Positions 1 through 64,000 of a stretch of 64,000 nucleotides of DNA are shown here, piece after piece. Origin of the DNA: an uncultured Anaerolineales bacterium. GTDB lineage: Bacteria; Planctomycetota; Phycisphaerae; FEN-1346. The number at the start of each line of letters is the position of its first letter. The stretch's first letter is position 1. A program made the position numbers and the translations under genes. The DNA is taken from the NCBI GenBank assembly GCA_964397995.1, contig CAYNLG010000010.1, positions 156 to 64,155 of the forward strand, written 5' to 3'. The notes below the pieces were generated by a model. That model was given only the letters and a program-made list of their open reading frames with translations, was not told where the DNA came from and ran no database searches.

Positions 1-10
1 CCCGCTCTAG

Positions 11-1990
<1,980 letters not shown>

Positions 1991-1995
1991 GCCCG

Positions 1996-3306
1996 ATGGC
2001 CACCGTGTTGCCGTTCCGGGCCGTCCGGTACAACACGCGCGATCCGCTGAGCCTGGCGCTGGTGACCGCGCCGCCGTACGACTGCATCACCCCGGCCGAG
2101 CGCGACGAGCTCATGCGGACCCACCCGCACAACATCGTCCGGCTGATCCTCGGCAAAGACGAGGTCGGCGACACCGCGGAGCACAACAAGTACACCCGGG
2201 CGGCCGACCTGCTGAACAGGTGGCTCGGGGCGGGCATCCTCGCCCGCGACGCCGAGCCGGCCCTCTACTTCCACCAGCAGGAGTTCGACGTCGAGGGCCG
2301 CCATTACGTGCGCGAAGGGTTCCTCGCGCGCGTCGGCCTCGAGCCCTTCGGCAGCGGCAAGGTCTTTCCGCACGAGGAGACGATGCCCGGCCCCAAGGCC
2401 GACCGGCTGAAGCTCATGCACGCCACCCGGGCCAACCTTTCGCCCATCTTCGGCCTGTTCCCCGACCCGGAGAACGAGGTCACCGGCTACTTCGCGGATG
2501 TCGCGGCGTGCGACCCGGTGGCCCAGACGGTCGATGGGGAGGGCGTCGTCCACCGCCTGTTCGCCTGCACGGACGAGGCGACCGTCGCGCGCGTCACCGC
2601 CGCGATGGCCGACCGCGCGATCTTCATCGCCGACGGTCACCACCGCTACGAGACCGCGCTGGAGTACAAGCGGCAGTTGGAGGCCGCCGGCGAGGCTGTC
2701 GGCCCCGACCACCCGGCCGCCTCCGTCCTCATGATGTGCGTTTCGATGCACCACCCGGGCCTGGCGATCCTCCCGACCCATCGCGTCCTGAGGAACGTCA
2801 AGGGCCTGACCGTCGACCGCCTCCGCCGGGCCACCGAGGACGACTTCGAGTGGACCGAGTACACCGGCGCCGAGGCCACGAGCCCGCGCATGAAGGACCA
2901 CCTGGAGCGGGCACGCGGGCACGCGTTCGGCCTCTGGGCCCGCGACACCAGCGCCGGCTATGTCCTGAGGCTCAAGACTGTCAAGACGATGGACAAGCTG
3001 GCGAAGGACCGCTCGAAGGCGTGGCGGCGGCTGGACCCGGCCGTCCTGCGGGAAGTGCTGCTCGCCCGGGACCTGCCGGCGGCGGCCGACGCGACAGACC
3101 GGATGGAACTCGAGTTCGTGCATCTGGCGCAGCAGGCGTTCGACGCCGTGCACGAAGACGGGGCGGACGCGGCCTTCGTGCTGCGGCCGTTGCCGGTCGA
3201 GAGCCTGGAGGCCGTCACCCGCGAGGGCGAACGCATGCCGCCCAAGTCCACGTACTTCTACCCGAAGCTGCTCTCGGGACTGGTGATCAATCTGCTCAGC
3301 GACTGA
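1996..3306 (+). CDS. DUF1015 family protein
   Basis: PPYD, PHEET, IADGHHRYETA and C-terminal MPPKSTYFYPK motifs. Confidence 0.9.
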   Translation: MATVLPFRAVRYNTRDPLSLALVTAPPYDCITPAERDELMRTHPHNIVRLILGKDEVGDTAEHNKYTRAADLLNRWLGAGILARDAEPALYFHQQEFDVEGRHYVREGFLARVGLEPFGSGKVFPHEETMPGPKADRLKLMHATRANLSPIFGLFPDPENEVTGYFADVAACDPVAQTVDGEGVVHRLFACTDEATVARVTAAMADRAIFIADGHHRYETALEYKRQLEAAGEAVGPDHPAASVLMMCVSMHHPGLAILPTHRVLRNVKGLTVDRLRRATEDDFEWTEYTGAEATSPRMKDHLERARGHAFGLWARDTSAGYVLRLKTVKTMDKLAKDRSKAWRRLDPAVLREVLLARDLPAAADATDRMELEFVHLAQQAFDAVHEDGADAAFVLRPLPVESLEAVTREGERMPPKSTYFYPKLLSGLVINLLSD

Positions 3307-3366
3307 CGCCGGCGGGCGCCCGGCGCGCCTCGCCCGGCCGTCCTGGCCCGTGCCAAGGAGCCTGCC

Positions 3367-4368
3367 GTGATCCGCATCGCCTTCGTCGGGTGCGCCCACA
3401 TCCATACCCCCGGGTTCGCCGAACTGGTGGCCAAACGCCCGGACGTCGAGACCGCCTACACCTGGGACCCCGACCCCGCGCGCGCCACGGCCCGGGCTGC
3501 CGACCTCGGCGCCAAGGCCGTCCGCAGCCGCAAGAGGATCTGGGACGACGGGGACGTGGCGGCCGTGGTCATCTGCTCCGAGACCCGCCGGCACCGGCGG
3601 CTGGTGCGCGAGGCCGTCGACGCCGGCAAACCCCTGTTCGTCGAGAAGCCCCTCGGCATGAAGGCCCGCGACGCCCGGGAGATGGCCGGGTGGATTGCGG
3701 AGGCGGGCCTCCCGTTCCAGACCGGGTACATGATGCGGTGCCGGCCGGCCCACCGGTTTCTCCGCGACGAGACCGCCGCCGGGCACCTCGGCACCGTGAC
3801 GCGGGCCCGCATGTCGAACTGCCATCGCGGCTCCCTCGCGGGCTGGTTCGACGAGGAATGGGCCTGGATGGCCGACCCGAAACAGGCTGGCGTCGGCGCC
3901 TACGGCGACCTCGGGACGCACGGCCTCGACCTCCTCATGTGGCTGCTCGGGGACGTGACCGAGGCAACCGGCGTGATCCAGGCCGTCACGGGCCGCTACG
4001 GCGAGTGCGATGAATCCGGCGAGGGCCTGCTGCGGTTCGCGTCGGGCGCCGCCGGGACGTTGGCCGCCGGGTGGGTGGACCTGGCGAACCCCGCGACGCT
4101 CGAAGTCAGCGGCACGGAGGGGCACGCGGCCATTCTGAAGGGCGACCTCTACTACACGTCGAAGCACGTCGAGAAGGCTGACGGCAAGACGCCGTGGACG
4201 GACCTGCCGCCCGCGCTGGACCCGCCGCTCGCCCTCTTCCTGGACGCGGTGGGCGGGAAGGCCGACGTGCCGCTCGTGCCGGTGGAGGAGGCGGCGTCGC
4301 GCGTGGCCGTGATGGAGGCGATCTACCAGGGCGCGGCCCGGCGCCGGTGGGTCAAGCCGGCGGGGTAG
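3367..4368 (+). CDS. Gfo/Idh/MocA family oxidoreductase
   Basis: Rossmann N-terminus, VEKP motif, DLGTH; AAGGAG SD. Confidence 0.9.
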   Translation: MIRIAFVGCAHIHTPGFAELVAKRPDVETAYTWDPDPARATARAADLGAKAVRSRKRIWDDGDVAAVVICSETRRHRRLVREAVDAGKPLFVEKPLGMKARDAREMAGWIAEAGLPFQTGYMMRCRPAHRFLRDETAAGHLGTVTRARMSNCHRGSLAGWFDEEWAWMADPKQAGVGAYGDLGTHGLDLLMWLLGDVTEATGVIQAVTGRYGECDESGEGLLRFASGAAGTLAAGWVDLANPATLEVSGTEGHAAILKGDLYYTSKHVEKADGKTPWTDLPPALDPPLALFLDAVGGKADVPLVPVEEAASRVAVMEAIYQGAARRRWVKPAG

Positions 4369-4544
4369 GGCTCCTCCGGTGTTTTTGTGTACCTGTAACT
4401 CCTTTGTGGAGAGGGCCTTAGGGTTTTTTCCCCGCCGTGCGGTTGGCAGGATCGCCCTGGGCCACCGCGCGCCGGGTGGGGCGTCCGCAGAGATTGGGCT
4501 GTTGCCGCATACGGGAAACGGGCGCTGTCCGCGCGGTTTTTCGC

Positions 4545-4574
4545 TTGGGACGGTCCGCGCCGCCGGGCTATAAT
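4545..4574 (+). promoter_or_regulatory. putative sigma70 promoter
   Basis: perfect TATAAT at 4569-4574; weak -35 TTGGGA 18 nt upstream. Confidence 0.45.
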
Positions 4575-4656
4575 CGGTGCTCGCCAGGCGCGGCCGGACC
4601 CGCCTGAGACGACCTGCGGCCCCCCGTGGCCCGATGCCAGATGGACGAGGCCCACC

Positions 4657-6219
4657 GTGCTGACATTCCGCGTGCTTGTCGGCGGCAAACCGCCCGACGC
4701 GCTTGAGACCGACGCGATGTACCTGACGAGCCTCGAGGGGCAACCGATCCGGGCTCGCTTCCGCTACGCCGCCGAAACCGGTTTGCTCTTCTGCGACCGG
4801 CGCAGCCAGGGCGTGGCCGCTCTCAACCTGCCGTGGACGCTGAAGTCCGGCAGCCGTCTTATGGTCCGCACGGCCCTTCTGCCGGACCGCGAGGACCCGT
4901 ACCTGTTGCCGCTGGAGTTGGCGCGCGGCCAGATTTCCGAGGCGTGGCGCAAGAAGGACGACTGGGGCTATATCTACCGCGAACCGGGCGAGAACTTCCG
5001 CAGCCGGTTCAGGGACGTCCGCCTGCTGATGGCCCGGGCCGTCACGCTCCAGGATGCGCCGCAGGCGGCAGCGGACTTGGCCGAGGATGCCCTCGCCCAG
5101 GCCGTGGAACTCGGCGAGGACCTGGCCGGGGCCGACGCCGCACAGGGCATCGCCCGCCGCCGCAAGGGTGGCCAGCTTGCCCGCGTCGACTTCGGGTGCT
5201 ACTGGGACCTGGCCGAAGAGAACGAGACCGTCCAGGTCCGCTTCAGCCGCGTCTTCAACTACGCCACCCTCCCGTTCGCATGGCGCGCCATTGAGCCGCG
5301 CGAGCAGGAGTTCGACTGGAGTTGGCACGACGGGTGGGTCCAGTGGCTCGAGGCCAAGGGCATCGGGATCAAGGGCGGCGAGTTGGTCCGCTTCAGCGAG
5401 CCCTACTTGCCCGACTGGGTCTGGATTTGGGAGAACGATTTCGAGTCCATCCGGGACTACGTCTTCGACCATTGCGAACGCTGCGTGCAGCGGTTCCGCG
5501 GCCGCGTCGACCACTGGGACGCGGTCACGGGCCTCCACGTCGAGAACTGCATGGGCTTTTCGCTCGACCAGATCCTCGAGGTGACGCGGGTCAGTGTCCA
5601 CGCGATCAAGCGGACCGACCCCTCGGCCCGGGTCGTGCTGAACGTGGTCCAGCCGTGGGGCGAGTACTTCGCGACGAACCAGCGCTCCATCTGGCCCTTC
5701 CACTACGCCGAGATGTGCATGAACGCCGGTATCCAGTTCGACGTGGTCGGCGTCCAGTTCCTCCAGGGCGTGCCGCACGAGGGGCTTCACTGCCGCGACA
5801 TGCTGGCCGCCAGCGACATGCTCGACCGGTTCGGCTCCCTCGGAAAGCCCGTCCACGTGACGGCGGTCGGGGCGCCCTCGGCCGGCGCACCCGACCCCCA
5901 GGCCCGTCTGGATTTCGGCGAACGCGATCCGGGGTCGGGCGGCGTGTGGCACCAGCGGTGGGACGAGGCCGTCCAAAGCGAGTGGCTGGGCGCGTTCTAC
6001 CACGTCGCCATCGCCAAGCCGTTTGTCCGGGCCGTCGTCTGGCGCGACTTCAGCGACCACCAGACGCACCACTTGGCCCACGGCGGCCTGATGCGGAAGA
6101 ACCTCACGCCGAAGATCGCCTTCCAGCGGCTTGTCAACGTCCGGGAGAAGATCTGGCCGGGCAGCGGCGGGGGCGACGCCGGCGACATCTTCCTGGCGGC
6201 CGCCGACGACGAAAGCTAG
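4657..6219 (+). CDS. GH10 (endo-1,4-beta-xylanase)-like TIM barrel protein, probably catalytically inactive
   Basis: FNYATLPFAWRAIEP, RFRGRVDHWDAV, FDVVGVQ and LGKPVHVT resemble GH10; both catalytic Glu positions are substituted. Confidence 0.75.
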   Translation: MLTFRVLVGGKPPDALETDAMYLTSLEGQPIRARFRYAAETGLLFCDRRSQGVAALNLPWTLKSGSRLMVRTALLPDREDPYLLPLELARGQISEAWRKKDDWGYIYREPGENFRSRFRDVRLLMARAVTLQDAPQAAADLAEDALAQAVELGEDLAGADAAQGIARRRKGGQLARVDFGCYWDLAEENETVQVRFSRVFNYATLPFAWRAIEPREQEFDWSWHDGWVQWLEAKGIGIKGGELVRFSEPYLPDWVWIWENDFESIRDYVFDHCERCVQRFRGRVDHWDAVTGLHVENCMGFSLDQILEVTRVSVHAIKRTDPSARVVLNVVQPWGEYFATNQRSIWPFHYAEMCMNAGIQFDVVGVQFLQGVPHEGLHCRDMLAASDMLDRFGSLGKPVHVTAVGAPSAGAPDPQARLDFGERDPGSGGVWHQRWDEAVQSEWLGAFYHVAIAKPFVRAVVWRDFSDHQTHHLAHGGLMRKNLTPKIAFQRLVNVREKIWPGSGGGDAGDIFLAAADDES

Positions 6220-6237
6220 GCGCCCCAGCGGCCCGGA

Positions 6238-7428
6238 TCACGGCGCCTTGCGTCCCGCCGGCCGCCGCAGAATCAGGCGCCGCGCCAGCCACACCAAGCC
6301 CACCGCCGCAAGCAGTGCCAGGACGACCTCCGGGGCGCGATACAGCCGCGGCCGCGACGTGGATGGCTCTTCCTCGGCCGCCTGGAGTTCGGGCGTCGGC
6401 TCGACCATGGTCACGTCGGGCGGTTCGCCCTCGAAGAACGTGTACGTCGTCGTCCACGCCCGGGAGGCGCCGGGATCCAGATCAATCGCAAGGAATCCCT
6501 CCGGGCAGAGCTCGACGCGCGACGCGTACACGTGGACGCGGACGGGCGTCCAGTCGCCCTCGATGAGCACCCCCGCCTCGGCGTCGGTGTGGTCGAGCGT
6601 CAGGCGGTTCTCGGCCGGGGCCGTCCATCCTTCCGTCTTGGCGAAGAACGCCGGGCTCATCGGTCCGTCGCCCAGGAAGTTGAGCTCGCGCCCGACGATC
6701 TGGCCGCCGAACTTCCCGTTCAGGCGGGTCACCTTCGGCTCGATGGCGAAGCGGATGCGGTAGCCGGGGCCCAGCTCCCGCCCGTCCACGTTCAGGAAGT
6801 TGTGGCAGTAGGTCTCCAGGGCCATCGGCTTGGTGCCGGTGTTCGTCAGCCGGTGGTCGATGGCAAAGCCGTCCCCGCCTTCCAGGAGCCGCACGGTCTT
6901 CTCGTAGGCCCACCCGACGCCGCTCGGATGGGCGAGTGTCTGGGCGAAGTGCACGGCCGCCGGCTCGGCGTCGACCTGCCACGGCGCGGGCTCGACGGTC
7001 CACGGGCCGCCCTTGTCGGTCCGCGCGGCCAGGCCGATGCCGACCCGCAGCATCGCGTCCGTCGCGGGGGGAACCGGCGTCACCTTGAGGGCCGGCTTGT
7101 ACTCCTCGACCGTCCCGAGGCTGTAGGCGGGGGGGGCATCGGGCCCGTCGCCCGCGCGGCCGCCGATGAAGGTGTGGCCCTTCCATTCCGCCAGCGCCAC
7201 GCGGCCGGACCAGTCGAAGCGGATGCCGCCGAAATCCTCCGACCAGCGGTCAGAGACGAACGAGTCGCCTTCGGGCAGGAGCACCACGATCCGCAGCGCC
7301 CCCCGCGCCAGCACCACGCGGGGCAGGGAACGGTTGGTGTCCGTCCAGAAGGCATTCTCGACCCGCGCCGAGGCCGTGCCGCAGGCCACCAGTACCCCCG
7401 CCGCGACTGCCAAGCCGTATCGTGCCAT
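6238..7428 (-). CDS. exported galactose-mutarotase-like protein with C-terminal membrane anchor
   Basis: signal peptide (ASA cleavage), HRLTNTG...YCHNF and ELCPE motifs, C-terminal TM plus basic tail. Confidence 0.6.
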   Translation of the reverse strand: MARYGLAVAAGVLVACGTASARVENAFWTDTNRSLPRVVLARGALRIVVLLPEGDSFVSDRWSEDFGGIRFDWSGRVALAEWKGHTFIGGRAGDGPDAPPAYSLGTVEEYKPALKVTPVPPATDAMLRVGIGLAARTDKGGPWTVEPAPWQVDAEPAAVHFAQTLAHPSGVGWAYEKTVRLLEGGDGFAIDHRLTNTGTKPMALETYCHNFLNVDGRELGPGYRIRFAIEPKVTRLNGKFGGQIVGRELNFLGDGPMSPAFFAKTEGWTAPAENRLTLDHTDAEAGVLIEGDWTPVRVHVYASRVELCPEGFLAIDLDPGASRAWTTTYTFFEGEPPDVTMVEPTPELQAAEEEPSTSRPRLYRAPEVVLALLAAVGLVWLARRLILRRPAGRKAP

Positions 7429-7522
7429 GTCACCAGCGTACCGGCCCGGGGCGTCCGTTGCCATGGGATTCGCCCGTGCCGGCCGCTTGCCGCCGACCTC
7501 CGGGGCTCGCATAATGAGGGCC

Positions 7523-7954
7523 ATGTCCGAGACGCCCCAGCCGACCGGCCGCCGTCCCGCCTGGATTGCGCGGGCCGAGCAGGCGGCCCTTGTGGTCGTC
7601 GGCACCCTCGTGCTGGCAGGGGTCGTCTACCGGGTGGCCGACCGGTGGCGCCTCGGCCGCGACCCGCTCCGCCTGGAGCCCGACCCCGCGGGGCCTGGGT
7701 ATCGGGTCGACGTCAACCGGGCTGGCTGGGCGGAGTTGGCGCTGGTGCCCGGTCTTGGCGAAACGCTCTCCCGTCGCATCGTTGCCCTGCGGCAAGCGCG
7801 CGGCCGGCCGTTCGAAACGCTCGAAGAGCTGCTTGCCGTTGATGGCATCGGCGAGACGATCCTCGCGAAGCTCCGTCCCTACCTGACCCTTGGCGACCCG
7901 GCGGCCGACCCGCCGGACCCGGACGAGCCCATCGACCTCCTGAACGCCCCGTGA
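7523..7954 (+). CDS. comEA: ComEA family helix-hairpin-helix DNA-binding protein
   Basis: N-terminal TM, VDVNRA..EL..VPGLG and VDGIG HhH motifs. Confidence 0.85.
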
Positions 7955-8054
7955 GCCGGTTCATCGGCGCGACCTTCGAGCGTTGCCGGTGGCGGCCGCC
8001 CGTGCTAGAATGCCGCGCTTGGCCAGGGCCGCGCCGCCGCCCGGGAGACTCCCG

Positions 8055-10034
8055 ATGCCGCGCTTTGAACTCGTCAGCGACTTCCAGCCGAAGGGTGACC
8101 AGCCCGCGGCCATCGACGCGCTCGTCGACGGCCTGGCGACCGGCCGCCGCTGGCAGACGCTTCTCGGCGTGACGGGGTCGGGCAAGACCTTCACCATGGC
8201 CAACGTCATCGAGCGTGTCCAGCGGCCGACGCTCGTCATCAGCCACAACAAGACCCTAGCGGCCCAGCTCTACGGTGAGTTCCGCGAGTTCTTCCCGCAC
8301 AACGCGGTCGCGTACTTCGTTTCCTACTACGACTACTACCAGCCCGAAGCCTACATCCCCGCCCGGGATATCTACATTGAGAAGGACGCGTCGATCAACG
8401 ACGACATTGACCGCCTTCGCCTCAAGGCCACCAGCGCCCTCCTGCACCGGCGCGATGTCGTCATCGTTGCCAGCGTCTCGTGCATTTACGGCCTCGGCGA
8501 CCCGGAACACTACGAGACGATGGTCGTCCCCCTCAAGACCGGCCAGGCTATCGAGCGGGACGACCTGCTGCGGCGGTTGGTCGATCTCCAGTACGAGCGG
8601 AAGGACCTGGACTTCGGACGGGGGGCGTTCCGGGTGCGCGGCGACTGCGTGGACGTCCAGCCGGCCTACGAGGAGTTCGCTTACCGGGTTGAGTTCTTCG
8701 GTGACGAGATCGAACGCATTGTCCTCATGAACCCGACCTCCGGGGAGAGTCTCGGCACCGAGGACGAGACGTTCATCTATCCCGCCAAGCACTATGTTCT
8801 GCCCGAGGAGCACGTCGATCGGGCCTGCGTCCTGATCGAGGACGAACTGGCGGAGCAGTTGCGTTCGCTGCGGCGGCAGGGCAAGATTCTGGAGGCCCAG
8901 CGCCTGGAAGCCCGCACGAAGTACGACCTCGAGATGCTCCGCGAGGTCGGCTACTGCTCCGGCATCGAGAACTACAGCCGCCACCTCAGCGGCCGCAAGG
9001 AAGGCGAGCGGCCGTACTGCCTCATCGACTACTTCCCGGACGACTCCCTCGTGTTCGTGGACGAGAGCCACGTCACGCTGCCGCAAATCCGGGCCATGTA
9101 CGCCGGCGACCGCAGCCGCAAGGAGACGCTCGTCGAACACGGCTTCCGACTGCCGTCGGCCCTCGACAACCGTCCGCTGCGTTTCGACGAATGGGAAGCC
9201 ATGGTCGGCCAAGGCGTCTTCGTCTCGGCCACGCCCGGCGAGTTCGAGATGGAGCGGTGCGCCGGCGAAGCCGTCGAGCAGATCATCCGCCCGACGGGCC
9301 TCGTGGACCCGGCCATCCGCATTGAGCCCGCGCGCGGCCAGGTCCAGCACTTGATGGATGAGGTCAAGGCCCGCACGGCCCGCGGCGAGCGATCGCTCGT
9401 CACGACCCTGACGAAGCGCCTCGCTGAGGACCTCTCGGAGTACTTCCGCCGGGCTGAGCTGAAGTGCGCGTATCTGCACAGCGAGGTCGAGGTCTTCGAG
9501 AGGAGCGAGATTCTCCGCGAGCTGCGCCTCGGCACGTACGACGTCGTGGTCGGCGTCAACCTGCTGCGCGAAGGCCTCGACCTGCCGGAAGTCAGCCTGG
9601 TGGCCATCCTGGATGCCGACCGCGAGGGGTTCCTGCGATCCGAGACCAGCCTGCTCCAGACGATCGGTCGCTGTGCGCGCCACGCCGACGCAGAGGTCAT
9701 CCTGTATGCCGACGAGGTGACCGAGAGCATGCGGCGGGCGATCGACGAGACGGATCGTCGGCGCGTGCGGCAACTGGAGTATAATGAGGCCCACGGAATC
9801 AAGCCGGAGACAATCAAGAAGGCCGTCCGGGCCGGCATCGAGGCCGAGGTCCAGTCCCGCCGCGCCGCCCGCACCGCCGTTCGCCTCTCAGAGGATGACT
9901 ACGCCCGCGCTGAACTTGTGCGCGAGTTGGAGGCCGAGATGCTGAAGGCGGCCGAAGCGCTCGAGTTCGAGCGGGCGGCCGAACTTCGCGACCGCATTGA
10001 GGAACTGACGCATGACACAGGACGCCGTTGCTAG
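8055..10034 (+). CDS. uvrB: excinuclease ABC subunit B
   Basis: [22 protein letters not shown] and C-terminal UVR domain; GGGAG SD. Confidence 0.98.
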
Positions 10035-10932
10035 CACCATCCCACTGGATCGCCTGAAAGCCAGGGCCCTGGAGGGCCTCCAGCCCCTGTTGACGTTGGC
10101 CCTGGAAGAAGACATCGGGCCGGGCGACCTGACCACCGATGTGCTGATCGGCAGCAGCGTGACGGCCGAGGGACGCCTCCTTGCCACCGGCGAAGGTGTC
10201 GTCGCGGGGCTCATCTGCGTGACGCCGATCCTCCACCGCGTCGATCAGCGACTCCATTTCCGGGCCGCCATCAAGGACGGGACACACGTGCGGCCGGGGA
10301 GGCTGCTCGGGCGCATCCGCGGGCCGGTGCGGCCGATGTTGACCGCCGAACGGACCATGCTCAACTTCCTCCAGGCCCTTTCCGGCATCGCCACGCTGAC
10401 CCGGCGCTATGTCGAGGCCGTCAAGGGGACCGAGACCCTCATCCTTGATACCCGCAAGACCACCCCCGGCTGGCGGTTCCTCGAGAAGTACGCCGTCCGC
10501 ATGGGCGGTGGCACCAATCATCGCACGGGCCTCCACGACGGCGTCCTGATCAAGGACAACCATCTGGCAATTCGGGCGCCGGACCACGTGGGGGAGAGCA
10601 TCGCGGCCCTCGTGACCGAGGCTAAGGGCCGCATCGTGCCGGATATCCCCATCCAGGTCGAGCTCGAGCGGATCGAGTACCTCGAGGAGGTCTTGCGCGC
10701 CGAACCCGACATCGTTCTGCTCGACAACATGGGGCCCGAACTGCTACGCAAGGCGGTGGGCTTGAGGAACCGGCTGTCCAAGGACCGCAAGCCCGCCCTG
10801 GAGGCCTCGGGCGGCATCACGCTGGCCAACGTCCGGGCCGTTGCCGAAACCGGTGTCGACCGCATCAGCGTGGGCGCCCTGACGCACAGCGCCCCGAACC
10901 TCGACATCTCCTTCGAGGTGACCCCCCAGTGA
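10012..10932 (+). CDS. nadC: nicotinate-nucleotide diphosphorylase (carboxylating)
   Basis: DTRKT, IKDNH, LLDN, EASGG and [10 protein letters not shown] motifs. Confidence 0.97.
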
Positions 10933-11918
10933 CCCCGGACCGACCAGCGCCGGACCCGCGCCTGACCCTCGCTCTGCGGGCACGCCGCGCTGGCCATGTC
11001 CATCCGGCCGCCCTTGCCGAAGCTCTTGGGTGGACGCCGGAGGCGGTGGCCCAGGCCGTCGCAGCTCTGCCGGCCGCCGGCTTCGTCGTTGAGGACCACC
11101 CGCATCAGGGCCTGAGGTTGACGGAGGTCCCCGAAGCGCTTCGGGAGGACGAACTGGCCTGCGATCTGGGTCCGCGGCGGGTCGGGCGGCGCGTGCGTTG
11201 CGTCGAATTGGCCGCCAGCACGAATGATGTGGTTTGGGGCGTTCTGGGGACCGAAGGTTCCGCGGCCGACGGCCTGGCCGTCTTCGCGGAGCACCAGACG
11301 GCCGGCCGGGGGCGCCGCGGCAACCGGTGGCTGGCACCGCCCCATCAGGCGATCCTCGCGAGCGTCGCTCTCGCGGGCCAGGACGGCGGCCGTCAGGCCG
11401 TCGGGCCCGAACTGACGCGCGCCGCAGCCGTGGCGGCCGCGCGGGCCGTGGAAGACGTGGCAGGTCGCGACGTGGGACTCCGTTGGCCGAACGACCTGGT
11501 CCTGAATGACCGGAAGCTGGGAGGGGTACTGGTCGAAGCCCGGCCCGGCCTGGGCGCGGTGGTGGGCATCGGCCTCAACGTCAGCCAACGGGAGGCGGCG
11601 TTTCCGGCCGGCCTCCGACGGGTGGTCACCTCGCTTGCGATGGTTGGCGAGGAGACAGACCGGACGCTGCTCGCCCGAGCCCTGCTCATGCGCCTGGATG
11701 CGGCCGTAAGCGAGAAGATGACTTCTGTTTCGGCCGAAGCGTCCAGCCGGTGCCGGACGCTGGGGCGGCGCATCCGGGCCATCGAAGCGGGCCGCGAGGT
11801 CGCTGGAGAGGTCGTTGCCCTGGACCCCGACTATGCCTTGGTGGTGCGGACGGGGGAGGGGGTGCTGACACGGCTGGGTGCGATGACGACCCACGTGCTG
11901 GCTCCCGGGGTGTGGTGA
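10929..11918 (+). CDS. birA: biotin--[acetyl-CoA-carboxylase] ligase with N-terminal HTH
   Basis: STND, QTAGRGRRGNRW, RWPND and KLGGVL motifs. Confidence 0.9.
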   Translation: MTPDRPAPDPRLTLALRARRAGHVHPAALAEALGWTPEAVAQAVAALPAAGFVVEDHPHQGLRLTEVPEALREDELACDLGPRRVGRRVRCVELAASTNDVVWGVLGTEGSAADGLAVFAEHQTAGRGRRGNRWLAPPHQAILASVALAGQDGGRQAVGPELTRAAAVAAARAVEDVAGRDVGLRWPNDLVLNDRKLGGVLVEARPGLGAVVGIGLNVSQREAAFPAGLRRVVTSLAMVGEETDRTLLARALLMRLDAAVSEKMTSVSAEASSRCRTLGRRIRAIEAGREVAGEVVALDPDYALVVRTGEGVLTRLGAMTTHVLAPGVW

Positions 11919-12202
11919 CAGGAAACCGCGCGCTTCCGCCAAGGGGCGCGCAGCGCCAGCCGTTAGCGTCGCGGGCTTGCGAAACCGGCGTCTGCTCGGT
12001 GTAAGTCTATTTATTTCAGGGCTTTACGTCAGTTCTTGCCCGCTGGCGCCTTGCTCAGGCGTCATTCAGCGTTTGACGATAGAGCGACCGTGCGTAGAGT
12101 TCAGGTTGTGCTGCCCCTGCTCCTTAGCCAGATTACCCAAACCGCCCATGTTTGCGGCGTGCGCGTGAAGATACAGCAACTAGCCAAGATGGAGAAAATC
12201 AG

Positions 12203-12230
12203 TGAAGGCCCCCTGGCATTCAGCCGATAT
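12203..12230 (+). promoter_or_regulatory. putative sigma28 (FliA/WhiG)-type promoter
   Basis: TGAAG...GCCGATAT in intergenic DNA upstream of the major pilin. Confidence 0.45.
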
Positions 12231-12512
12231 GGCCTGTGAGCCGCTGGAGGGCTCCGGGAAATCGGGCCTTCGGCGGGTCGTCTTGGCAAGACGAACGGGC
12301 AGCAGACGAGCCCCCCGGCCCGTCGTACCGCTGCCGGACGCGCGAGACCCTCGAAGGAGGTGAGACCCAGACCGGGCTCGCCGGCGACGGTCCAAGGTCG
12401 CCTTCTCGCAGCCGGCCGCGTGGCGAGGCAGCGAGACGAAGGGCCGGGGTATCCAGGGGTAAACGAGAACGTACCAAGCCCTCAGGGCGCCAGTCGCACA
12501 AGGAGAGTAACG

Positions 12513-12995
12513 ATGAAACGCACGGTGACGAAAGGCTTCACGCTGGTCGAAATCCTGATCGTCGTGATCATCCTCGGCATTCTCGCGGCGATCGTGATCC
12601 CGCAGTTTACCGAGGCCTCGAGCGAGGCCCGGGTCAGCAACCTCATGACCAACCTTCAGACGATCCGCAGCCAGCTCCTGCTCTACAAGACCCAGCACCT
12701 CGAAGACTACCCGGATGACTTCGCGGACCAGATGACGCAGTACACGGACGTCAACGGCAACACCAACGCGACCCCCGACTCCGACTATCCGTACGGCCCG
12801 TATCTGCAGTCCGTGCCGGCCAACCCGATCTCGGGCAGCAACGTGGTGCGCGAGGTGACCGGTGCCAGCACGACCTTCTCGGCCCCGGAGGCCGACGCCG
12901 GTTGGTGGTTCAACAGCGACACCGGCGAGTTCCGCGCCGACCTCACCGACACGCACACGACGACTGACGGCAACACCCAGTTGAACGAACTGTAA
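12513..12995 (+). CDS. major pilin / GspG-like pseudopilin
   Basis: KG|FTLVEILIVVIILGILAAIVIP class III signal; GPYL motif; AAGGAG SD. Confidence 0.92.
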   Translation: MKRTVTKGFTLVEILIVVIILGILAAIVIPQFTEASSEARVSNLMTNLQTIRSQLLLYKTQHLEDYPDDFADQMTQYTDVNGNTNATPDSDYPYGPYLQSVPANPISGSNVVREVTGASTTFSAPEADAGWWFNSDTGEFRADLTDTHTTTDGNTQLNEL

Positions 12996-13024
12996 ACGCT
13001 GTGGGTGCGCAGCGGTGACCGCCA

Positions 13025-13098
13025 GCCTCTTCGCGTAGGGGCGAAGAGGCCAGGACCCGAGGGCCGGGACGCGTGGGCGTCCGGGCCCTCGGGCGTTT
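13025..13098 (+). terminator. tandem hairpins after pilin (terminator or mRNA stabiliser)
   Basis: 10-bp perfect stem 13025-13050; 16-bp stem with one mismatch 13056-13093 followed by CGTTT. Confidence 0.6.
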
Positions 13099-13129
13099 AC
13101 CGGCCGGGCTCACGGGCCGCTCGAATGGC

Positions 13130-13158
13130 TAACGCGGCCTTGCGGCCCGCGCCGATAT
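13130..13158 (+). promoter_or_regulatory. second putative sigma28-type promoter
   Basis: TAAC...GCCGATAT, same -10 octamer as 12223-12230. Confidence 0.4.
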
Positions 13159-13240
13159 ACCTCGTGAGGATACCGCCTGTCCGCATCGATTGCTCCCGGC
13201 TTGCCGCCTTCCGCGGCCGGCCGATGTAGGAGGCCGACCC

Positions 13241-13531
13241 GTGTCCGAACGCTACCTGAAACTCATCGCCCAAGGACTGATCCTCACCGTCATCATGCTC
13301 GGGCTCATCGCGGCCGCCCTGTGGTTGCGGCCCGGCCCCGTCGAGACCGCCGCCCAGGCCCGCACCATGTCCATCGCCAGCGAAGGCGGTCTCCAGGACC
13401 GCGGCAAACAGCGGCTGGAGATGATCGACGAACTGAAGGCGATCAACGAGAACCTGGCTGAGCTTCGCAAGGGCCTCGAGAACGGAACCTACAAGGTCCG
13501 CATCGAGGACCCTGAGAAGGCCAAGAAGTGA
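13241..13531 (+). CDS. small membrane-anchored coiled-coil hypothetical protein
   Basis: AGGAGG SD, GTG start, N-terminal TM helix. Confidence 0.7.
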   Translation: MSERYLKLIAQGLILTVIMLGLIAAALWLRPGPVETAAQARTMSIASEGGLQDRGKQRLEMIDELKAINENLAELRKGLENGTYKVRIEDPEKAKK

Positions 13532-13545
13532 TCCGGAGGCCGACC

Positions 13546-14073
13546 ATGCCCGCCATCACCCAACGTCGGCTGGCGCCCCCGCGCGGGTTTACGCTGGTCG
13601 AACTGATCATCGTCGTCCTGGTGCTGGCGATTGCGGCCGCCATCGTCGTTCCGGCCATCGGGACGGCGGCGGACGTCCAGGTCGTCAGTGCCGCACGCGT
13701 TCTGGCCTCCGACCTCGAGACCACCCGCAGCCTGGCTCTGACCACCCAGCAGCCGCACACGCTCGTCTTCTCGACCGATCGCGGCGCCTACAAAGTCGTG
13801 GTCGACTACGGGGGCGAACCGTACGCGAGCGTTGACGCGGTCGAACACCCCGTCCGCGCGGGCCGGGCCTACGAGACCACCGTCTCCGAGCAGCAGGGCA
13901 TGCGGTCGGTGGCCGTGACGAACGTCGACTTCGGCGGCGACGCGTACGTGACGTTCGATGCCCAGGGCGAACCGTTCGACTCCGGCAACGTGACGCTGCA
14001 GGCGGGAGACGTCCAGATGATCGTCTCGGTCGAGAGCCTGACGGGCATCGTGAACGTGACGCGGATCGACTGA
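13546..14073 (+). CDS. GspH/FimT-like minor (pseudo)pilin
   Basis: RG|FTLVELIIVVLVLAI signal; TFDAQGEP motif. Confidence 0.88.
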   Translation: MPAITQRRLAPPRGFTLVELIIVVLVLAIAAAIVVPAIGTAADVQVVSAARVLASDLETTRSLALTTQQPHTLVFSTDRGAYKVVVDYGGEPYASVDAVEHPVRAGRAYETTVSEQQGMRSVAVTNVDFGGDAYVTFDAQGEPFDSGNVTLQAGDVQMIVSVESLTGIVNVTRID

Positions 14074-14087
14074 CCGCGGGGACACGC

Positions 14088-15179
14088 ATGGCACACAGGC
14101 TGCCCATCGGACTCGACATCGGTACGACGGCTGTCCGGCTGATGCAGTTGGCCGGGTCGGGGCGACGGCTTCGCGTGCTGGACGCGGCCAAGGCCGCCAT
14201 CCCGCCCTACGCGGAGCGCGAGGCCGGTCCGCGCCGGGAGGCGGTGGTCGAGTGCGTGCGTGCGCTCCTCAAGGACCGGCACTTCCGCGGCCATGACGTG
14301 GTCCTCGCGCTCGACCCGGCCCAGGTCGCGATCCGCAGCATCCGCTTGCCCCCCACCCCCGAGGAAGAGCTGCCGACGGCCGTCAAGTGGGAGGTGCAGA
14401 ACAAGTTCCCGTTCGATATGGCCACGGCGGTGGTCCAGTACCTGCCGGCCGGACACGTCCGCCAGGGCGACCGGACGCTCCAGGAAGTCCTCGTCCTTGC
14501 CGTGCCGCGCCAGGACGTCGAGGCCCGCGTCCACATGGCCGCCGAAGCCGGCCTGCACGTGGTGAGCGTGGACGCGTCGCCGTGCGCCTTGTGGCGGACG
14601 TTCGAGCGGTACCGCCGCCGCGAAGAGGACCGGGACGTCGTGACGGCCATCGTCGACCTCGGGGCGCGGACGCAAGTCGTCCTGGCTCGGGGCCGCGACA
14701 TCGTGTTCGTCAAGACGATCCCGATCGGCGGCACACTGTTGAATCGCGCGGTGGCCGAGCGGCTCGAGTTGGCGGCGACCGAAGCCCAGGCGTTGCGGCG
14801 GCGGCTGGCGAAACGCCTCGACCGGGACGATCCCCAGGAGCCCGTCCGCCGGGCCGTGGCGGACGCCGTGCGGCCACACCTGGAGGACCTTGCCGCCGAG
14901 ATCGGCCTGTGTCTTCGGTACCACAGCGTGTCGTTCGGCGGGCCGCTGCCCGGTGAGATCATCTTCAGCGGCGGCGAGGCCCACGACCCCACGGTGCCGC
15001 AGACGTTGGCCGCCCGCCTGGACGTTCAGCCCACGGTGGCGGAGCCGCTGGCTGGGATCGAAGTGGGACGCGTCGGCCCGGGCGTGGACCGCCGCGGGGC
15101 GACGAGCGAGTGGACGGTGGCTCTGGGCTTGTCGCTGAAAGGCCTGAGCCTGGCCGAACCCCTCCAGGCGTGTGCCTGA
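14088..15179 (+). CDS. pilM: type IV pilus assembly protein PilM
   Basis: actin-like IGLDIG, VDLGA, IPIGG, FSGG and ALGLSL motifs. Confidence 0.88.
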   Translation: MAHRLPIGLDIGTTAVRLMQLAGSGRRLRVLDAAKAAIPPYAEREAGPRREAVVECVRALLKDRHFRGHDVVLALDPAQVAIRSIRLPPTPEEELPTAVKWEVQNKFPFDMATAVVQYLPAGHVRQGDRTLQEVLVLAVPRQDVEARVHMAAEAGLHVVSVDASPCALWRTFERYRRREEDRDVVTAIVDLGARTQVVLARGRDIVFVKTIPIGGTLLNRAVAERLELAATEAQALRRRLAKRLDRDDPQEPVRRAVADAVRPHLEDLAAEIGLCLRYHSVSFGGPLPGEIIFSGGEAHDPTVPQTLAARLDVQPTVAEPLAGIEVGRVGPGVDRRGATSEWTVALGLSLKGLSLAEPLQACA

Positions 15180-15205
15180 GAGGGCATCAGGGAGAGGGAA
15201 TCAGC

Positions 15206-15802
15206 GTGCGTGAGCTGGAGTTCCTGCCTCCGGACTACCTCCGGGCGCGGTTCGCCCGTCGCCTGGGATTCCTGCGGTCCTGGCTCCTGGTGGCCATGGG
15301 GTTGGCGATGGTCCTGTGGAGCCTCCAGATGGGCCTGTGCGTGCGCGACGCCGAGGCGAAGCTGCGTGGTATCCGGGGACTGGACTCGACCGCGTCTCAG
15401 GACGTGGTGAAAGTGGAACGCCTGCAGGCCGAGGTCCGCCGGTTCAGTGCCCGCCTGGCGGCCCTTCGCGACGCTGCCGACGGTGTCGCCACGAGCGATG
15501 TGCTGGCCGACGTGGTCGAACGCCTGTCGGACGCCACAGGGCTGACCCGATTGACGGTGACTCGGCACGAGGAGGGCCCGGGCGCCGTGGTGCGCCTCTG
15601 GGGCTGGGGCAGCGGCCACGCTGACGTGGGTCGCGTTCTGGGGGCTATCGAGGCCTCCCCTTATCTCGTCGGTGCGGTCCTGCGCGAGTCGCATGCCGAC
15701 ACGGCCGGGGGCGGCCCTCGGCGGGTCTTCCTGATAGAAGCCACCGCGATGCCGGCGGCAGATGCGGTGGCCCGAAAAGGCGAGCCGGAGGAGGTCCCGT
15801 GA
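15206..15802 (+). CDS. PilN-like protein
   Basis: N-terminal LEFLP (INLLP-like), TM, coiled coil; follows pilM. Confidence 0.7.
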   Translation: MRELEFLPPDYLRARFARRLGFLRSWLLVAMGLAMVLWSLQMGLCVRDAEAKLRGIRGLDSTASQDVVKVERLQAEVRRFSARLAALRDAADGVATSDVLADVVERLSDATGLTRLTVTRHEEGPGAVVRLWGWGSGHADVGRVLGAIEASPYLVGAVLRESHADTAGGGPRRVFLIEATAMPAADAVARKGEPEEVP

Positions 15803-16434
15803 CCACTTCGCCCGGCACCCCGGCGCCGCCTCCGCCTGCCCCCAAGCGGCCCCCGCTTGCGATCGACCGGCACCAACTCCTGATCCTGGTCCTGGGCTCG
15901 ATCATGGCCGGCTCGTTCGTCCTGCTTGTCTTCTGGCCCAAGCAGCGCCGGCTGCACGTGCTGGGCTCGGCCGTGAAGCAGGAGCGGGAGCGTGTCGAGC
16001 GGAAGCTGATGACGAGCCAGACGGGCCTGTACATGACGGCCCGGATTCCCGAGTTGCGCAAGGCCCAGGGGACGCTCGACCGGCGCCTCCCGGCCGACCC
16101 GGAGGTGGCAGTCCTGCTCCAGGCCGTGTCGGCCTGTTTCGAGGCGGAGCCCGCCGTACGCTACGACGTCGAGCAGGCGGCCTCCCGCACCGATGGCCCG
16201 GCGCCGGCCGTGCCCCTCCGCCTTCGTGCGGCCGGGCCGTTCCCGGCGGTGTACCGGTGCCTGGCCTCGGTCGAACGGCTGGAGCGGCTGTGCCGATTTC
16301 GCCGAACACAAGTCCAGAGAGAACCCGACGGTACAGTGACGGCCGAAGCGGAGGTTCTGGCCTACTTCCTGCCCGATGGCGGGGCGGAGGAGACCGGACC
16401 GCGCGCCGACGCCGCGGAAGGCCCCGGCACGTGA
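15799..16434 (+). CDS. PilO-like protein
   Basis: TM, coiled coil, RLPADPEV, GPFPAVYRCL; position after PilN-like gene. Confidence 0.7.
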   Translation: MTTSPGTPAPPPPAPKRPPLAIDRHQLLILVLGSIMAGSFVLLVFWPKQRRLHVLGSAVKQERERVERKLMTSQTGLYMTARIPELRKAQGTLDRRLPADPEVAVLLQAVSACFEAEPAVRYDVEQAASRTDGPAPAVPLRLRAAGPFPAVYRCLASVERLERLCRFRRTQVQREPDGTVTAEAEVLAYFLPDGGAEETGPRADAAEGPGT

Positions 16435-17078
16435 CGCGTTCGACGGATGGCACGGAGACGACGCCCCGCGCCCCCGGACCCATCAGCGGGGTCGTGGCAT
16501 GGCTGGTAAGCCGGCCGCGCGGCTGGTGGGCGGGGGGACATGGCCGGCCGGTCCGCGTCACCGTAACGGTGGTGTTGATCCTGGCAGCGCTGGGGGCATG
16601 GGCCTTGGCCTTGGTGCAACCGTGGCTGCGGCAGCGGGCAGACGCCGCCGTGGTGCCGTTTCCGGCGCTGCGGTTTGACGCGCGTCGCCTGTGCGAGCCC
16701 ACGGACGACCTGATGGACGCTCTGGCCCCGCCGGCGGCCGCCGCCAAGGCGATCCGCCGCGATCCGTTCGCCACGGCGCAGGCCGGCCCACCGCCATGTT
16801 GGCCGGCCGAGGCGGGGGTGGCCTCCTGTGCGGTTGCCGACCGGGCTGGCGACCCGTGCGGCGAGGCGGCCACCACGACCTTGGCCGTCATGGAGCGGGC
16901 TCGCGGGTTGAGGCTGGACATGACCGTCGAGACCGACGCGGGCGGACGTTGGGCGGTCATCGACGGACGACGCTACCGGGAAGGTGACGAGGTGGCCGGC
17001 ATGGCCATTCTCGAGATACGAACGGGGAGGGTGACCCTGCGGCAATCAGGCGTGACCTGTTTGTTGCGGGTCGAATAG
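16431..17078 (+). CDS. PilP/GspB-like membrane protein
   Basis: TM, RRDPF motif, C-terminal AVIDGRRYREGDEV beta domain; coupled GTGA start. Confidence 0.55.
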   Translation: MTRSTDGTETTPRAPGPISGVVAWLVSRPRGWWAGGHGRPVRVTVTVVLILAALGAWALALVQPWLRQRADAAVVPFPALRFDARRLCEPTDDLMDALAPPAAAAKAIRRDPFATAQAGPPPCWPAEAGVASCAVADRAGDPCGEAATTTLAVMERARGLRLDMTVETDAGGRWAVIDGRRYREGDEVAGMAILEIRTGRVTLRQSGVTCLLRVE

Positions 17079-17089
17079 GGAGAGGGTTC

Positions 17090-19264
17090 ATGAAAGCCTG
17101 CCACTGCGCTGACCCCTACCGGCGCGGCGTCGTGCTGCTCGCCGTCGCGGGAGCGCTTCTGCTGATGTTGACCCCCCCGGCCCGCGCGGCCGGTGCGGCC
17201 GGAGGTGCGGGACTGTTCGACCCCGGCGGCGGAGATGACCCCCTGGAGGTCGATGCCCCGGAGCAGGACGCCGCCGAGGCGCTTGAGGTCCGGCCAGAGG
17301 ACACGGCGCCGCCTCTCACGACCGTCCTCTCCGACGAGGGGGGCATCGAGATACACGCCAAGAACGAGGACCTGGTCAAGGTGCTGGAGCTGATCTCCCG
17401 GCTCCAGGAGATCAACATCGTGGCCAGCAAGCAGGTCACCGGCAAGGTGACGGCCGACCTGTACAACGTGACGCTGGCGGAGGCCCTGGACGCCCTGGCC
17501 CGGGCGAACAACCTCCGCTGGGTCCGCGAGGGCGACTTCATTTACGTCCACACGCCGGAGGAGTTGAAACAGCTCCGGATGGACGAGGACCGGCTTGTCA
17601 CCGAGGTCTATCACCTGAACTACCTGACGGCCGAGGACGCGATCAAGCTGATCCAACCGGCCCTGTCGGAATTGGCCGTGGTGGCCGAGACGTCGCCCGC
17701 CGAAAGCGGCATCGCCTCCGGGGGCGAGGAGGTCGGCGGCAACAGTTACGGACTGGCCGACGCCGTTGTCGTCCGTGACTTCCCCGAGAACCACGAGAAG
17801 GTGGCGGCCATCCTCGAGAAGATGGACCGGCGGCCGCGCCAGGTCCTGATCGAGGCGACCATCCTCCAGGTCGAGTTGACCGACAACACCAGCCTCGGCA
17901 TCAATTTCAACACGCTGGCCGGTGTCAATTTTCGCGACCTCCAGGCCCTGGCGCCGCCGGCGCCGGCTTCGCCGTCAACCGACCCCACCACCGTGATGGG
18001 CGACATCTCCGAGACCGCCCGGGCCAGCCTGCAGCCCTGGGGCACCACGTACACGCGCGGCTTCGCCACCCCCGGTGACGGCCTGAACATCGGCATCATG
18101 ACCAACAACGTCTCGGTCTTCATCCAGGCCGTCGAAGAAGTCACCGACGCCAACGTCATCAGCAACCCGAAGGTGCTCGCCCTGAACAAGCAGCGGGCCG
18201 AGGTTATCGTCGGCGACCGGCTCGGGTACCGGACCACGCAGGTGACCGAGACGACCGCGATCGAAACGGTCGAGTTCCTCGACACGGGCACACAGTTAAT
18301 CTTCAGGCCGTACATCAGCGACGACGGCTACATCCGCATGGAGGTCCACCCCGAGGTGTCCTCCGCGGTCCTGACGGGGCCCGCCGACAATCCGCTGCCC
18401 CAGGAGACGACGGCCGAGGTCACCTGCAACGTCATGGTCCGCGACGGCGAGACGATCGTTATCGGCGGCTTGTTTGACGAGAACGTCACCTCCACGAAGA
18501 CCGGCGTACCCTTCCTGCACAACCTGCCACTCGTCGGCCCGCTGTTCCGGTCACACGGCGAAGACACCGAACGGCGCGAGTACATCGTCCTGCTGACCCC
18601 CCATATCATCCAGGAGGACCAGGCCTACGCGATGGGGCGTCAGCTCAAGGACGACATCAGCCGCCGCGGCTTCGGTCTGCGGGAAGGCTTCTCCGTGTTC
18701 ACTCGCGAGCGGATGACGGTCGGCTACCTCCAGGAGGCCGAGGCCGCCTGGGAACGGTACCAGGAGACGGGCAAGCGGGGGGACCTGGACGGGGCGTGGT
18801 GGAACGCAAACCTGGCCCTGAACGTGGCCCCGAACAACATGGCGGCGCTGCGGCTCAAGGACCGCCTGATCATCGAGCGAACCGGCAAGGCCGAACTGCC
18901 GCGTCACTGGACCCTCTGGGACAGCATCCAACTCCACATGAACTCCGTCGGCCTGCTGGGCCATACGCATCCCGCGGTCGAGTGGCGCACGGGCGGGTGC
19001 GACGTGGTCATCGGGCGGCCGAGGCCCTGTGACGAAGACTCCCTGCCCAGGCACGGAATGCCCGGCGAGCCGTTGCCGGAGCACGGCCTGGCCCCCGCCT
19101 TCGAAAAGCCCGCTACCATCGAGACCGAGCCCCAACCGCCCGCGGCGCCGGACGCCGAAGCGACCGGGGAGGCCGTGGGCGAGCCGTTCGACGGCGGCGC
19201 CGACGCACCCGGCCGGTACATTGGCGAGATCGAAGCGGAGGAGGTGACCGATGTGGTGGACTAA
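17090..19264 (+). CDS. secretin (PilQ/GspD family) with C-terminal extension
   Basis: signal peptide, STN/N domains, QVLIEATI, VRDGETIVIGGL, GVPFLHNLPLVGPLF and LLTPHII. Confidence 0.92.
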   Translation: MKACHCADPYRRGVVLLAVAGALLLMLTPPARAAGAAGGAGLFDPGGGDDPLEVDAPEQDAAEALEVRPEDTAPPLTTVLSDEGGIEIHAKNEDLVKVLELISRLQEINIVASKQVTGKVTADLYNVTLAEALDALARANNLRWVREGDFIYVHTPEELKQLRMDEDRLVTEVYHLNYLTAEDAIKLIQPALSELAVVAETSPAESGIASGGEEVGGNSYGLADAVVVRDFPENHEKVAAILEKMDRRPRQVLIEATILQVELTDNTSLGINFNTLAGVNFRDLQALAPPAPASPSTDPTTVMGDISETARASLQPWGTTYTRGFATPGDGLNIGIMTNNVSVFIQAVEEVTDANVISNPKVLALNKQRAEVIVGDRLGYRTTQVTETTAIETVEFLDTGTQLIFRPYISDDGYIRMEVHPEVSSAVLTGPADNPLPQETTAEVTCNVMVRDGETIVIGGLFDENVTSTKTGVPFLHNLPLVGPLFRSHGEDTERREYIVLLTPHIIQEDQAYAMGRQLKDDISRRGFGLREGFSVFTRERMTVGYLQEAEAAWERYQETGKRGDLDGAWWNANLALNVAPNNMAALRLKDRLIIERTGKAELPRHWTLWDSIQLHMNSVGLLGHTHPAVEWRTGGCDVVIGRPRPCDEDSLPRHGMPGEPLPEHGLAPAFEKPATIETEPQPPAAPDAEATGEAVGEPFDGGADAPGRYIGEIEAEEVTDVVD

Positions 19265-20375
19265 GGGTCTGCTCCTTGTCGCGTGCGCGGCCTGTCTGGC
19301 CGCGGCGGCCGGCTGTACCTCCTTCATGGACGAGAAACGTGCCGAGGCCAACGAGCGCTGGCAGAAGAACCGGGCGGAGATCGTCGTCCGCTTGGCGGAA
19401 GGGTGCTTCAGGCGGGGTGAGATGAAGAAGGCCCGGCAGCATATCGCGGAGGCCCTCAACGAGCAGTTGGCCTATGCCCCCTTGTACGTATTGGCTGCAA
19501 GGCTGACGGCCGAGGACGGCGACCTGGAGCGGGCCCGCGAGTATGCCCAGACGGCCCGGTCCGTCGATCCCGAATACGCCGAGGGGCACTACGTTCTCGG
19601 GACCGTCGAGCAGACGCTGGGACACCGCGACAAGGCCCTTGCCGGCTACCGCGAGGCCGCGGCCCTGGATCCGAAGCGGGCGGCCTATGCCCTGGCCGTC
19701 TCCGAACTCCTCGTCTCCGAGGGCCGACGTGATGAGGCCGTGGCATTTCTGGAGGAGGCGGTCGGGCGTCTCCCCGGCCGGCCTGACCTCCATGCCGGCT
19801 ACGGCGACGTGCTGGCTCTGACCGGGCGGCATCGCGAGGCGGCCGCGGCGTACCGGACGGCACGGCGTCTCGATCCGAACGACCCGGCGTACGTGGCCGG
19901 TCTGGCGACGGTCCTCTACTTCAGCGGCGACTACGCCGGGGCCGAGACCGAACTGGCCGCCCTCTCACGGCTCGGGGACGCCGATAACGCCGCGTGGCTT
20001 TCCCAGATGCGCGGCGACTGTGCCCTGGCGCGGCGTCGGCCGGAGGATGCCCGTGCCCACTACGAACAGGCCCTCGAGGTCGACCCCGGTTGTCTGGGCG
20101 CGACGTTGGCCTTGGCCCACCTCGACGTGGCGGGCGGCCGGAGTGACCAGGCCGTTGCCCGGTTGGAGACGGTCCTGGACCGCGAACCGGCCCAGGGCGA
20201 TGCCAACGCCCTCATGGGCTATGCCCTGGTAAGTGCGGGCCGCGCGGCCGAGGCCGTACCGCACCTGCGGCGGGCCCTGGGCGATCCGACCTTCGAGCAG
20301 CGGGCGGTGGCCGAGGCGCTGCTTGCCCGCGCTCAGGCCGCGGCGCCGCCGGATGCCGGAGGCGACGCCCCATGA
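19251..20375 (+). CDS. TPR-repeat lipoprotein (pilotin-like)
   Basis: AAGC lipobox and multiple TPR repeats; overlaps the secretin stop. Confidence 0.8.
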   Translation: MWWTKGLLLVACAACLAAAAGCTSFMDEKRAEANERWQKNRAEIVVRLAEGCFRRGEMKKARQHIAEALNEQLAYAPLYVLAARLTAEDGDLERAREYAQTARSVDPEYAEGHYVLGTVEQTLGHRDKALAGYREAAALDPKRAAYALAVSELLVSEGRRDEAVAFLEEAVGRLPGRPDLHAGYGDVLALTGRHREAAAAYRTARRLDPNDPAYVAGLATVLYFSGDYAGAETELAALSRLGDADNAAWLSQMRGDCALARRRPEDARAHYEQALEVDPGCLGATLALAHLDVAGGRSDQAVARLETVLDREPAQGDANALMGYALVSAGRAAEAVPHLRRALGDPTFEQRAVAEALLARAQAAAPPDAGGDAP

Positions 20376-21817
20376 TCGAACTGCGTCGCGCCGCCGTCGT
20401 CATCCTGCTGTTTCTCGGGGTGGGGGCGGGCCTGCACCTCCTGATGGACCCGTTCGCCGAGGGGAGCCAGCCGCCCCTCGTCAAGACGATGGTGCTGGCG
20501 TGCGGCCTGACGCTGTGTGTGCTGGGGATCATCGGCGGGGTGCTGCTGGCGCGGCTGCAGAAGGAGCGGATCGACTCGGTCGCGGTCCATCTGAACACGA
20601 TGGTCGATCGCGGTCGCATGGGCCTGATGATCAGCGACAACGAGTCCGACGCCCTCGGCCGCCTCGGGCACGCCGTCAACCGCTATCTCCGCTTCGTCAA
20701 GGACGAGGTCGAGCAGTCCCGGATGGCCGTCAAGGAACGCCAGATCAAGATGAAGGTGCTCCAGGCTGAGAAGCGGCACATCGAGGCCGTCATCAAGGCC
20801 ATCAGCGACGGCGTCATCGTGACCGACGCGTTCGGCGACCTGGTTTTGGCGAATGCCGCGGCCGAGGGGATTTTCGACTTTACGTTCGACGCGGCCGAGA
20901 GGCGCCCCGTCGAGGAGTTCATCGAGGACGCGGAGTTCCTGGCCCTGCTGACCGGGATGCGCGACGAGGGGGTCCACTCCCCCCACCGCACCGCCGAGTG
21001 GACCTCCGCCGCCGGCGACCGGCCGCGCACCTACCGCGTCATCCTGAGTGCCGTCCTCGAGGGCCGTGCCCGCGACCGGATCAGCGGCGTGGTGGCCGTC
21101 CTGCACGACGTGACGCGCGAGAAGGAGATCGCGCGCATGAAGAGCGACTTCGTCTCGAACGTGTCGCACGAGTTGAAGGCCCCGCTGGCAAGCATTCGGG
21201 CCTACGTCGAGATGCTCCAGGACGGCGAGGTCGAGAACGAAGCCGAAGCCCGCGAATACCTGAGCACCATCGCCGGCGAGACCGACCGCCTGAACCGCCT
21301 CATCGAGAACATCCTCAATCTCAGCCGCCTGGAGTCCGGCCTCGTCCCGGTCAATAAGGCGGACTTGGCGGTGACCGAGGTGCTGAGCGACGTGGCGGAC
21401 GTGATCTCGCCGCAGGCGTCGCGCAAGGGGATCGACCTCGCGGTTGACCTGGCGCCCGTCTTCTTCCGCGTGCACGCCGACCGCGACATGCTGTACCAGT
21501 CGGTGCTGAATGTGGCCTCCAACGCCGTCAAGTACACCCCGGAGGGCGGACGCATCCGCGTCGCCACCTACCTGAAGGACGGGGCCGTGGTGGTCGAGGT
21601 TGCCGACACGGGCCACGGCATCCCGCCCGAAGAGGTCGAGAAGGTCTTCGAGAAGTTCTACCGTGCCCGTCACAGCGGCCAGGCCGCCCCGGGGACCGGG
21701 CTGGGCCTGCCTCTGGTCAAGCACGTTATCGAACACATCCACGGTGGCTGGGTGGCCGTGGAGAGCCAGGTGGACCGGGGTACGACGTTCCGCCTCGGGT
21801 TGCCGGCCGTGCGATAG
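20372..21817 (+). CDS. membrane PAS sensor histidine kinase
   Basis: 2 TM, PAS, SHELKAPL H-box, NAVKY, DTGHGI and GTGLGL. Confidence 0.93.
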   Translation: MIELRRAAVVILLFLGVGAGLHLLMDPFAEGSQPPLVKTMVLACGLTLCVLGIIGGVLLARLQKERIDSVAVHLNTMVDRGRMGLMISDNESDALGRLGHAVNRYLRFVKDEVEQSRMAVKERQIKMKVLQAEKRHIEAVIKAISDGVIVTDAFGDLVLANAAAEGIFDFTFDAAERRPVEEFIEDAEFLALLTGMRDEGVHSPHRTAEWTSAAGDRPRTYRVILSAVLEGRARDRISGVVAVLHDVTREKEIARMKSDFVSNVSHELKAPLASIRAYVEMLQDGEVENEAEAREYLSTIAGETDRLNRLIENILNLSRLESGLVPVNKADLAVTEVLSDVADVISPQASRKGIDLAVDLAPVFFRVHADRDMLYQSVLNVASNAVKYTPEGGRIRVATYLKDGAVVVEVADTGHGIPPEEVEKVFEKFYRARHSGQAAPGTGLGLPLVKHVIEHIHGGWVAVESQVDRGTTFRLGLPAVR

Positions 21818-21830
21818 GGAAGGAGCGGAC

Positions 21831-22205
21831 ATGCCCCGCATTCTGGTGGCCGACGACGAGGCGCCGATCGCCCGCGTCGTCGCCAAGAAACTCGAGAACG
21901 CCGGCTACGACGTCGAGGTTGCCCGCGACGGCCAGGAGGCCTATGAACGGGCCGTCGCGTCGCCGCCAGATTTCCTGGTTACCGACCTCCAGATGCCGGG
22001 CCTCAGCGGCTTGGAGGTCTGTGCCCGGTTGGCTGCCGAACTCGAGACGCCCGTGCCGGCGGTCCTGTTGACCGCCAAGGGGTTCGAGGTCGACCCAAGC
22101 GTGGTCGAACGTCTGCCCATACGGCGGATCATGACGAAGCCGTTCAGCCCGCGGGAACTCCTGGCGGTCGTGCAGGCGGCCTTGGCCCAGACCGCTTCGA
22201 CGTGA
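21831..22205 (+). CDS. stand-alone response regulator receiver
   Basis: ADDE, TDLQMPG, LTA, KPF; no output domain. Confidence 0.92.
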   Translation: MPRILVADDEAPIARVVAKKLENAGYDVEVARDGQEAYERAVASPPDFLVTDLQMPGLSGLEVCARLAAELETPVPAVLLTAKGFEVDPSVVERLPIRRIMTKPFSPRELLAVVQAALAQTAST

Positions 22206-22230
22206 CATCCGTGACCCGAAGGGGAGTGCC

Positions 22231-23733
22231 ATGACCGGTCAACTCAGCCGTCCCCTACCGGTGACCGAACGGCAGGCGCTGGTGACGCTGGCGGGCCTGA
22301 TCCGCGACCGTGCCCGGGTGCCGCTGGTACTGGTGCGCGGCGACGAGGTGATCGCCCAGCCGGCCGGGGGGGCGCCGCCGCACGTGCTCGCGCTCGCCGG
22401 AGCGGCGTGGGCGTCCGAAGAGGAGCAGGTCGAGACCGGCGATGGCCGCGTCGCGGCCGCCTGGCCGGTCCGGCTCCGCGGCCGCCTCGTCCTGGTCGGC
22501 GCCGCCGAGGTGACGGCCTCTGAGGCGGACGTCGGCCGCCAGCTCCTCGTGGCGGTGGCAGCGGCGGTGCAGGCCCAGGTCGATGGCCTCGATGCCCGCG
22601 GCGAGGCGGAGGCGCTCTCGGAGGCCCTGACCCAGAACTTCGAGGAACTCACCCTCCTCCACAACCTCGGCGAAGTCCTCACGGTCACCCAGTCTGCCCC
22701 GGAACTCCTTCGCCGCGCCTGCCGCGAGCTCGTCGAGACCGTCGACGCCGTCGGCGTGGCCGCCTACCTGCCCCCCGGCGACGAGGAGCCCCGGCGCATC
22801 GTGGCGGTCGGCGCCTTGCCGATCGCAAAGCCCGAGCTGCCGGCCCTTGTCGAGCGGCTGCTCGGGGACCTCGGCCACGAACGGACCGTGGTCATCAACA
22901 ACCACTGTGCGGACGACCCCGCCTTGGAGGCCATGGCCCCTGGCGTGGAGCGTGTCGTCCTGGCGCCGCTGCCGATGGGCCGGCGCCGGCGAGGCGCCTT
23001 GGTGGCGATCAACCGAAACGGCCTCGAGTTCGGCAGCCCGGACGCCAAGCTCGTCCGGTCGGTCGCCAACTCCGTCGGCATGTTCCTGGAAAACCACCGG
23101 CTCTACACTGACCTGCAGGCCCTGATGCTCGAACTGGTCCGGGCCCTTGTCTCGAGCATCGACGCGAAGGACCCATACACGTGCGGCCACAGCGAGCGCG
23201 TCGCCCTGCTCAGCCGCGAGACCGCGCGGCTCCTGGGCCTGACGGACCGGGAGGTCGAGTGGGCCTACCTGGCGGGCCTGCTGCACGATATTGGCAAGAT
23301 CGGCACGCCCGAGGCCATCCTCCAGAAACCGGCCCGTCTGACCGACGCCGAGTATGACGTCATCAAGCGTCACCCGGCCGTGGGCTACCGCATCCTGAAG
23401 GGCGTCAAGCGGCTCGAGCCGATCCGGGACGCCGTCCGGCACCACCACGAGCGGATGGACGGGACCGGCTATCCGGACGGGCTGCGCGGCGAGGAGATCC
23501 CGCTACTGGCGCGGATCACCGGCCTTGCCGACGCCTTCGACGCGATGACCAGCAACCGCCCGTACCGGCCGAGGCTCCCGATGGAGAAGGTGCGGTGCGA
23601 GATTGAGCGCAACGTGGGCCGCCAGTTCGATGCCCGCGCCGCCGACGCCCTCCTGGCGCTCGACGTCGAACGGCTCATGGGTCAGGTCACCAGCCAGCCA
23701 GCCCAGGTCGACGCCGACTTGGTCCGTGCGTGA
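22231..23733 (+). CDS. GAF + HD-GYP cyclic-di-GMP phosphodiesterase
   Basis: GHSERV, LHDIGK, HHHERMDGTGYPDGL and RPYR intact. Confidence 0.92.
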   Translation: MTGQLSRPLPVTERQALVTLAGLIRDRARVPLVLVRGDEVIAQPAGGAPPHVLALAGAAWASEEEQVETGDGRVAAAWPVRLRGRLVLVGAAEVTASEADVGRQLLVAVAAAVQAQVDGLDARGEAEALSEALTQNFEELTLLHNLGEVLTVTQSAPELLRRACRELVETVDAVGVAAYLPPGDEEPRRIVAVGALPIAKPELPALVERLLGDLGHERTVVINNHCADDPALEAMAPGVERVVLAPLPMGRRRRGALVAINRNGLEFGSPDAKLVRSVANSVGMFLENHRLYTDLQALMLELVRALVSSIDAKDPYTCGHSERVALLSRETARLLGLTDREVEWAYLAGLLHDIGKIGTPEAILQKPARLTDAEYDVIKRHPAVGYRILKGVKRLEPIRDAVRHHHERMDGTGYPDGLRGEEIPLLARITGLADAFDAMTSNRPYRPRLPMEKVRCEIERNVGRQFDARAADALLALDVERLMGQVTSQPAQVDADLVRA

Positions 23734-23741
23734 GAGGTGCC

Positions 23742-24077
23742 ATGCCGACGGTCGCGGACGTTTTCGGCAACCTGACGGTCCTCACCGTGGACCCGGCCCT
23801 CGACCGGCGGGAGAGCGAGGCCTTTCGGGCCCGCGTCACCGACCAGATCCAGGCCGGCCGCCGCTGGTTCGTCCTGGACGGAAGCCACTGCACACGGCTG
23901 GACAGCCGGGGCCTCGAGGACCTCCTCTGGCTCCAGGAACAGGTGGAGGCCGTGGGCGGGGTGGTCAAGATCGCCGGCCTCCGTGGCACCTGCTGCACCA
24001 TCTTCCGGCTCGTGCGGTTCGACCGGAAGTTCGAGGTCTTCGACGGCGTTCCGGAAGCCGTGAGCCAGTTCGCCTGA
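23742..24077 (+). CDS. STAS domain anti-sigma-factor antagonist
   Basis: VLDGSHCTRLDSRGL with the SpoIIAA-type phosphoacceptor Ser. Confidence 0.85.
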   Translation: MPTVADVFGNLTVLTVDPALDRRESEAFRARVTDQIQAGRRWFVLDGSHCTRLDSRGLEDLLWLQEQVEAVGGVVKIAGLRGTCCTIFRLVRFDRKFEVFDGVPEAVSQFA

Positions 24078-24087
24078 GGGTCCTGGT

Positions 24088-25836
24088 ATGCCGCCCACGA
24101 CATCCAGCTCGGCCCGCGTCCGGCTGGGCGACCTGCTGGTGGCCCACGAGGTCATCACCCCGGAGCAACTGCAGCACGCGCTCGGCATCCAGCGCGACGG
24201 CCAGCAGGAACGGCTCCTCGGCGAAATCCTCATCGACCTCGACTACGCCACCGACGACCAGGTGCTGGCGGCCGTGGCCGAGGCGTGCGGTGTGCCGTTC
24301 GCACGGCTGACCCCGGTGCTGGTCGATCCGGCCGTCCGTAGCGTTCTGCCGGAGTCCTTCATCCAAAAGCACGGCGTTCTTCCGCTCTTCAAGATTCGCG
24401 ACACCCTGACGGTAGCCGTCTCCGAGCCCGCCAATGTCTTCCTGGTGGACGAGATCGCTCGTGTGGCTGGCACGAACGTCCAAGTGGCGGCCGCCACGGG
24501 AGACAACATCTACGAGATGCTCGAGCAGACCCGGACCGACGAGGCGCCCCGCGCCACCCAAGGCGAAGCCGAGTTCGCCGTCACCGACGAACTACTCCAG
24601 CCCGAGGACTACGATTCGGCCTACGGCAACTGGCCACCCGTCAAGGTCGCCCGCCTGTTGCTGCGCGAAGCCGTCCGGAGCGGGGCCTCGGCCATTCACC
24701 TGGAACCCGAGGAGAAGGTTCTCCGTGTCCGCTTCCGCATCGACGGCGTGCTGCACGTCGTCATGCGCCCTCCGATGCGCGTCGCAACCGGCCTGACGGC
24801 GGCCCTTCGCGAGCTCATGGGTGTCGATGCCGACGAGATGCCCTGGGGCCGGCCGATCGACGCCCCCGTCCGGGTCCAGGAGCATGCCGTCCAGCTCCAC
24901 ATGCTTTCCCTCCATGGGGCGTACGGGCCGCGCACCGTCATCCGCTTGGTCCGCGAGGACGAGGCCCATCGCAACCTCGAGAAGCTCGGCGCCGACTTCA
25001 AGCTCCTCGACGCCTATCGGCACCTCGTCCACGCCACGCGCGGGCTCGTGGTCGTGGCCGGTCCCCGCGAGGCGGGCACCACGACCACCCTCTACGGGAC
25101 GGTGCTCGACCTGGATCCGGCGCGGCTGAACGTGTGTACGTGCGAGGCGGCGATCGCCTTCCCGCTCTCCGGCGTGAATCAGTTCTCGCCGGCAACCCTC
25201 GGCGCGCCGAACCCCGCGGCGGCGGTGGAGGCCATTCTGGCCCAGCGTCCGGACGTGCTCATGCTTGACGGGACCGCCGATCCCGGCACTGGCGCAATGC
25301 TGGCCCGTGCGGTCCGGGACGGGTGCTTCGTCCTCATGCATGTGCCCGCCGCCGACGCCGCCGAAGCCATGGCGGGCCTGCGGCACCTCCTGCCGCCGGA
25401 CGCTGTGGCGCGCCATCTGAGGGGCGTGCTGGCCCAGCGCCTCGTCCGCACGGTGTGCCCGGACTGCCAGAGCAGCTACGAGCCGTCGGGACGCCAGAAG
25501 AGCCGCCTTGTCGAAACCTTCGGCGGGGACGGCCGCTTCGTCAAGGGCCGCGGCTGCCCCGCCTGCCGCCGCACCGGCTTCCGCGGACGCATCGGCCTGT
25601 TTGAGCTTGTGCCCAACACGGGCAACGTGGCGGCGGCGCTGTCAGGTGGCGCCGACGAGGACATGCTGCGCGACGCCCTGGCGCACGACGGATGCCCGAC
25701 ACTCTGGCAGGACGGGGTGAACAAGGTTCGCGCCGGCATCACGTCGCCGGACGAGGTCATCGAGGTGTTGGCCGCCTGCCCGCGACCGGGGCAGGGCGGT
25801 TCGGATGAATCAGAGCCGGCCGGTTGGCCGCGCTAG
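24088..25836 (+). CDS. MshEN-domain PilB/GspE homolog with degenerate ATPase motifs
   Basis: RLGDLL..QLQHALGIQ, IHLEP, RFRIDGVL, AQRLVR, CxxC..CxxC; Walker A GPREAGTT. Confidence 0.88.
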   Translation: MPPTTSSSARVRLGDLLVAHEVITPEQLQHALGIQRDGQQERLLGEILIDLDYATDDQVLAAVAEACGVPFARLTPVLVDPAVRSVLPESFIQKHGVLPLFKIRDTLTVAVSEPANVFLVDEIARVAGTNVQVAAATGDNIYEMLEQTRTDEAPRATQGEAEFAVTDELLQPEDYDSAYGNWPPVKVARLLLREAVRSGASAIHLEPEEKVLRVRFRIDGVLHVVMRPPMRVATGLTAALRELMGVDADEMPWGRPIDAPVRVQEHAVQLHMLSLHGAYGPRTVIRLVREDEAHRNLEKLGADFKLLDAYRHLVHATRGLVVVAGPREAGTTTTLYGTVLDLDPARLNVCTCEAAIAFPLSGVNQFSPATLGAPNPAAAVEAILAQRPDVLMLDGTADPGTGAMLARAVRDGCFVLMHVPAADAAEAMAGLRHLLPPDAVARHLRGVLAQRLVRTVCPDCQSSYEPSGRQKSRLVETFGGDGRFVKGRGCPACRRTGFRGRIGLFELVPNTGNVAAALSGGADEDMLRDALAHDGCPTLWQDGVNKVRAGITSPDEVIEVLAACPRPGQGGSDESEPAGWPR

Positions 25837-26612
25837 GGTTTCCAGAAGTCGCCCTTCGCGGGGTCGGCCTTCCAGCCGCCCTTATCGTTGTTCCCGCCGC
25901 CGTTCCGATTGTTGTCCTTCTTGTCGTTGTCCTTTTTGTCGTCGTCCTTTTTCGGCGACAGGTGATTCTGGCACTCCTTCATGCTGCCGAGGAGGCTCTC
26001 ATGCTCCTTGGCGGTCCGCTGGTCCTCGGGGATGAGGAGGACCGCCCGCTGGTAGGCGGCCAGGGCGCTGCGGTACTCGGCGATGCCCCTGTAGAAGTCA
26101 CCGATGCGGACGTAGATGCCCCGGTGGTACTTGCCGACGCGGTCGGCCAGGTGGTCGTACCGGGCCTGGTAGCCGTCGCCCTCGGGCAGGCGCTCCAGGT
26201 CGCGGGACAGGTCCTGGACGGCCCGCTCCACGCGCTGGTACCGCGTGGCGTGGGCCTGCAGTTGCTTGGCGCAGAGTTCGATGACCTGCCGGTACTCGCT
26301 CATGCCTTCTTTGAGCTTGCCCTCGCGGAAGCTCTTCTCCAGGTTCTTCCGTTCCTTGATGTCTCCGATGGCCTTGGCCTGGGCCTTGAGGATCTGCATG
26401 TTCAGCTTGAACTCGGCCTGCTGGACCTCCTTGAGCTGCTCCTCGACGGCCGCCATCTGCTTCTCAAAGCGGATGCGCATGGCGTCCAGGCGCGGGTTCG
26501 AGGCCTCGTCGTTGCTCTCCTCCGCACGCACCGCCGCCATCGGCAGCGCGGGCACGAGGAACAGGGCGACCAAAAGGGCCGCTCCCTGGCGGCAGGGGCG
26601 CATCGCGTTCAT
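25833..26612 (-). CDS. exported coiled-coil/TPR hypothetical protein
   Basis: AAGGA SD, signal peptide, one TPR, K/D/N low-complexity tail. Confidence 0.7.
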   Translation of the reverse strand: MNAMRPCRQGAALLVALFLVPALPMAAVRAEESNDEASNPRLDAMRIRFEKQMAAVEEQLKEVQQAEFKLNMQILKAQAKAIGDIKERKNLEKSFREGKLKEGMSEYRQVIELCAKQLQAHATRYQRVERAVQDLSRDLERLPEGDGYQARYDHLADRVGKYHRGIYVRIGDFYRGIAEYRSALAAYQRAVLLIPEDQRTAKEHESLLGSMKECQNHLSPKKDDDKKDNDKKDNNRNGGGNNDKGGWKADPAKGDFWKP

Positions 26613-26690
26613 GGCGTTCCTTTCCGGGCCGACCTTCGGCCGGCTCTGGGCCACTGTCATCGCGTTCTGCGCGACCGGTCGCGGCGCGGC

Positions 26691-27002
26691 TCAGGCGTCG
26701 ATGCCGGTCACGCGAACCGTCAGGTAATGCTGCCTGTGCCCGATATGCCGCCGCGAGTTCTTGCGGCGACGCACCTGGACCACCTCCAGCTTCGGGCCCT
26801 TGGCCGGGCCAAGCACCTCGGCGGTGACGGTCGCCCCGTCGAGGTTCGGCTTGCCGACGCGGACACCGTCGTCGTCGCCCACCAGCAGCACCCGATCAAA
26901 CGTCACCGTGCTGCCCGGCTCGCCGCCGCGCAGATCGACCTGAAGGGTCTGGCCCTCTTCGACCCGCATCTGGCGCCCGCTGTCGTCGATAATCGCGTAC
27001 AT
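26691..27002 (-). CDS. rplU: 50S ribosomal protein L21
   Basis: MYAII..GRQMRV and GHRQ motifs. Confidence 0.96.
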   Translation of the reverse strand: MYAIIDDSGRQMRVEEGQTLQVDLRGGEPGSTVTFDRVLLVGDDDGVRVGKPNLDGATVTAEVLGPAKGPKLEVVQVRRRKNSRRHIGHRQHYLTVRVTGIDA

Positions 27003-27080
27003 GCCCGTCTCCGTGTGCTTCCGGTCCCAGGTTCAGACCGGGGAGCGTAGCAGGCGGGTGTGGCCAACGCAAGGGCTTAG

Positions 27081-28088
27081 TCAGCCCTGGTGCGGTGTGC
27101 CGGGAGCGTCCAGCACCTCCCGGACCGCTTCCAGGACGACGCCCTCGGCTTCCGCCAGCGCCGCCTCCAGCCGGAACCCGGCCGCCCGGCGGTGTCCGCC
27201 GCCGCCGAACCGTTCGGCCACCGGCAGGATGCTCAGACCGTAGCGGCACCGGAGGCTGACCCGCACGTCGCCGCCACTCTCTTCTACGAGCAGGACGCCT
27301 ACTTTGACGCCACGAATCCGCAGGCATTCATTCACCAGGCCGCCCGTCCCCGTCGTGGGCGTACCCGCGCGACGGAAGAGGTCCTGGCTGATCCGCATGA
27401 CCGCCACCCGGCCGTCCTCGACCAGGTCGATCGTCTGCAGTGCCAGGCCCGCCAGGCGCAGCTTCGACAGGTCCTCGCCCTGGTGCAACTGTTCGTATAG
27501 ACGGTGCGGCTCGGCGCCCGCCTCGACCAGTTCGGCCGCCAGACGGTATACCGCCGGCCCGGCGTTCGGCAGCCGGAACCAGCCCGTATCGGCGACCAAG
27601 CCGATGAACAGGTCCGTCGCGGTGGCCCGATCGAGCGGCGCGTCCGCCTCGGCCAGCAGGCGCCGGACGATCTGCACGCACGCTGCCACATTCTCGTCCA
27701 CGAGCCACAGGTCCGCCAGCGGGTCACGCGTCCGATGATGGTCGATCGCCAGCACCGGGGCGCCCCCGTCGGCGAGCAGGCCCTCGACCCCTTCGAGCTG
27801 GTCCCAGGCGGCCGTGTCAGCCACGACCACGAGATCGGGTCGGGGCAGGGCCGCCACGTCGATGTCCCTCCCCGCCACGTGGACGTCGTCGGGCAGGTAC
27901 GGCAGGAACTCTTCGGGTGCGGGCGTCGGCAGGACCGTCTCAACCGTCTTGCCTTCGGCTTCCAGCCATCGCCGCAGGGCGCCCAGGCTGCCGAGGCCGT
28001 CCCCGTCGGGGTGCACATGCGTTGTCAGGACGAGGCGGTTGGCTTGGCGAAGGGCGTCCAGGGCACGCGAGTAGGCGGCCGTGTCGAT
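27081..28088 (-). CDS. nrnA: DHH/DHHA1 bifunctional oligoribonuclease/PAP phosphatase
   Basis: THVHPDGD, IDHH, DTGWF and GGGGH; start inferred at ATC 28088. Confidence 0.88.
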   Translation of the reverse strand: MDTAAYSRALDALRQANRLVLTTHVHPDGDGLGSLGALRRWLEAEGKTVETVLPTPAPEEFLPYLPDDVHVAGRDIDVAALPRPDLVVVADTAAWDQLEGVEGLLADGGAPVLAIDHHRTRDPLADLWLVDENVAACVQIVRRLLAEADAPLDRATATDLFIGLVADTGWFRLPNAGPAVYRLAAELVEAGAEPHRLYEQLHQGEDLSKLRLAGLALQTIDLVEDGRVAVMRISQDLFRRAGTPTTGTGGLVNECLRIRGVKVGVLLVEESGGDVRVSLRCRYGLSILPVAERFGGGGHRRAAGFRLEAALAEAEGVVLEAVREVLDAPGTPHQG

Positions 28089-28135
28089 GGCGGGTCTCCA
28101 AGGGGGATACGGCGCGGCGAACGCCCGGCCGCGCG

Positions 28136-28170
28136 AAAGGAAGGGCTGCCTGCCGACCGGCGGGCAGCCC
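28136..28170 (-). terminator. intrinsic terminator after ferredoxin
   Basis: GGGCTGCC/GGCAGCCC stem followed by TTCCTTT on the minus strand. Confidence 0.65.
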
Positions 28171-28199
28171 CGTTACGCATGCATGTCCCGGAGGAGCCG

Positions 28200-28370
28200 T
28201 CAGCCCTGGCTGATGGCGTCCACGGGGCACACCTCGGCGCACGTGCCGCAGTCCGTGCACTTGGCCGCGTCGATCACGTACTGGCCGTCGCCTTCACTGA
28301 TCGCCTCGACGGGGCATTCCGGCTCGCACGTGCCGCACGACACGCAATCGTCACTGATCTTGTACGCCAC
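28200..28370 (-). CDS. fdx: 2[4Fe-4S] clostridial-type ferredoxin (56 aa, absent from the ORF track)
   Basis: manual translation [56 protein letters not shown]; AAAGGAG SD. Confidence 0.96.
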
Positions 28371-28408
28371 GAGTAGCTCCTTTCAGACTCGGACCTCGGG
28401 TGGCCGCG

Positions 28409-28633
28409 CTAGGCCACGTTCTCCACGTGATCGACCTCGGGGACCTGGGCCTTCAGGCGGCGCTCGACGGCCATCTTGAGCGTCATCTGAGCCCCGGGGC
28501 AACAGGCGCAGGCGCCTTGCAGGCGAACCTTCACCACCCCGTCGTCCTCGACCGAGACCAACTCGATATCTCCGCCGTCGGCCTGGAGCATCGGGCGGAT
28601 CTCTTCGATGACGGCTTGGACCTTCTCGTTCAT
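28409..28633 (-). CDS. NifU C-terminal (Nfu) Fe-S carrier
   Basis: IRPMLQADGGDIEL and GACACCP; GGAGG SD. Confidence 0.92.
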   Translation of the reverse strand: MNEKVQAVIEEIRPMLQADGGDIELVSVEDDGVVKVRLQGACACCPGAQMTLKMAVERRLKAQVPEVDHVENVA

Positions 28634-28691
28634 CGGTAGCCTCCATGGGCGGCAGCCCGGCCACGCGGACCGGGGGGGCCGCAGTCGCCGC

Positions 28692-28719
28692 ATTATACGC
28701 CTGAGCCCCCCGTTGTCCA
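28692..28719 (-). promoter_or_regulatory. sigma70 promoter of nfu-fdx
   Basis: TGGACA-16-TATAAT. Confidence 0.55.
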
Positions 28720-28731
28720 CCGGGTAACGGC

Positions 28732-28896
28732 GAAAAGCGCGCTGACGGCCGGGACACGCATCAGCGCCTCCCCGACGGCCGTGAACGTCAAGATAGGGGC
28801 CTCGCGGTGGCCTGAAGCCGCCCCCAGCCCCGCTTCTTGGGGTGCCCAAGCCTCCCATCTTGCCCAGGTTCACAGCGATTTGCTTCGGCCTCATTT
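28732..28896 (-). ncRNA. putative structured small RNA (6S-like rod or novel)
   Basis: long self-complementary stems, upstream TACTAT, downstream hairpin plus TTTT; strand not certain. Confidence 0.4.
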
Positions 28897-28913
28897 ACCC
28901 GTATAGTACGGGT
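28880..28913. promoter_or_regulatory. promoter TTGCTT-16-TATAGT overlapped by palindrome ACCCGTA-tag-TACGGGT
   Basis: perfect 7-bp inverted repeat 28897-28913 covering back-to-back -10-like hexamers. Confidence 0.55.
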
Positions 28914-28955
28914 GCAGCAGGTGAGAGACGGCCTTCGAGGGCCGAGGTGAGTGGC

Positions 28956-29015
28956 ATGACGCGGCGACTGAAACTCCTGTTCCTGGCGGTCATGACGTAC
29001 CTGGCGCTCTGCTGA
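28956..29015 (+). CDS. 19-aa hydrophobic peptide MTRRLKLLFLAVMTYLALC
   Basis: GAGGTGA SD, upstream promoter, downstream terminator. Confidence 0.55.
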   Translation: MTRRLKLLFLAVMTYLALC

Positions 29016-29050
29016 GTGCGCCCACACGGGGGCGGCGTACCGTTGCAGAC

Positions 29051-29084
29051 GGCCTCCCGGGTCCCTACGCCCGGGAGGTTCTTC
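29051..29084 (+). terminator. intrinsic terminator
   Basis: CCTCCCGGG/CCCGGGAGG stem followed by TTCTTC. Confidence 0.6.
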
Positions 29085-29106
29085 ATGCGCTGTAGGGTGT
29101 GACCGC

Positions 29107-31053
29107 TTAGGCCTCGGCCGTCTCGGCCGCCACCTGATTCAGCACGCCGCCTGCCAGGAGGGCCGCACGCTGGCGCTGCGACGCCACAAGCCGGGCTTCG
29201 ACCTCGGTTCCCTTCGTAACGTTGCGGATCACGATGGCCCCGCCCGCCTCCACGGCCTCGCGCAGGTCGGCCATCGCTACCTCGTCGCCTTGGTCGACGC
29301 CGTCGTAGTCGGCGGGATTGGCGAAGACCAGCGGCAGGATGCCGAAGTTGACAAGGTTCGCCTGATGGATGCGCTCGAGGGCCTTCGCCAGTACCGCCCG
29401 CACGCCCAGGAACCGCGGGCAGAGGGCGGCATGTTCGCGGCTGGAGCCTTGGCCGTAGGAGTCGCCGCCCACGATGAGCGTTGCGCGCCCGGCGTTGCGG
29501 GCTTCGGCCGCACGCTGGGCGAAGCCCTCGTCCACCTTGTGGAAGACGTACGAGGCGTAGGTCGGCACGTTCGAGCGATAGATCGCCAGCCGCCCCGCCG
29601 GCATGATGTGGTCGGTGGTGATCTTGTCGCCGACCTTGAGGCCCACCTCGCCCTCCAGCCGGTCGAGCAGGGCCTCCATGGGCGGCGGGGGCACGATGTT
29701 CGGCCCCCGGAGCACCTCGACGCCCTCGGGGTCCTCGGCCGGCTCCAGGATCATCGAATCGTCGATCACGAGCCGCGCGGGCTTGTCCACCTCGGGATAG
29801 GGGATGTCGAGATCGCGCGGGTCGGTGAAAGAACCTGTCAAGGCGCACGCGACGGCCGTCTCGGGACTCACAAGGTAGACGCCGGCGGACTTCGTTCCGC
29901 TGCGGCCCTCAAAGTTCCGGTTGTTCGTGCGGACGCTGACGGCGTTCGTCTGCGGCGCCTGGGCGGCCCCGATGCAGAACCCGCACGCCGCCTCGTCCAC
30001 CCGCGCCCCCGCTGAGAGAAGGTCCACGAGCGCCCCGTCCCGCGCGACGCTCTCGAGCACCTGGCGCGACCCGGGCGCGATCACGAGGTCAAGCGCGGCC
30101 GCCACCTTGCGGCCCTTCAGCAGGGCCGCGCACGTCACGAGGTCGCGGTAGCTGGAGTTGGTGCACGAGCCGATGCAGACCTGGTGGACGGCCAGGCCGG
30201 CCAGATCCCGGACGCGCTTTACGTTGTCCGGCGAGTGCGGGCAGGCCACCATCGGCTCGACCGACCCGAGGTCCAACGCGATCGTCCGGTCGTACGCGGC
30301 CCCCTCGTCGGCGGCCAAGGGCTGCCATGCGTCTTCGCGCTCCTGGAGGACGAGGAAGTCGCGGGTGATCTCATCGGAGGGGAAGAGGCTCGTCGTGACG
30401 CCCAGTTCGGCGCCCATGTTGGTGATGGTGGCCCGCTCGGGCACCGTGAGGGCACGGACGCCGGGGCCGCCGTACTCGACGACCCAGCCGACGTTGCCCT
30501 TCGTGGTCAGCGTCTCCAGCAGCGTCAGGATGACATCCTTGGCCGAGACGAACGGCTGGAGCCGGCCTGTGAGTTCGACGCGCAGCACCTTCGGACAGAC
30601 CAGGCGGAACGGCCGCCCGGCGATCGCACAGGCGACGTCCAAGCCGCCCGCGCCGATCGCGATCATCCCGATGCCGCCGCCCGTCGGCGTGTGGCTGTCG
30701 GCCCCGAGCAGCGTCTTGCCGGGGCCGCCGAACCGTTCCAGGTGGACCTGGTGGCAGATGCCGTTGCCCGGCTTCGAGAACCGCATCCCGTGTTTGGCCG
30801 AGAAGGTCCGCAGGAACGCGTGGTCGTCGGCGTTCTCGAACCCGAGCTGCATCATGTTGTGGTCGACGTAGTTGACGCTGACCTCGGTCGCGGGCGGCGG
30901 CGCGCCCATGGCCTCGTACTCCATCATGGCCAGGGTGCCGGTGATGTCCTGCGTCAGAGTCTGATCGATGCGGATGCCGATGGACTCGCCGGGCGCGAGG
31001 GTGCCCTCGACGAGGTGCGCTTCGAGAATCTTCCGCGTGAGGCTGCGTGCCAT
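29107..31053 (-). CDS. aconitate hydratase (short single-chain type)
   Basis: GICHQ, DSHT, IGSCTN, CGFCIG, NRNFEGR, TTDHI and GSSREHA. Confidence 0.92.
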   Translation of the reverse strand: MARSLTRKILEAHLVEGTLAPGESIGIRIDQTLTQDITGTLAMMEYEAMGAPPPATEVSVNYVDHNMMQLGFENADDHAFLRTFSAKHGMRFSKPGNGICHQVHLERFGGPGKTLLGADSHTPTGGGIGMIAIGAGGLDVACAIAGRPFRLVCPKVLRVELTGRLQPFVSAKDVILTLLETLTTKGNVGWVVEYGGPGVRALTVPERATITNMGAELGVTTSLFPSDEITRDFLVLQEREDAWQPLAADEGAAYDRTIALDLGSVEPMVACPHSPDNVKRVRDLAGLAVHQVCIGSCTNSSYRDLVTCAALLKGRKVAAALDLVIAPGSRQVLESVARDGALVDLLSAGARVDEAACGFCIGAAQAPQTNAVSVRTNNRNFEGRSGTKSAGVYLVSPETAVACALTGSFTDPRDLDIPYPEVDKPARLVIDDSMILEPAEDPEGVEVLRGPNIVPPPPMEALLDRLEGEVGLKVGDKITTDHIMPAGRLAIYRSNVPTYASYVFHKVDEGFAQRAAEARNAGRATLIVGGDSYGQGSSREHAALCPRFLGVRAVLAKALERIHQANLVNFGILPLVFANPADYDGVDQGDEVAMADLREAVEAGGAIVIRNVTKGTEVEARLVASQRQRAALLAGGVLNQVAAETAEA

Positions 31054-31149
31054 GGCCGTTCTACGTCCGTACCGGGGGTAGCGAAGAACGGCATCATACA
31101 CCCGCGCCGCGCGGCGGGCAAGGCGTGCATCAGGAGACGCGCCGGGCGG

Positions 31150-31614
31150 CTATCCGGGGTGCACTTCGACGACCAACTCCAACTCGACCGGCGCCCCGAG
31201 AGGCAGCTCGGCCGCACCCAGCGCCGCGCGGCTGTGGCGGCCGACCTCGCCGAAGGCCGTGCCCAGGAGGTCGCTGGCGGCGTTCATCACCGTCGCTTGC
31301 CCCGTGAAGCCCGGCGCGCTCGCCACGTGTCCTGTCAGGCGGACCACCCGCGCCACGAAGCTCAGGCCGCCGATCTCGGCCGCCACCACGGCCAACGCGT
31401 TCAGCACCGCTTGCCGCGCGCACGCCTGGGCCGTCTCCACGTCTACCTCGCGTCCGACGTGGCCGGTCGCGAGCAACGTGCCGTCGCGCGTCGGCAACTG
31501 GCCGCTCGTGAACACGAGGTGACCCGTGCGGACGGCGGGCACGTAGATGCCGACAGGCGTCGGCGCGGCAGGCAGGGGATGGCCGGCGGCGCGGAGCGAC
31601 TGTTCCGGGGTCAT
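31150..31614 (-). CDS. RidA/YjgF family protein
   Basis: FTSGQLP, GRHSRAALG and LPLGAPVE. Confidence 0.9.
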   Translation of the reverse strand: MTPEQSLRAAGHPLPAAPTPVGIYVPAVRTGHLVFTSGQLPTRDGTLLATGHVGREVDVETAQACARQAVLNALAVVAAEIGGLSFVARVVRLTGHVASAPGFTGQATVMNAASDLLGTAFGEVGRHSRAALGAAELPLGAPVELELVVEVHPG

Positions 31615-31638
31615 CGGTGCCTCCTCGAACCGGCGGGC

Positions 31639-32403
31639 CTACTCGCGGCGGGCCACCAGGATCAGGTCGTTGCTGGTCGCCGGGTCGAACGGCTTCGGCT
31701 CGTACCCGCCGTACCACTGGAACCGGACGTAGCCGACGCCGCCGGCCGCCTGCTCCAGGTCCGGCTGCTCGACCGCCCACGCCCGGGCGTGCGACTCGAA
31801 CTTGGACCATGCGCCGGCCTGCTTCTCCAGGACCACCAGGTCCAGGTCGCACAGGCGGCGGACCTTGCGGAAGACCTTCAGGAACAGGATCTCCCGGTCC
31901 TCCACCTGCCGCACCCGCGGGCCGCGCACCTGGTTCGCGCCCTCCGGGATGCGGGCGTAGTTGAGTGTGTGGAGCACCACGACGCCGCCCGGCGTCGTGG
32001 CGTCGTACATGGCCCGCACGGCCTGGCGGACCCGCTCTGCCGACCCCGCGAGCGGCAGGCTGTTGCCCGTGCAGACGACGGCGTCGAACGGCCCGCCCAG
32101 GGCCTCGGCGCCCAAGTCCGTGAAGTCGGCCACCTCGAAGCGGATGCGGCCGCCGGCGGTATCGCGGCGGGCCCGCTCGATCATCGCCGGCGAGGCGTCC
32201 GTGCCGACGACCTGAAGCCCCCACCGGGCGAACAGCCGCGCGTGCTGCCCCGTCCCGCAGGCACAGTCGAGCACCCGCCGGGCCGAGACGCTCCCGAAGA
32301 CCCGCTGGAAGAACGGGGCCTCGTGCGGGAGCCGGTGCTCCCAGTCGACGAGGATGTCGTAGTAGGCGGCTGCGGTGTCGAAAGCGGCCTGGACGTCGGG
32401 CAT
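31639..32403 (-). CDS. class I SAM-dependent methyltransferase (glycine/sarcosine N-methyltransferase-like)
   Basis: VLDCACGTG and FDAVVCTGNS. Confidence 0.85.
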   Translation of the reverse strand: MPDVQAAFDTAAAYYDILVDWEHRLPHEAPFFQRVFGSVSARRVLDCACGTGQHARLFARWGLQVVGTDASPAMIERARRDTAGGRIRFEVADFTDLGAEALGGPFDAVVCTGNSLPLAGSAERVRQAVRAMYDATTPGGVVVLHTLNYARIPEGANQVRGPRVRQVEDREILFLKVFRKVRRLCDLDLVVLEKQAGAWSKFESHARAWAVEQPDLEQAAGGVGYVRFQWYGGYEPKPFDPATSNDLILVARRE

Positions 32404-32519
32404 GGGCGGTTCCCCGGAGGACGAGTCGCGAGCCGGCGGCGCTCCCCCCCTATTTTAGAGGCCCGCCTCATGCCGCCGCAAGCCGAATGCGGCTTCACGT
32501 TGCCTCGGCCGTCTCGGCC

Positions 32520-32548
32520 TTGACACCGCCCCCCGCGGGCCCTATTCT
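32520..32548 (+). promoter_or_regulatory. sigma70 promoter of tRNA-Leu
   Basis: TTGACA-17-TATTCT. Confidence 0.7.
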
Positions 32549-32569
32549 TCAGCGTGTCGGCACCGGCGT

Positions 32570-32660
32570 GCTCGGGTGGTGGAATTGGCAGACACGCTAG
32601 CTTGAGGTGCTAGTGGCCCCAAAAACGGCCGTGCAGGTTCAAATCCTGTCCCGAGCACCA
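32570..32660 (+). tRNA. tRNA-Leu(GAG)
   Basis: GCTCGGG/CCCGAGC acceptor stem, CTAGC-TTGAGGT-GCTAG anticodon arm, long variable arm, GGTTCAAATCC, encoded CCA. Confidence 0.96.
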
Positions 32661-32710
32661 TGTTTCCGGCCGCCGGCAGTTCCGCTGACCTCCGCTCTGA
32701 AAGCCTGCCC

Positions 32711-33655
32711 ATGAAAGACCGCCCCTTCGGCGATACCGGCCTGCACGTGAGCGAGATTGGCTTTGGCGCCTGGGCCGTCGGCGGCCGCATGTGGGGCGAT
32801 GTCGACGATGCCGCCTCCCTGGCCGCCATCCGAGCCGCCCGTGACCTCGGCACCACGTTCTTCGACACCGCCCAGGAATACGGCGCCGGCCACAGCGAGT
32901 CCCTCCTCGGTCGCGCCCTCGCCGACGACCCCGAGGCCGTCGTCGCCACGAAGGTCGGCAAGTGGTGGTACGGGGAGACGTTCGACACCTTCGGCCTCGA
33001 CTGGACGCCCCAGTTCATCTCGGGCATGGTCGACGGGTCGCTCTACCGCCTCGGCCGCGAGCGCATCGACCTCTACCAGCTCCACAACCCGGGCGTCGAG
33101 ACGTGCGAACGTGACGAGACCTGGGCCGTCCTCGAGAACCTCGTCCGCTACGGCAAGATCCGCTTCTACGGGGCGTCGATCAGCAACGAGCGCGAGTTGG
33201 ACCTGTGCCTCGCGCGCGGCTGCAAGGGCCTCCAGTTCGAGTACAGCGTCCTGCACCCGGAGCGGGGTGACTGGCTCCGACGCTGCGCCGAGGCCGGCGT
33301 CGGCGTCATCATCCGCACGCCTCTCGCCTACGGCGCCCTCGCGGGCAAGTACGAGCCGGGCTACGACTTGCCCGAGGACGACTTCCGCCACCCCGACAAC
33401 TGGGGCGGCAAACGGTTCCGCCAGTACGTCGAGCAGGCCCAGGACCTCCGGTTCCTCCAGCGCAAGGGCCAGACCATGGCCCAGGCCGCCCTCCGCTACG
33501 TCCTGGCCGAGCCGGACGTCAGCGTCGTCATCCCGGGCGGCAAGACGCCCGAGCAGGTTCGAGACAACACCGCGGCCGCCGAGGGCTGTCTGACCGACGA
33601 CGAAATCCAGCGGATTGCTGAGTGCCAGGCGGCTTGGGCCGCCGAGCAGCGGTAG
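32711..33655 (+). CDS. aldo/keto reductase
   Basis: IGFGAW, FDTAQEYG, VATK, DLYQLH and IPG. Confidence 0.93.
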   Translation: MKDRPFGDTGLHVSEIGFGAWAVGGRMWGDVDDAASLAAIRAARDLGTTFFDTAQEYGAGHSESLLGRALADDPEAVVATKVGKWWYGETFDTFGLDWTPQFISGMVDGSLYRLGRERIDLYQLHNPGVETCERDETWAVLENLVRYGKIRFYGASISNERELDLCLARGCKGLQFEYSVLHPERGDWLRRCAEAGVGVIIRTPLAYGALAGKYEPGYDLPEDDFRHPDNWGGKRFRQYVEQAQDLRFLQRKGQTMAQAALRYVLAEPDVSVVIPGGKTPEQVRDNTAAAEGCLTDDEIQRIAECQAAWAAEQR

Positions 33656-33719
33656 CCGCGCCGTGGCCGACTCCCGGGACCGCGCGTCCCGTCATGTCTT
33701 GGCAGGAAGGAGGCCGCCC

Positions 33720-35015
33720 GTGCGCCGCGTCTGTTTCGCCCTCACCGTGATGGCTTCCCTGGCGAGCCCTGCCCACGCCCAGCGGGGGCCCCGGCCCGTT
33801 CTCTCGACCTGGTTCGGCGGCCCGGGGCAGGACGGCTTCGTCGCCGCCGCCGTCTCACGCGACGGGTCCATCCTCCTGGCCGGGACGACGCCCGGCGCCG
33901 CTCACGACTTCACGCCCGCGCCGCGCGTGCGCCGCGGGGAGGGCGATGGCGTGGCGCTCCGCCTCTCGCCCGGGGCGAACCGCGTCCTGGCCGTCGTCCG
34001 CATGCCCGGCCCGCTGACCGACGGCGATACCGACGCCAAGGGCGACCTGCTCCTGGTCGGCCCGAAGGGCAGCCGCAAGCTCGACGCCAGCCTCGCCACC
34101 GACGCCTGGACGAGCGATGTCGGCGGCGAGGGTGCCCGCATCGCGCCCGGCCCCGACGGCGGCGCGGTCGTCCTCGCGGGCAAGACCGTCACCGTCCTCG
34201 GCGGCGACGGGGCCACGGTCGGTTCCTGGGAGGTCCAGGCCGAGCATGCCGCCGACATCGCCTGCGACCCCAAGGCCGGACGCGTCTTCCTGACCGGCTC
34301 GAACACCAAGGGGAGCGACCCGAAAATCCACGTCGCCTACGTCCACGCCTACGACATGCAGGGCATGCGGCAATGGGTGGCGTACGACCATTCGGTCGAG
34401 GCCCTTCAGGCCCTCGGCTCCACCGCCCCGACCGCGGGGGTCTTGGTCGTCCTCGGCGAGGACGGCAAACTTTACGTCGGCGGCACCGCCGGCGGCGGCA
34501 ACCACATGTTCCGTAACGGCTCGGTCCAGCCCGACGAGCCGGTGACCCTTGTCACGCCCGATAAGTACCAGCACCCCTACAATACTGGCGGCGCCCGCAT
34601 CGGCTTCCTCGGCCGCATGGACCCCGCCACCGGCGTCACCGAGCGCGGCACGATGATGCTCGCGCGGACGCCCGACGGCGACCACGGCAACACGATGGTG
34701 CCGCTCGCGGTCACGGCTGACGCCCGCGGGCTCATCCACGTCGTCGGCCGCGCCGCCGCCGAACCGCCCGTCAGTCCCGGCATGCTCGGGAGCCACTTCA
34801 AGGGCGGCGGGGCATTCTTCTGGGTCCTCGGCCCGACCTTCGAGCGGGCCCTGGCCGCGAAGCCGGCCGGCGGCGAGGCGCACGCCGTCGCCGTCGGCAA
34901 GGGCACCATCGTCTGTGTCGGCGAGGCCGCTGCCGACCTCGCCCGCGTCAAACCCTTCCGTGCCGCGCCCGAGGGCACCGACGCCTGGGCCGTCGTGCTC
35001 AAGCTCGGACGCTGA
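33720..35015 (+). CDS. exported beta-propeller (SBBP-like) protein
   Basis: AAGGAGG SD, signal peptide AHA, STWFGG..D-type repeats. Confidence 0.6.
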   Translation: MRRVCFALTVMASLASPAHAQRGPRPVLSTWFGGPGQDGFVAAAVSRDGSILLAGTTPGAAHDFTPAPRVRRGEGDGVALRLSPGANRVLAVVRMPGPLTDGDTDAKGDLLLVGPKGSRKLDASLATDAWTSDVGGEGARIAPGPDGGAVVLAGKTVTVLGGDGATVGSWEVQAEHAADIACDPKAGRVFLTGSNTKGSDPKIHVAYVHAYDMQGMRQWVAYDHSVEALQALGSTAPTAGVLVVLGEDGKLYVGGTAGGGNHMFRNGSVQPDEPVTLVTPDKYQHPYNTGGARIGFLGRMDPATGVTERGTMMLARTPDGDHGNTMVPLAVTADARGLIHVVGRAAAEPPVSPGMLGSHFKGGGAFFWVLGPTFERALAAKPAGGEAHAVAVGKGTIVCVGEAAADLARVKPFRAAPEGTDAWAVVLKLGR

Positions 35016-35033
35016 CGGCCTGCCGCGCCGGCC

Positions 35034-35837
35034 TCAGTCCCGCCACATGGGTGGCAGGCTCAACGTCTCCTTCGGCAGCGGCTTGGTGCACAGGAACCAG
35101 TCGTGGCAGGTATAGTCGCGGCCGGCCTGGGCGATCCGCTGGGCTGCCGTCCCGCACGAGCCCGGTGGCGGGACGATCACGTCCTCGCCCGGCATCCAGT
35201 TCGCCGGCGTGGCCACGTTGTGCGCGTCCCCGGTCTGGAGGGCGACCACGAGCCGCAGCACCTCGTCCAGGTTCCGCCCCGCCGACGCCGGGTAGTAAAG
35301 CACCGAGCGGACGGTCGCCTTCGGATCGATGACGAAGACGGCTCGCACCGTTTCCGTGCCGCTCGACGCCGGGTGAACCATCCCGTACTTCCGGGCCACG
35401 TCTATCTTCACGTCCGCGATGACGGGGAACCGGACCCCGACGTCCTTCATGCCCTTGTACTCGATCCGCTGGATGGTGCGGAGCCAGGCGATGTGGCTGT
35501 AGTTCGAGTCGATCGAGAGACCCACCAGGCGGCACCCGATGGCTTCGAACTGGTCCTCCATCGTCGCGAAGGCCATGAACTCCGTTGTACAGACCGGCGT
35601 GAAGTCCGCGGGGTGGCTGAACAGCACCACCCAACTCCCTTCGAAGTCCTGGGGGAACCGGATTGGACCCTGGGTCGTCTCGGCGTCGAACGCCGGGGCC
35701 GTCTCGCCGATCAGGGGGAAGCGGCCGGCCGGCGCCGCGGCCTTGGTGCCGGGACCGCTGGCGGCCCCCATTAGGGCCAGGCCGCCCAGGATCAGCAGGG
35801 CCGACATCGTGTACTTCAGGTGCGCCGGATGGGACAT
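35034..35837 (-). CDS. Prx6-type peroxiredoxin with N-terminal signal peptide
   Basis: HPADFTPVCTTE, YYP...GRN, TPANW and C-terminal CHDWFLC. Confidence 0.92.
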   Translation of the reverse strand: MSHPAHLKYTMSALLILGGLALMGAASGPGTKAAAPAGRFPLIGETAPAFDAETTQGPIRFPQDFEGSWVVLFSHPADFTPVCTTEFMAFATMEDQFEAIGCRLVGLSIDSNYSHIAWLRTIQRIEYKGMKDVGVRFPVIADVKIDVARKYGMVHPASSGTETVRAVFVIDPKATVRSVLYYPASAGRNLDEVLRLVVALQTGDAHNVATPANWMPGEDVIVPPPGSCGTAAQRIAQAGRDYTCHDWFLCTKPLPKETLSLPPMWRD

Positions 35838-35957
35838 GGGAAGCCTCCTTGGGCTGGAACGCGTAAACCGTTGCCTATCCCCTTATCCTTGGGCGCGCGG
35901 GGGGCACAGGTCAAGGTGGCCGCCAGAATGCCGGCGCACGAGAGCGAGGGGTGTGGG

Positions 35958-37352
35958 TCAGACGGCGGCTCGCCGCGCCCGAAGCCACCGCGCCCCGGTA
36001 GCCAGGACCAGCCAGAATGCGACCGCGCCGGCGGCAATGAGGAAGACCGGCAAACCGCCCCACATCGCCAGCAGCGGGATGGCCGCGCTGGTCCACAGGC
36101 CGCCCCCCATGAACGGCTCGTGCAGGAGCTGTTTCGAGGCGAACGCGTCGGCCGCCGGCGTTTCGTAATCCGGGTCGACCGCCCTGAGCAGGAGCAGCCC
36201 GGTGGCCGTCACGCCCATCGACTGGCCGAGCTCGGCAATCGACCGCTCGAACCAGGCGTCCGGCAGCAACCGTCGCGCCAGCACCGTCACGCAGAAGACG
36301 TTCCACGCGATGGCCGCCGCGACGATGACCGCGAAGGGCCAGAACTGGGCGACCACGGCCTCGACCCGGATCGTCGCGATGGCCGCCACCACCAGGAAGT
36401 CGAGCGCCGTGTTCTGCACCCGCCTCATCAGCCCCGCGTCGATCAGGTTGTGCCGGTCGAAGTGGTCGAGGAAGCCCTGGACGACCAGCCCCCCGAGCAT
36501 ACAGAGCGGAAACAGGGGGAAGCTCTTGATGAGGACGTACAGGGTCGTCTCCTCGCGGGCTGCCGCGCCCAGGTCGGCATGCACCGCCCGCTCGACCGCC
36601 CACGCCGCTTCCTTCAGCAGCACGCCGATCAGGACCGCCAGGCCGATGACGACGACATGGAGTGTCAGGGCCCCGATGGCGTCGGACGAGACGGTCAGCA
36701 TGCCCGCGGGCCGGCGCTTCTCGATCGGCACGACGCCGGACCGCTCCGCCGGCGAAAGGTCCGCCGGCTTCTTGCCGAGCGCCAGGTACCCCCGCCGGGC
36801 GGCCCAGTTGATGAGAACCATGCCCACGACGATTGCGCTGGTGACGCCCGCCGTGGCGCTCGCCAGGGCCAAGTCCTTGCCTTCCGGCCAGCCCTGGGCC
36901 TCGAACGTCCGGGCCAAGCCCCCCGCCGTCCCGTGTCCGCCCTCGAAGCCGACCGGTATCAGGCCGCCGAACATCGGTCCGACGCCGAACAGCGGTCCCA
37001 AGAGCAGCAGGACGAGGCCGACACCGACCACGTACTGGCCCCACGCGACGATCTGGCCGTAGGCGAGCTGCGGCCCGGCCCGCCGCCACAGGTCGCGCAT
37101 GCGCGGCAGGGCCTGGCCGAGGAAGAGACACGCGAAGACGATGTTGATGAGCAGTCCCGGCAGCCGTCCCCAGCCGGCCGTCCACGCCTCCGGCACGGGC
37201 CGCCCCGCGTGCGATGCCGCCTGCAGCACTATCAGGCCCACCAGCCCCGCGATGACCGACGAGGGCAGGTACAGCCACTGGAGCAGGGCCACGCGGCTCC
37301 GCAGGAGGTACCCGACGTAGAGCAGCAGGCAGAGGCCGATGAACGATTCCAT
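35958..37352 (-). CDS. gltS: sodium/glutamate symporter (ESS/GltS family)
   Basis: GFEGGHGTA and GQSMGVTATG motifs; multiple TMs. Confidence 0.85.
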   Translation of the reverse strand: MESFIGLCLLLYVGYLLRSRVALLQWLYLPSSVIAGLVGLIVLQAASHAGRPVPEAWTAGWGRLPGLLINIVFACLFLGQALPRMRDLWRRAGPQLAYGQIVAWGQYVVGVGLVLLLLGPLFGVGPMFGGLIPVGFEGGHGTAGGLARTFEAQGWPEGKDLALASATAGVTSAIVVGMVLINWAARRGYLALGKKPADLSPAERSGVVPIEKRRPAGMLTVSSDAIGALTLHVVVIGLAVLIGVLLKEAAWAVERAVHADLGAAAREETTLYVLIKSFPLFPLCMLGGLVVQGFLDHFDRHNLIDAGLMRRVQNTALDFLVVAAIATIRVEAVVAQFWPFAVIVAAAIAWNVFCVTVLARRLLPDAWFERSIAELGQSMGVTATGLLLLRAVDPDYETPAADAFASKQLLHEPFMGGGLWTSAAIPLLAMWGGLPVFLIAAGAVAFWLVLATGARWLRARRAAV

Positions 37353-37367
37353 GGACAGACGCCTCCC

Positions 37368-38123
37368 TCAGCGGGTTCCCAGCCAGACGAGTACGTGCCG
37401 CCGCAGGTCCCGGAGCGGCGCCGCCACCAGCCGGTGCAGGTCCAGGAACCACGGCCGCACCAGGCCCCGCGCGCGCTCCGCATCGGTGAGCTGCTCCGGG
37501 GCGTACCGCCGCTTCAGCTTCTCGACGTGGTACCGGTCGGCCTCCTGGAAGAGGCGCAGGAGCGGCCGGGTCAGCCAGTCCGTGAGCGGCGACCGGATCG
37601 GCGCGTAAGCGATCTGGAAGTCGATCAGCAGGGGCCCGCCGTCGTCGCCCACCAGCACGTTATCCGGCTTGTTCATGTCCACGTACGCCATGCCCCGCGC
37701 GTGCACCGCCGCCACGAGCGCCTCCAGCCGCGCGAAGAAGTCTGCCGCCAGCCGTTCCCCCGGCGCCAGGTCCAGCAGGTCCTTGCCCTCCGCCCAGGCG
37801 TGGACGACGCCGCTCCGGTCCAGCCGGCCCAGCAGGCGCGGCACACGGTCGCAGTCGGCCAGCAGCCGGTGGTGGTGGATCTCACGGGCCGCCATCAGCT
37901 CGCCCGCCCATCCGAGCGGCAGGGTCAGGAAGGGCTCGGTGTGGTAGTGCTTCAGCACCGCCCGCGTCCCGTCGTCGGCCACGTACCGGCCGGTGGCCGC
38001 GAAGAAGTCCTGCTTCAGGACCTTCTCCAGGTGGAAGCGGCGGCCGTCAAGGTCGAAGTGCAACCGCGGCATGCGGCCGCGGAGGAGCCGTTTCGGTACG
38101 CGTCCCTGTTCCTTACGCGCCAT
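37368..38123 (-). CDS. protein-kinase-like (RIO/Kdo-kinase-like) protein
   Basis: VLK, YVDMNKPDNVL and LIDFQ. Confidence 0.75.
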   Translation of the reverse strand: MARKEQGRVPKRLLRGRMPRLHFDLDGRRFHLEKVLKQDFFAATGRYVADDGTRAVLKHYHTEPFLTLPLGWAGELMAAREIHHHRLLADCDRVPRLLGRLDRSGVVHAWAEGKDLLDLAPGERLAADFFARLEALVAAVHARGMAYVDMNKPDNVLVGDDGGPLLIDFQIAYAPIRSPLTDWLTRPLLRLFQEADRYHVEKLKRRYAPEQLTDAERARGLVRPWFLDLHRLVAAPLRDLRRHVLVWLGTR

Positions 38124-38267
38124 GGCCGCGCATCCTAGGCGTGCCCCCGCGGGGCGTCAAGCGCCCGGCTCTGCGTCCGGCTCCGCGCCCGCCCGGCGCT
38201 TGCCACTGGGTGCCCGGCCGCGCACCGTTGGTCCGGAGAGGGCACGGTCGGCTCGAGAGGAGCCTGG

Positions 38268-38759
38268 ATGAACCGGCGCGAATGTCTGCGATCCATCGGA
38301 TGGGCCTGCGTGCCCGACCTCGGCGGCTGTGCCGGCGCGGGGCAGGGCGGCAAGCCGCGGGACGATGCGCCAGCCGCCGAGACCGCGCCAGACCCTCAGG
38401 CCGTCGCCTACTGCGGCGTCGACTGCGAGACCTGCGACATCTACAAGGCCCCCGTGCATCTCGACGCCGAGGCCCTGGAGCGGGCCCACGCCTCCTGGAC
38501 CCAGACCGCTCAAGAGCACTGGCGCATGGAGACACGGGACCCGGCCATCCTGAGGTGCCGCGGCTGCCGCGTCGAGGAGGAGCCCCTTTTCAAGGGCTGC
38601 CGCCAATGTCGCATCCGCCGGTGCGTGCGGAAGCGCGGCCTGGCGAGTTGCGGCCAGTGCGCCGACTGGCGGACGTGCAAGCGGCTGGGGGGCCTCCTTG
38701 CGGACTGTCCCGAGGCCCGCGAACCCCTCGAGCGCATCGCCAAGGCGGCCGGCACGTAA
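38268..38759 (+). CDS. DUF3795 Cys-rich protein with Tat/lipoprotein-like leader
   Basis: YCGVDCETC, CRGC, CRIRRC, CGQC; MNRRECL...LGGC; GAGGAG SD. Confidence 0.8.
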   Translation: MNRRECLRSIGWACVPDLGGCAGAGQGGKPRDDAPAAETAPDPQAVAYCGVDCETCDIYKAPVHLDAEALERAHASWTQTAQEHWRMETRDPAILRCRGCRVEEEPLFKGCRQCRIRRCVRKRGLASCGQCADWRTCKRLGGLLADCPEAREPLERIAKAAGT

Positions 38760-38769
38760 CGACCGCGTC

Positions 38770-39540
38770 TCAGCCCCGCCGCCGCGCGACCAGCGCCGCG
38801 ACGCCGGCCAGCAGCAGCGCCAGCGTTCCTGGCTCTGGCACCAGCCGGACGTAATCCACGCGTTCGGTCCCGAAGAGCGACTGGACGCCGCCGGCGTCGT
38901 AGGCGTAGTGGGCGAACTCCAGGCACACCCCCACCAGCGGCGCCTCGTTCACCTCCGTGATCAGTGGGTTCCCGTTCCAACTGATCTGCAGCGTCTTGCC
39001 GACGCGGCTCACGGCAATGGTCGCGCTGCCCGCGGCGCTCAAAGAATCGTACCCCGAGTCCACGTCCTGCGAGGGCGTCCCGAGCCAGTACTGTCCCGTG
39101 TGCGTCAGCCACGGGTCGTGGGCCCCCGCGAAGGCCAGCCAGTTGTCTGCCGCGGGCAGGCCCGGCCCGGTCATCAGCCATGCCAGGACGTTCTGCATGG
39201 CCGCGTCGCTGCCTTCGGCGTTCCACGCCAGACGCGCTTCGAAGGCGAAGTCGCCCGTCGCGGGCACCGACCGGCACAGGTACGCCTTCGCCCACGGGCC
39301 GCCGCTGCCCGCGTTGACCATCGTCGGGTCAAGGTCAGAGACCTGGAGCCAGCCGCCCGTTTCGGCGGCCGTCCAGCCGTCGGCGTCCTGGAGAGTGACC
39401 GTCCACGCCGGGTCGAGGGCACTGTCGCCGAACTCGTCGCGCAGGAGGAACCCGGCCCGGGCGGGCGCCGCCGACCCCGCCACCAGACCCGCCAGCACCA
39501 GCAGTCCTGCACCTGTGCGTCGCATGCGGCGCGTGTCCAT
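38770..39540 (-). CDS. PEP-CTERM sorting domain protein
   Basis: signal peptide; C-terminal VPEPGTLALLLAGVAALVARRRG. Confidence 0.88.
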   Translation of the reverse strand: MDTRRMRRTGAGLLVLAGLVAGSAAPARAGFLLRDEFGDSALDPAWTVTLQDADGWTAAETGGWLQVSDLDPTMVNAGSGGPWAKAYLCRSVPATGDFAFEARLAWNAEGSDAAMQNVLAWLMTGPGLPAADNWLAFAGAHDPWLTHTGQYWLGTPSQDVDSGYDSLSAAGSATIAVSRVGKTLQISWNGNPLITEVNEAPLVGVCLEFAHYAYDAGGVQSLFGTERVDYVRLVPEPGTLALLLAGVAALVARRRG

Positions 39541-39727
39541 TGGTCTCGTCCCCTCGTGGTGCAGCCGGCCCGTTGTTCCGTTCGGAGAGCCGCGCGGCGT
39601 GCGCCAATCCAAGCGAAAGGGGCCGCGCCCGCCTGATGCAGGCACAGCCCCGGGCGCGTTCTCCCTCGTCCACGAGCACTTTACCTCGGAATCCGCGGAA
39701 GTCAAACGTCTTTGTCCGGGATTCCGG

Positions 39728-40600
39728 TCAGCGCCGCGTGTCCGCGAGTTCGTATCCCCACTCCCAGAGGCCGGGGAGTGCGTCGCGGTATTCCACGCTG
39801 CCGCTATGGAACAGGTAGTTCGACCCGCAGCCCGGATCGTCGGCGAAGGGGGCCGAGGCCAAGCGCGGGTGCCACTCCCATCGCACCGTTCCGCCGAGAC
39901 CCCTCCCGGACCGGAACGGGACGTTGTACTGGCTGCCGACGGTCTGGCCGGCCGCCCCGCAGAAGAAGAGGATTCGCCGCGCCAGGGCGGGAATCTGCCG
40001 CCGCTGCTCCGCGAGGGTGGTGCATTGCGTGATGCCATCGAAGTCCGGCAGGGGCGCCAGGCCCCACGTGCAGCCCGCCTGGCGCCGCAGGCCCGCCGAC
40101 GTTCGAAAGAGCACCGCGTTCAGGGCGTAGCTTTCCGGCGGCGCGTCCTCCAGGGCCGTCCCGGGCGTGGCTCGCTCGTCCAGGAACTGGCGGCCCGTCG
40201 TGCCCGCGTTCGGGTCGGCCGGGCACGTGCAGACGGACAGGTCGCCCAGGTACGGGTACAGGACGATGCTCCAGTGTTCCCCTGGGCTCCCCCAGCCGGG
40301 GGCCGGGCGCAGGGGCTTCATCCGGTAGCCCGTCTCGGCCTCGATCCGCTCATACAGGGCCAGCGGTGGGTCCTGCGAGAACAGGGGCGGCCACGTGCCG
40401 GCGTGGTCCTGCTGGTGGCTGTGATAGGCCAGGCCGATCTGGTGGAGACGGTTGCGGCACTGGGTGCTGACGGCGGCCCCGTAGGCCCCGCCGAGCGCCC
40501 CGATCAGGAGTGCCGCAAGCAAGCCGATGATGGCCACGACGATCAGCGTCTCCGCCAGCGTCCACCCGGGACGTCGGCCGTCGCCCCGGCCGCCCCTCAT
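39728..40600 (-). CDS. prepilin-type N-terminal cleavage protein (DUF1559-like)
   Basis: G|WTLAETLIVVAIIGLL, QCRNRLHQIGLA, CPAD and SYALN. Confidence 0.8.
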   Translation of the reverse strand: MRGGRGDGRRPGWTLAETLIVVAIIGLLAALLIGALGGAYGAAVSTQCRNRLHQIGLAYHSHQQDHAGTWPPLFSQDPPLALYERIEAETGYRMKPLRPAPGWGSPGEHWSIVLYPYLGDLSVCTCPADPNAGTTGRQFLDERATPGTALEDAPPESYALNAVLFRTSAGLRRQAGCTWGLAPLPDFDGITQCTTLAEQRRQIPALARRILFFCGAAGQTVGSQYNVPFRSGRGLGGTVRWEWHPRLASAPFADDPGCGSNYLFHSGSVEYRDALPGLWEWGYELADTRR

Positions 40601-41487
40601 GGCACCAGGAACGCGTCCCGCCGGTCGCGGGGCACGTTGTGGGGGTCGTCAGGCCGGCCCTCGTCGGGCCAGTACAGGTTGTCGCGGACGCCGCCGGCGC
40701 GCACCGGGCCGCAGAAGGGCGTTTCGTGCCACGCGACGCGGCCGGAGAGGTAGAGCACGTTCTGCCCCGCGCCGCCGTGGTTCAGGCTGTTGGCTTCGGG
40801 CTCCTCGTCGGGCGACACCACCGGCTGCCGCGTCCCGTCCACGCGCGTGAACGGGTTGCGGTCGGCCACCACCGGCAGGTCGTCCGGGTGCGTGCCGGTG
40901 TTGGTGCGGGCGTTGACGGCGGGGGTGACGGCCGCCGACGTGGCCGGATGCGCGAACTGGTTCTGGTACGAGTACGAGCACCGGCCCCCTGCGACGCGGC
41001 GGAGGAACCGCTCTTCCTCCTCCGACGGCGCGGCCGTCTCCGGGTCCAGCTCCAGGAAGCCCAGGACCGCGTGGTCGAGCATCGGGTTGCGGGTCGGCCG
41101 GTCCGCCGTCGCCGGGCACACGAACAGCCGCGCGTCCACGTACTGCTCGCGGACCAGAACCCACAGGTTGGCCTGGTTGCCGACCGCCCGGGTGGCGGGC
41201 CAGGCCGTGGTCCCGGGGGCGTCGGCGCGGCTGGGGACGTGGCGGCCGTCGACCGGTACGGCCCCGCCCAGGGGGCTGGCCGCCCCGCAGTCCGGCAGGT
41301 ACCCGTCGTGCTCGTGGGCGTACAGGCGGAGGCCCGTCCCGATCCGCGCCAGGTTCAGCGCGCACGATGACCGCGCGCTGGCGTCGCGGGCCACCGGCAG
41401 GATCGTCACGACGCAGGCCACCATACAGGCCAGGGCGGCGATCGAAACCAGGGCCTCGGTCAGGGATATCCCGTGCCGGGAGGTCAT
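40597..41487 (-). CDS. prepilin-type protein (DUF1559 / H-X9-DG-CTERM-like)
   Basis: G|ISLTE, CALNLARIG..L..Y, FVCPA, SYSYQ and NHGGAGQNVLYLSGRV. Confidence 0.8.
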   Translation of the reverse strand: MTSRHGISLTEALVSIAALACMVACVVTILPVARDASARSSCALNLARIGTGLRLYAHEHDGYLPDCGAASPLGGAVPVDGRHVPSRADAPGTTAWPATRAVGNQANLWVLVREQYVDARLFVCPATADRPTRNPMLDHAVLGFLELDPETAAPSEEEERFLRRVAGGRCSYSYQNQFAHPATSAAVTPAVNARTNTGTHPDDLPVVADRNPFTRVDGTRQPVVSPDEEPEANSLNHGGAGQNVLYLSGRVAWHETPFCGPVRAGGVRDNLYWPDEGRPDDPHNVPRDRRDAFLVP

Positions 41488-41685
41488 GGTCGGGGTCCGT
41501 CGATTCGTTCGACGTGCGGCGACACCCCAATAGCCGCACCATTGTGAGCGCAGGCCGGTGCCGCCTGCAACTGCTTTTTCCGCGCACGTGCGCCGCCGCC
41601 CGGGGTCGCGCACGCGGCGGCCGATTCCGGTTGCCCGCCCGAGCGTGCCGCGGGTACAATGCCCGCACGGATTCGAGGGCAAGCC

Positions 41686-42702
41686 ATGGCGGGACGGGCC
41701 GCGTTCGTCACCGGGGCAACGGGAATGGTCGGCAGCCACCTGGCGCGCCGCCTGCTTGACGAGGGGTGGCACGTCCGGGCGCTGGCACGGCCCGGCAGCG
41801 ACACGGCTTTGCTGCGCGAGTGGGGCGTCGACCTTGTCGAGGGCGACGTCACCGACCCCGCCGGCACCTTCACCGGTCCCATGGAGGACGCCGAAGCCGT
41901 CTTCCACTGTGCCGCCCTCGTCTCGGACTGGGCCTCCTTGGACGAGATGGTCCGCGTCAACGTCGAAGGGACCCGCCACCTTGCCGAGGCGGCCATTGCG
42001 TGCGGCACGATCCGGCGGTTCGTCTTCCTGAGTTCGATGGTCGTCTTTGGCATGGACCCGCAACGGGACCTGGACGAGACGGCGCCCGTCGTCCGCACGC
42101 ACGACCACTACAACGAAACCAAGATCCAGTCGGAACTGCTCGTCCAGAAGCTGGCCCGAGAGCGGAGCCTGCCGGCGGTCATCATCCGCCCTCCCTACAT
42201 CTACGGGCCGCGCGACCGCCAGTTCCTGCCGCGCATCCTTTCCCTGCTCCAGTCCGGCCAGTTCAAGTTCATCGGCAGCGGGGACCAGCCGTTCACCCTG
42301 TGCGCGGTGCGGAACCTTGTCGACCTGATCATGCGAGCCGTCGAGACGCCTGGCGCCGAGGGCGAGGTCTTCCTGGCTACCGACGGCGAGTCCACCACCC
42401 GCCGCCGCTTCATCGAGATCGTCTGCGAGGAGATGGGCTACGAGATGCCCACGCAGCACGTGCCGGTGTGGCTGGCGCGGCTGGTGCGGCCGCTGATCGA
42501 AGGCATCCATGCCCTCAAGCGCGGCGAGGAGCCGCCGCTCATCAACCGCTTCAAGCTCAAGTTCATGGTTACGCCGATGACGTTCCGCATCGACAAGGCC
42601 CGCCGCGTCCTCGGCTACGACCCGCTCATCGACACCGAGGCCGGCCTGCGCGAGGCACTCGCCTGGTTCCGGGAGACGGTGCCGGAGCTTGCCCCCCGGT
42701 AG
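41686..42702 (+). CDS. NAD-dependent epimerase/dehydratase (3-beta-HSD-like)
   Basis: TGATGMVG, YNETK and RPPYIYGPRD. Confidence 0.9.
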   Translation: MAGRAAFVTGATGMVGSHLARRLLDEGWHVRALARPGSDTALLREWGVDLVEGDVTDPAGTFTGPMEDAEAVFHCAALVSDWASLDEMVRVNVEGTRHLAEAAIACGTIRRFVFLSSMVVFGMDPQRDLDETAPVVRTHDHYNETKIQSELLVQKLARERSLPAVIIRPPYIYGPRDRQFLPRILSLLQSGQFKFIGSGDQPFTLCAVRNLVDLIMRAVETPGAEGEVFLATDGESTTRRRFIEIVCEEMGYEMPTQHVPVWLARLVRPLIEGIHALKRGEEPPLINRFKLKFMVTPMTFRIDKARRVLGYDPLIDTEAGLREALAWFRETVPELAPR

Positions 42703-42708
42703 GCGGCG

Positions 42709-43611
42709 TCACGCGTCGCCGGGCGGCTCGGACGCCAGGCGGTTCGCCAGTTCCACCACCGCCTCGACCGGATACGTCTCGCCGCGCGCTTCCGGGTTGA
42801 GGCCGATCGCGCGAAGCCGCGCCGCCCACGGCTCCGGGACGTCTTCGCCGAGGGGCGCCAGGGCCAGGCTCTTCGGGGCGCGCTTCCGCCGGTGCCCGAA
42901 CAGACCTTCCACCACCTGCCGCAACAGCCCCAGGTCCGCGATCCGCCGCCGCCGCGCACGGCTCGGCCACAACCGCACCATCGACGACCAGACCTTCGGC
43001 CGTGGCCAGAAGACGCTGGGAGGCAGACGCCGCAGCGTCTCCACCTCGGCCAGCGCCTGGACCAGCACCGTGACCGGCCCGTAGGCCTTCGTGCCCGGCG
43101 CCGCCGCCAGACGCTCGGCCACCTCCTCCTGGACGGTGAAGACGAAGAGGCGCGGCACGGGGCCGTCGATCAGGAGGTCCACGAGCAAGGGAGTTGCGGC
43201 GGCGTACGGCAGGTTCGCCACCAGCTTCAGCCGGCCGCCGGCCGCCTCCGCCCGCGCCCGCACCGTCTCCAGCACCTCGGGGTCCAGGTGGTGCTTGTCG
43301 CGGAGCACGTCGGCGACCAGCAGGTCCACGTTCTCGTGTCCGGCCAGCCGCATGCGCGCCACGTCCGCCAGGGCCGGGTCCACTTCGACGGTCACCACGT
43401 GGCCCGCCTCGGCCGCCAGCAGCTCCGTCAGGTTGCCTGGCCCGGTCCCGACCTCGAGGACGACGTCGTCCGGGTCGATCTGGGCCTCGCGAACGAGAAT
43501 CTGGAGCAGGTTGCCGTCGACCAGGAAGTGCTGCCCGAGCCGCCGCTGGGGACGCAGGCCGGCCGCCTGAAGGGCGTCGCGCAGCTCGTGAAGCGTGGCG
43601 GGGTGGGGCAC
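42709..43611 (-). CDS. rsmA: 16S rRNA dimethyladenosine transferase
   Basis: LGQHFL, LEVGTGPG, VANLPY and FWPRPKV. Confidence 0.95.
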   Translation of the reverse strand: MPHPATLHELRDALQAAGLRPQRRLGQHFLVDGNLLQILVREAQIDPDDVVLEVGTGPGNLTELLAAEAGHVVTVEVDPALADVARMRLAGHENVDLLVADVLRDKHHLDPEVLETVRARAEAAGGRLKLVANLPYAAATPLLVDLLIDGPVPRLFVFTVQEEVAERLAAAPGTKAYGPVTVLVQALAEVETLRRLPPSVFWPRPKVWSSMVRLWPSRARRRRIADLGLLRQVVEGLFGHRRKRAPKSLALAPLGEDVPEPWAARLRAIGLNPEARGETYPVEAVVELANRLASEPPGDA

Positions 43612-43654
43612 GGCGTGCCTTTCGCCGGAGTCGGATTGGATGGGGCCGGGCGCG

Positions 43655-44656
43655 TCAGGCCCCCGGCCGCCCGTGGCGGACCATCTCGACCGCCAGCCGC
43701 AGGGCCGCCCGCATACTGTGCGGGTCGGCCTGCCCGCGGCCGGCGATGTCGAAGGCCGTCCCGTGGTCGGGGCTCGTCCGCACCACCGGCAGCCCCAGCG
43801 TCACGTTGACCGAGTCCTCGAACGCGACCGTCTTGATCGGGATCAGGCCCTGGTCGTGGTACATCGCGACCATGCAGTCGTAGCGGCCCTGCATCGCCTG
43901 GCGGAACGCCGTATCCGGCGGAAGCGGCCCGAAGGCGGCCATGCCCTCGGCGCCGGCCTGCTCGACCGCCGGGGCGATGATCTCGCGCTCCTCGTGCCCG
44001 AAGCGGCCCGCCTCCCCGGCGTGCGGGTTCAGGCCGCACACGCCGAGGCGCGGCCGCTCCAAGCCGAACCGCTCCTTGAGCGCCCGGTCCGCCAGCCGCA
44101 TCACCCGCAGGATGCCCTCGGTCGTCAAGCTGTGGATCGCCTCAAGCAGCGAGACGTGGATCGTCGCGAGCACCACCCGGAACGGCCCCCCCGCGAAGAG
44201 CATCGCCACCTCACCGGCCTCCAGCTTCTCGGCCAGCAGCTCCGTGTGCCCCGGCCACGGGTGCCCCGCCAGTTTCACGGCTTGCTTGCTGATCGGCGCC
44301 GTGACGATGGCGTCCACCCGGCCGGCCCGTGCGGCGTCGATGGCGGCCCGGATCGACCGGACGGCGGCCCGGCCGCTCGCGGCCGAGGGCCGGCCCACCT
44401 CGATGCCCGCGAGGCTCAGGCCCGGCACCTCCACCAGGCCCAGGCCCCGCGGCGCCGCGTTCGGCGCCATCGGCGCGGCTTCCGGGCAGTCGCCGCCGGC
44501 GAGGGCCGCCCAGGCGGCGCGGGGCCCGACGTACAGGGCCATATCGGCCAGGTCCCGGACGGCGGGCTCGGCCAGCGCCTTCCGCACCACCTCCGGGCCG
44601 ATGCCGGCCGGGTCGCCCAGGGTCAGCGCCACGCGGGGTCGAGCGGCCTCAGCCAT
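43655..44656 (-). CDS. pdxA: 4-hydroxythreonine-4-phosphate dehydrogenase
   Basis: GDPAGIGPE, GHTE, NPHAGE, MYHDQG and RTSPDHGTA. Confidence 0.95.
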   Translation of the reverse strand: MAEAARPRVALTLGDPAGIGPEVVRKALAEPAVRDLADMALYVGPRAAWAALAGGDCPEAAPMAPNAAPRGLGLVEVPGLSLAGIEVGRPSAASGRAAVRSIRAAIDAARAGRVDAIVTAPISKQAVKLAGHPWPGHTELLAEKLEAGEVAMLFAGGPFRVVLATIHVSLLEAIHSLTTEGILRVMRLADRALKERFGLERPRLGVCGLNPHAGEAGRFGHEEREIIAPAVEQAGAEGMAAFGPLPPDTAFRQAMQGRYDCMVAMYHDQGLIPIKTVAFEDSVNVTLGLPVVRTSPDHGTAFDIAGRGQADPHSMRAALRLAVEMVRHGRPGA

Positions 44657-45323
44657 GGTCCGCGTCCTGCATGTACCCGCTCTGCCGCAGGGCTGCCGCC
44701 AGCCGCGCGTCCGCCGAGACCCCGTCGGCGGCACCGAGCGCCCCGAGGGCGCGCCGGACGTACTTGGCGAGCAGGTCGGTCTCCAGGTTCACCCGGTCGC
44801 CGGGGGCCAGGTGGCGCAGGGTCGTCTCGCGGAGGGTCGTCGGCACGAGCGTCACGCGGAACGCCCCGCCGGCGACGTCCACCACCGTCAGGCTGACGCC
44901 GTCGATCGCGACGCTGCCCTTCGGGGCGATCTCCGGCAGGCATGCCGCCGGCGCCCGGACACCGAGCCACCAGCCCCCCCCCCGCTCGCCGCTCTCGATC
45001 ACCTCGCCGGTGCCATCGACGTGGCCGGCGACAAAGTGCCCGTCCAGCCGCCCGTCCAAGCGCAGGCTCCGTTCCACGTTCACGGGCGTCCCGGGCCGCC
45101 ACGCCCCCAGGGTCGTGCGTGCGAGCGACTCGGCCACCGTGTCGAACGCCGCCACGGTGCCGTCGAGGCCGGTCACCGTCTGGCAGCAGCCCGAGAGGGC
45201 GATCGAGTCCCCCGGCCGCACCCCCTCGGCCGCCGGCCCCAGGTCGACGCGCAGGATGAGCGACGGCCCGCGGCGGGTGGCGGCCGTGACGCGGCCGACC
45301 GTCTCGATGAGCCCCGTGAACAT
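44649..45323 (-). CDS. ribE: riboflavin synthase
   Basis: MFTGL start, GHFVAGHVD and IDGVSLT. Confidence 0.96.
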   Translation of the reverse strand: MFTGLIETVGRVTAATRRGPSLILRVDLGPAAEGVRPGDSIALSGCCQTVTGLDGTVAAFDTVAESLARTTLGAWRPGTPVNVERSLRLDGRLDGHFVAGHVDGTGEVIESGERGGGWWLGVRAPAACLPEIAPKGSVAIDGVSLTVVDVAGGAFRVTLVPTTLRETTLRHLAPGDRVNLETDLLAKYVRRALGALGAADGVSADARLAAALRQSGYMQDADHG

Positions 45324-45451
45324 GGGCGCCATCGTAGACCCCCCGCCCGGCAACCGTCAAGCGTCCGCGACCTCGGGCGGCAAGTGGTTGCGTGCCGCCG
45401 CGCCGGGGCTATACTGCCGCCTGCTGCCGCATCGGGGTGAGGCCGACCGCC

Positions 45452-46903
45452 GTGACTGCCGCCGACACGTCTTCGCTTCTCGAGACGGACGACCCGGCGC
45501 CCTTCTTCGGCGTCAGGGAAGTGCTGCGCCTCGCCTGGCCCAGCGTCCTCAACACCGTCAGCCTGACGGTCATGCAGTTCATCGACGGGTTCATGGTCTC
45601 CACCCTCGGGGACAGGGAACTCGGGGCCCAGATGGGCGGGGCGATGACGCACTTCGTCCCCGTCGTCTTCTTCATGGGCATCGTCTCCTGCGTGAACACG
45701 TTCGCCTCGCAGCACCTCGGGGCGGGCCGCCCCAAACGCGCCGCCGCCTACGGATGGCAGGGCATCTGGCTCTCGCTGGCGGCGGGGGCCTTCCTGTTCA
45801 CCGTCGGGTGGCCGCTGGCACCGAAGCTCTTCGCGCTGGCGGGGCACGAGGCCCCCGTCCAGGCGCTGGAGACCCAGTACTTCCGCATCCTGCTCTTCGC
45901 GGGCGGGTTCGTCCTGGCCGCGCGGGCCATCGGCAACTTCTTCATCGGCATCCATCTGCCGACCGTGCCGCTTGCCGCCGGTGTGATTGCCAACGTGGTG
46001 AACGTGGTCGTGAACTACGGCCTCATCTTCGGGAAGTTTGGGCTGCCGGAGCTCGGTTTCCCCGGTGCGGCCATCGGGACGGTGATCGGCTGCACGGTCG
46101 AAGCCCTGATCCTCTTCGGCCTCTTCACCCTCGGGGCCCTCGCCCGGGAGTACGGCGTCTGGAAGGCCTGCCGCCTCGACCTCCCGGCGCTCAAGGACCT
46201 GCTGAAGGTCGGTTCGCCGGCCGGGGCCGCCATGGTCGGAGACGTCCTCATGTGGACGATCTTCACCCTGGGCGTGGTCGCGAGCTTCGGAACCAAGTAC
46301 CTGGCCGCCGGGGCCATCCTCAGCCGGTACATGCACCTGTGCTTCATGCCGGCCATCGGGGTGAGCATCGCCACGACGGCCATCGTCGGCCGCCACTGCG
46401 GGGCGAACCGGACCGACCTCGCCCGACGCCGCACCTATGCCGCCATCGCCGTCGTCGAGCTCTACGTCCTCGCGCTCGGGACGCTGCTCTGGGTCTTCCG
46501 CGACCCGCTCGTCGGCGTCTTCAACAGGCAGGGCGACCCTCATGTCCAGGCCATCACGACCGGCATCTTCTTCTTCATCCCCGCCAGCCAGGCCTTCGAC
46601 GGGGTGGCCATCATCCTCATCGGCGCCCTCCGCGGCGCCGGCGACACCTTTTGGCCGGCGGTCATCCACGGCGTCTGCGGCTGGGGCGTCGGCCTGGGCG
46701 GCGCGGCCCTGGTCCGGTGGCTGGCCCCGGGGCTCGGTGTCGCGGGGCCGTACTGCATGATGGGCCTGTTCATCGCGCTGCTGGCCGTCGGCCTCTTCAT
46801 CCGGTTCCGGTCCGGCGCCTGGCGGAAGATCAGCCTGGCCCAGCCGGGCGAGGCCCCGCTCATACCGGGGGTGCCTGTGCCGCCCCCCGACGAGACGGCC
46901 TGA
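45452..46903 (+). CDS. MATE family efflux transporter
   Basis: LAWP, DGFMV, LIFGKFGLPELGFPGAA and LRGAGD; start uncertain. Confidence 0.9.
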   Translation: MTAADTSSLLETDDPAPFFGVREVLRLAWPSVLNTVSLTVMQFIDGFMVSTLGDRELGAQMGGAMTHFVPVVFFMGIVSCVNTFASQHLGAGRPKRAAAYGWQGIWLSLAAGAFLFTVGWPLAPKLFALAGHEAPVQALETQYFRILLFAGGFVLAARAIGNFFIGIHLPTVPLAAGVIANVVNVVVNYGLIFGKFGLPELGFPGAAIGTVIGCTVEALILFGLFTLGALAREYGVWKACRLDLPALKDLLKVGSPAGAAMVGDVLMWTIFTLGVVASFGTKYLAAGAILSRYMHLCFMPAIGVSIATTAIVGRHCGANRTDLARRRTYAAIAVVELYVLALGTLLWVFRDPLVGVFNRQGDPHVQAITTGIFFFIPASQAFDGVAIILIGALRGAGDTFWPAVIHGVCGWGVGLGGAALVRWLAPGLGVAGPYCMMGLFIALLAVGLFIRFRSGAWRKISLAQPGEAPLIPGVPVPPPDETA

Positions 46904-46950
46904 GCCGGGCCCGCGGCGAGGGCGCCGCGGCGCCGAGAGCGAATAAACAA

Positions 46951-46978
46951 TTGACCCCCCTCGGACCGACAGTATAGT
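46951..46978 (+). promoter_or_regulatory. sigma70 promoter of the cimA-valS leader
   Basis: TTGACC-16-TATAGT with an A-rich UP-like element. Confidence 0.7.
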
Positions 46979-47029
46979 AGGTATGAGACGGATCGCCCGG
47001 CGCCGCCGGGCCCGAAAGGAGTTGTTTGC

Positions 47030-47131
47030 GTGTCACCCCTGGCCACAGCTTGCCGTCGTGGGAAGCGGGCGGGGGCGGCGCGCGCCGGTATCGTCGGGGT
47101 CGCGGTAACGCGCGGAGGACCCCGGGCCTAG
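47030..47131 (+). CDS. attenuator leader peptide MSPLATACRRGKRAGAARAGIVGVAVTRGGPRA
   Basis: AAAGGAG SD, Ile/Val/Thr cluster, overlaps the antiterminator arm. Confidence 0.65.
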   Translation: MSPLATACRRGKRAGAARAGIVGVAVTRGGPRA

Positions 47132-47152
47132 CCGGACATCGGCCGGAACGCC

Positions 47153-47184
47153 ACCCCGGGGTCTTGCGGCTCCGGGGTTTTTTT
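47153..47184 (+). terminator. attenuator terminator
   Basis: ACCCCGGGGTC/GGCTCCGGGGT stem with a T7 run. Confidence 0.85.
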
Positions 47185-47240
47185 GTCGGCCGACCCCGGC
47201 GCCGGGCTCCCTGACGGCCGACGCACCAGAGGCACCCGCC

Positions 47241-48812
47241 ATGATGGACCTGACCGTTTACGATACGACGCTTCGCGACGGCACCCAGGGCGAGGGGGTC
47301 AGCCTCTCGCTTCACGATAAGCTCGAGATCGCCGAGCGCCTCGGCGACCTCGGCGTCCACTACATCGAGGGCGGCTACCCGGTCGCGAACGAGAAGGACG
47401 AGGCCTTCTTCCGCGAACTCGCGGCCGTCAACCTCGGGGCCGCACGCCCCGTCGCCTTCGGCATGACCCGCCGCAAGGGCACCCCCGCCGAGAAGGACGC
47501 CACGCTCCGGGCGCTCCTGGCGGCCGAGACGCCCGCGGTGGCCCTCGTGGGCAAAAGCTGGGCGTTCCAGGTCACGGAAGTGCTGCGCACCGACCGGGAC
47601 GAGAACCTGGCGATGATCGCCGACAGCGTGGCTTATCTGAAGGCCGCCGGCCGCGAGGTCTTCTTTGACGCCGAGCACGTCTTCGACGGGTACGCCGACG
47701 ACCCGGCCTACGCCCTGGCGACGCTGAAGGCTGCCCGCGACGCCGGGGCCGACTGGTTGGTTCTCTGCGACACCAACGGCGGCCGCCTGCCGGAGGAGGT
47801 GGCCGCGGCGGTCGAGGCCATCGCTCGCGAGGTCGGCGGGTCCCTCGGCTTCCACGGCCACAACGACACGGGCCTTGCCGTGGCTGCCTCCCTGGCCGCG
47901 GTGCGGGCCGGCTGCACCCAGGTCCAGGGCACGATCAACGGCCTGGGCGAGCGGTGCGGCAACACGGACCTGTGCGTGCTGCTGCCGACGCTGGAACTCA
48001 AGCTCGGCCGCGCCTGCCTCGGCCGGGAGAACCTGGCCAAGCTGACCGAGGTCTCCCGGTTCGTCTACGAGACCGCCAACATGCTGCTCGTGCCGGGTCA
48101 GCCGTACGTGGGGCCGAGCGCGTTCGCCCACAAGGGCGGCATGCACGTGGCCGCCGTCCGCCGCGACCGACGCACCTACGAGCACATCGAGCCCGAGGCC
48201 GTCGGCAACACCCGGCGCATCCTCGTCAGCGAGCTCTCCGGGCGCGGCACGATCCTGTCGAAGCTTGTCGGCACGGCCTTCGAGGCCGACCGGGCGCTGC
48301 AGGAACGCGTCCTCGGCGAGGTCCAGGCCCGCGAGAACGCCGGCTACCAGTACGAGTCTGCCGAGGCCAGCTTCGTGCTGCTGGTGCGGCGGCTGGCGGG
48401 CCAGGCGCGGCGGCACTTCGACCTGGACCATTACTCGGTCGCCATCAAGAAAGACGACGACCGGCCGCCCGTCACCGAGGCGACCGTCAAGCTGCAGGTC
48501 GAAGGCGAGTGGTACCATACCGTGGCCGAGGGGGACGGCCCGGTCAATGCCCTCGACGGGGCCCTCCGCAAGGCCCTGGTGCCGGTCTACGCGAACCTGG
48601 CGGCGATGAGCCTGACGGATTACAAGGTCCGCGTCATCAACTCCGGTTCCGGCACCGCCGCCGCCGTCCGCGTCATCATCGAATCCACCGACCGCCATCA
48701 CCACTGGGGCACGGTCGGGGTGTCGGAGAACATCATCGACGCCTCGTGGCAGGCCCTGGTGGACAGTATCGAGTACAAGCTTACGAAAGACGAAGAGGCC
48801 GACCATGCCTGA
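47241..48812 (+). CDS. cimA: citramalate synthase
   Basis: DTTLRDGTQGEG, FFDAEH, HGHNDTG, GERCGN, AHKGGMH and a regulatory domain. Confidence 0.92.
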   Translation: MMDLTVYDTTLRDGTQGEGVSLSLHDKLEIAERLGDLGVHYIEGGYPVANEKDEAFFRELAAVNLGAARPVAFGMTRRKGTPAEKDATLRALLAAETPAVALVGKSWAFQVTEVLRTDRDENLAMIADSVAYLKAAGREVFFDAEHVFDGYADDPAYALATLKAARDAGADWLVLCDTNGGRLPEEVAAAVEAIAREVGGSLGFHGHNDTGLAVAASLAAVRAGCTQVQGTINGLGERCGNTDLCVLLPTLELKLGRACLGRENLAKLTEVSRFVYETANMLLVPGQPYVGPSAFAHKGGMHVAAVRRDRRTYEHIEPEAVGNTRRILVSELSGRGTILSKLVGTAFEADRALQERVLGEVQARENAGYQYESAEASFVLLVRRLAGQARRHFDLDHYSVAIKKDDDRPPVTEATVKLQVEGEWYHTVAEGDGPVNALDGALRKALVPVYANLAAMSLTDYKVRVINSGSGTAAAVRVIIESTDRHHHWGTVGVSENIIDASWQALVDSIEYKLTKDEEADHA

Positions 48813-51618
48813 CGACACCCGCGCCACCGAGCCCGATGCCGCGCCCCTCGCCAAGACCTACGACCCGGCGGCCGTCGAGGACCGCATCTACGAGGCCTGG
48901 GAGCAGGGGGGGTACTTCCACCCCGCACCCGACGACCCGTCGCGGACCTTCACCATCGTCATCCCCCCGCCCAACGTCACCGATCGGCTCCACTTGGGCC
49001 ACGCCCTCAACAACACGCTCCAGGACATCCTCGTGCGGTGGCACCGGATGCGGGGCGAGACAGCCCTCTGGGTGCCCGGGACGGACCATGCGGGCATCGC
49101 CACCCAGGCCGTGGTCGAGCGCCGCCTCTTCGAGGAAGAGGGCAGGACCCGCCACGACGTCGGCCGCGACGCCCTCGTCGAGCGCATCTGGGCGTGGCGG
49201 CACCGGAGTGGGGACCTGATCCTCGAACAACTCCGCAAGATCGGCTGCTCCTGCGACTGGGAGCGCACCCGGTTTACCCTCGACCCGACGCTCGCGCGGG
49301 CGGTGCGGCACGTCTTCTTCCGCATGTTCAAGGGCGGTCTGATCTACCGCGGCAAGCGGCTCGTCAACTGGGACGTCCATCTTCAGACCGCCGTGGCCGA
49401 CGACGAGGTCTACCACGAGCAGGTCCAGGGCCACCTCTGGCACATCAAGTACCCCGTCGCGGGGGAGGAGGGCCGGTTCCTCAGCGTCGCCACCACGCGC
49501 CCCGAGACGATGCTCGGCGACACCGCCGTCGCCGTCCATCCGAAGGACGAGCGGTACGCCGACCTCGTCGGCAAGACCGTCATCCTGCCCCTGCTGGAGC
49601 GCGAAATCCCCGTCATCGCCGACGGGCTGCTTGTCGACCCCGAGTTCGGCTCCGGCTGCGTCAAGGTGACCCCCGCCCACGACCCGAACGACTACGAAAC
49701 GGGGCTGCGGCACGACCTCGCACAGATCAACATCCTGACGCCCGACGGGCGCATCAATGAGCAGGGCGGCCCGTACGAGGGCCTGGACCGCTTCGAGGCC
49801 CGCAGGCGGGTCGTGGCCGACCTGGAGGCGAAGGGGCTGCTGGATCGCGTCGAGGACTATACCACCGAGGTCGGCCACTCCGACCGGTCGAAGACCCCGG
49901 TCGAGCCGTATCTCTCCGACCAGTGGTTCGTGGCGATGGCCGACCTGGCGGAGCCGGCACTGGAGGCCGTCCGCGACGGCCGCGTCCGCTTCCACCCCGA
50001 CCGCTACGGCCGCACCTACCTCGACTGGCTCGGCCAGAAGCGCGACTGGTGCATCAGTCGCCAGCTCTGGTGGGGCCACCAGATTCCCATCTGGCACGCC
50101 GCCACGTGCACCGCGGCCGACCTGGAGGCGGCCTTCGGCGGCCGCGACGACGTCGCCTGGCGCGAGGATGAGATCCGCGGCGGGTTCCTCGTCTGCGCCC
50201 GCGAAGAGGACCTCGCCCCGGACGCCGTGCCCGGCCACGCCCTGGAGCAGGACCCGGACGTGCTGGACACGTGGTTCTCAAGCGCCCTCTGGCCCTTCTC
50301 GACCCTCGGGTGGCCCGAGCGGACGCCGGACCTGGAGGCCTTCTATCCGACCGACGTCCTCGTGACCGCCCGCGAGATCATCACCCTGTGGGTCGCCCGA
50401 ATGGTGATGATGGGCCTCTACAGCCTCGGCGAGGTCCCGTTCACCGACGTCTACATCCACGCCATGATCCAGGACGGCGAGGGCCGCCCGATGAAGAAGT
50501 CCCTCGGCAACGGCGTGGACCCGCTGGACGTGGTCCACACGCACGGGGCGGATGCCCTGCGGTTCACGCTTGCCTGGATGACCACCGAGACGCAGGACGT
50601 GCGGATGCCGGTCGAGACCGACACGGAGACCGGCCGCAACACCTCGCCGCGCTTCGACATGGGCCGCAACTTCTGCAACAAGCTCTGGAACGCCGCCCGG
50701 TTCGCCCTGATGAATCTGGAAGGCGCCGCCGAGGCGGAGTTCGATCCGGACGCCCTCCGCCTGGAGGACCGGTGGATCCTCGCGCGGACGGAGCGGACCC
50801 GCGAGGCCGTCGAGCGCGAACTCGGCGCGTTCCACTTCCAGCTCAGCCTGACCGCCCTCTACGACTTTTTCTGGCACGACCTCTGCGACTGGTACCTGGA
50901 GGCGGTGAAGCGGCGAATGGACGACCCGGCGGCGCGGCCGACGGCGCAGCGCGTGCTGGCGCTGGTGCTCGACCGGTCGCTCCGGATGCTCCACCCGTAC
51001 GTGCCGTACGTCACGGAGGCCGTGTGGGAAAGCGTGGCCGCGGCCGTCCCGGACCGGAGCCTTCCGGGGCTGGCCGAGGCGCCGGCGGCTGACCGGCTGA
51101 TTGCCGCACGCTGGCCCGCCCCCGCCCCCGCCATGGCCGATACCGAGGCCGAAGCCGCCTTCGAGCTTGTGAGCGAGGTGGTGCGCGGCGTGCGGAACGT
51201 CCGGAGCAAGATGAACATCCCGCCGGGGCAGGCCCTGACGGCCATCGTCCGCATCGGCCCCGAGCAGGCGGCCGTGTTGGAGGCGGCGGCCGACCTCGTC
51301 CGGCACCTCGCCGGCGTGGACACCCTCGAGGCCCGTCCCGAGGCCGCCAAGCCCGACCAGGCCGCCACCGAGGTCATCGCCGGCGCCGAGGTCTACGTCC
51401 CGCTGGCCGGCCTGATCGACCTGGACGCCGAGCGCGAGCGGCTCGGGAAGCGCATCGCGAAAGAGCGCCAGTTCCTCGCGGGCCTCGAGAAGAAGCTCTC
51501 GAACGAGGGCTTTACCAGCAAGGCCCCCGCCGAGGTCGTCGAGCGCGAACGCGCCCGCGCCGAGGAGACCCGCGAGACCCTCGCGGCCCTCGAGAAGAAC
51601 CTGGCCGACCTCGGGTAG
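48805..51618 (+). CDS. valS: valine--tRNA ligase
   Basis: PPPNVT..LHLGH, DWCISRQLWWGH, DTWFSSALWP, PMKKS and C-terminal coiled coil. Confidence 0.97.
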   Translation: MPDDTRATEPDAAPLAKTYDPAAVEDRIYEAWEQGGYFHPAPDDPSRTFTIVIPPPNVTDRLHLGHALNNTLQDILVRWHRMRGETALWVPGTDHAGIATQAVVERRLFEEEGRTRHDVGRDALVERIWAWRHRSGDLILEQLRKIGCSCDWERTRFTLDPTLARAVRHVFFRMFKGGLIYRGKRLVNWDVHLQTAVADDEVYHEQVQGHLWHIKYPVAGEEGRFLSVATTRPETMLGDTAVAVHPKDERYADLVGKTVILPLLEREIPVIADGLLVDPEFGSGCVKVTPAHDPNDYETGLRHDLAQINILTPDGRINEQGGPYEGLDRFEARRRVVADLEAKGLLDRVEDYTTEVGHSDRSKTPVEPYLSDQWFVAMADLAEPALEAVRDGRVRFHPDRYGRTYLDWLGQKRDWCISRQLWWGHQIPIWHAATCTAADLEAAFGGRDDVAWREDEIRGGFLVCAREEDLAPDAVPGHALEQDPDVLDTWFSSALWPFSTLGWPERTPDLEAFYPTDVLVTAREIITLWVARMVMMGLYSLGEVPFTDVYIHAMIQDGEGRPMKKSLGNGVDPLDVVHTHGADALRFTLAWMTTETQDVRMPVETDTETGRNTSPRFDMGRNFCNKLWNAARFALMNLEGAAEAEFDPDALRLEDRWILARTERTREAVERELGAFHFQLSLTALYDFFWHDLCDWYLEAVKRRMDDPAARPTAQRVLALVLDRSLRMLHPYVPYVTEAVWESVAAAVPDRSLPGLAEAPAADRLIAARWPAPAPAMADTEAEAAFELVSEVVRGVRNVRSKMNIPPGQALTAIVRIGPEQAAVLEAAADLVRHLAGVDTLEARPEAAKPDQAATEVIAGAEVYVPLAGLIDLDAERERLGKRIAKERQFLAGLEKKLSNEGFTSKAPAEVVERERARAEETRETLAALEKNLADLG

Positions 51619-51663
51619 CCGCGCGCCCTCGCCCGGCCCGAGCCCGCTTTGTACGCACGGGGT

Positions 51664-51692
51664 TTGCCCCGCGGCCGGCGGGCCGGTACAAT
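51664..51692 (+). promoter_or_regulatory. sigma70 promoter
   Basis: TTGCCC-17-TACAAT. Confidence 0.55.
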
Positions 51693-51722
51693 GCGCGTGG
51701 ACCGGGGCAAACGGGAGTCTCC

Positions 51723-52151
51723 ATGGAAGTCCGGTGCGAACTCGTCCGCATCATGATCACCGAGACGACCGACCACCAGGTGATCGTCCTGAAAGAGTCG
51801 GACGGCCCCCGGGCGTTCCCCATCCTGATCGGTTTCTTCGAGGCGGCCGCCATCGACCGCCGGCTCAAGCACAAGGTCCTGCCGCGCCCCATGACGCACG
51901 ACCTGCTGGCCGGCGTCATCACGGCGATGGGCGGGGAGCTCTCGCGGGTGGTCGTGACCGACCTGCGGGACCACACGTTCATCGCGGACCTCGTGATCCA
52001 ACGCGACGGCGAGGAGATATGCGTCGACGCCCGCACCAGCGACGCCGTCGCCTTGGCGGTGGCCAACGACACGCCCATCTACGTTGAGGAGCACGTCTTG
52101 GACATCGTGGCGGGGGAAGCACCGTCGCCCCCCCCCGAGGCCGAGTCCTGA
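51723..52151 (+). CDS. bifunctional nuclease (DUF151) family protein
   Basis: PILIG..EA, RPMTHDL and DARTSDAVALA. Confidence 0.9.
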   Translation: MEVRCELVRIMITETTDHQVIVLKESDGPRAFPILIGFFEAAAIDRRLKHKVLPRPMTHDLLAGVITAMGGELSRVVVTDLRDHTFIADLVIQRDGEEICVDARTSDAVALAVANDTPIYVEEHVLDIVAGEAPSPPPEAES

Positions 52152-52174
52152 TGCCCCGGAGGACCGGTTCCCGC

Positions 52175-53314
52175 ATGCGCCATCCCCTGCTGACCGCGCT
52201 CTCGCTCGCCGCGCTGCTTGCCGCCGCGCCGCCCGCCCGGGCCGCGCACCCCGAGGCCGACCGGACACTCGTCCTCGCCAATAGGACGGTGCCCGCCGGC
52301 GTCAAGGTCGCGCGGCACTACATGGCGGCGCGCGGCATTCCGGAGGAGAACCTGCTTCTCGTGACCGCCCCGGCGGCCGCCGAGATCGACCGCGACGTCT
52401 TCGAGGCGGCCATCCGCGAGCCGTTCCGGGCGTTCCTTGCCCGCTGGGAGGGCCGGCTGGAGGTCCGCCTGCCCGACGGTACCCTTGGCCTGGAGGTCGA
52501 GCGGCGGCGGGCCAAGTACCTTGTCCCCGTCTTCGGCGTGCCCATCAAGGTCAAGGGCTACGAGGACGTGGCCACCATGTACATGTCGCGCGCGGCCGCC
52601 GTCGATTCGGAACTTGCCCTCGCCCCGGGCCCGAACCACGACTTGGTCGGGCCGCTGCCGAACCCCTACTTCGGGGCGGACGCCCCCTTCGGCGCCCCCC
52701 TGGACGACCGGATGATCCTGGTGACGCGCCTGGACGGGCCGAGCGCGGCCATCGCGGCGCGGCTCGTGGACGACGCCGTCTGGGCCGAAGCGCACGGCCT
52801 CAAGGGCCGGGCCTACGTCGACACGCGGAGCATCACCGACCCCGGCTACGTCGTCGGCGACGCCTGGCTCCGCCACGCCGCCCGCATGCTCAGCCGCGCG
52901 GGGTTCCCGACGGAGGTGGACACGCGGCCGGAAGTGCTGCCCCTCGCGCACCCGATGCCCGACTGTGCGGTCTACCTCGGGTGGTACCATCACACGGCTG
53001 TGGGGCCGATGACGAAGCCCGATTTCCGCTTCGTCCGCGGGGCCATCGCCTATCACCTGCAGAGCTTCACGGGGGCGGCCATCCGCGACCCGAACAGCCA
53101 CTGGGTCGGCCCGCTCCTCGTCCACGGGGCCTGCGCGACCGCCGGGGCCGTCTACGAGCCGTTCCTCTCCGGCACGCCCAACGTGGACGTGCTCATCCAC
53201 CGGCTGCTGCGCGGCTACTCGTGGGGCGAGGCCACGCACATGGCCCAGTCGCAGCTCTCGTGGCAGATGTGCTTCATCGGCGACCCGCTCTACCGGCCGT
53301 TCGGCCGCAGGTAG
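52175..53314 (+). CDS. TIGR03790-like exported protein
   Basis: signal peptide, AAVDSEL, NPYF, VTRLDGP, YLGWY, VYEPFL and GDPLYRP. Confidence 0.8.
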   Translation: MRHPLLTALSLAALLAAAPPARAAHPEADRTLVLANRTVPAGVKVARHYMAARGIPEENLLLVTAPAAAEIDRDVFEAAIREPFRAFLARWEGRLEVRLPDGTLGLEVERRRAKYLVPVFGVPIKVKGYEDVATMYMSRAAAVDSELALAPGPNHDLVGPLPNPYFGADAPFGAPLDDRMILVTRLDGPSAAIAARLVDDAVWAEAHGLKGRAYVDTRSITDPGYVVGDAWLRHAARMLSRAGFPTEVDTRPEVLPLAHPMPDCAVYLGWYHHTAVGPMTKPDFRFVRGAIAYHLQSFTGAAIRDPNSHWVGPLLVHGACATAGAVYEPFLSGTPNVDVLIHRLLRGYSWGEATHMAQSQLSWQMCFIGDPLYRPFGRR

Positions 53315-53325
53315 CGGCGAGCCAC

Positions 53326-54366
53326 TCAGAACAGGTCGCCGCCCCCGGCCGCCCCGTCCTTCGACTTCGGCAGAGGCGCCCCGAGGTGGCTGAACGCCGC
53401 CGCCGTCGCCATCCGCCCTTGCCGCGTCCGGCCGATGAAGCCGATCTTCAGGAGGTAAGGCTCCACCATGTCGACCAGTGTGTCGACCTCTTCGTTCAGC
53501 GTGGCCGCCAGCGTCTCGATGCCCGCCGGGCCGCCCCCGTAAATCTCGATCAGCGTCTTCAGGAACGTCCGGTCGAGTTCGTCCAGACCGCGGTCGTCCA
53601 CCGCCTCCATCTTGAGGCCGTCGCGGGCGAGGTCGGCGGTCAGGCGCCCGTCGCCCCGGACTTGGGCGTAGTCCCGGACGCGCCGCATCAGGCGGATGCA
53701 GACGCGCGGCGTGCCGCGGCTTCGGCGGGCAACTTCCCCCAGGGCCTCGTCCTCGGCCTCCACCTCCAGCAGGTCCGCGCACCGCCGTGCGATCTTCAGC
53801 AGGTCCTCTTCCGGGTAGAACTCGAAGTGGTGGAAGATGCCGAACCGCTCGCGCAGCGGCGCCGACAGGAACCCCGCCCGCGTCGTCGCGCCGATGAGCG
53901 TGAACGGCGGCAGCGGCACGTTGATCGTCCGGGCGAACGACCCCCGGTCCACCGTGATGTCGATCCGGAACTCCTCCATCGCCGGGTAGATGAATTCCTC
54001 GACCACGGCCCCGAGGCGGTGGATTTCGTCGATGAACAGGACGTCGCCCGGCTGGAGGTTCGTCAGGATGCCCACCAGGTCCGCCGGCCGCGTCAGCGCC
54101 GGACCGCTCGTCGTCTTGATGCCCGCGCCCATCTCGGCCGCCACCACGTGGGCGAGCGTCGTCTTGCCCAGCCCCGGCGGGCCGTGAAAGAGCACGTGCT
54201 CCAGCGGCTCCTCGCGGCCCCGGGCCGCCTGGATGGCGATCGAGAGCTTTTCCAGCAGGGCCCCCTGGCCGATGACGTCGTCCAGGCGCTCCGGCCGGAG
54301 CGTCCACGAGAAGCCCTCTTCTTCCGGGCCGGCGCTTTCCGGGCTGACGATTCGCTCGCGGGCCAT
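53326..54366 (-). CDS. ruvB: Holliday junction branch migration helicase RuvB
   Basis: GPPGLGKTT, FIDEIHR and SRGTPR. Confidence 0.97.
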   Translation of the reverse strand: MARERIVSPESAGPEEEGFSWTLRPERLDDVIGQGALLEKLSIAIQAARGREEPLEHVLFHGPPGLGKTTLAHVVAAEMGAGIKTTSGPALTRPADLVGILTNLQPGDVLFIDEIHRLGAVVEEFIYPAMEEFRIDITVDRGSFARTINVPLPPFTLIGATTRAGFLSAPLRERFGIFHHFEFYPEEDLLKIARRCADLLEVEAEDEALGEVARRSRGTPRVCIRLMRRVRDYAQVRGDGRLTADLARDGLKMEAVDDRGLDELDRTFLKTLIEIYGGGPAGIETLAATLNEEVDTLVDMVEPYLLKIGFIGRTRQGRMATAAAFSHLGAPLPKSKDGAAGGGDLF

Positions 54367-54415
54367 CTCGGGCTGACTGCTCCTTCCCCGTGCCCGGGGT
54401 CCTGGTCGGTCCGGC

Positions 54416-55042
54416 TCATCCCTCGGCCGGGGTGGCTCCCTGGTGGAACGCCTCGCGGACGAGGGCCTCGACGGGGGCCTCGGCGCCCAGCCGCTGCAGG
54501 GCCGCGTCGACCCGCTCGCTCGCCTCCGGCCGCGCCAGGCCCAGCTGCACGAGCACGTCCACGGCCTCGCGTTTCGACTCCGGCTCCTCGGACCGCGCCG
54601 GGCCTTCGCCCGCCAAGGCGAACTCGTCCAGCTTGCCGCACAGTTCGGCGATGATCTTGTCGGCGGTGCGGCGGCCGAGGCCGGGCAGACCCGTCAGGGT
54701 CTTGGCGTCGCGGGCCTCGATGGCCTGGGCGATCCGCCCCACCGGCAGCGCCAGGCTCCGCAGGCCCTTCGCCACGCCGATGCCCTGGACGCTCACGTAC
54801 CGCTCGAAGAACCGCCGGTCCGTCTGGCTGAGGAAACCGACGAGGCGCGGCACCATCTGGCCGTAGGCCGGGTTGCCGTCGAGGTACTCCAGCGTGTGCA
54901 GCGTCACCTTCTGGCCCGGCCGGCCGCGCAACTCGTCCGCCGTGACCGGGGCGACGAGCACCTCGTACGCCACCGGCCCGGCCGCCACGACGACGCGGTC
55001 GTCGCGGACCTCGAGCAGGTCGCCGGTCACGCGGGCGATCAT
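54416..55042 (-). CDS. ruvA: Holliday junction branch migration protein RuvA
   Basis: MIARVTG, GIG and PGLGRRTA HhH motifs; context. Confidence 0.93.
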   Translation of the reverse strand: MIARVTGDLLEVRDDRVVVAAGPVAYEVLVAPVTADELRGRPGQKVTLHTLEYLDGNPAYGQMVPRLVGFLSQTDRRFFERYVSVQGIGVAKGLRSLALPVGRIAQAIEARDAKTLTGLPGLGRRTADKIIAELCGKLDEFALAGEGPARSEEPESKREAVDVLVQLGLARPEASERVDAALQRLGAEAPVEALVREAFHQGATPAEG

Positions 55043-55530
55043 CGCGTTACCCCCGCGCGTTGGGTGCGATGGGCGTGACAAAGAGCGACGGCCAGGGCGT
55101 CGGCTACGTCGGCCGGCTCTGGCAGGACCGCCAGGCCCAGCGTGCTCTGGATCGCCCGCTGCATCTGGAGTTTCGAGGCGTGCCCCGCACCGACAAGGCT
55201 CTTCTTGATGCGGGTCGCGTTGTAGCTGACCACCGGAACGCCCGCCTCGGCCATCGCCAGGAAGATGACGCCCCGCGCGTGGCCCATCAGGATGGCCGTC
55301 CGCGGGTGCTTGTAGTGGGCGTAGAGCTGCTCGACCGCGGCCGCGTCGGGGTGGAACTCGTCCAGGACCGACCGCAGGCCCTCGTGGAGTTCGGCGAGGC
55401 GCCGTTCGAGCGCGGCCGAGGCGTCGGTCCGGATGACGCCGGCCTCGACGGCGCGGGGCTCGCGCCCGGCGACGTCGACAAGGCCGTAGCCGGTCCGCTG
55501 GAGGCCGGGATCAATGCCGAGGATGCGCAC
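55039..55530 (-). CDS. ruvC: crossover junction endodeoxyribonuclease RuvC
   Basis: ILGIDPG, GHARG and DVADALAVALCH. Confidence 0.96.
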   Translation of the reverse strand: MRILGIDPGLQRTGYGLVDVAGREPRAVEAGVIRTDASAALERRLAELHEGLRSVLDEFHPDAAAVEQLYAHYKHPRTAILMGHARGVIFLAMAEAGVPVVSYNATRIKKSLVGAGHASKLQMQRAIQSTLGLAVLPEPADVADALAVALCHAHRTQRAGVTR

Positions 55531-55568
55531 ACGCTTCCTTCAAGACTGGATGCCAAGTTGAGATCTGC

Positions 55569-55850
55569 CTAGGCGACACGGAGCATCTCGCCTTCCTGAT
55601 TCAGATACGCGGTGAACGGGCCCTCCTCGTCCAGGTCTACCAAGTCTACGGGCCGATGCAGGACGCGGGACGCCTTGCCCATGGCCTCGAGGTAGCGCCC
55701 GGGCGGTAGCCCCGCGACGGCGATGTCCACGTCGGATTCGTCCCGCAGTTCGCCGAACGCCGCCGACCCGAAGACGTACACCTCCCGTGACCCGGCGGCC
55801 TTCATCGCTGCCGCGGCCCGTTCGTTCCGCTCTCTCAGGTCGTCGGTCAT
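55569..55850 (-). CDS. minimal nucleotidyltransferase (MNT) antitoxin, copy 2
   Basis: FGS-X10-DVD and VDLVDL; AGGAG SD. Confidence 0.88.
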   Translation of the reverse strand: MTDDLRERNERAAAAMKAAGSREVYVFGSAAFGELRDESDVDIAVAGLPPGRYLEAMGKASRVLHRPVDLVDLDEEGPFTAYLNQEGEMLRVA

Positions 55851-55881
55851 GGTTTGGTCTCCTGTGGCCGTCGGCTCGCGG

Positions 55882-56346
55882 TCAGCTCTGGCCTTCCACC
55901 CACGCAACGAACTCGGTCAGGTCCTCGCGGACGTGTCGCCACACTCCCTCGCAGTCCGCGACCAGATCGGCCATCTTCTCCCAGTGGAGTTCGTAGCCGT
56001 AGGCTTGCCGGAACACGTGCCGGAACCCCAGGTAGCTGCGCAGGTCTCGCCGTGTGCTTTCCGAGATAACCGCCGGTCGGGGCGGTACCGGCTTCGCCAT
56101 CGTGTCGAGCAAGTCCCGATGCCAAGCGGCTCCGCTTGGCAAACCGCCGTCGCACTCCCTGGCGATGCGCTTGAACACGTTCTCGATTCCCGTGTACAGC
56201 GAGTGCAGGAGAATGGCCAGCGATGACCGCACGCCTCGGTTGGGCGGCCCGGCAATGGCCTGTTGGATGTCCGTATGGTATTCCTCGAAGAGGCGCTCGA
56301 TCTGCTCCAGCTCGATCCGGATTTGGTTGGGCAGTTCAGGCGACAC
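55882..56346 (-). CDS. HEPN (HepT-like) toxin
   Basis: LHSLYTGIE, WHRDLL and FRHVFRQAY; overlaps the MNT stop. Confidence 0.85.
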   Translation of the reverse strand: MSPELPNQIRIELEQIERLFEEYHTDIQQAIAGPPNRGVRSSLAILLHSLYTGIENVFKRIARECDGGLPSGAAWHRDLLDTMAKPVPPRPAVISESTRRDLRSYLGFRHVFRQAYGYELHWEKMADLVADCEGVWRHVREDLTEFVAWVEGQS

Positions 56347-56617
56347 GAACGAGTTTCCCCTTTTCCTTCAGATACCGCGTGAACGGTGTGTCGTCGTCCA
56401 GGTCCACGAGGTCGAGCCGGCAGGGCAACTGGTCGGCGGCCTCGCCCATGGCGTAGAAGAAGCGCCGCGGCGGCAGGCCGCTCACGGCCAAGTCCACGTC
56501 GGATTCGTCCCGCAGTTCGCCGAACGCCGCCGACCCGAAGACGTACACCTCCCGTGCCCCGGCGGCCTTCAGCGCTGCCGCGGCCCGTTCGATCCGCTCT
56601 CTCAGGTTGTCGGTCAT
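56336..56617 (-). CDS. minimal nucleotidyltransferase (MNT) antitoxin, copy 1
   Basis: FGS-X10-DVD and LDLVDL. Confidence 0.88.
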   Translation of the reverse strand: MTDNLRERIERAAAALKAAGAREVYVFGSAAFGELRDESDVDLAVSGLPPRRFFYAMGEAADQLPCRLDLVDLDDDTPFTRYLKEKGKLVRVA

Positions 56618-56641
56618 CGTTTCGCTCCCGCGGCCCGCCGC

Positions 56642-58105
56642 CTACGCCAGCCGCCAAGTCGTCCCGTCCGGGCCGTCCTCCAGGGCGACGCCGGCCTCCT
56701 TCAGCCGGTCGCGGATGCGGTCGGCCCGGTCGAAATCCTTCGCCTGCCGCGCGGCCGCGCGCTCCTCGATAAGGAGCTCCAGCGCCGCGGCCAGCACGTC
56801 GCCGCCCGCGCCGCTGGCCTCGGCCTCCAGGTCCAGGCCGAGCACGTCGCCGCCCAGCGCCCGGAACGCCGAATCCAGCGCCTCGAGCGTCCCGCGGGCC
56901 GGTGTCCCGGCCTGGAGCAGCCGGTTGGCCTCCCGCGCGAGGTCAAAGAGGCGCGCCAGCGCCGTCGGCGTATTGAAGTCGTCGTCCATGGCCTCGTGGA
57001 AGCGGCCCGCGAGGTCGCCGACCGCCCGGGCCGCCGCCGGGTCGGCCTCGCCGGCCGGGGCCGAGGCCAGGGCCTGTCTGACCGCCTGGACCGCCCCGCT
57101 CAGGCGCTGCCAGCCGCTCCGGGCCGCGTCCACCGCGTCCTCCGAGAAGTCCGTCGGGCTGCGGTAATGCGTCTGCAGGATGAACAGGCGGAGCACCATC
57201 GGCTGCCACCGCTCGAAGGCGTCGGCCAGCGTGATGAAGTTCCCGAGGCTCTTGCCCATCTTCTGCCCGTTGATGGTCACCATGTTGTTGTGGAGCCAGT
57301 ACCGGCAGAAGGGCTTGCCGGTGGCGGCTTCGGCCTGGGCGATCTCGTCCTCGTGGTGCGGGAACTGGTTCTCCAGCCCGCCCCCGTGGATGTCGAGCGT
57401 CTCGCCGAGGTACTTCTGGCTCATCACGGTGCACTCGATGTGCCAGCCGGGGTAGCCCATACCCCACGGGCTGGGCCACTGCATGATGTGGCCGGGCTCG
57501 GCCTTCTTCCACAGGGCGAAGTCCGCCGGGTGCCGCTTCTCGGCGTTCGGCTCGACGCGGGCCCCCGCGAGCATCTCGTCCAGGCTCCGGCCCGAGAGCC
57601 GCCCGTACCCGTCCCAGCTCGCCACGTCGAAGTACACCGAGCCGCCCGCCTCGTAGGCGTGGCCCGCCTCCACCAGCCGCTTCACGTGGTCGATCTGCTC
57701 GATGACGTGGCCCGAGGCCCGCGGGCTGATGTCCGGCCGCAGCACGTTCAGCCGGTCCATGTCGGTGAAGTACGACCGGGTGTAGGCCTCGGCGACCTGC
57801 ATCGGATGGACGCGTTCGGCCTTGGCCTTTTTCTCGACCTTGTCCTCGCCCTGGTCGGCGTCGTCCGTCAGGTGCCCGACGTCGGTGATGTTCTGGACGT
57901 ACCGGACCGTGTACCCCAGGTGCCGCAGGTACCGGACGATGACGTCGAACGAGACGTAGCTCTTGGCGTGGCCGAGGTGGGCGTCGCCGTAGACGGTCGG
58001 CCCGCAGACGTACATCCCGACGAAGGGCGGGGCGATGGGCTCGAACCGCTCACTGGCGCGGCGGAGGGTGTTGTAGACGTGCAGGTTGTGGTTCGTCACG
58101 GTCAC
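56642..58105 (-). CDS. cysS: cysteine--tRNA ligase
   Basis: [24 protein letters not shown] and KMGKS. Confidence 0.97.
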
Positions 58106-58166
58106 GGCTGCTCTCCATCGGCTGCGGCCCGCGCGTCTGGTCCGGGCCTCGCGGATCGTCACCCGG

Positions 58167-58667
58167 TCAGCGGCCCTCGTCGGCCCCGGCACGCGCCATC
58201 AGCATGACGGCCTGGGCGGCCACGGCCCGGCCTGCGCCGACCGGCCCGAGGCCCTCGAGCGTCCGGGCCTTCAGGCCCACGGCATCCACCGCCACGCCCA
58301 GCAACTCCGCCAGGCGCGTCCGCATGGCCGCCTTGTGCGGCCCGAGCTTCGGCCGCTCCAGGATCACGTTCACGTCCACGTTCACCGGCCGCCATCCCGC
58401 CTCGGCCGCCATCGCCAGGACGCGGCCCAAAATGTCGGCGCTGGAGGCGTCCTTCCACGCGGGATCCGTGTCGGGGAAGTGCTCGCCCAGGTCGCCCAGA
58501 CCGGCCGCCCCCAGCACGGCGTCGGCCACGGCATGCAGGGCGGCGTCGCCGTCGGAATGGGCCTCCGGCCCGATCTCCGCGGGCACCGCGACGCCCGCCA
58601 GGACCAGGCGTCGGCCGGGCGCCAGGCGGTGGACGTCGAAGCCCAATCCCACTCGCTGGTCCGCCAT
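58167..58667 (-). CDS. ispF: 2-C-methyl-D-erythritol 2,4-cyclodiphosphate synthase
   Basis: GFDVH, HSDGD and GDLGEHFP. Confidence 0.96.
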   Translation of the reverse strand: MADQRVGLGFDVHRLAPGRRLVLAGVAVPAEIGPEAHSDGDAALHAVADAVLGAAGLGDLGEHFPDTDPAWKDASSADILGRVLAMAAEAGWRPVNVDVNVILERPKLGPHKAAMRTRLAELLGVAVDAVGLKARTLEGLGPVGAGRAVAAQAVMLMARAGADEGR

Positions 58668-58812
58668 GACCGGTGCCGGCGCCTCCTCCTCGGGCCGCGT
58701 GTGCCCGCAGTCTACCGGCCCCGGGCGGCCGCCGCAACGGCAAAGGAAGGGCCGCGCCGGGTGCTCCCCCCTGAGCACCTGCGGCGCGGCCCTTGGTGGC
58801 GATGGCGTCGGC

Positions 58813-60081
58813 TTACGGGGCGGTCAGCGTCCGGATGCGCTCGGCCGCCTTCTTCCGCTGCTCCTCGTCCGGCGACTGCGCGATCACCTGGCGGTAGAGC
58901 TGCACCGCCTTCTCCCGGTCCAGCAGCCGCTGCTCGTAGATTTGGGCGGCGTTCAGCAGCGCCGGGTAGCTCGTCACGGGGTTCCACTGGGCGGCCCGCT
59001 CGTAGGCCTGCACCGCGCGGACCCAGTCCTCGAAGTACCAGCCCCCGTAGGTTTCGCCCATCCGGAACGCCGCGTCGTCGATCTTGTCGCTCGTCGGGTA
59101 CTTCTCGATGATCGTCTCGAACTTCTCGAGCGCGATCACCAGGTAGTCCTTCTTGCCCGGCGGGAAGGCCGGGTAGTTCTTGTAGTGCAGGCCTTCCTCG
59201 TAGAGCTGGTCGGCGGCGGCCAGGCTCTCCGAGGGCGTCAGGTCCGGCCCCGCCACCTCCGCCACCGTCAGGTACTGGGTCTGGGGCACGGTCTGGAGGG
59301 CGGCGATCTCGGCCTCCACCCACGCTACCTTCTGTGCGTTGCCGCGCCGGTCGTAGTGCGCCTTCAGGGCCTCCAGCGTCTGGCGATACCGCTTCCGGGC
59401 CATGGCCCGCTCCTCGACGAGGCCGATCTCGCGCAGGCCGGCAAGCGGCACCTCGGTGGTGTCGGGGTTCGGGGCCGTCTGGGCCTCGGCCGCCTCGGCC
59501 TGGACGTCGGCGCGCGGCATCGGTTCAGCCGGCTCGGGGGCGGCCATCGGCTCGGTCTCGAACTCCGGGGCGGTTACCATGCCTTCGGGCGCGCCCGTCT
59601 CGGCGGGAACGCCCGTGATCGGCGTCAGGACGAACTCCGACACCCCGGCCTCCTCGGTGGCGACCCCCGGTTCCGGCGCCGGGGCCGCCGGGGCCTCCGT
59701 CGTGGCGGCCGGGGTTGCGGGAACCTCTTCGGCCGGCGTGATCGGCTCGGGGGCTTCCAGCGTCATCTCGCCCGGGGCCGCCTTCGGCTGCTTCCGGGGG
59801 TTGCGGGGCTGGCGCTTGGGCTTCTCGGCGGGGGGGGCCGGCGCCTCCGCCTCGTCGGCCTCGACGGGTTTGGCCTCCACCGTCTCGGCGCCTTCGGCCG
59901 CGGGCGCGGCCGCCTCCCGCTCGTCCGGCACCGGCGGGATCGGCTCCGCCCCCGTCGACCGGTCGGGGCTCAGTTCGACGGGCGGCAAGAGGAATTCGTC
60001 GTCCTCCTGGGCGGCGGCGAACGGCGCGGCACAGGTCCAGACGGTTCCGGCCGCAACGAGGCAGATGAGCAGGCGGCGCAT
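58813..60081 (-). CDS. exported protein with Pro/Ala/Glu-rich linker and C-terminal TPR domain
   Basis: signal peptide, low-complexity region, BamD/YbgF-like TPRs (IEKYPTSDKIDDA). Confidence 0.75.
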   Translation of the reverse strand: MRRLLICLVAAGTVWTCAAPFAAAQEDDEFLLPPVELSPDRSTGAEPIPPVPDEREAAAPAAEGAETVEAKPVEADEAEAPAPPAEKPKRQPRNPRKQPKAAPGEMTLEAPEPITPAEEVPATPAATTEAPAAPAPEPGVATEEAGVSEFVLTPITGVPAETGAPEGMVTAPEFETEPMAAPEPAEPMPRADVQAEAAEAQTAPNPDTTEVPLAGLREIGLVEERAMARKRYRQTLEALKAHYDRRGNAQKVAWVEAEIAALQTVPQTQYLTVAEVAGPDLTPSESLAAADQLYEEGLHYKNYPAFPPGKKDYLVIALEKFETIIEKYPTSDKIDDAAFRMGETYGGWYFEDWVRAVQAYERAAQWNPVTSYPALLNAAQIYEQRLLDREKAVQLYRQVIAQSPDEEQRKKAAERIRTLTAP

Positions 60082-60222
60082 AGGCGGTCCCTCCGACGGC
60101 GTGAACGCGGCGCCTCCCCCGCTCCGTCGGGGGCGCGGCGACAGCCATCCATTAGGGGTGTGGGCGCGAGGGGCGTCAAGCAAAAACCCACGTTGGCGGG
60201 CGGTTCCGGGGGCCTGCGCGGC

Positions 60223-61707
60223 TCAGACGGCCGCCCGCCGCCCCCCGCCGAACCGCTTTGCCAGCCGCTTCCACGCCCGCCGCCGGAACGTCGGGTCCGC
60301 CACGTGGTTCCACAGGCTCCGCAGCATCGCCCGCCGCACCTTCTCCCGGCCGAGCTTCCGCACCATCGGGTGGCCCAGGGCCTTCCGGTAGGCGATCCAC
60401 GGCGGGTGCTTCGCCAGGAACCGGAGCTGGATCCGCGCCTGGATCCGCCTCAGGTCCTCGACGCCGAAGGCCTCGCTCACGACGTAGCGGCGGCGGCCCT
60501 GGACCCGCATCCCCGGCTGGGCGAGCACCCATTGCTCGAAGTCCGTGTTTTCGTAGGCGTAGATCTTATTCGGGCTGATGAAGTCGACCCCCAGCCCGGC
60601 CGCATAGTCCGCCACCCCGAGCATCTCCGCCTCCGTCTCGCCCGGGTTGCCGATGAGGAAGTTGCCGAGGGTCAGGATGTGCGTTCCCCGCAGGTGCCGG
60701 AACGCCCGCCGCGCCATCTCGACCGTGTACCCCTTGCGCATCGCCTTGAGGAGGCGTGGCTGGTAGGTCTCGAGGCCGACCATGAACATGAAGAAGCCGG
60801 CGGCCTCCATCTTGCGCACCAGGTTGCCGCTCCGGGCCAGTGGGTTGACGCGAATCTCGCACGCGTACAGGTGCCGGATGTCCCGCTCCAGGATCAGGTC
60901 GCAGATCCGCTCGACCCGGTCCAGGTCCGCCGCGAAGTTGGCGTCCACGATATGGACCACGTCGGCGTCGGATTCCTCGAGCTCCGCGACGACGTCCTCG
61001 GGCTCGCGGCCGATCCAGGGCTGGACCTCGCCGAAGATGTTCTCGCGCCACTTGCAGAAGGCGCAGACCATCGGGCAGCCCACGCTGGTGATGATGTTGT
61101 CGCCCTTGAGCGTCAGCCACGGGTAGTCGTAGTCGCGGACGGACCGGTCGAGGTGGTAGTTCTCGACGTGGACCTCGTCGCGGCGGGGGTTCTTCACAAC
61201 CTCGGGGTCCGCCGCCCGCCCCCCGTCCGCGCCGCGGGCATCCGGCGGCCGCGCCGTCGCCCGGTCGCGGTACCAGAGGCCCGCGACGCCCTCGGGCCTG
61301 CCGCGCCGCACCAACTCCTTCACGGTCTCCTCGCCGTAGCCGAGGCAGAGGAGGTCGATGCCCGGGAAGTCGCGGAGCATCTCGTCGGCGTGCCGCGTCG
61401 CGTACAGGCCGCCCACCAGCAGCGTCACGTCGTCCGGGATGCCGCGGAGGACGGCATCGGCGTAGGCGTCGCGGCCCCACATGAGCGAGACGAGAACCAG
61501 GTCCGGCCTGAACGCCCGGAGGATGGCCTCCAGCGGCTCGTCCTCCATCCGCAGGTCCACGAGGCGCAGGGCCTCGACCTCGGGCCGCAGGTTCGACGCG
61601 ACCACTTCCAGACCGATCGGGTTGATGACCGCCAGTCCCCCGTACATCTGCTCGCTCTTCTTCTCGGGCGAGTACGGGTAGACCAGCAGCGCGCGGGTCC
61701 ATGTCAT
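60223..61707 (-). CDS. B12-binding radical SAM protein
   Basis: PIGLE, GGLYAT, CPMVCAFC, DANF, GLET and GNPGET. Confidence 0.9.
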   Translation of the reverse strand: MTWTRALLVYPYSPEKKSEQMYGGLAVINPIGLEVVASNLRPEVEALRLVDLRMEDEPLEAILRAFRPDLVLVSLMWGRDAYADAVLRGIPDDVTLLVGGLYATRHADEMLRDFPGIDLLCLGYGEETVKELVRRGRPEGVAGLWYRDRATARPPDARGADGGRAADPEVVKNPRRDEVHVENYHLDRSVRDYDYPWLTLKGDNIITSVGCPMVCAFCKWRENIFGEVQPWIGREPEDVVAELEESDADVVHIVDANFAADLDRVERICDLILERDIRHLYACEIRVNPLARSGNLVRKMEAAGFFMFMVGLETYQPRLLKAMRKGYTVEMARRAFRHLRGTHILTLGNFLIGNPGETEAEMLGVADYAAGLGVDFISPNKIYAYENTDFEQWVLAQPGMRVQGRRRYVVSEAFGVEDLRRIQARIQLRFLAKHPPWIAYRKALGHPMVRKLGREKVRRAMLRSLWNHVADPTFRRRAWKRLAKRFGGGRRAAV

Positions 61708-61774
61708 GGCGGGGCCATTATAGGGGGAGCCCGGCCGCGAAGAAAGGGCGGCCGCGCCCCGGGGTTCGCGCGGC

Positions 61775-62971
61775 TCAGACACGGGCGACCACGGCCGCCA
61801 TCGCCTCGACGAGCCGCTCGCCGTCGCCGGGTTCCAGGCCGTACCGCCGGGCGATCTCGACCTCGTAACCGCCCTCGTCAAACGCCTCGCGCGTCGGCCA
61901 GTACCGCTCCCAGCCGTTCGTCACGGTTGAAAGGGCGAGCGGTCCGCCCACCCGCTCCCGCAGCGCCAGACCCAGCGGGCTGAAGAGCTCGACCGGCAGG
62001 GCGGCAATGCGGCACGGACCGATCCGCCACGCCGCCAGGTCCAGCTCGTGCCCCGCCAGGGCCACGGTCTCGGCGGCCGTGGCAAGCGTCTGCTCCCCGC
62101 CGCGCGTCCCCCAGGCAAGCAGGCCCACGAACGCCGCGGCCGCCCGCGCCACCGGCGCGAGGTAATCGGCGCGTTCCTGGGTGGCGATCCAGGGGTGCAG
62201 GTCGCCCGACGCTCCGGCGAGGAAGACCGCGTGGGCGTCCGGGTTCGCCGCCTCGATGGCCGCGCACGCCAAGCCCGGCCAATCGGCGCTCACGCAGTTC
62301 GAGACCGGCCCGAGGCCGACCCCGTGGCCGCCGGCGCTCCAGAGGACGTACTGGCGCGGGCCCTCCACCTGGCGGAGCACCAGGACCGTACACGTCGGGT
62401 CAGGCATCGGCTCCGGCGCCAGGGCGTCCTGCTCGTGCGGGCTCCAGCAGTGGGCGAGCCCCGCGCCCGTACGGACGCGCCGCACGTAGCTCAGCCCCAG
62501 CGCCGCCTCCTGGCACGCCGCCGTCACCGGGTACAGCCGGAACGCCGCCCGGGCGGCCGTGTCGCGGACCTTCTCGGGCAGGGCGGCCGCGTACCGCTTC
62601 TCCGGGCTCGCATCGTCGGGCAGGTCGGGCTCGGCGCGGCGGCCAGTCTCGTGGGCGACGTCCACTTCGCCCAGCGTCGGGCCGCTGTGCGTGTGCGTAC
62701 AGGCGACCATCACCCGGTCGGGCGATGTGCCGACCTGCGCCGCCACCAGCCGCCGCAGGCCACGCGCCGTCTCCGTCCTGAGCACGCACAGGTCCAGGCT
62801 GACCAGGGCCGCCGGCCCGGTGCCGTCATCGAGGATGAGGACGCGGCAGAGCAGGGGGTCGTGGATCCCGTGGTTGCCCGGCGTCAGCTGCTCCTGCCGG
62901 AAGGCGTAGCCCATGAGGCCGACGTCGCGCGGCGGGGTGATGTCGCATCGGGCGAATCCGGCTCGCAGCAT
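61775..62971 (-). CDS. neutral/alkaline ceramidase-like hydrolase
   Basis: DITPP, HDPL, THTHSGP, SADWPG, GASGD and GGYE. Confidence 0.8.
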   Translation of the reverse strand: MLRAGFARCDITPPRDVGLMGYAFRQEQLTPGNHGIHDPLLCRVLILDDGTGPAALVSLDLCVLRTETARGLRRLVAAQVGTSPDRVMVACTHTHSGPTLGEVDVAHETGRRAEPDLPDDASPEKRYAAALPEKVRDTAARAAFRLYPVTAACQEAALGLSYVRRVRTGAGLAHCWSPHEQDALAPEPMPDPTCTVLVLRQVEGPRQYVLWSAGGHGVGLGPVSNCVSADWPGLACAAIEAANPDAHAVFLAGASGDLHPWIATQERADYLAPVARAAAAFVGLLAWGTRGGEQTLATAAETVALAGHELDLAAWRIGPCRIAALPVELFSPLGLALRERVGGPLALSTVTNGWERYWPTREAFDEGGYEVEIARRYGLEPGDGERLVEAMAAVVARV

Positions 62972-62996
62972 GGGTGCACCTCCCGGACTCCGGCGC

Positions 62997-63386
62997 CTAC
63001 TTCGGCCCGTACTTCTCCGCCGGGTCGAAGACCTTCACGCCGTCCTCGGCCCAGGCCCCGTCCCGGAGCACCCACGAGAAGCAGCTCCGCATGCCGGTGT
63101 GGCAGGCGGCGCCGCCCACTTGGTCGACGCGGACCAGCAGCACGTCCTTGTCGCAGTCGGTCCGCATCTCGACGAGCTTTTGCACGTTGCCGCTCGACTC
63201 GCCCTTGTGCCACAGCGTCTGCCGGCTGCGCGACCAGTAGTGGACCTCGCCGGTCGTGACCGTCTTCCGGATGGCGTCCTCGTTCATCCAGGCCATCATG
63301 AGGATCTCGCCGGTGGCGGCGTCTTGGGCGATGGCGGGGATCAGGCCCCGGTCGTTCAGCTTCAGTTCGTCGATGGGCACGTCCAT
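62997..63386 (-). CDS. hisI: phosphoribosyl-AMP cyclohydrolase
   Basis: YWSRSR..LWHKGE, DCDKD and ACHTG..SCF. Confidence 0.96.
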
Positions 63387-63481
63387 GGTCCGTTCTCCGT
63401 CTCGGGCCCGGGCCGGGCCACGCTCAAAGGAAGGGGCCAATCCTACCGCCGGCCCGCGGCGTGTCAAGGTTCGCCGCACCC

Positions 63482-63940
63482 TCAGGGAGTGTCCTCGCCC
63501 AACGCTTCGAGGTCGGCCATGTCCTTCTTGCGGCCCGTCGCCCGCTTGTTGGCGGCGAACGCCTCGCGCCCGATGAAGGGGGCGGGCACGCCGCTTATCT
63601 CGCCGGCGACCTTCGTCTCCTCCGCCTCAGCCCACGTCACGCCGGTCAGGGACGTGATGAGGTCGACCCGTACGGGGGAGACGCCCAACTGCACGACATG
63701 CTCTGGCTTGCTGAAGTCGTCCTCGGTAAGGTCCAACGAGCCGAAACCGAACGCTTCCAGGGCCCGAAGGAGCCGCTTCGCGTTGGCCTCGGACGGGCGG
63801 ACCAGCACGTCCATGTCCCCGGTGAAACGGGGCGCCCCGTGAAAGGCCAGCGCATGGCCTCCCACAATCAGGTACTCAACCTTGTGCTCGTTTAATAACG
63901 CGAGCAACTCTTTGAAGTCGGGGTGGATCGTCAGATCCAT
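63482..63940 (-). CDS. nucleotidyltransferase-fold protein (DUF6036-like)
   Basis: [18 protein letters not shown] and [13 protein letters not shown]. Confidence 0.8.
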
Positions 63941-64000
63941 AGCAGGACCTTCGGAGGGCCTCGACGGCGGCCAGACGTTCGGACGGGGGACGGCTCAGCC
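63876..64000 (-). CDS. small partner protein, 5'-truncated by the window edge
   Basis: manual translation ...[40 protein letters not shown]; overlaps the nucleotidyltransferase start. Confidence 0.65.
   Translation of the reverse strand, partial: LSRPPSERLAAVEALRRSCYGSDDPPRLQRVARVIKRAQG

What the first reader, a model, noticed from the sequence alone, without database searches (positions are those of the whole stretch)
12513..25836. Pilus/T2SS-like operon joined to a kinase, c-di-GMP and partner-switching cassette, ending in a pseudo-ATPase
Seen: 14 co-oriented, mostly overlapping or tightly spaced genes. Order: GspG-like pilin, small TM protein, GspH/FimT-like pilin, PilM, PilN-like, PilO-like, PilP/GspB-like, secretin, TPR lipoprotein, PAS histidine kinase, lone receiver, GAF/HD-GYP, STAS, MshEN-PilB homolog. 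The operon has no PilC/GspF platform, no prepilin peptidase, no PilT and no ATPase with intact motifs. Known: type IV filament systems need a platform protein and an active ATPase, and MshEN binds c-di-GMP. Inference: a hybrid filament system (T4aP-type alignment complex with T2SS-type pilins) that borrows its motor from elsewhere and carries its own on/off switch. Local c-di-GMP degradation would be read by an inactive ATPase paralog. I do not know of a described system with this architecture, but cannot check the literature here.
Basis: partly seen in the sequence, partly recalled or inferred. Interest (0 to 1): 0.85.

Follow-up and report, generated by a model that had tools for sequence, protein, structure and literature searches.

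The report
Pilus operon with dead motor ATPase
A type IV pilus gene cluster conserved across Phycisphaerae carries its own sensor kinase, c-di-GMP enzyme and STAS switch, and in this one family its motor ATPase has lost every catalytic motif and its platform partner yet is still kept by selection, most likely as a signal receiver.

Summary
The 14 co-oriented genes are real and domain calls hold. Gene order is conserved: colinear in 28 of 28 fetched loci from the family, order, class and other Planctomycetota classes. The terminal MshEN-PilB lacks the Walker A Lys, Asp box, Walker B Glu, His box and Arg fingers. New: this is not a class trait. The positional orthologue is catalytically intact in 56 of 56 non-family loci and is followed by a PilC platform gene in 54 of 56; in the window's family it is degenerate in 19 of 19 and PilC is absent in 10 of 10. 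The dead ATPase is the system's own PilB (tree, 96% support; stem 1.48 subs/site), under purifying selection (dN/dS 0.11-0.24), with the N-terminal c-di-GMP-type domain and C-terminal Zn domain preserved. A complex model puts the neighbouring STAS protein's invariant Asp-Ser face on the ATPase's MshEN_C domain (score 0.72, best control 0.00); that surface is conserved only in STAS-linked PilBs. Best reading: a pseudo-ATPase receptor/adaptor gating a pilus powered in trans. No described equivalent found in the literature searched.

The parts
12513..12995 (+). major pilin, prepilin-type signal (KGFTLVEILIVV), GspG-like
   Evidence: N_methyl 27.7 bits; TIGR01710 GspG 58.8 bits, below cut-off 88.85; 64-77% identical in 9 family loci, dN/dS 0.09-0.31
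13190..13531 (+). small single-pass membrane protein with coiled-coil tail; true start uncertain
   Evidence: no Pfam hit; tblastn match in 9 of 9 family loci and L055
13528..14073 (+). GspH/FimT-like minor pilin
   Evidence: GspH 33.9 and N_methyl 29.6 bits; found in 24 of 28 loci
14088..15179 (+). PilM (actin-like alignment protein)
   Evidence: PilM_2 108.1 bits; 26 of 28 loci
15110..15802 (+). PilN-like bitopic protein; first listed start overlaps PilM by 70 nt, real start probably later
   Evidence: position, TM segment, no family hit; 14 of 28 loci by tblastn
15799..16434 (+). PilO-like
   Evidence: PilO 19.7 bits, below cut-off 22
16431..17078 (+). PilP/GspB-C-terminal-like protein (TM + T2SSB-type C-terminus)
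   Evidence: T2SSB 26.7 bits, below cut-off 28.4; start inferred from 4-nt overlap
17090..19264 (+). secretin with STN and N domains
   Evidence: Secretin 142.1 bits; GspD 224 vs PilQ 220.9 bits, both below cut-off; 27 of 28 loci
19251..20375 (+). TPR lipoprotein, PilF/PilW/Tgl-like candidate pilotin
   Evidence: TPR families; type_IV_pilW 101.8 bits, below cut-off 154; lipobox AAGC
20372..21817 (+). membrane PAS histidine kinase, H-box SHELKAPL intact
   Evidence: HisKA 78.9, HATPase_c 97.4, PAS 27.8 bits; residues; 26 of 28 loci
21831..22205 (+). stand-alone receiver, acceptor Asp in VTDLQMP
   Evidence: Response_reg 73.9 bits; residues; 27 of 28 loci
22231..23733 (+). GAF + HD-GYP c-di-GMP phosphodiesterase candidate, HD and HHExxDGxGYP intact
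   Evidence: HD_5 131.2, GAF_2 30 bits; residues; in 23 of 23 class loci; replaced by a GGDEF protein in other classes
23730..24077 (+). single-domain STAS protein, invariant D58-S59
   Evidence: STAS 41.3 bits; invariant D58 S59 L62 R96 in 27 sequences; 27 of 28 loci; predicted to bind the next gene's product
24088..25836 (+). pseudo-ATPase: MshEN + PilB/GspE fold without catalytic motifs, Zn tetracysteine kept
   Evidence: T2SSE 190.4, MshEN 57.9 bits; NF053729 c-di-GMP motif 47.6 bits, cut-off 38; motifs; dN/dS 0.11-0.24
25833..26660 (-). convergent gene that marks the operon end where relatives have pilC
   Evidence: tail-to-tail 4-nt overlap with the ATPase; homologue downstream of the ATPase in 7 family loci; no PilC match in 10 of 10 family loci

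Best explanation
Shown: this is the Phycisphaerae version of a Planctomycetota type IVa-like pilus operon (pilin, GspH-like minor pilin, PilM-N-O-P-like, secretin, TPR lipoprotein) whose ancestral form ends in HK - receiver - c-di-GMP enzyme - STAS - PilB - PilC. Shown: in the window's family alone, pilC has been deleted from the locus and PilB has lost all residues for ATP binding and hydrolysis, after a burst of change confined to its N2 and ATPase-core domains, and has since been kept under purifying selection with its N-terminal MshEN domain and C-terminal Zn domain unchanged. Inferred: the protein now works as a non-catalytic receptor/adaptor. Its N-terminal four-helix module reads c-di-GMP, whose level is set locally by the GAF-HD-GYP enzyme under kinase/receiver control; its MshEN_C subdomain binds the unphosphorylated Asp-Ser face of the STAS protein. 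In that state it permits or blocks pilus assembly by an active PilB/PilC motor encoded elsewhere (in most family genomes a second locus PilM'-N'-O'-PilB'-PilT'-PilC' that has no secretin or pilin of its own), much as an inactive PilT still lets PilU work.
For: Synteny: detected genes colinear in 28 of 28 loci; STAS 27, receiver 27, kinase 26, secretin 27 of 28. Motifs: degenerate in 19 of 19 family sequences, intact in 56 of 56 others plus one Pirellulales hit. PilC after PilB: 54 of 56 non-family loci, 0 of 10 family loci; L030's downstream gene is T2SSF at 203.9 bits. Orthology: the 24 class operon ATPases are one side of a branch, SH-aLRT 96.3; family clade 100; its stem 1.48 subs/site against a median inner branch of 0.075. 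ATPase identity family-to-sister-family 37.6% but sister-to-other-families 58.4%; STAS shows no such drop (43.4 vs 33.7%). Selection: within-genus dN/dS 0.11, 0.24, 0.23, 0.20, in the range of PilM 0.11-0.36 and secretin 0.22-0.34. Domain pattern: of columns >=90% conserved in 17 active orthologues the family keeps 8 of 9 (MshEN_N), 15 of 16 (MshEN_C), 16 of 20 (C-terminal) but 20 of 54 (N2) and 29 of 73 (ATPase core). c-di-GMP module: NF053729 47.6 bits, cut-off 38. STAS binding: ipSAE 0.72 (0.73, 0.72, 0.72), best of 3 controls 0.00, runs agree in 100% of contacts, partner pLDDT 84; the mark was reached by 58 of 80 solved complexes and 2 of 110 mismatched pairs, counts that hold only roughly with my own alignments. 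All four invariant STAS residues (D58, S59, L62, R96) lie in or beside the interface; ATPase interface residues P70, D80, L100, F101, V103, Q132 are invariant or nearly so in 29 STAS-linked PilBs, kept in a third STAS-linked PilB (L049), and not kept in 9 PilB' paralogues without STAS (F101 to D/R/G) or the genome's C100 PilB. Solved STAS complexes found by sequence are with anti-sigma kinases, not secretion ATPases. Motors in trans: intact PilB/GspE-type genes on C100, C120, C1, platforms on C24, C35, C120, C48, peptidases on C9, C48; second locus in family genomes.
Against: No biochemical or expression data: no RNA run holds the stretch. The window's own assembly (92% complete) has no clear copy of the PilM'-PilB'-PilT'-PilC' locus (best 39.5% PilB, 29% PilC), so the trans motor is unidentified here. 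Two non-family loci (L080, L082, one family) lack an adjacent PilC yet keep intact motifs, so PilC loss and catalytic death are separable. The second MshEN motif departs from the published consensus (LLG, no final Gln) in the whole clade and the turn Gly of motif 1 is Glu in the window, so c-di-GMP binding is unproven. No STAS kinase or phosphatase is in the locus. The complex score is a model's confidence, not a measurement. How a dead PilB would pass a signal to another motor is inference by analogy.
Confidence: 0.55

Rival explanations
1. The dead PilB has left pilus control and serves as a c-di-GMP/STAS-dependent signalling protein for another output (for example polysaccharide production), staying in the operon only for co-expression.
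For: N-terminal receptor domain is what is conserved. Myxococcus PilB is reported to act as a signalling protein for exopolysaccharide independent of assembly (PMC5544727, abstract in listing).
Against: It remains translationally coupled to the pilus genes and STAS in 10 of 10 family loci; the C-terminal Zn domain, which has no obvious role in a pure receptor, is also kept (16 of 20 columns).
Confidence: 0.15
2. In this family the machine no longer builds a dynamic pilus: secretin, alignment proteins and pilins are kept for a static or different role, and the dead ATPase is a structural plug at the base.
For: Both motor parts (active PilB, PilC) are gone from the locus in 10 of 10 family loci.
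Against: The major pilin is among the best conserved proteins of the operon (64-77% identity, dN/dS 0.09-0.31), which fits continued filament assembly; other motors and platforms exist in the genome.
Confidence: 0.12
3. The protein still binds or hydrolyses ATP through non-canonical residues and drives assembly with an unlinked platform.
For: Overall fold is confidently modelled (pLDDT 80-81); T2SSE still scores 190 bits.
Against: Five separate motif sets are lost together, the Walker A position holds T/A/V/I/L in 19 of 19, Walker B Glu and both Arg fingers are gone.
Confidence: 0.06
4. One reading: a hybrid filament system designed without its own motor, read by an inactive ATPase paralogue.
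For: Correct description of the window itself.
Against: 56 of 56 non-family loci have an intact PilB at this position and 54 of 56 a PilC after it; the dead copy is the orthologue.
Confidence: 0.05
5. A decaying locus or pseudogene.
For: Loss of catalytic motifs and of pilC.
Against: Open frame in 19 of 19; present in 22 of 22 family genomes at 55-60% identity; dN/dS 0.11-0.24; no gene of the operon shows relaxed selection in within-genus pairs.
Confidence: 0.02

Closest known systems
Type IVa pilus machinery (PilA, minor pilins, PilMNOPQ, PilF/PilW/Tgl pilotin, PilB, PilC)
   Same: Separate PilM, PilN/O/P-like genes, secretin, TPR lipoprotein, PilB-type ATPase; ancestral operon ends in PilB-PilC.
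   Different: Pilins score best as GspG/GspH; a four-gene signalling cassette sits between the TPR gene and PilB; in this family PilB is dead and PilC absent; PilD and PilT are unlinked.
Vibrio cholerae MshE / MshEN c-di-GMP receptor ATPases (PMC5013675, abstract and passages read)
   Same: N-terminal tandem 24-residue module; NCBIfam's MshE-related motif model passes cut-off.
   Different: MshE is an active motor whose activity c-di-GMP tunes; here the receptor domain survives on a catalytically dead body; motif 2 deviates.
PilT Walker mutants working through PilU; Acinetobacter PilB plus TfpB (review PMC11656802, passages read)
   Same: An inactive hexameric ATPase can still be required as the docking partner for a second, active ATPase; two extension ATPases can serve one pilus.
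   Different: Those inactive forms are laboratory mutants of the retraction motor; here the inactive form is natural, is the extension-type ATPase, and is fixed in a whole family.
Xanthomonas PilB-PilZ-FimX complex (PMC8389850, abstract in listing)
   Same: c-di-GMP signal reaches the pilus through proteins docking on PilB's N-terminal region.
   Different: Partner here is a STAS protein, with an HD-GYP or GGDEF enzyme, kinase and receiver in the same operon.
Partner-switching systems: SpoIIAA/RsbV; Nostoc HmpU/V/W controlling pilus-dependent hormogonium motility (review PMC8256260, passages read); Pseudomonas HsbA-HsbD (recalled, not read here)
   Same: Single-domain STAS with the conserved Asp-Ser; the same face is predicted to make the contact.
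   Different: No kinase or PP2C in the locus; predicted target is a secretion-ATPase domain, not an anti-sigma kinase; no paper found naming PilB as a STAS target.

Membership tests
Type IVa pilus system | prepilin-type pilin with N-terminal methylation motif | tested here: met
   N_methyl 27.7 and 29.6 bits in two genes
Type IVa pilus system | separate PilM with PilN/PilO/PilP partners | tested here: inconclusive
   PilM_2 108.1 bits met; PilO 19.7 below cut-off 22, PilN no hit, PilP-like only T2SSB 26.7 below 28.4
Type IVa pilus system | secretin of PilQ type | tested here: inconclusive
   Secretin family met (142.1 bits); subtype tie GspD 224 vs PilQ 220.9, both below cut-offs
Type IVa pilus system | active extension ATPase PilB in the system | tested here: not met
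   all catalytic motifs lost in the window; met in 56 of 56 non-family orthologues
Type IVa pilus system | platform protein PilC, prepilin peptidase, PilT | tested here: not met
   none in the locus or on its contig; present elsewhere in the genome
Type II secretion system | GspC, GspL, GspM, GspI/J/K | tested here: not met
   only a 21.1-bit GspC_delta match (cut-off 150) and GspG/GspH-like pilins below cut-off
PilB/GspE secretion ATPase (PF00437) | sequence family and Zn tetracysteine | tested here: met
   T2SSE 190.4 bits; CPDC...CPAC kept in all
PilB/GspE secretion ATPase (PF00437) | Walker A GxxxxGK[ST], Asp box, Walker B Glu, His box, Arg fingers | tested here: not met
MshEN c-di-GMP receptor domain | 53-residue tandem motif | tested here: inconclusive
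   NF053729 47.6 bits over cut-off 38; published motif 1 fits except the turn Gly, motif 2 deviates
MshEN c-di-GMP receptor domain | binds c-di-GMP | not testable with these tools
   needs a binding assay
HD-GYP phosphodiesterase | HD and HHExxDGxGYP residues | tested here: met
   HDIGK and HHERMDGTGYP; HD_5 131.2 bits
Partner-switching system | STAS protein with conserved phosphorylatable Ser | tested here: met
   D58-S59 invariant in 27 sequences; that this Ser is the phospho-site is recalled from SpoIIAA
Partner-switching system | cognate Ser kinase and PP2C phosphatase with the STAS gene | tested here: not met
   none in the locus; one clear HATPase_c_2 gene (C26) and four SpoIIE-type genes elsewhere

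The most novel reading that the evidence does not exclude
A STAS-domain protein is a direct, phosphorylation-gated cofactor of PilB-type ATPases across Planctomycetota, docking its Asp-Ser face on the MshEN_C subdomain and joining two-component and c-di-GMP inputs at the pilus motor; in one Phycisphaerae family this regulatory half has been split from the engine, leaving the first natural pseudo-PilB, a dedicated receptor that licenses a motor encoded elsewhere.
Probability: 0.35. Interest if true: 0.8.

Novelty: new variant of a known kind. Interest (0 to 1): 0.68.

Why it matters
Extension ATPases are treated as the indispensable engine of type IV filaments. A family-wide, selected, catalytically dead PilB inside an otherwise intact pilus operon would show that the regulatory and docking roles of PilB can be separated from its motor role in nature, as laboratory PilT mutants hinted. 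The STAS-PilB pairing, conserved with a kinase, a receiver and a c-di-GMP enzyme (HD-GYP in Phycisphaerae, GGDEF in other classes), would add a new class of PilB cofactor and a new kind of target for partner-switching proteins. The active and dead orthologues form a natural matched pair for experiments.

Tried and rejected
The 408-aa + ORF 25824-27050, PilC-sized and overlapping the ATPase stop, was tested as a degenerate platform: no Pfam hit, low-complexity, and its tblastn matches mirror a conserved convergent gene; rejected as a shadow ORF. The sigma-70/terminator scan gave 1 promoter-like site (0.9 expected) and 1 terminator-like site (5.0 expected): uninformative. Strict MshEN regex matched only some sequences; I relied on the NCBIfam model instead. 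No RNA holder listed for window 17000-26000, so co-transcription could not be checked; read laying was not used. First genome-contig scan with the single protein found nothing; the second, with alignment A1, gave titles. The window's genome was searched for the second locus PilM'-PilB'-PilT'-PilC' without a clear copy. In one search my receiver query was out of frame; corrected from then on, and counts are taken. In the first tree a long-branch degenerate paralogue (C6) attached to the family stem; I rebuilt without C6 and C1. Literature: 'PilB'+'pseudo-ATPase' 0 papers; 'STAS domain'+'PilB'+'type IV pili' 0; Phycisphaerae+type IV pili+secretin 2 papers on polysaccharide degradation, listing only; Planctomycetes+PilB+PilQ+PilM 4 papers, listing only; 'degenerate Walker A' with GspE/PilB none holding the phrase among the 12 listed; partner-switching+type IV pilus 51 papers at 2 of 3 terms, 12 listed, none naming PilB as target in what I read. 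Only open-access text is searched and supplements are closed, so prior description cannot be excluded.
Full report
WHAT IS THERE. The window is contig C10 (bases 156-64155) of a 3.81-Mb, 170-contig, 92%-complete assembly with about 70% G+C. From 12513 to 25836 fourteen + strand genes follow each other; from the small membrane protein to the ATPase every junction is 25 nt or less and five are 4-nt overlaps, while 594 nt precede the pilin and 194 nt follow it. The kinase H-box, the receiver's acceptor Asp, the HD and HHExxDGxGYP residues and the STAS Asp-Ser are all present, and the TPR protein has a lipobox. Upstream lie uvrB, nadC and birA; downstream a convergent gene overlaps the ATPase stop.

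THE ATPASE. The last gene has MshEN and T2SSE domains but reads GPREAGTTTT at Walker A, TCEAAIAF at the Asp box, LMLDGTAD at Walker B and VLMHVPAADA at the His box, against GPTGSGKT, EDPVE, VGEIRD and STLHTNDA in intact PilB/GspE genes of the same genome. The ERRLPQDG arginine-finger motif of the N2 domain is lost as well. The two CxxC pairs remain.

MOTORS ELSEWHERE. The genome has 17 T2SSE matches, with intact Walker A in PilB/GspE-type genes on C100, C120, C1 and C141 and PilT-like genes on C100 and C42; platform genes on C24, C35, C120 and C48; Peptidase_A24 on C9 and C48; and four more secretins. None is on the window's contig.

SYNTENY. The ATPase has a clear orthologue in 21 of 21 other genomes of its family (55-60% identity) and weaker ones (33-39%) in the sister family and other families of the class. 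In a class sample of 301 genomes, 170 have a match at E <= 1e-90; the family scores 22 of 22 at 55-60% identity and nothing else exceeds 39%. I fetched 28 loci with long flanks: 9 of the family, 4 of the sister family, 10 of other class families, 5 of other classes of the phylum. Detected genes are colinear in 28 of 28; counts are secretin 27, TPR 26, kinase 26, receiver 27, STAS 27, PilM 26, GspH-like 24, pilin 22, HD-GYP 23 (all 23 class loci). Misses: L037 shows no pilin-to-PilO side, L038 no kinase or receiver, L032 no kinase, L034 no STAS, L057 only kinase-receiver-STAS-PilB. In the other classes the slot between receiver and STAS holds a membrane GGDEF protein instead of the HD-GYP protein (3 of 3 examined by Pfam; GGEEF in L058, degenerate in L056 and L060; L057 has nothing there). 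Record titles call the family MAGs Phycisphaerae or Planctomycetota bacteria.

THE KEY COMPARISON. In all 11 non-family loci of the first batch the orthologous ATPase has canonical Walker A, Asp box, Walker B and His box; in all 10 family members they are degenerate. Nine further family sequences also lack the Walker A Lys (19 of 19), and 8 + 37 further non-family orthologues are intact (56 of 56; L080 has GPAGSGKS and GEIDGA). A PilC-like gene follows the ATPase directly, or after a PilT-like gene (L035, L058, L059 and four of the later set), in 19 of 19 and 35 of 37 non-family loci, and in 0 of 10 family loci; the L030 gene is T2SSF at 203.9 bits. The two exceptions, L080 and L082, belong to one other family and have other genes after an intact ATPase. 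So the motorless state is derived and, as a combination, specific to this family.

ORTHOLOGY AND TEMPO. In a tree of 41 ATPases the 24 class operon sequences form one side of a branch (SH-aLRT 96.3), the family clade has 100, and the PilB' paralogues are apart. The family stem is 1.48 substitutions per site against a median inner branch of 0.075; mean distance from the class ancestor is 1.92 for the family and 0.41-0.48 for the rest. The ATPase is 37.6% identical between the family and its sister family, though the sister is 58.4% identical to other class families; STAS shows no such drop. These are quick-search trees with SH-aLRT only.

SELECTION. Nei-Gojobori dN/dS for within-genus pairs is 0.11, 0.24, 0.23 and 0.20 for the dead ATPase, against PilM 0.11-0.36, secretin 0.22-0.34, kinase 0.11-0.22, pilin 0.09-0.31 and birA 0.22-0.32. 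Pairs with the window have dS near 1 and are less reliable. Nothing indicates decay. Of columns at least 90% conserved in 17 active orthologues, the family retains 8 of 9 and 15 of 16 in the two MshEN subdomains and 16 of 20 in the C-terminal domain, but 20 of 54 in N2 and 29 of 73 in the ATPase core.

INPUTS. The published MshEN motif (PMC5013675, passages) fits residues 12-35 except the turn Gly; the second repeat deviates in the whole clade. NCBIfam's MshE-related c-di-GMP model scores 47.6 bits (cut-off 38), 67.7 in an active orthologue. STAS has four invariant residues in 27 sequences: D58, S59, L62, R96. A complex model of STAS with the pseudo-ATPase, each with a 27-row alignment, supports binding without showing it: score 0.72, best of 3 controls 0.00; the mark was reached by 58 of 80 solved complexes and 2 of 110 mismatched pairs, roughly applicable here; runs agree in 100% of contacts; partner pLDDT 84. 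The interface joins ATPase residues 70-134 to STAS residues 26, 55-66 and 87-96. ATPase residues P70, D80, L100, F101, V103 and Q132 are invariant or nearly so in 29 STAS-linked PilBs, dead and active alike, are kept in a third STAS-linked PilB (L049), and are not kept in 9 PilB' paralogues lacking a STAS neighbour or in the C100 PilB. PDB relatives of the STAS protein are anti-sigma antagonists whose listed complexes are with anti-sigma kinases. The genome has one clear RsbW-type kinase and four PP2C genes, none here.

A CANDIDATE TRANS MOTOR. The best family matches to the sister family's operon PilC (33-37%) lie beside an intact PilB paralogue in a second locus, PilM'-(N')-O'-PilB'-PilT'-PilC', which shows no secretin or pilin within about 8 kb and also exists outside the family. 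The window's own assembly has no clear copy.

READING. Shown: conserved operon, family-specific loss of pilC and of catalysis, continued constraint, preserved end domains. Inferred: the protein is a receptor/adaptor taking c-di-GMP and STAS inputs and gating a motor supplied in trans.

Noticed in passing
G000 contig C42 (locus L010 163-2664 and upstream), contig C6:189-1790: Two more PilB/GspE-like genes with degenerate Walker A (SPKNGGLTTT; GPPRSGRTTT). The C42 one follows an intact PilT-like gene and precedes a CvpA-like membrane protein. Similar low-scoring T2SSE genes beside PilT-like genes appear in G012, G022 and G005, so dead ATPases may be recurrent in this order.
   Followed up: partly
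G000 contig C35:21967-22467: A secretin domain (182.6 bits) lies in an open frame of 4539 residues, on a contig that starts with an ATPase fragment and a platform gene.
   Followed up: no
L056, L058, L060 between receiver and STAS: The slot that holds GAF-HD-GYP in Phycisphaerae holds a membrane (GAF-)GGDEF protein in other Planctomycetota classes, with GGEEF in one and degenerate sites in two: degrading and making enzymes swapped at one position.
   Followed up: partly
L049 (G032) 6656-14893: A third locus in a complete Phycisphaerae genome reads kinase - STAS - PilB - PilC ... pilin - GspH-like, so STAS-PilB pairing recurs within one genome.
   Followed up: no
L080 (G287), L082 (G323): Two genomes of another family have no PilC after an intact operon PilB; L080 has GPAGSGKS and GEIDGA variants and is the best non-family match to the dead ATPase (39%). 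Possible intermediate state.
   Followed up: partly
window 7983-11918 and loci L023, L026-L028, L030-L032, L040: uvrB-nadC-birA precede the pilus operon in the family and the sister family as well, so the chromosomal neighbourhood is conserved across the order.
   Followed up: no
L061, L066, L071, L073, L075 (record titles): Five MAGs carrying this Phycisphaerae-type operon ATPase at 57-60% identity are titled 'uncultured Anaerolineales bacterium', probably automatic mislabels.
   Followed up: no
window 25824-27050 (+): A 408-aa open frame of PilC size is a high-G+C shadow of genes on the other strand.
   Followed up: yes

What the first reader, a model, noticed from the sequence alone, without database searches (positions are those of the whole stretch)
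24088..25836. Catalytically dead PilB/GspE paralog retaining the MshEN motif and Zn site
Seen, against the family consensus: Walker A GPREAGTTTTLY (GPTGSGKTTTLY; Lys lost), Asp box TCEAAIAF (TVEDPVEY), Walker B RPDVLMLDGTAD (DPDVIMVGEIRD; Glu lost), His box DGCFVLMHVP (TGHLVLSTLH). In contrast, the ORF is full length and keeps RFRIDG, AQRLVR, both CxxC pairs and the N-terminal RLGDLLVAHEVITPEQLQHALGIQ, which matches the MshEN consensus except for one Gly-to-Glu change. Inference: loss confined to catalytic residues suggests a selected pseudo-enzyme, such as a c-di-GMP-gated inhibitor or scaffold in mixed hexamers with an active PilB.
Basis: partly seen in the sequence, partly recalled or inferred. 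Interest (0 to 1): 0.8.

Follow-up and report, generated by a model that had tools for sequence, protein, structure and literature searches.

The report
Conserved dead PilB pilus ATPase
A pilus-assembly motor gene has lost every residue needed to burn ATP yet has been kept intact across a whole bacterial family, so it probably now works as a regulator or scaffold rather than as a motor.

Summary
ORF 24088-25836(+) encodes a 582-aa PilB/GspE-family protein (Pfam T2SSE 190 bits; fold TM 0.84 to Geobacter PilB). Its Walker A Lys, Mg-binding Asp-box Glu, catalytic Glu, both His-box His and one Arg finger are replaced; the Zn site and N-terminal domain are kept.

This is not decay. Among 87 proteins at 52-100% identity, none has the Lys or the catalytic Glu. 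Orthologs occur in 21 of 21 other genomes of the window's family (13 genera in all, window's included). dN/dS is 0.19-0.29, like neighbouring genes.

It is the positional ortholog of an active ATPase. The same operon (pilin, PilMNOP-like genes, secretin, TPR, HK, REC, HD-GYP, STAS, PilB) occurs across Planctomycetota with intact motifs (68 of 68 loci keep the Lys).

After the loss, constraint shifted from the ATPase core to the N-terminal domain. A complex prediction places the STAS neighbour, by its conserved Asp-Ser face, on that domain (ipSAE 0.71, best control 0.00).

The c-di-GMP claim is only half supported. MshEN motif I is near consensus. Motif II lacks its Arg and Gln, as it also does in the active relatives.

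Best reading: a selected, non-motor PilB acting as a STAS-linked regulatory or scaffold subunit. This is a new variant of a known kind.

The parts
24088..25836 (+). Pseudo-PilB: 582-aa PilB/GspE-family protein without catalytic residues
24121..24192 (+). MshEN motif I (aa 12-35), near consensus, with Gly10 changed to Glu in this copy
   Evidence: Consensus from PMC5013675. Ortholog counts: R 82/87, G14 83/87, Gly10 72/87, Q35 85/87.
24214..24285 (+). MshEN motif II remnant (aa 43-66), with no initial Arg/Lys in register and no final Gln
   Evidence: position 1 is Leu in 85/87; the last residue is A50/G21/S11.
24286..24537 (+). ND1/MshEN_C (GSPII) subdomain (aa 67-150), the predicted STAS docking surface
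   Evidence: Pfam PF05157 covers aa 68-148. Interface residues 70-108, 132 and 134 come.
25060..25095 (+). Walker A remnant GPREAGTTTTLY (the Lys position is T331)
   Evidence: 0 of 87 have Lys.
25138..25161 (+). Asp-box remnant TCEAAIAF (the Mg-binding Glu position is A357)
   Evidence: 0 of 87 have Glu at 357.
25246..25281 (+). Walker B remnant RPDVLMLDGTAD (the catalytic Glu position is G395)
   Evidence: 0 of 87 have Glu at 395.
25318..25347 (+). His-box remnant DGCFVLMHVP
   Evidence: His at 413 in 2/87 and at 420 in 1/87.
25456..25566 (+). Tetracysteine Zn site (C457, C460, C490, C493), retained
   Evidence: Cys in 84-85 of 87. Two of the misses at each site are gaps in partial sequences; one row has Ser at 460 and one has Leu at 490.
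23730..24077 (+). STAS-domain protein (115 aa) with conserved Asp58-Ser59, the predicted partner of pseudo-PilB
   Evidence: Pfam STAS, alignment A2 and the complex prediction.
22231..23733 (+). GAF-HD-GYP protein, with the HD and GYP motifs present
   Evidence: The sequence was read (LLHDIGK, DGTGYP).
21840..22205 (+). Single-domain response regulator (REC)
   Evidence: REC at aa 81-191 of ORF 21600-22205.
20372..21817 (+). PAS-HisKA-HATPase histidine kinase
19251..20375 (+). TPR protein; its N-terminus reads like a lipoprotein signal (AAAGC). Reading it as pilotin-like is an inference.
17090..19264 (+). Secretin (STN, Secretin_N, Secretin)
16470..17078 (+). PilP-like or T2SSB-like protein. 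The upstream part of ORF 15762-17078 looks out of frame.
15799..16434 (+). PilO-like protein (weak match)
   Evidence: PilO E=1e-3, below the cut-off.
15110..15802 (+). PilN-like membrane protein, assigned by position. No Pfam hit, but conserved in relatives.
14088..15179 (+). PilM
13528..14073 (+). GspH-like pseudopilin
12513..12995 (+). Type IV pilin / GspG-like major pilin

Best explanation
The gene encodes a selected pseudo-ATPase. It descends from the assembly ATPase that closes a conserved Planctomycetota operon (pilin, pseudopilin, PilM, PilN/O/P-like, secretin, TPR, HK, REC, GAF-HD-GYP, STAS, PilB).

Shown:
- On the stem of one Phycisphaerae family, the ATP site was dismantled: Walker A Lys, Asp-box Glu, catalytic Glu, His box, one Arg finger and the ERRLPQDGR loop.
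- The PilB fold, the Zn site and especially the N-terminal ND0/ND1 (MshEN-like) domain stayed under purifying selection.

Inferred:
- The protein no longer drives pilin polymerisation.
- It keeps the non-motor job of its ancestor. It docks through its N-terminal domain on the operon's STAS protein, and probably on the PilM/platform. In this way it passes the state of the HK-REC / HD-GYP / STAS signalling module to the pilus machine.
- In effect it would be a permanent nucleotide-free PilB.
- Motor work would be left to one of the several intact PilB/GspE paralogs in the genome.
- Phosphorylation or another change at STAS Ser59, which lies in the predicted interface, would switch the contact.
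For: (1) Loss is complete and shared. Among 87 proteins at 52-100% identity, 0 have the Walker A Lys, 0 have the catalytic Glu and 0 have Glu357; His413 is present in 2 and His420 in 1. The next 33 hits are canonical at all of these positions.

(2) Distribution. Orthologs at 55-60% identity occur in 21 of 21 other genomes of the window's family (13 genera in all, the window's included). In the other 179 genomes sampled from the class, the best match is 39% or lower.

(3) Synteny. STAS lies directly upstream in 16 of 17 family loci; the 17th starts inside the gene. The same operon with canonical motifs is found in 5 of 5 loci of the sister family. It also recurs across 63 further Planctomycetota loci: STAS detected in 54 of 63 and HD-GYP in 53 of 63, with the Lys kept in 68 of 68 non-family loci.

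(4) Tree. The family clade is monophyletic (SH-aLRT 100). It is nested in the syntenic clade (98) on a stem of about 1.3 changes per site, against about 0.26 for its neighbours.

(5) Selection. dN/dS is 0.19-0.29 at dS 0.3-0.9, within the range of PilM, HK, HD-GYP and STAS in the same genome pairs. Active PilBs show 0.02-0.16, usually the lowest value in the operon.

(6) Shift of constraint. Mean pairwise identity in the family is 0.72 for MshEN_N and 0.63 for the CTD core. In active clades it is 0.59-0.64 and 0.77-0.86.

(7) Complex prediction. For STAS with pseudo-PilB, ipSAE was 0.71, 0.70 and 0.72, with a best control of 0.00. That mark was reached by 58 of 80 solved complexes and 2 of 110 mismatched pairs. 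The three runs agreed in 100% of contacts, and partner pLDDT was 83-84. The interface is PilB 70-108, 132 and 134 with STAS 55-66 (including D58 and S59) and 87-96. My own alignments were used, so the calibration holds only roughly.

(8) Precedents. M. xanthus PilB signals in its nucleotide-free form (PMC5544727, abstract read). X. citri PilZ regulates PilB through ND1 (PMC8389850, passages read).

(9) The genome holds several intact GspE/PilB paralogs.
Against: - No biochemical data exist, and every member of the clade comes from a metagenome-assembled genome.
- The predicted STAS interface is not more conserved than the rest of its domains (permutation p 0.24 for ND1 and 0.52 for STAS).
- The complex score is a model's confidence, not a measurement.
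- No kinase or phosphatase for STAS lies in the operon. An RsbW-like kinase and four PP2C genes lie elsewhere in the genome.
- No platform protein (GspF/PilC) lies in the window, so it is unknown which machine the protein docks on.
- dN/dS near 0.2-0.3 is higher than in active PilBs, so part of the protein is under relaxed constraint.
- Arg286 is kept in 79 of 87 and an Arg is fixed at P-loop position 327 in 79 of 87. Some phosphate or nucleotide contact therefore cannot be excluded.
Confidence: 0.6

Rival explanations
1. The protein is a c-di-GMP-gated inhibitor that co-assembles with an active PilB into mixed hexamers. Local c-di-GMP would be set by the neighbouring HD-GYP phosphodiesterase.
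For: - An intact-looking GAF-HD-GYP gene lies two genes upstream and is co-conserved in 16 of 17 family loci and 53 of 63 other loci.
- MshEN motif I is near consensus.
- The NCBIfam c-di-GMP motif model NF053729 scores 47.6 against a cut-off of 38.
- The N-terminal four-helix region is the most conserved part of the protein (0.72).
- Interactions between different pilus ATPases have been reported (PMC11656802, section 11 read).
Against: - Motif II has Leu where the Arg should be in 85 of 87, and A/G/S where the Gln should be. The spacer is 7 residues, not 5. No member has two motif matches, even with the published relaxed pattern.
- The same two positions differ in the non-binding PilF GSPII-A domain. 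There, restoring the consensus did not restore binding, so motif reading is unreliable in either direction.
- These motif II departures are also present in the active relatives, so they are not part of the pseudo-enzyme change.
- The closest intact paralogs are only about 34% identical. No test of co-assembly was run.
Confidence: 0.15
2. The protein is a static structural ring. A homo-oligomer would be a permanent cytoplasmic scaffold or plug needed for assembly or stability of the PilM-to-secretin complex, with no signalling role.
For: - The fold, the Zn site and 95 core positions are conserved together with the active relatives.
- All structural genes of the operon are retained and under selection.
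Against: - The strongest constraint lies on the N-terminal regulatory domain, not on the ring-forming N2D/CTD.
- The gene is always paired with STAS and a two-component system.
- STAS is predicted to bind it.
Confidence: 0.15
3. The protein is a nucleotide-binding switch. It would still bind ATP or another nucleotide through non-canonical residues (the fixed Arg327 in the P-loop, Arg286, Thr332) and act as a slow or non-hydrolysing switch.
For: Arg327 is present in 79 of 87, Thr/Ser332 in 87 of 87, Arg286 in 79 of 87 and Glu353 in 87 of 87.
Against: Seven of the eight nucleotide or catalysis residues named for G. metallireducens PilB are replaced, and the ERRLPQDGR loop is lost. The Lys position holds Val, Ala, Leu, Thr, Ile or Gly.
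Confidence: 0.07
4. The gene is slowly decaying and has no function (a relic).
For: All catalytic motifs are lost, and dN/dS is higher than in active orthologs.
Against: - The frame is full length and open in all 17 loci and in 21 of 21 family genomes. Two of those are cut by contig ends.
- dN/dS is 0.19-0.29, not near 1.
- Replacement residues are themselves fixed: Asp394 in 87 of 87 and Arg327 in 79 of 87.
- There are 19 positions conserved in the family but variable in active relatives.
Confidence: 0.03

Closest known systems
[quoted passage not shown] Geobacter metallireducens PilB, PDB 5TSG/5TSH)
   Same: The domain order is the same: MshEN-like ND0/ND1, N2D, CTD and a tetracysteine Zn site. 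Sequence match is E=1.6e-76. Fold TM-score is 0.83-0.84 over N2D+CTD. The operon context includes PilM, secretin and pilins.
   Different: Walker A Lys, Asp-box Glu357, catalytic Glu395, Thr411, His413, His420 and Arg271 are all replaced. Scores fall far below the NCBIfam equivalog cut-offs (279.6 against 675.65).
Vibrio cholerae MshE N-terminal c-di-GMP receptor domain (MshEN; Wang et al. 2016, PMC5013675)
   Same: An N-terminal four-helix region with an RLGxxLVxx(G)VIxxxxLxxxLxxQ motif I. The NCBIfam motif model scores above its cut-off.
   Different: Motif II lacks the Arg and the Gln. The spacer is 7 residues, not 5. Gly10 of motif I is Glu in this copy. Binding was not tested.
[quoted passage not shown]
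   Same: It departs from the consensus at the first residue of motif II and at the terminal Gln.
   Different: In PilF GSPII-A both terminal Gln residues are changed, whereas here motif I keeps its Gln. PilF itself is an active ATPase.
Xanthomonas citri PilB-PilZ-FimX regulatory complex (PMC8389850)
   Same: A small regulator binds the ND1 subdomain of PilB and links the ATPase to second-messenger signalling. Here STAS is predicted to sit on ND1.
   Different: The partner here is a STAS protein, not PilZ. The PilB here is catalytically dead. A search for papers holding 'STAS domain', 'PilB' and 'type IV pil' together found none.
Myxococcus xanthus PilB as a signalling protein for exopolysaccharide production (PMC5544727)
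   Same: This PilB has an output independent of ATP hydrolysis, and the nucleotide-free form is the signalling state (abstract read).
   Different: In M. xanthus a single active protein does both jobs. Here evolution has fixed a version that can do only the non-motor job.
Second extension ATPase TfpB of Acinetobacter baylyi (review PMC11656802, section 11)
   Same: One pilus system has more than one PilB-type protein with distinct roles. The NCBIfam TfpB model matches weakly (242.8 against a cut-off of 850).
   Different: TfpB is described as an ATPase that supports extension. The protein here lacks the catalytic residues and is not a TfpB ortholog by score.
Non-hydrolysing ATPase-like accessories of type IV filament machines: archaeal ArlH/FlaH and TadZ of Tad pili
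   Same: Each is an ATPase-fold protein without normal catalysis that serves as a regulator or localiser of a type IV filament machine.
   Different: Those proteins belong to the KaiC/RecA-like and ParA/MinD-like families. They are not derived from the machine's own PilB/GspE motor.

Membership tests
PilB/GspE secretion ATPase family (Pfam T2SSE PF00437) | Domain model match above the curated cut-off | tested here: met
   190.4 bits against a cut-off of 24.9, covering aa 186-558.
PilB/GspE secretion ATPase family | N2D+CTD fold of the solved family members | tested here: met
   The AF2 model has mean pLDDT 75.6. Foldseek TMt is 0.83-0.84 to 5tsh/5tsg.
PilB/GspE secretion ATPase family | Walker A GxxxxGK[ST] | tested here: not met
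   The sequence is GPREAGTT. Lys is present in 0 of 87 orthologs.
PilB/GspE secretion ATPase family | Asp-box Glu that coordinates Mg (E357 in G. metallireducens) | tested here: not met
   The residue is A357. Glu is present in 0 of 87.
PilB/GspE secretion ATPase family | Atypical Walker B followed by the catalytic Glu (E395) | tested here: not met
   The residues are D394-G395. Glu is present in 0 of 87.
PilB/GspE secretion ATPase family | His box (H413, H420) | tested here: not met
   The residues are C413 and P420. His is present in 2 of 87 and 1 of 87.
PilB/GspE secretion ATPase family | Two arginine fingers (R271, R286) | tested here: inconclusive
   R286 is kept in 79 of 87. R271 is His in 71 of 87 and Arg in 9 of 87.
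PilB/GspE clade | Tetracysteine Zn motif | tested here: met
   C457, C460, C490 and C493 are kept in 84-85 of 87.
NCBIfam equivalogs: type IV-A PilB (TIGR02538) and GspE (TIGR02533) | Score above the equivalog cut-off | tested here: not met
   279.6 against 675.65, and 270.1 against 630.25.
MshEN c-di-GMP receptor domain | Motif I: RLGxx(L/V/I)(L/V/I)xxG(L/V/I)(L/V/I)xxxxLxxxLxxQ | tested here: inconclusive
   All positions fit except Gly10, which is Glu in this copy. Among P0001-P0082, 39 of 82 match the strict pattern and 55 of 82 the relaxed pattern.
MshEN c-di-GMP receptor domain | Second 24-residue motif after a 5-residue spacer | tested here: not met
   There is no second match, even to the relaxed pattern, in any of the 82. 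Position 1 is Leu in 85 of 87, the last residue is A/G/S, and the spacer is 7 residues.
MshEN c-di-GMP receptor domain | NCBIfam NF053729 domain model above its cut-off | tested here: met
   47.6 bits against 38, covering aa 12-65.
MshEN c-di-GMP receptor domain | Measured c-di-GMP binding | not testable with these tools
   This needs ITC or DRaCALA.
Pseudoenzyme (a conserved, catalytically dead homolog of an enzyme) | Clear homology to active enzymes together with loss of catalytic residues | tested here: met
Pseudoenzyme | Retention under purifying selection across species | tested here: met
   Present in 21 of 21 family genomes. dN/dS is 0.19-0.29.
Pseudoenzyme | Demonstrated lack of catalytic activity | not testable with these tools
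   This needs an ATPase assay.
STAS partner-switching module (SpoIIAA/RsbV type; features recalled from memory) | STAS domain with a conserved phosphorylatable Ser after an Asp | tested here: met
   Pfam STAS scores 41.3 bits. D58 is invariant and S59 is in at least 90% of 22 sequences.
STAS partner-switching module | Cognate Ser kinase (RsbW/SpoIIAB type) and PP2C phosphatase encoded alongside | tested here: not met
   Neither is in the operon. One RsbW-like gene and four SpoIIE/PP2C genes lie on other contigs.

The most novel reading that the evidence does not exclude
The PilB at the end of this Planctomycetota-wide operon is first of all the output subunit of a new kind of partner switch. 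The STAS protein would use the same Asp-Ser face that in sigma-factor switches binds the anti-sigma kinase, but here it docks on the ND1 domain of the pilus ATPase. The HK-REC and HD-GYP signals would thereby decide whether the machine is engaged. ATP hydrolysis by this subunit would be dispensable. That would explain why it has been lost independently in at least three lineages of the clade: the window's family with its sister group, the P0124/P0126/P0128/P0130/P0138 group, and P0139. The window's protein would then be a natural 'apo-locked' PilB.
Probability: 0.3. Interest if true: 0.8.

Novelty: new variant of a known kind. Interest (0 to 1): 0.63.

Why it matters

Here a dead copy has been kept for a long time, in the genomic place of an active one. 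That is a natural experiment separating the motor role of PilB from its docking and signalling roles. So far these roles have been separated only with engineered Walker mutants, for example in M. xanthus.

The finding also exposes a pilus operon conserved across the phylum, in which a two-component system, an HD-GYP enzyme and a STAS protein are wired to the ATPase. It gives a testable STAS-ND1 contact. The full-text searches I ran found no paper describing a natural dead PilB/GspE or a STAS-PilB pair. The library does not hold most subscription journals.

Tried and rejected
**ORF 25824-27050(+).** This 408-aa ORF has the length of a PilC, so I considered it as the platform protein. I rejected it. 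It has no Pfam hit, its composition is that of an antisense frame, and real genes (a weak TPR match and rplU) lie on the minus strand there.

**Platform protein.** No GspF/PilC lies in the window. Four loci elsewhere in the genome hold one, and I could not assign any of them to this operon.

**Expression.** No RNA holder was listed by the look-up of sequencing runs.

**Second degenerate lineage.** I searched with P0128 in 401 genomes of the phylum. It found only matches at 50% identity or lower, so its genomic context stays unknown.

**Interface conservation.** The predicted STAS and ND1 interface residues are not more conserved than the rest of their domains (p 0.24 and 0.52).

**Position 257.** Its mapping in the MAFFT alignment falls in a variable loop and I do not rely on it.

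**Numbering.** Positions printed there are 9 lower than the protein's own numbering, because hmmalign trimmed the first 9 residues.

**Placement of the own-genome ORF C6_+_188.** It sits next to the family clade on a branch of 2.76 and may reflect long-branch attraction.

**Rows left out of trees.**
- One search used 46 rows. It kept 21 of the 63 loci L030-L092 (every third) and omitted L027, L028, L052 and L074.
- One search used 47 rows that I chose by hand.

**dN/dS limits.** Several pairs from active clades were saturated (negative values or dS above 2) and are not used. Codon-model tests such as RELAX or branch-site tests could not be run, because no such program was available.

**Supplementary tables.** Supplements were closed. 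I did not see the supplementary tables of PMC5013675 (mutant Kd values) or PMC8389850 (PilB-PilZ interface residues). They could bear on the c-di-GMP question and on whether STAS and PilZ use the same ND1 surface.

Full report
**1. What is there**

The ORF at 24088-25836(+) is open and encodes 582 residues.
- Pfam finds T2SSE (190 bits, aa 186-558) and MshEN (58 bits, aa 68-148).
- NCBIfam matches the PilB and GspE equivalogs over their full length, but far below their cut-offs (279.6 against 675.65). A short c-di-GMP motif model passes (47.6 against 38, aa 12-65).
- The closest solved relative is Geobacter metallireducens PilB (E=1.6e-76).
- An AlphaFold2 model built on 38 orthologs (mean pLDDT 75.6) superposes on that structure with a TM-score of 0.83-0.84.

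**2. The ATP site is dismantled**

From residue 306 to about 430 the alignment to 5TSG has no gaps, so numbering there coincides with native G. metallireducens numbering. I used the residues named by McCallum et al. 2017 (PMC5424180, passages read).

| G. metallireducens residue | Role | Residue here |
|---|---|---|
| Walker A Lys | phosphate binding | T331 |
| T327 | named site residue | R327 |
| E357 | Mg-binding Asp-box Glu | A357 |
| E395 | catalytic Glu | G395 |
| T411 | named site residue | D411 |
| H413 | His box | C413 |
| H420 | His box | P420 |
| R271 | Arg finger | H271 |
| R286 | Arg finger | R286 (kept) |

- The conserved N2D loop ERRLPQDGR is also gone.
- The four Zn-binding cysteines, RxRxDG and AQRLVR remain.

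**3. The loss is old, shared and selected**

*Protein search.* A word-indexed search returned 86 further proteins at 52-62% identity, then a step down to 35-39%.
- Among the 87 (window included): Lys331 in 0, Glu395 in 0, Glu357 in 0, His413 in 2, His420 in 1, Arg286 in 79, and the cysteines in 84-85. Two of the misses at each cysteine are gaps in partial sequences; one row has Ser at 460 and one has Leu at 490.
- The next 33 proteins are canonical at every one of these sites.
- Replacement residues are themselves fixed: Asp394 in 87 of 87 and Arg327 in 79 of 87.

*Genome sample.* In a sample of 201 genomes of the class, orthologs at 55-60% identity were found in 21 of 21 other genomes of the window's family. 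The family spans 13 genera, the window's included, and two of the copies are cut by contig ends. In the remaining 179 genomes the best match was 39% or lower.

*dN/dS.* Pairwise NG86 values within the family are 0.19-0.29 at dS 0.3-0.9. In the same genome pairs the neighbours give:
- PilM 0.11-0.29
- HK 0.10-0.23
- HD-GYP 0.20-0.39
- STAS 0.05-0.36

In clades where the protein is intact, PilB gives 0.02-0.16 and is usually the lowest in the operon.

**4. It is the positional ortholog of an active ATPase**

The window carries one long plus-strand operon:
- pilin (12513-12995)
- a small membrane protein
- a GspH-like pseudopilin
- PilM
- PilN-, PilO- and PilP-like genes
- secretin
- a TPR lipoprotein
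- PAS-histidine kinase
- REC
- GAF-HD-GYP
- STAS
- the dead PilB

After it come convergent genes.

*Conservation of the order.*
- The order is kept in all 17 family loci taken from species genomes, as far as their contigs reach. STAS is directly upstream in 16 of 17.
- The sister family of the same order has the same operon in 5 of 5 loci. There the last gene has canonical Walker A, Asp box, Walker B-Glu and His box.
- The arrangement recurs in 63 further loci. Their records are titled Pirellulales, Sedimentisphaerales, Anaerohalosphaeraceae, Kuenenia, Gimesia, Blastopirellula, Thermoguttaceae and others. STAS was detected in 54 of 63 and HD-GYP in 53 of 63.
- Across all 68 non-family loci the Walker A Lys is kept in 68 and the His box in 68. 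The Asp-box Glu-Asp is kept in 67, and so is the Gly-Glu of Walker B.

*Tree.* A maximum-likelihood tree (46 rows) puts the family clade as one branch (SH-aLRT 100) inside this syntenic clade (98). Its stem is about 1.3 changes per column, against about 0.26 for neighbouring clades.

**5. Where the constraint went**

| Region | Dead family | Active sister family | Other active loci |
|---|---|---|---|
| N-terminal four-helix part (aa 10-66) | 0.72 | 0.64 | 0.59 |
| ND1 (aa 67-150) | 0.70 | – | – |
| N2D | 0.68 | – | – |
| CTD core (aa 318-440) | 0.63 | 0.86 | 0.77 |

Values are mean pairwise identities. In the active relatives the order is reversed.

Column by column, comparing 18 family rows with 68 active rows (printed numbering is 9 too low):
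- 95 positions are conserved with the same residue in both groups.
- 17 are conserved in both but with different residues.
- 39 are conserved only in the active group. These include the Lys, the Asp box, the His box and the ERRLPQDGR loop.
- 19 are conserved only in the dead family.

**6. The c-di-GMP question**

Wang et al. 2016 (PMC5013675; abstract and passages read) define two 24-residue motifs joined by 5 residues.
- Motif I here fits except that Gly10 is Glu. Across the 87 that position is Gly in 72 and Glu in 3.
- Motif II (LLGEILIDLDYATDDQVLAAVAEA) has Leu where the stacking Arg should be; an Arg sits one residue earlier. It ends in Ala instead of Gln, and the spacer is 7 residues.
- No member matches the motif twice, even with the paper's relaxed pattern.
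- The same two positions are changed in the non-binding GSPII-A domain of T. thermophilus PilF. In that work, restoring the consensus did not restore binding (PMC12002112, section 6 read). Motif reading is therefore weak evidence either way.
- The motif II departures are shared with the active relatives.

I put c-di-GMP binding at roughly 35-40%.

**7. The STAS link**

STAS precedes this PilB across the phylum, and the N-terminal domain is the best-kept part. I therefore spent the one complex job on STAS (alignment A2, 22 rows) with the dead PilB (alignment A1, 38 rows).

*Result.*
- ipSAE was 0.71, 0.70 and 0.72, with a best control of 0.00.
- That mark was reached by 58 of 80 solved complexes and 2 of 110 mismatched pairs.
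- The runs agreed in 100% of contacts, and partner pLDDT was 83-84.
- My own alignments were used, so these counts hold only roughly.

*Interface.* PilB residues 70-108, 132 and 134 (the ND1 sheet, including invariant P70, D80, L100, F101, R104, T108 and Q132) meet STAS residues 55-66 and 87-96. The STAS side includes invariant D58, L62, E63 and R96, and the nearly invariant S59. From memory, that Asp-Ser pair corresponds to the phosphorylated serine of SpoIIAA/RsbV-type STAS proteins.

*Against.*
- The interface is not more conserved than the rest of either domain (p 0.24 and 0.52).
- No STAS kinase or phosphatase lies in the operon.
- I know of no solved STAS-GSPII complex. That is recall, not a search of the PDB for complexes.

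**8. Recurrence**

Among the best 150 representatives at 50% identity, several other members of the same syntenic clade are degenerate.
- P0123 and P0129 are sister to the family clade. They keep the Lys but lack the catalytic Glu, the His box and the ERRLPQDGR loop.
- P0124, P0126, P0128, P0130 and P0138 form a separate group.
- P0139 stands alone on a long branch.

Their genomic context could not be established. The window's own genome has two further degenerate GspE-like ORFs on other contigs, and at least five intact ones. Genomes of both families give 9-16 T2SSE matches each.

**9. Reading**

*Shown:* this is a family-wide, selected, catalytically stripped descendant of the operon's own assembly ATPase, with the constraint moved to the N-terminal domain.

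*Inferred:*
- It keeps a docking or signalling role tied to STAS and the two-component / HD-GYP module.
- A paralog supplies motor power.

Precedents are M. xanthus PilB, which signals in its nucleotide-free form (PMC5544727, abstract), and PilZ-FimX acting on PilB ND1 in X. citri (PMC8389850, passages).

**10. Novelty**

Full-text searches found no description of a natural dead PilB/GspE or of a STAS-PilB pair. The term sets were:
- PilB / Walker A / degenerate / pseudo-ATPase
- catalytically inactive / PilB / paralog
- Planctomycetes / type IV pili / PilB / secretin
- STAS domain / PilB / type IV pil (no paper)
- pseudoenzyme / secretion ATPase / GspE

The library lacks most subscription journals. 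I rate the finding a new variant of a known kind, with interest about 0.63.

Noticed in passing
window 25824-27050 (+) and 25833-27002 (-): The 408-aa plus-strand ORF right after the finding is an antisense artefact. The real genes there are on the minus strand: a 275-aa protein with a weak TPR match, and ribosomal protein L21 (rplU).
   Followed up: yes
loci L031-L091 (syntenic PilB genes of other Planctomycetota): 47 of 68 catalytically intact syntenic PilBs carry Walker A GPTGSGKN, with Asn in place of the usual Ser/Thr after the Lys. This is an unusual but conserved P-loop variant.
   Followed up: no
own genome G000, contigs C6 (ORF C6_+_188) and C42 (ORF C42_+_9068): There are two further GspE-like ORFs with degenerate motifs. 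One is 534 aa with Walker A GPPRSGRTTTLR. The other is 984 aa with SPKNGGLTTTLH and no Asp, Walker B or His box.
   Followed up: partly
proteins P0123, P0129, P0124, P0126, P0128, P0130, P0138, P0139: These are other degenerate members of the same syntenic PilB clade, in at least two further lineages. P0123 and P0129 are sister to the window's clade and keep the Lys but not the catalytic Glu. P0128 has no match above 50% identity in 401 sampled genomes of the phylum.
   Followed up: partly
loci L065, L081-L083, L086-L090, L092: Operon versions in records titled Thermoguttaceae, Planctomycetaceae, Pirellulaceae, Planctomycetia or Planctomycetota go HK-REC-STAS-PilB. No HD-GYP gene was detected in them (10 of 63 loci).
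   Followed up: no
window 15762-17078 (+): The N-terminal half of this 438-aa ORF has an Arg/Pro/Gly-rich, out-of-frame look. A PilO-like ORF (15799-16434) overlaps it in another frame. Only the C-terminal ~200 aa (16470-17078, T2SSB-like) seem real.
   Followed up: partly
loci L013, L015, L019, L024, L026, L029: Records titled 'uncultured Anaerolineales' carry this Phycisphaerae-type operon and group with Phycisphaerae records in the tree. The titles are probably wrong taxonomic labels.
   Followed up: no
own genome G000:C1, about 63.5-64.7 kb: A SpoIIE/PP2C phosphatase match (C1:64097-64681) is on the same contig as another GspE-like paralog, matched at C1:48161-49324. Their relative positions were not worked out. 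Any link between partner-switching genes and secretion ATPases here was not examined.
   Followed up: no
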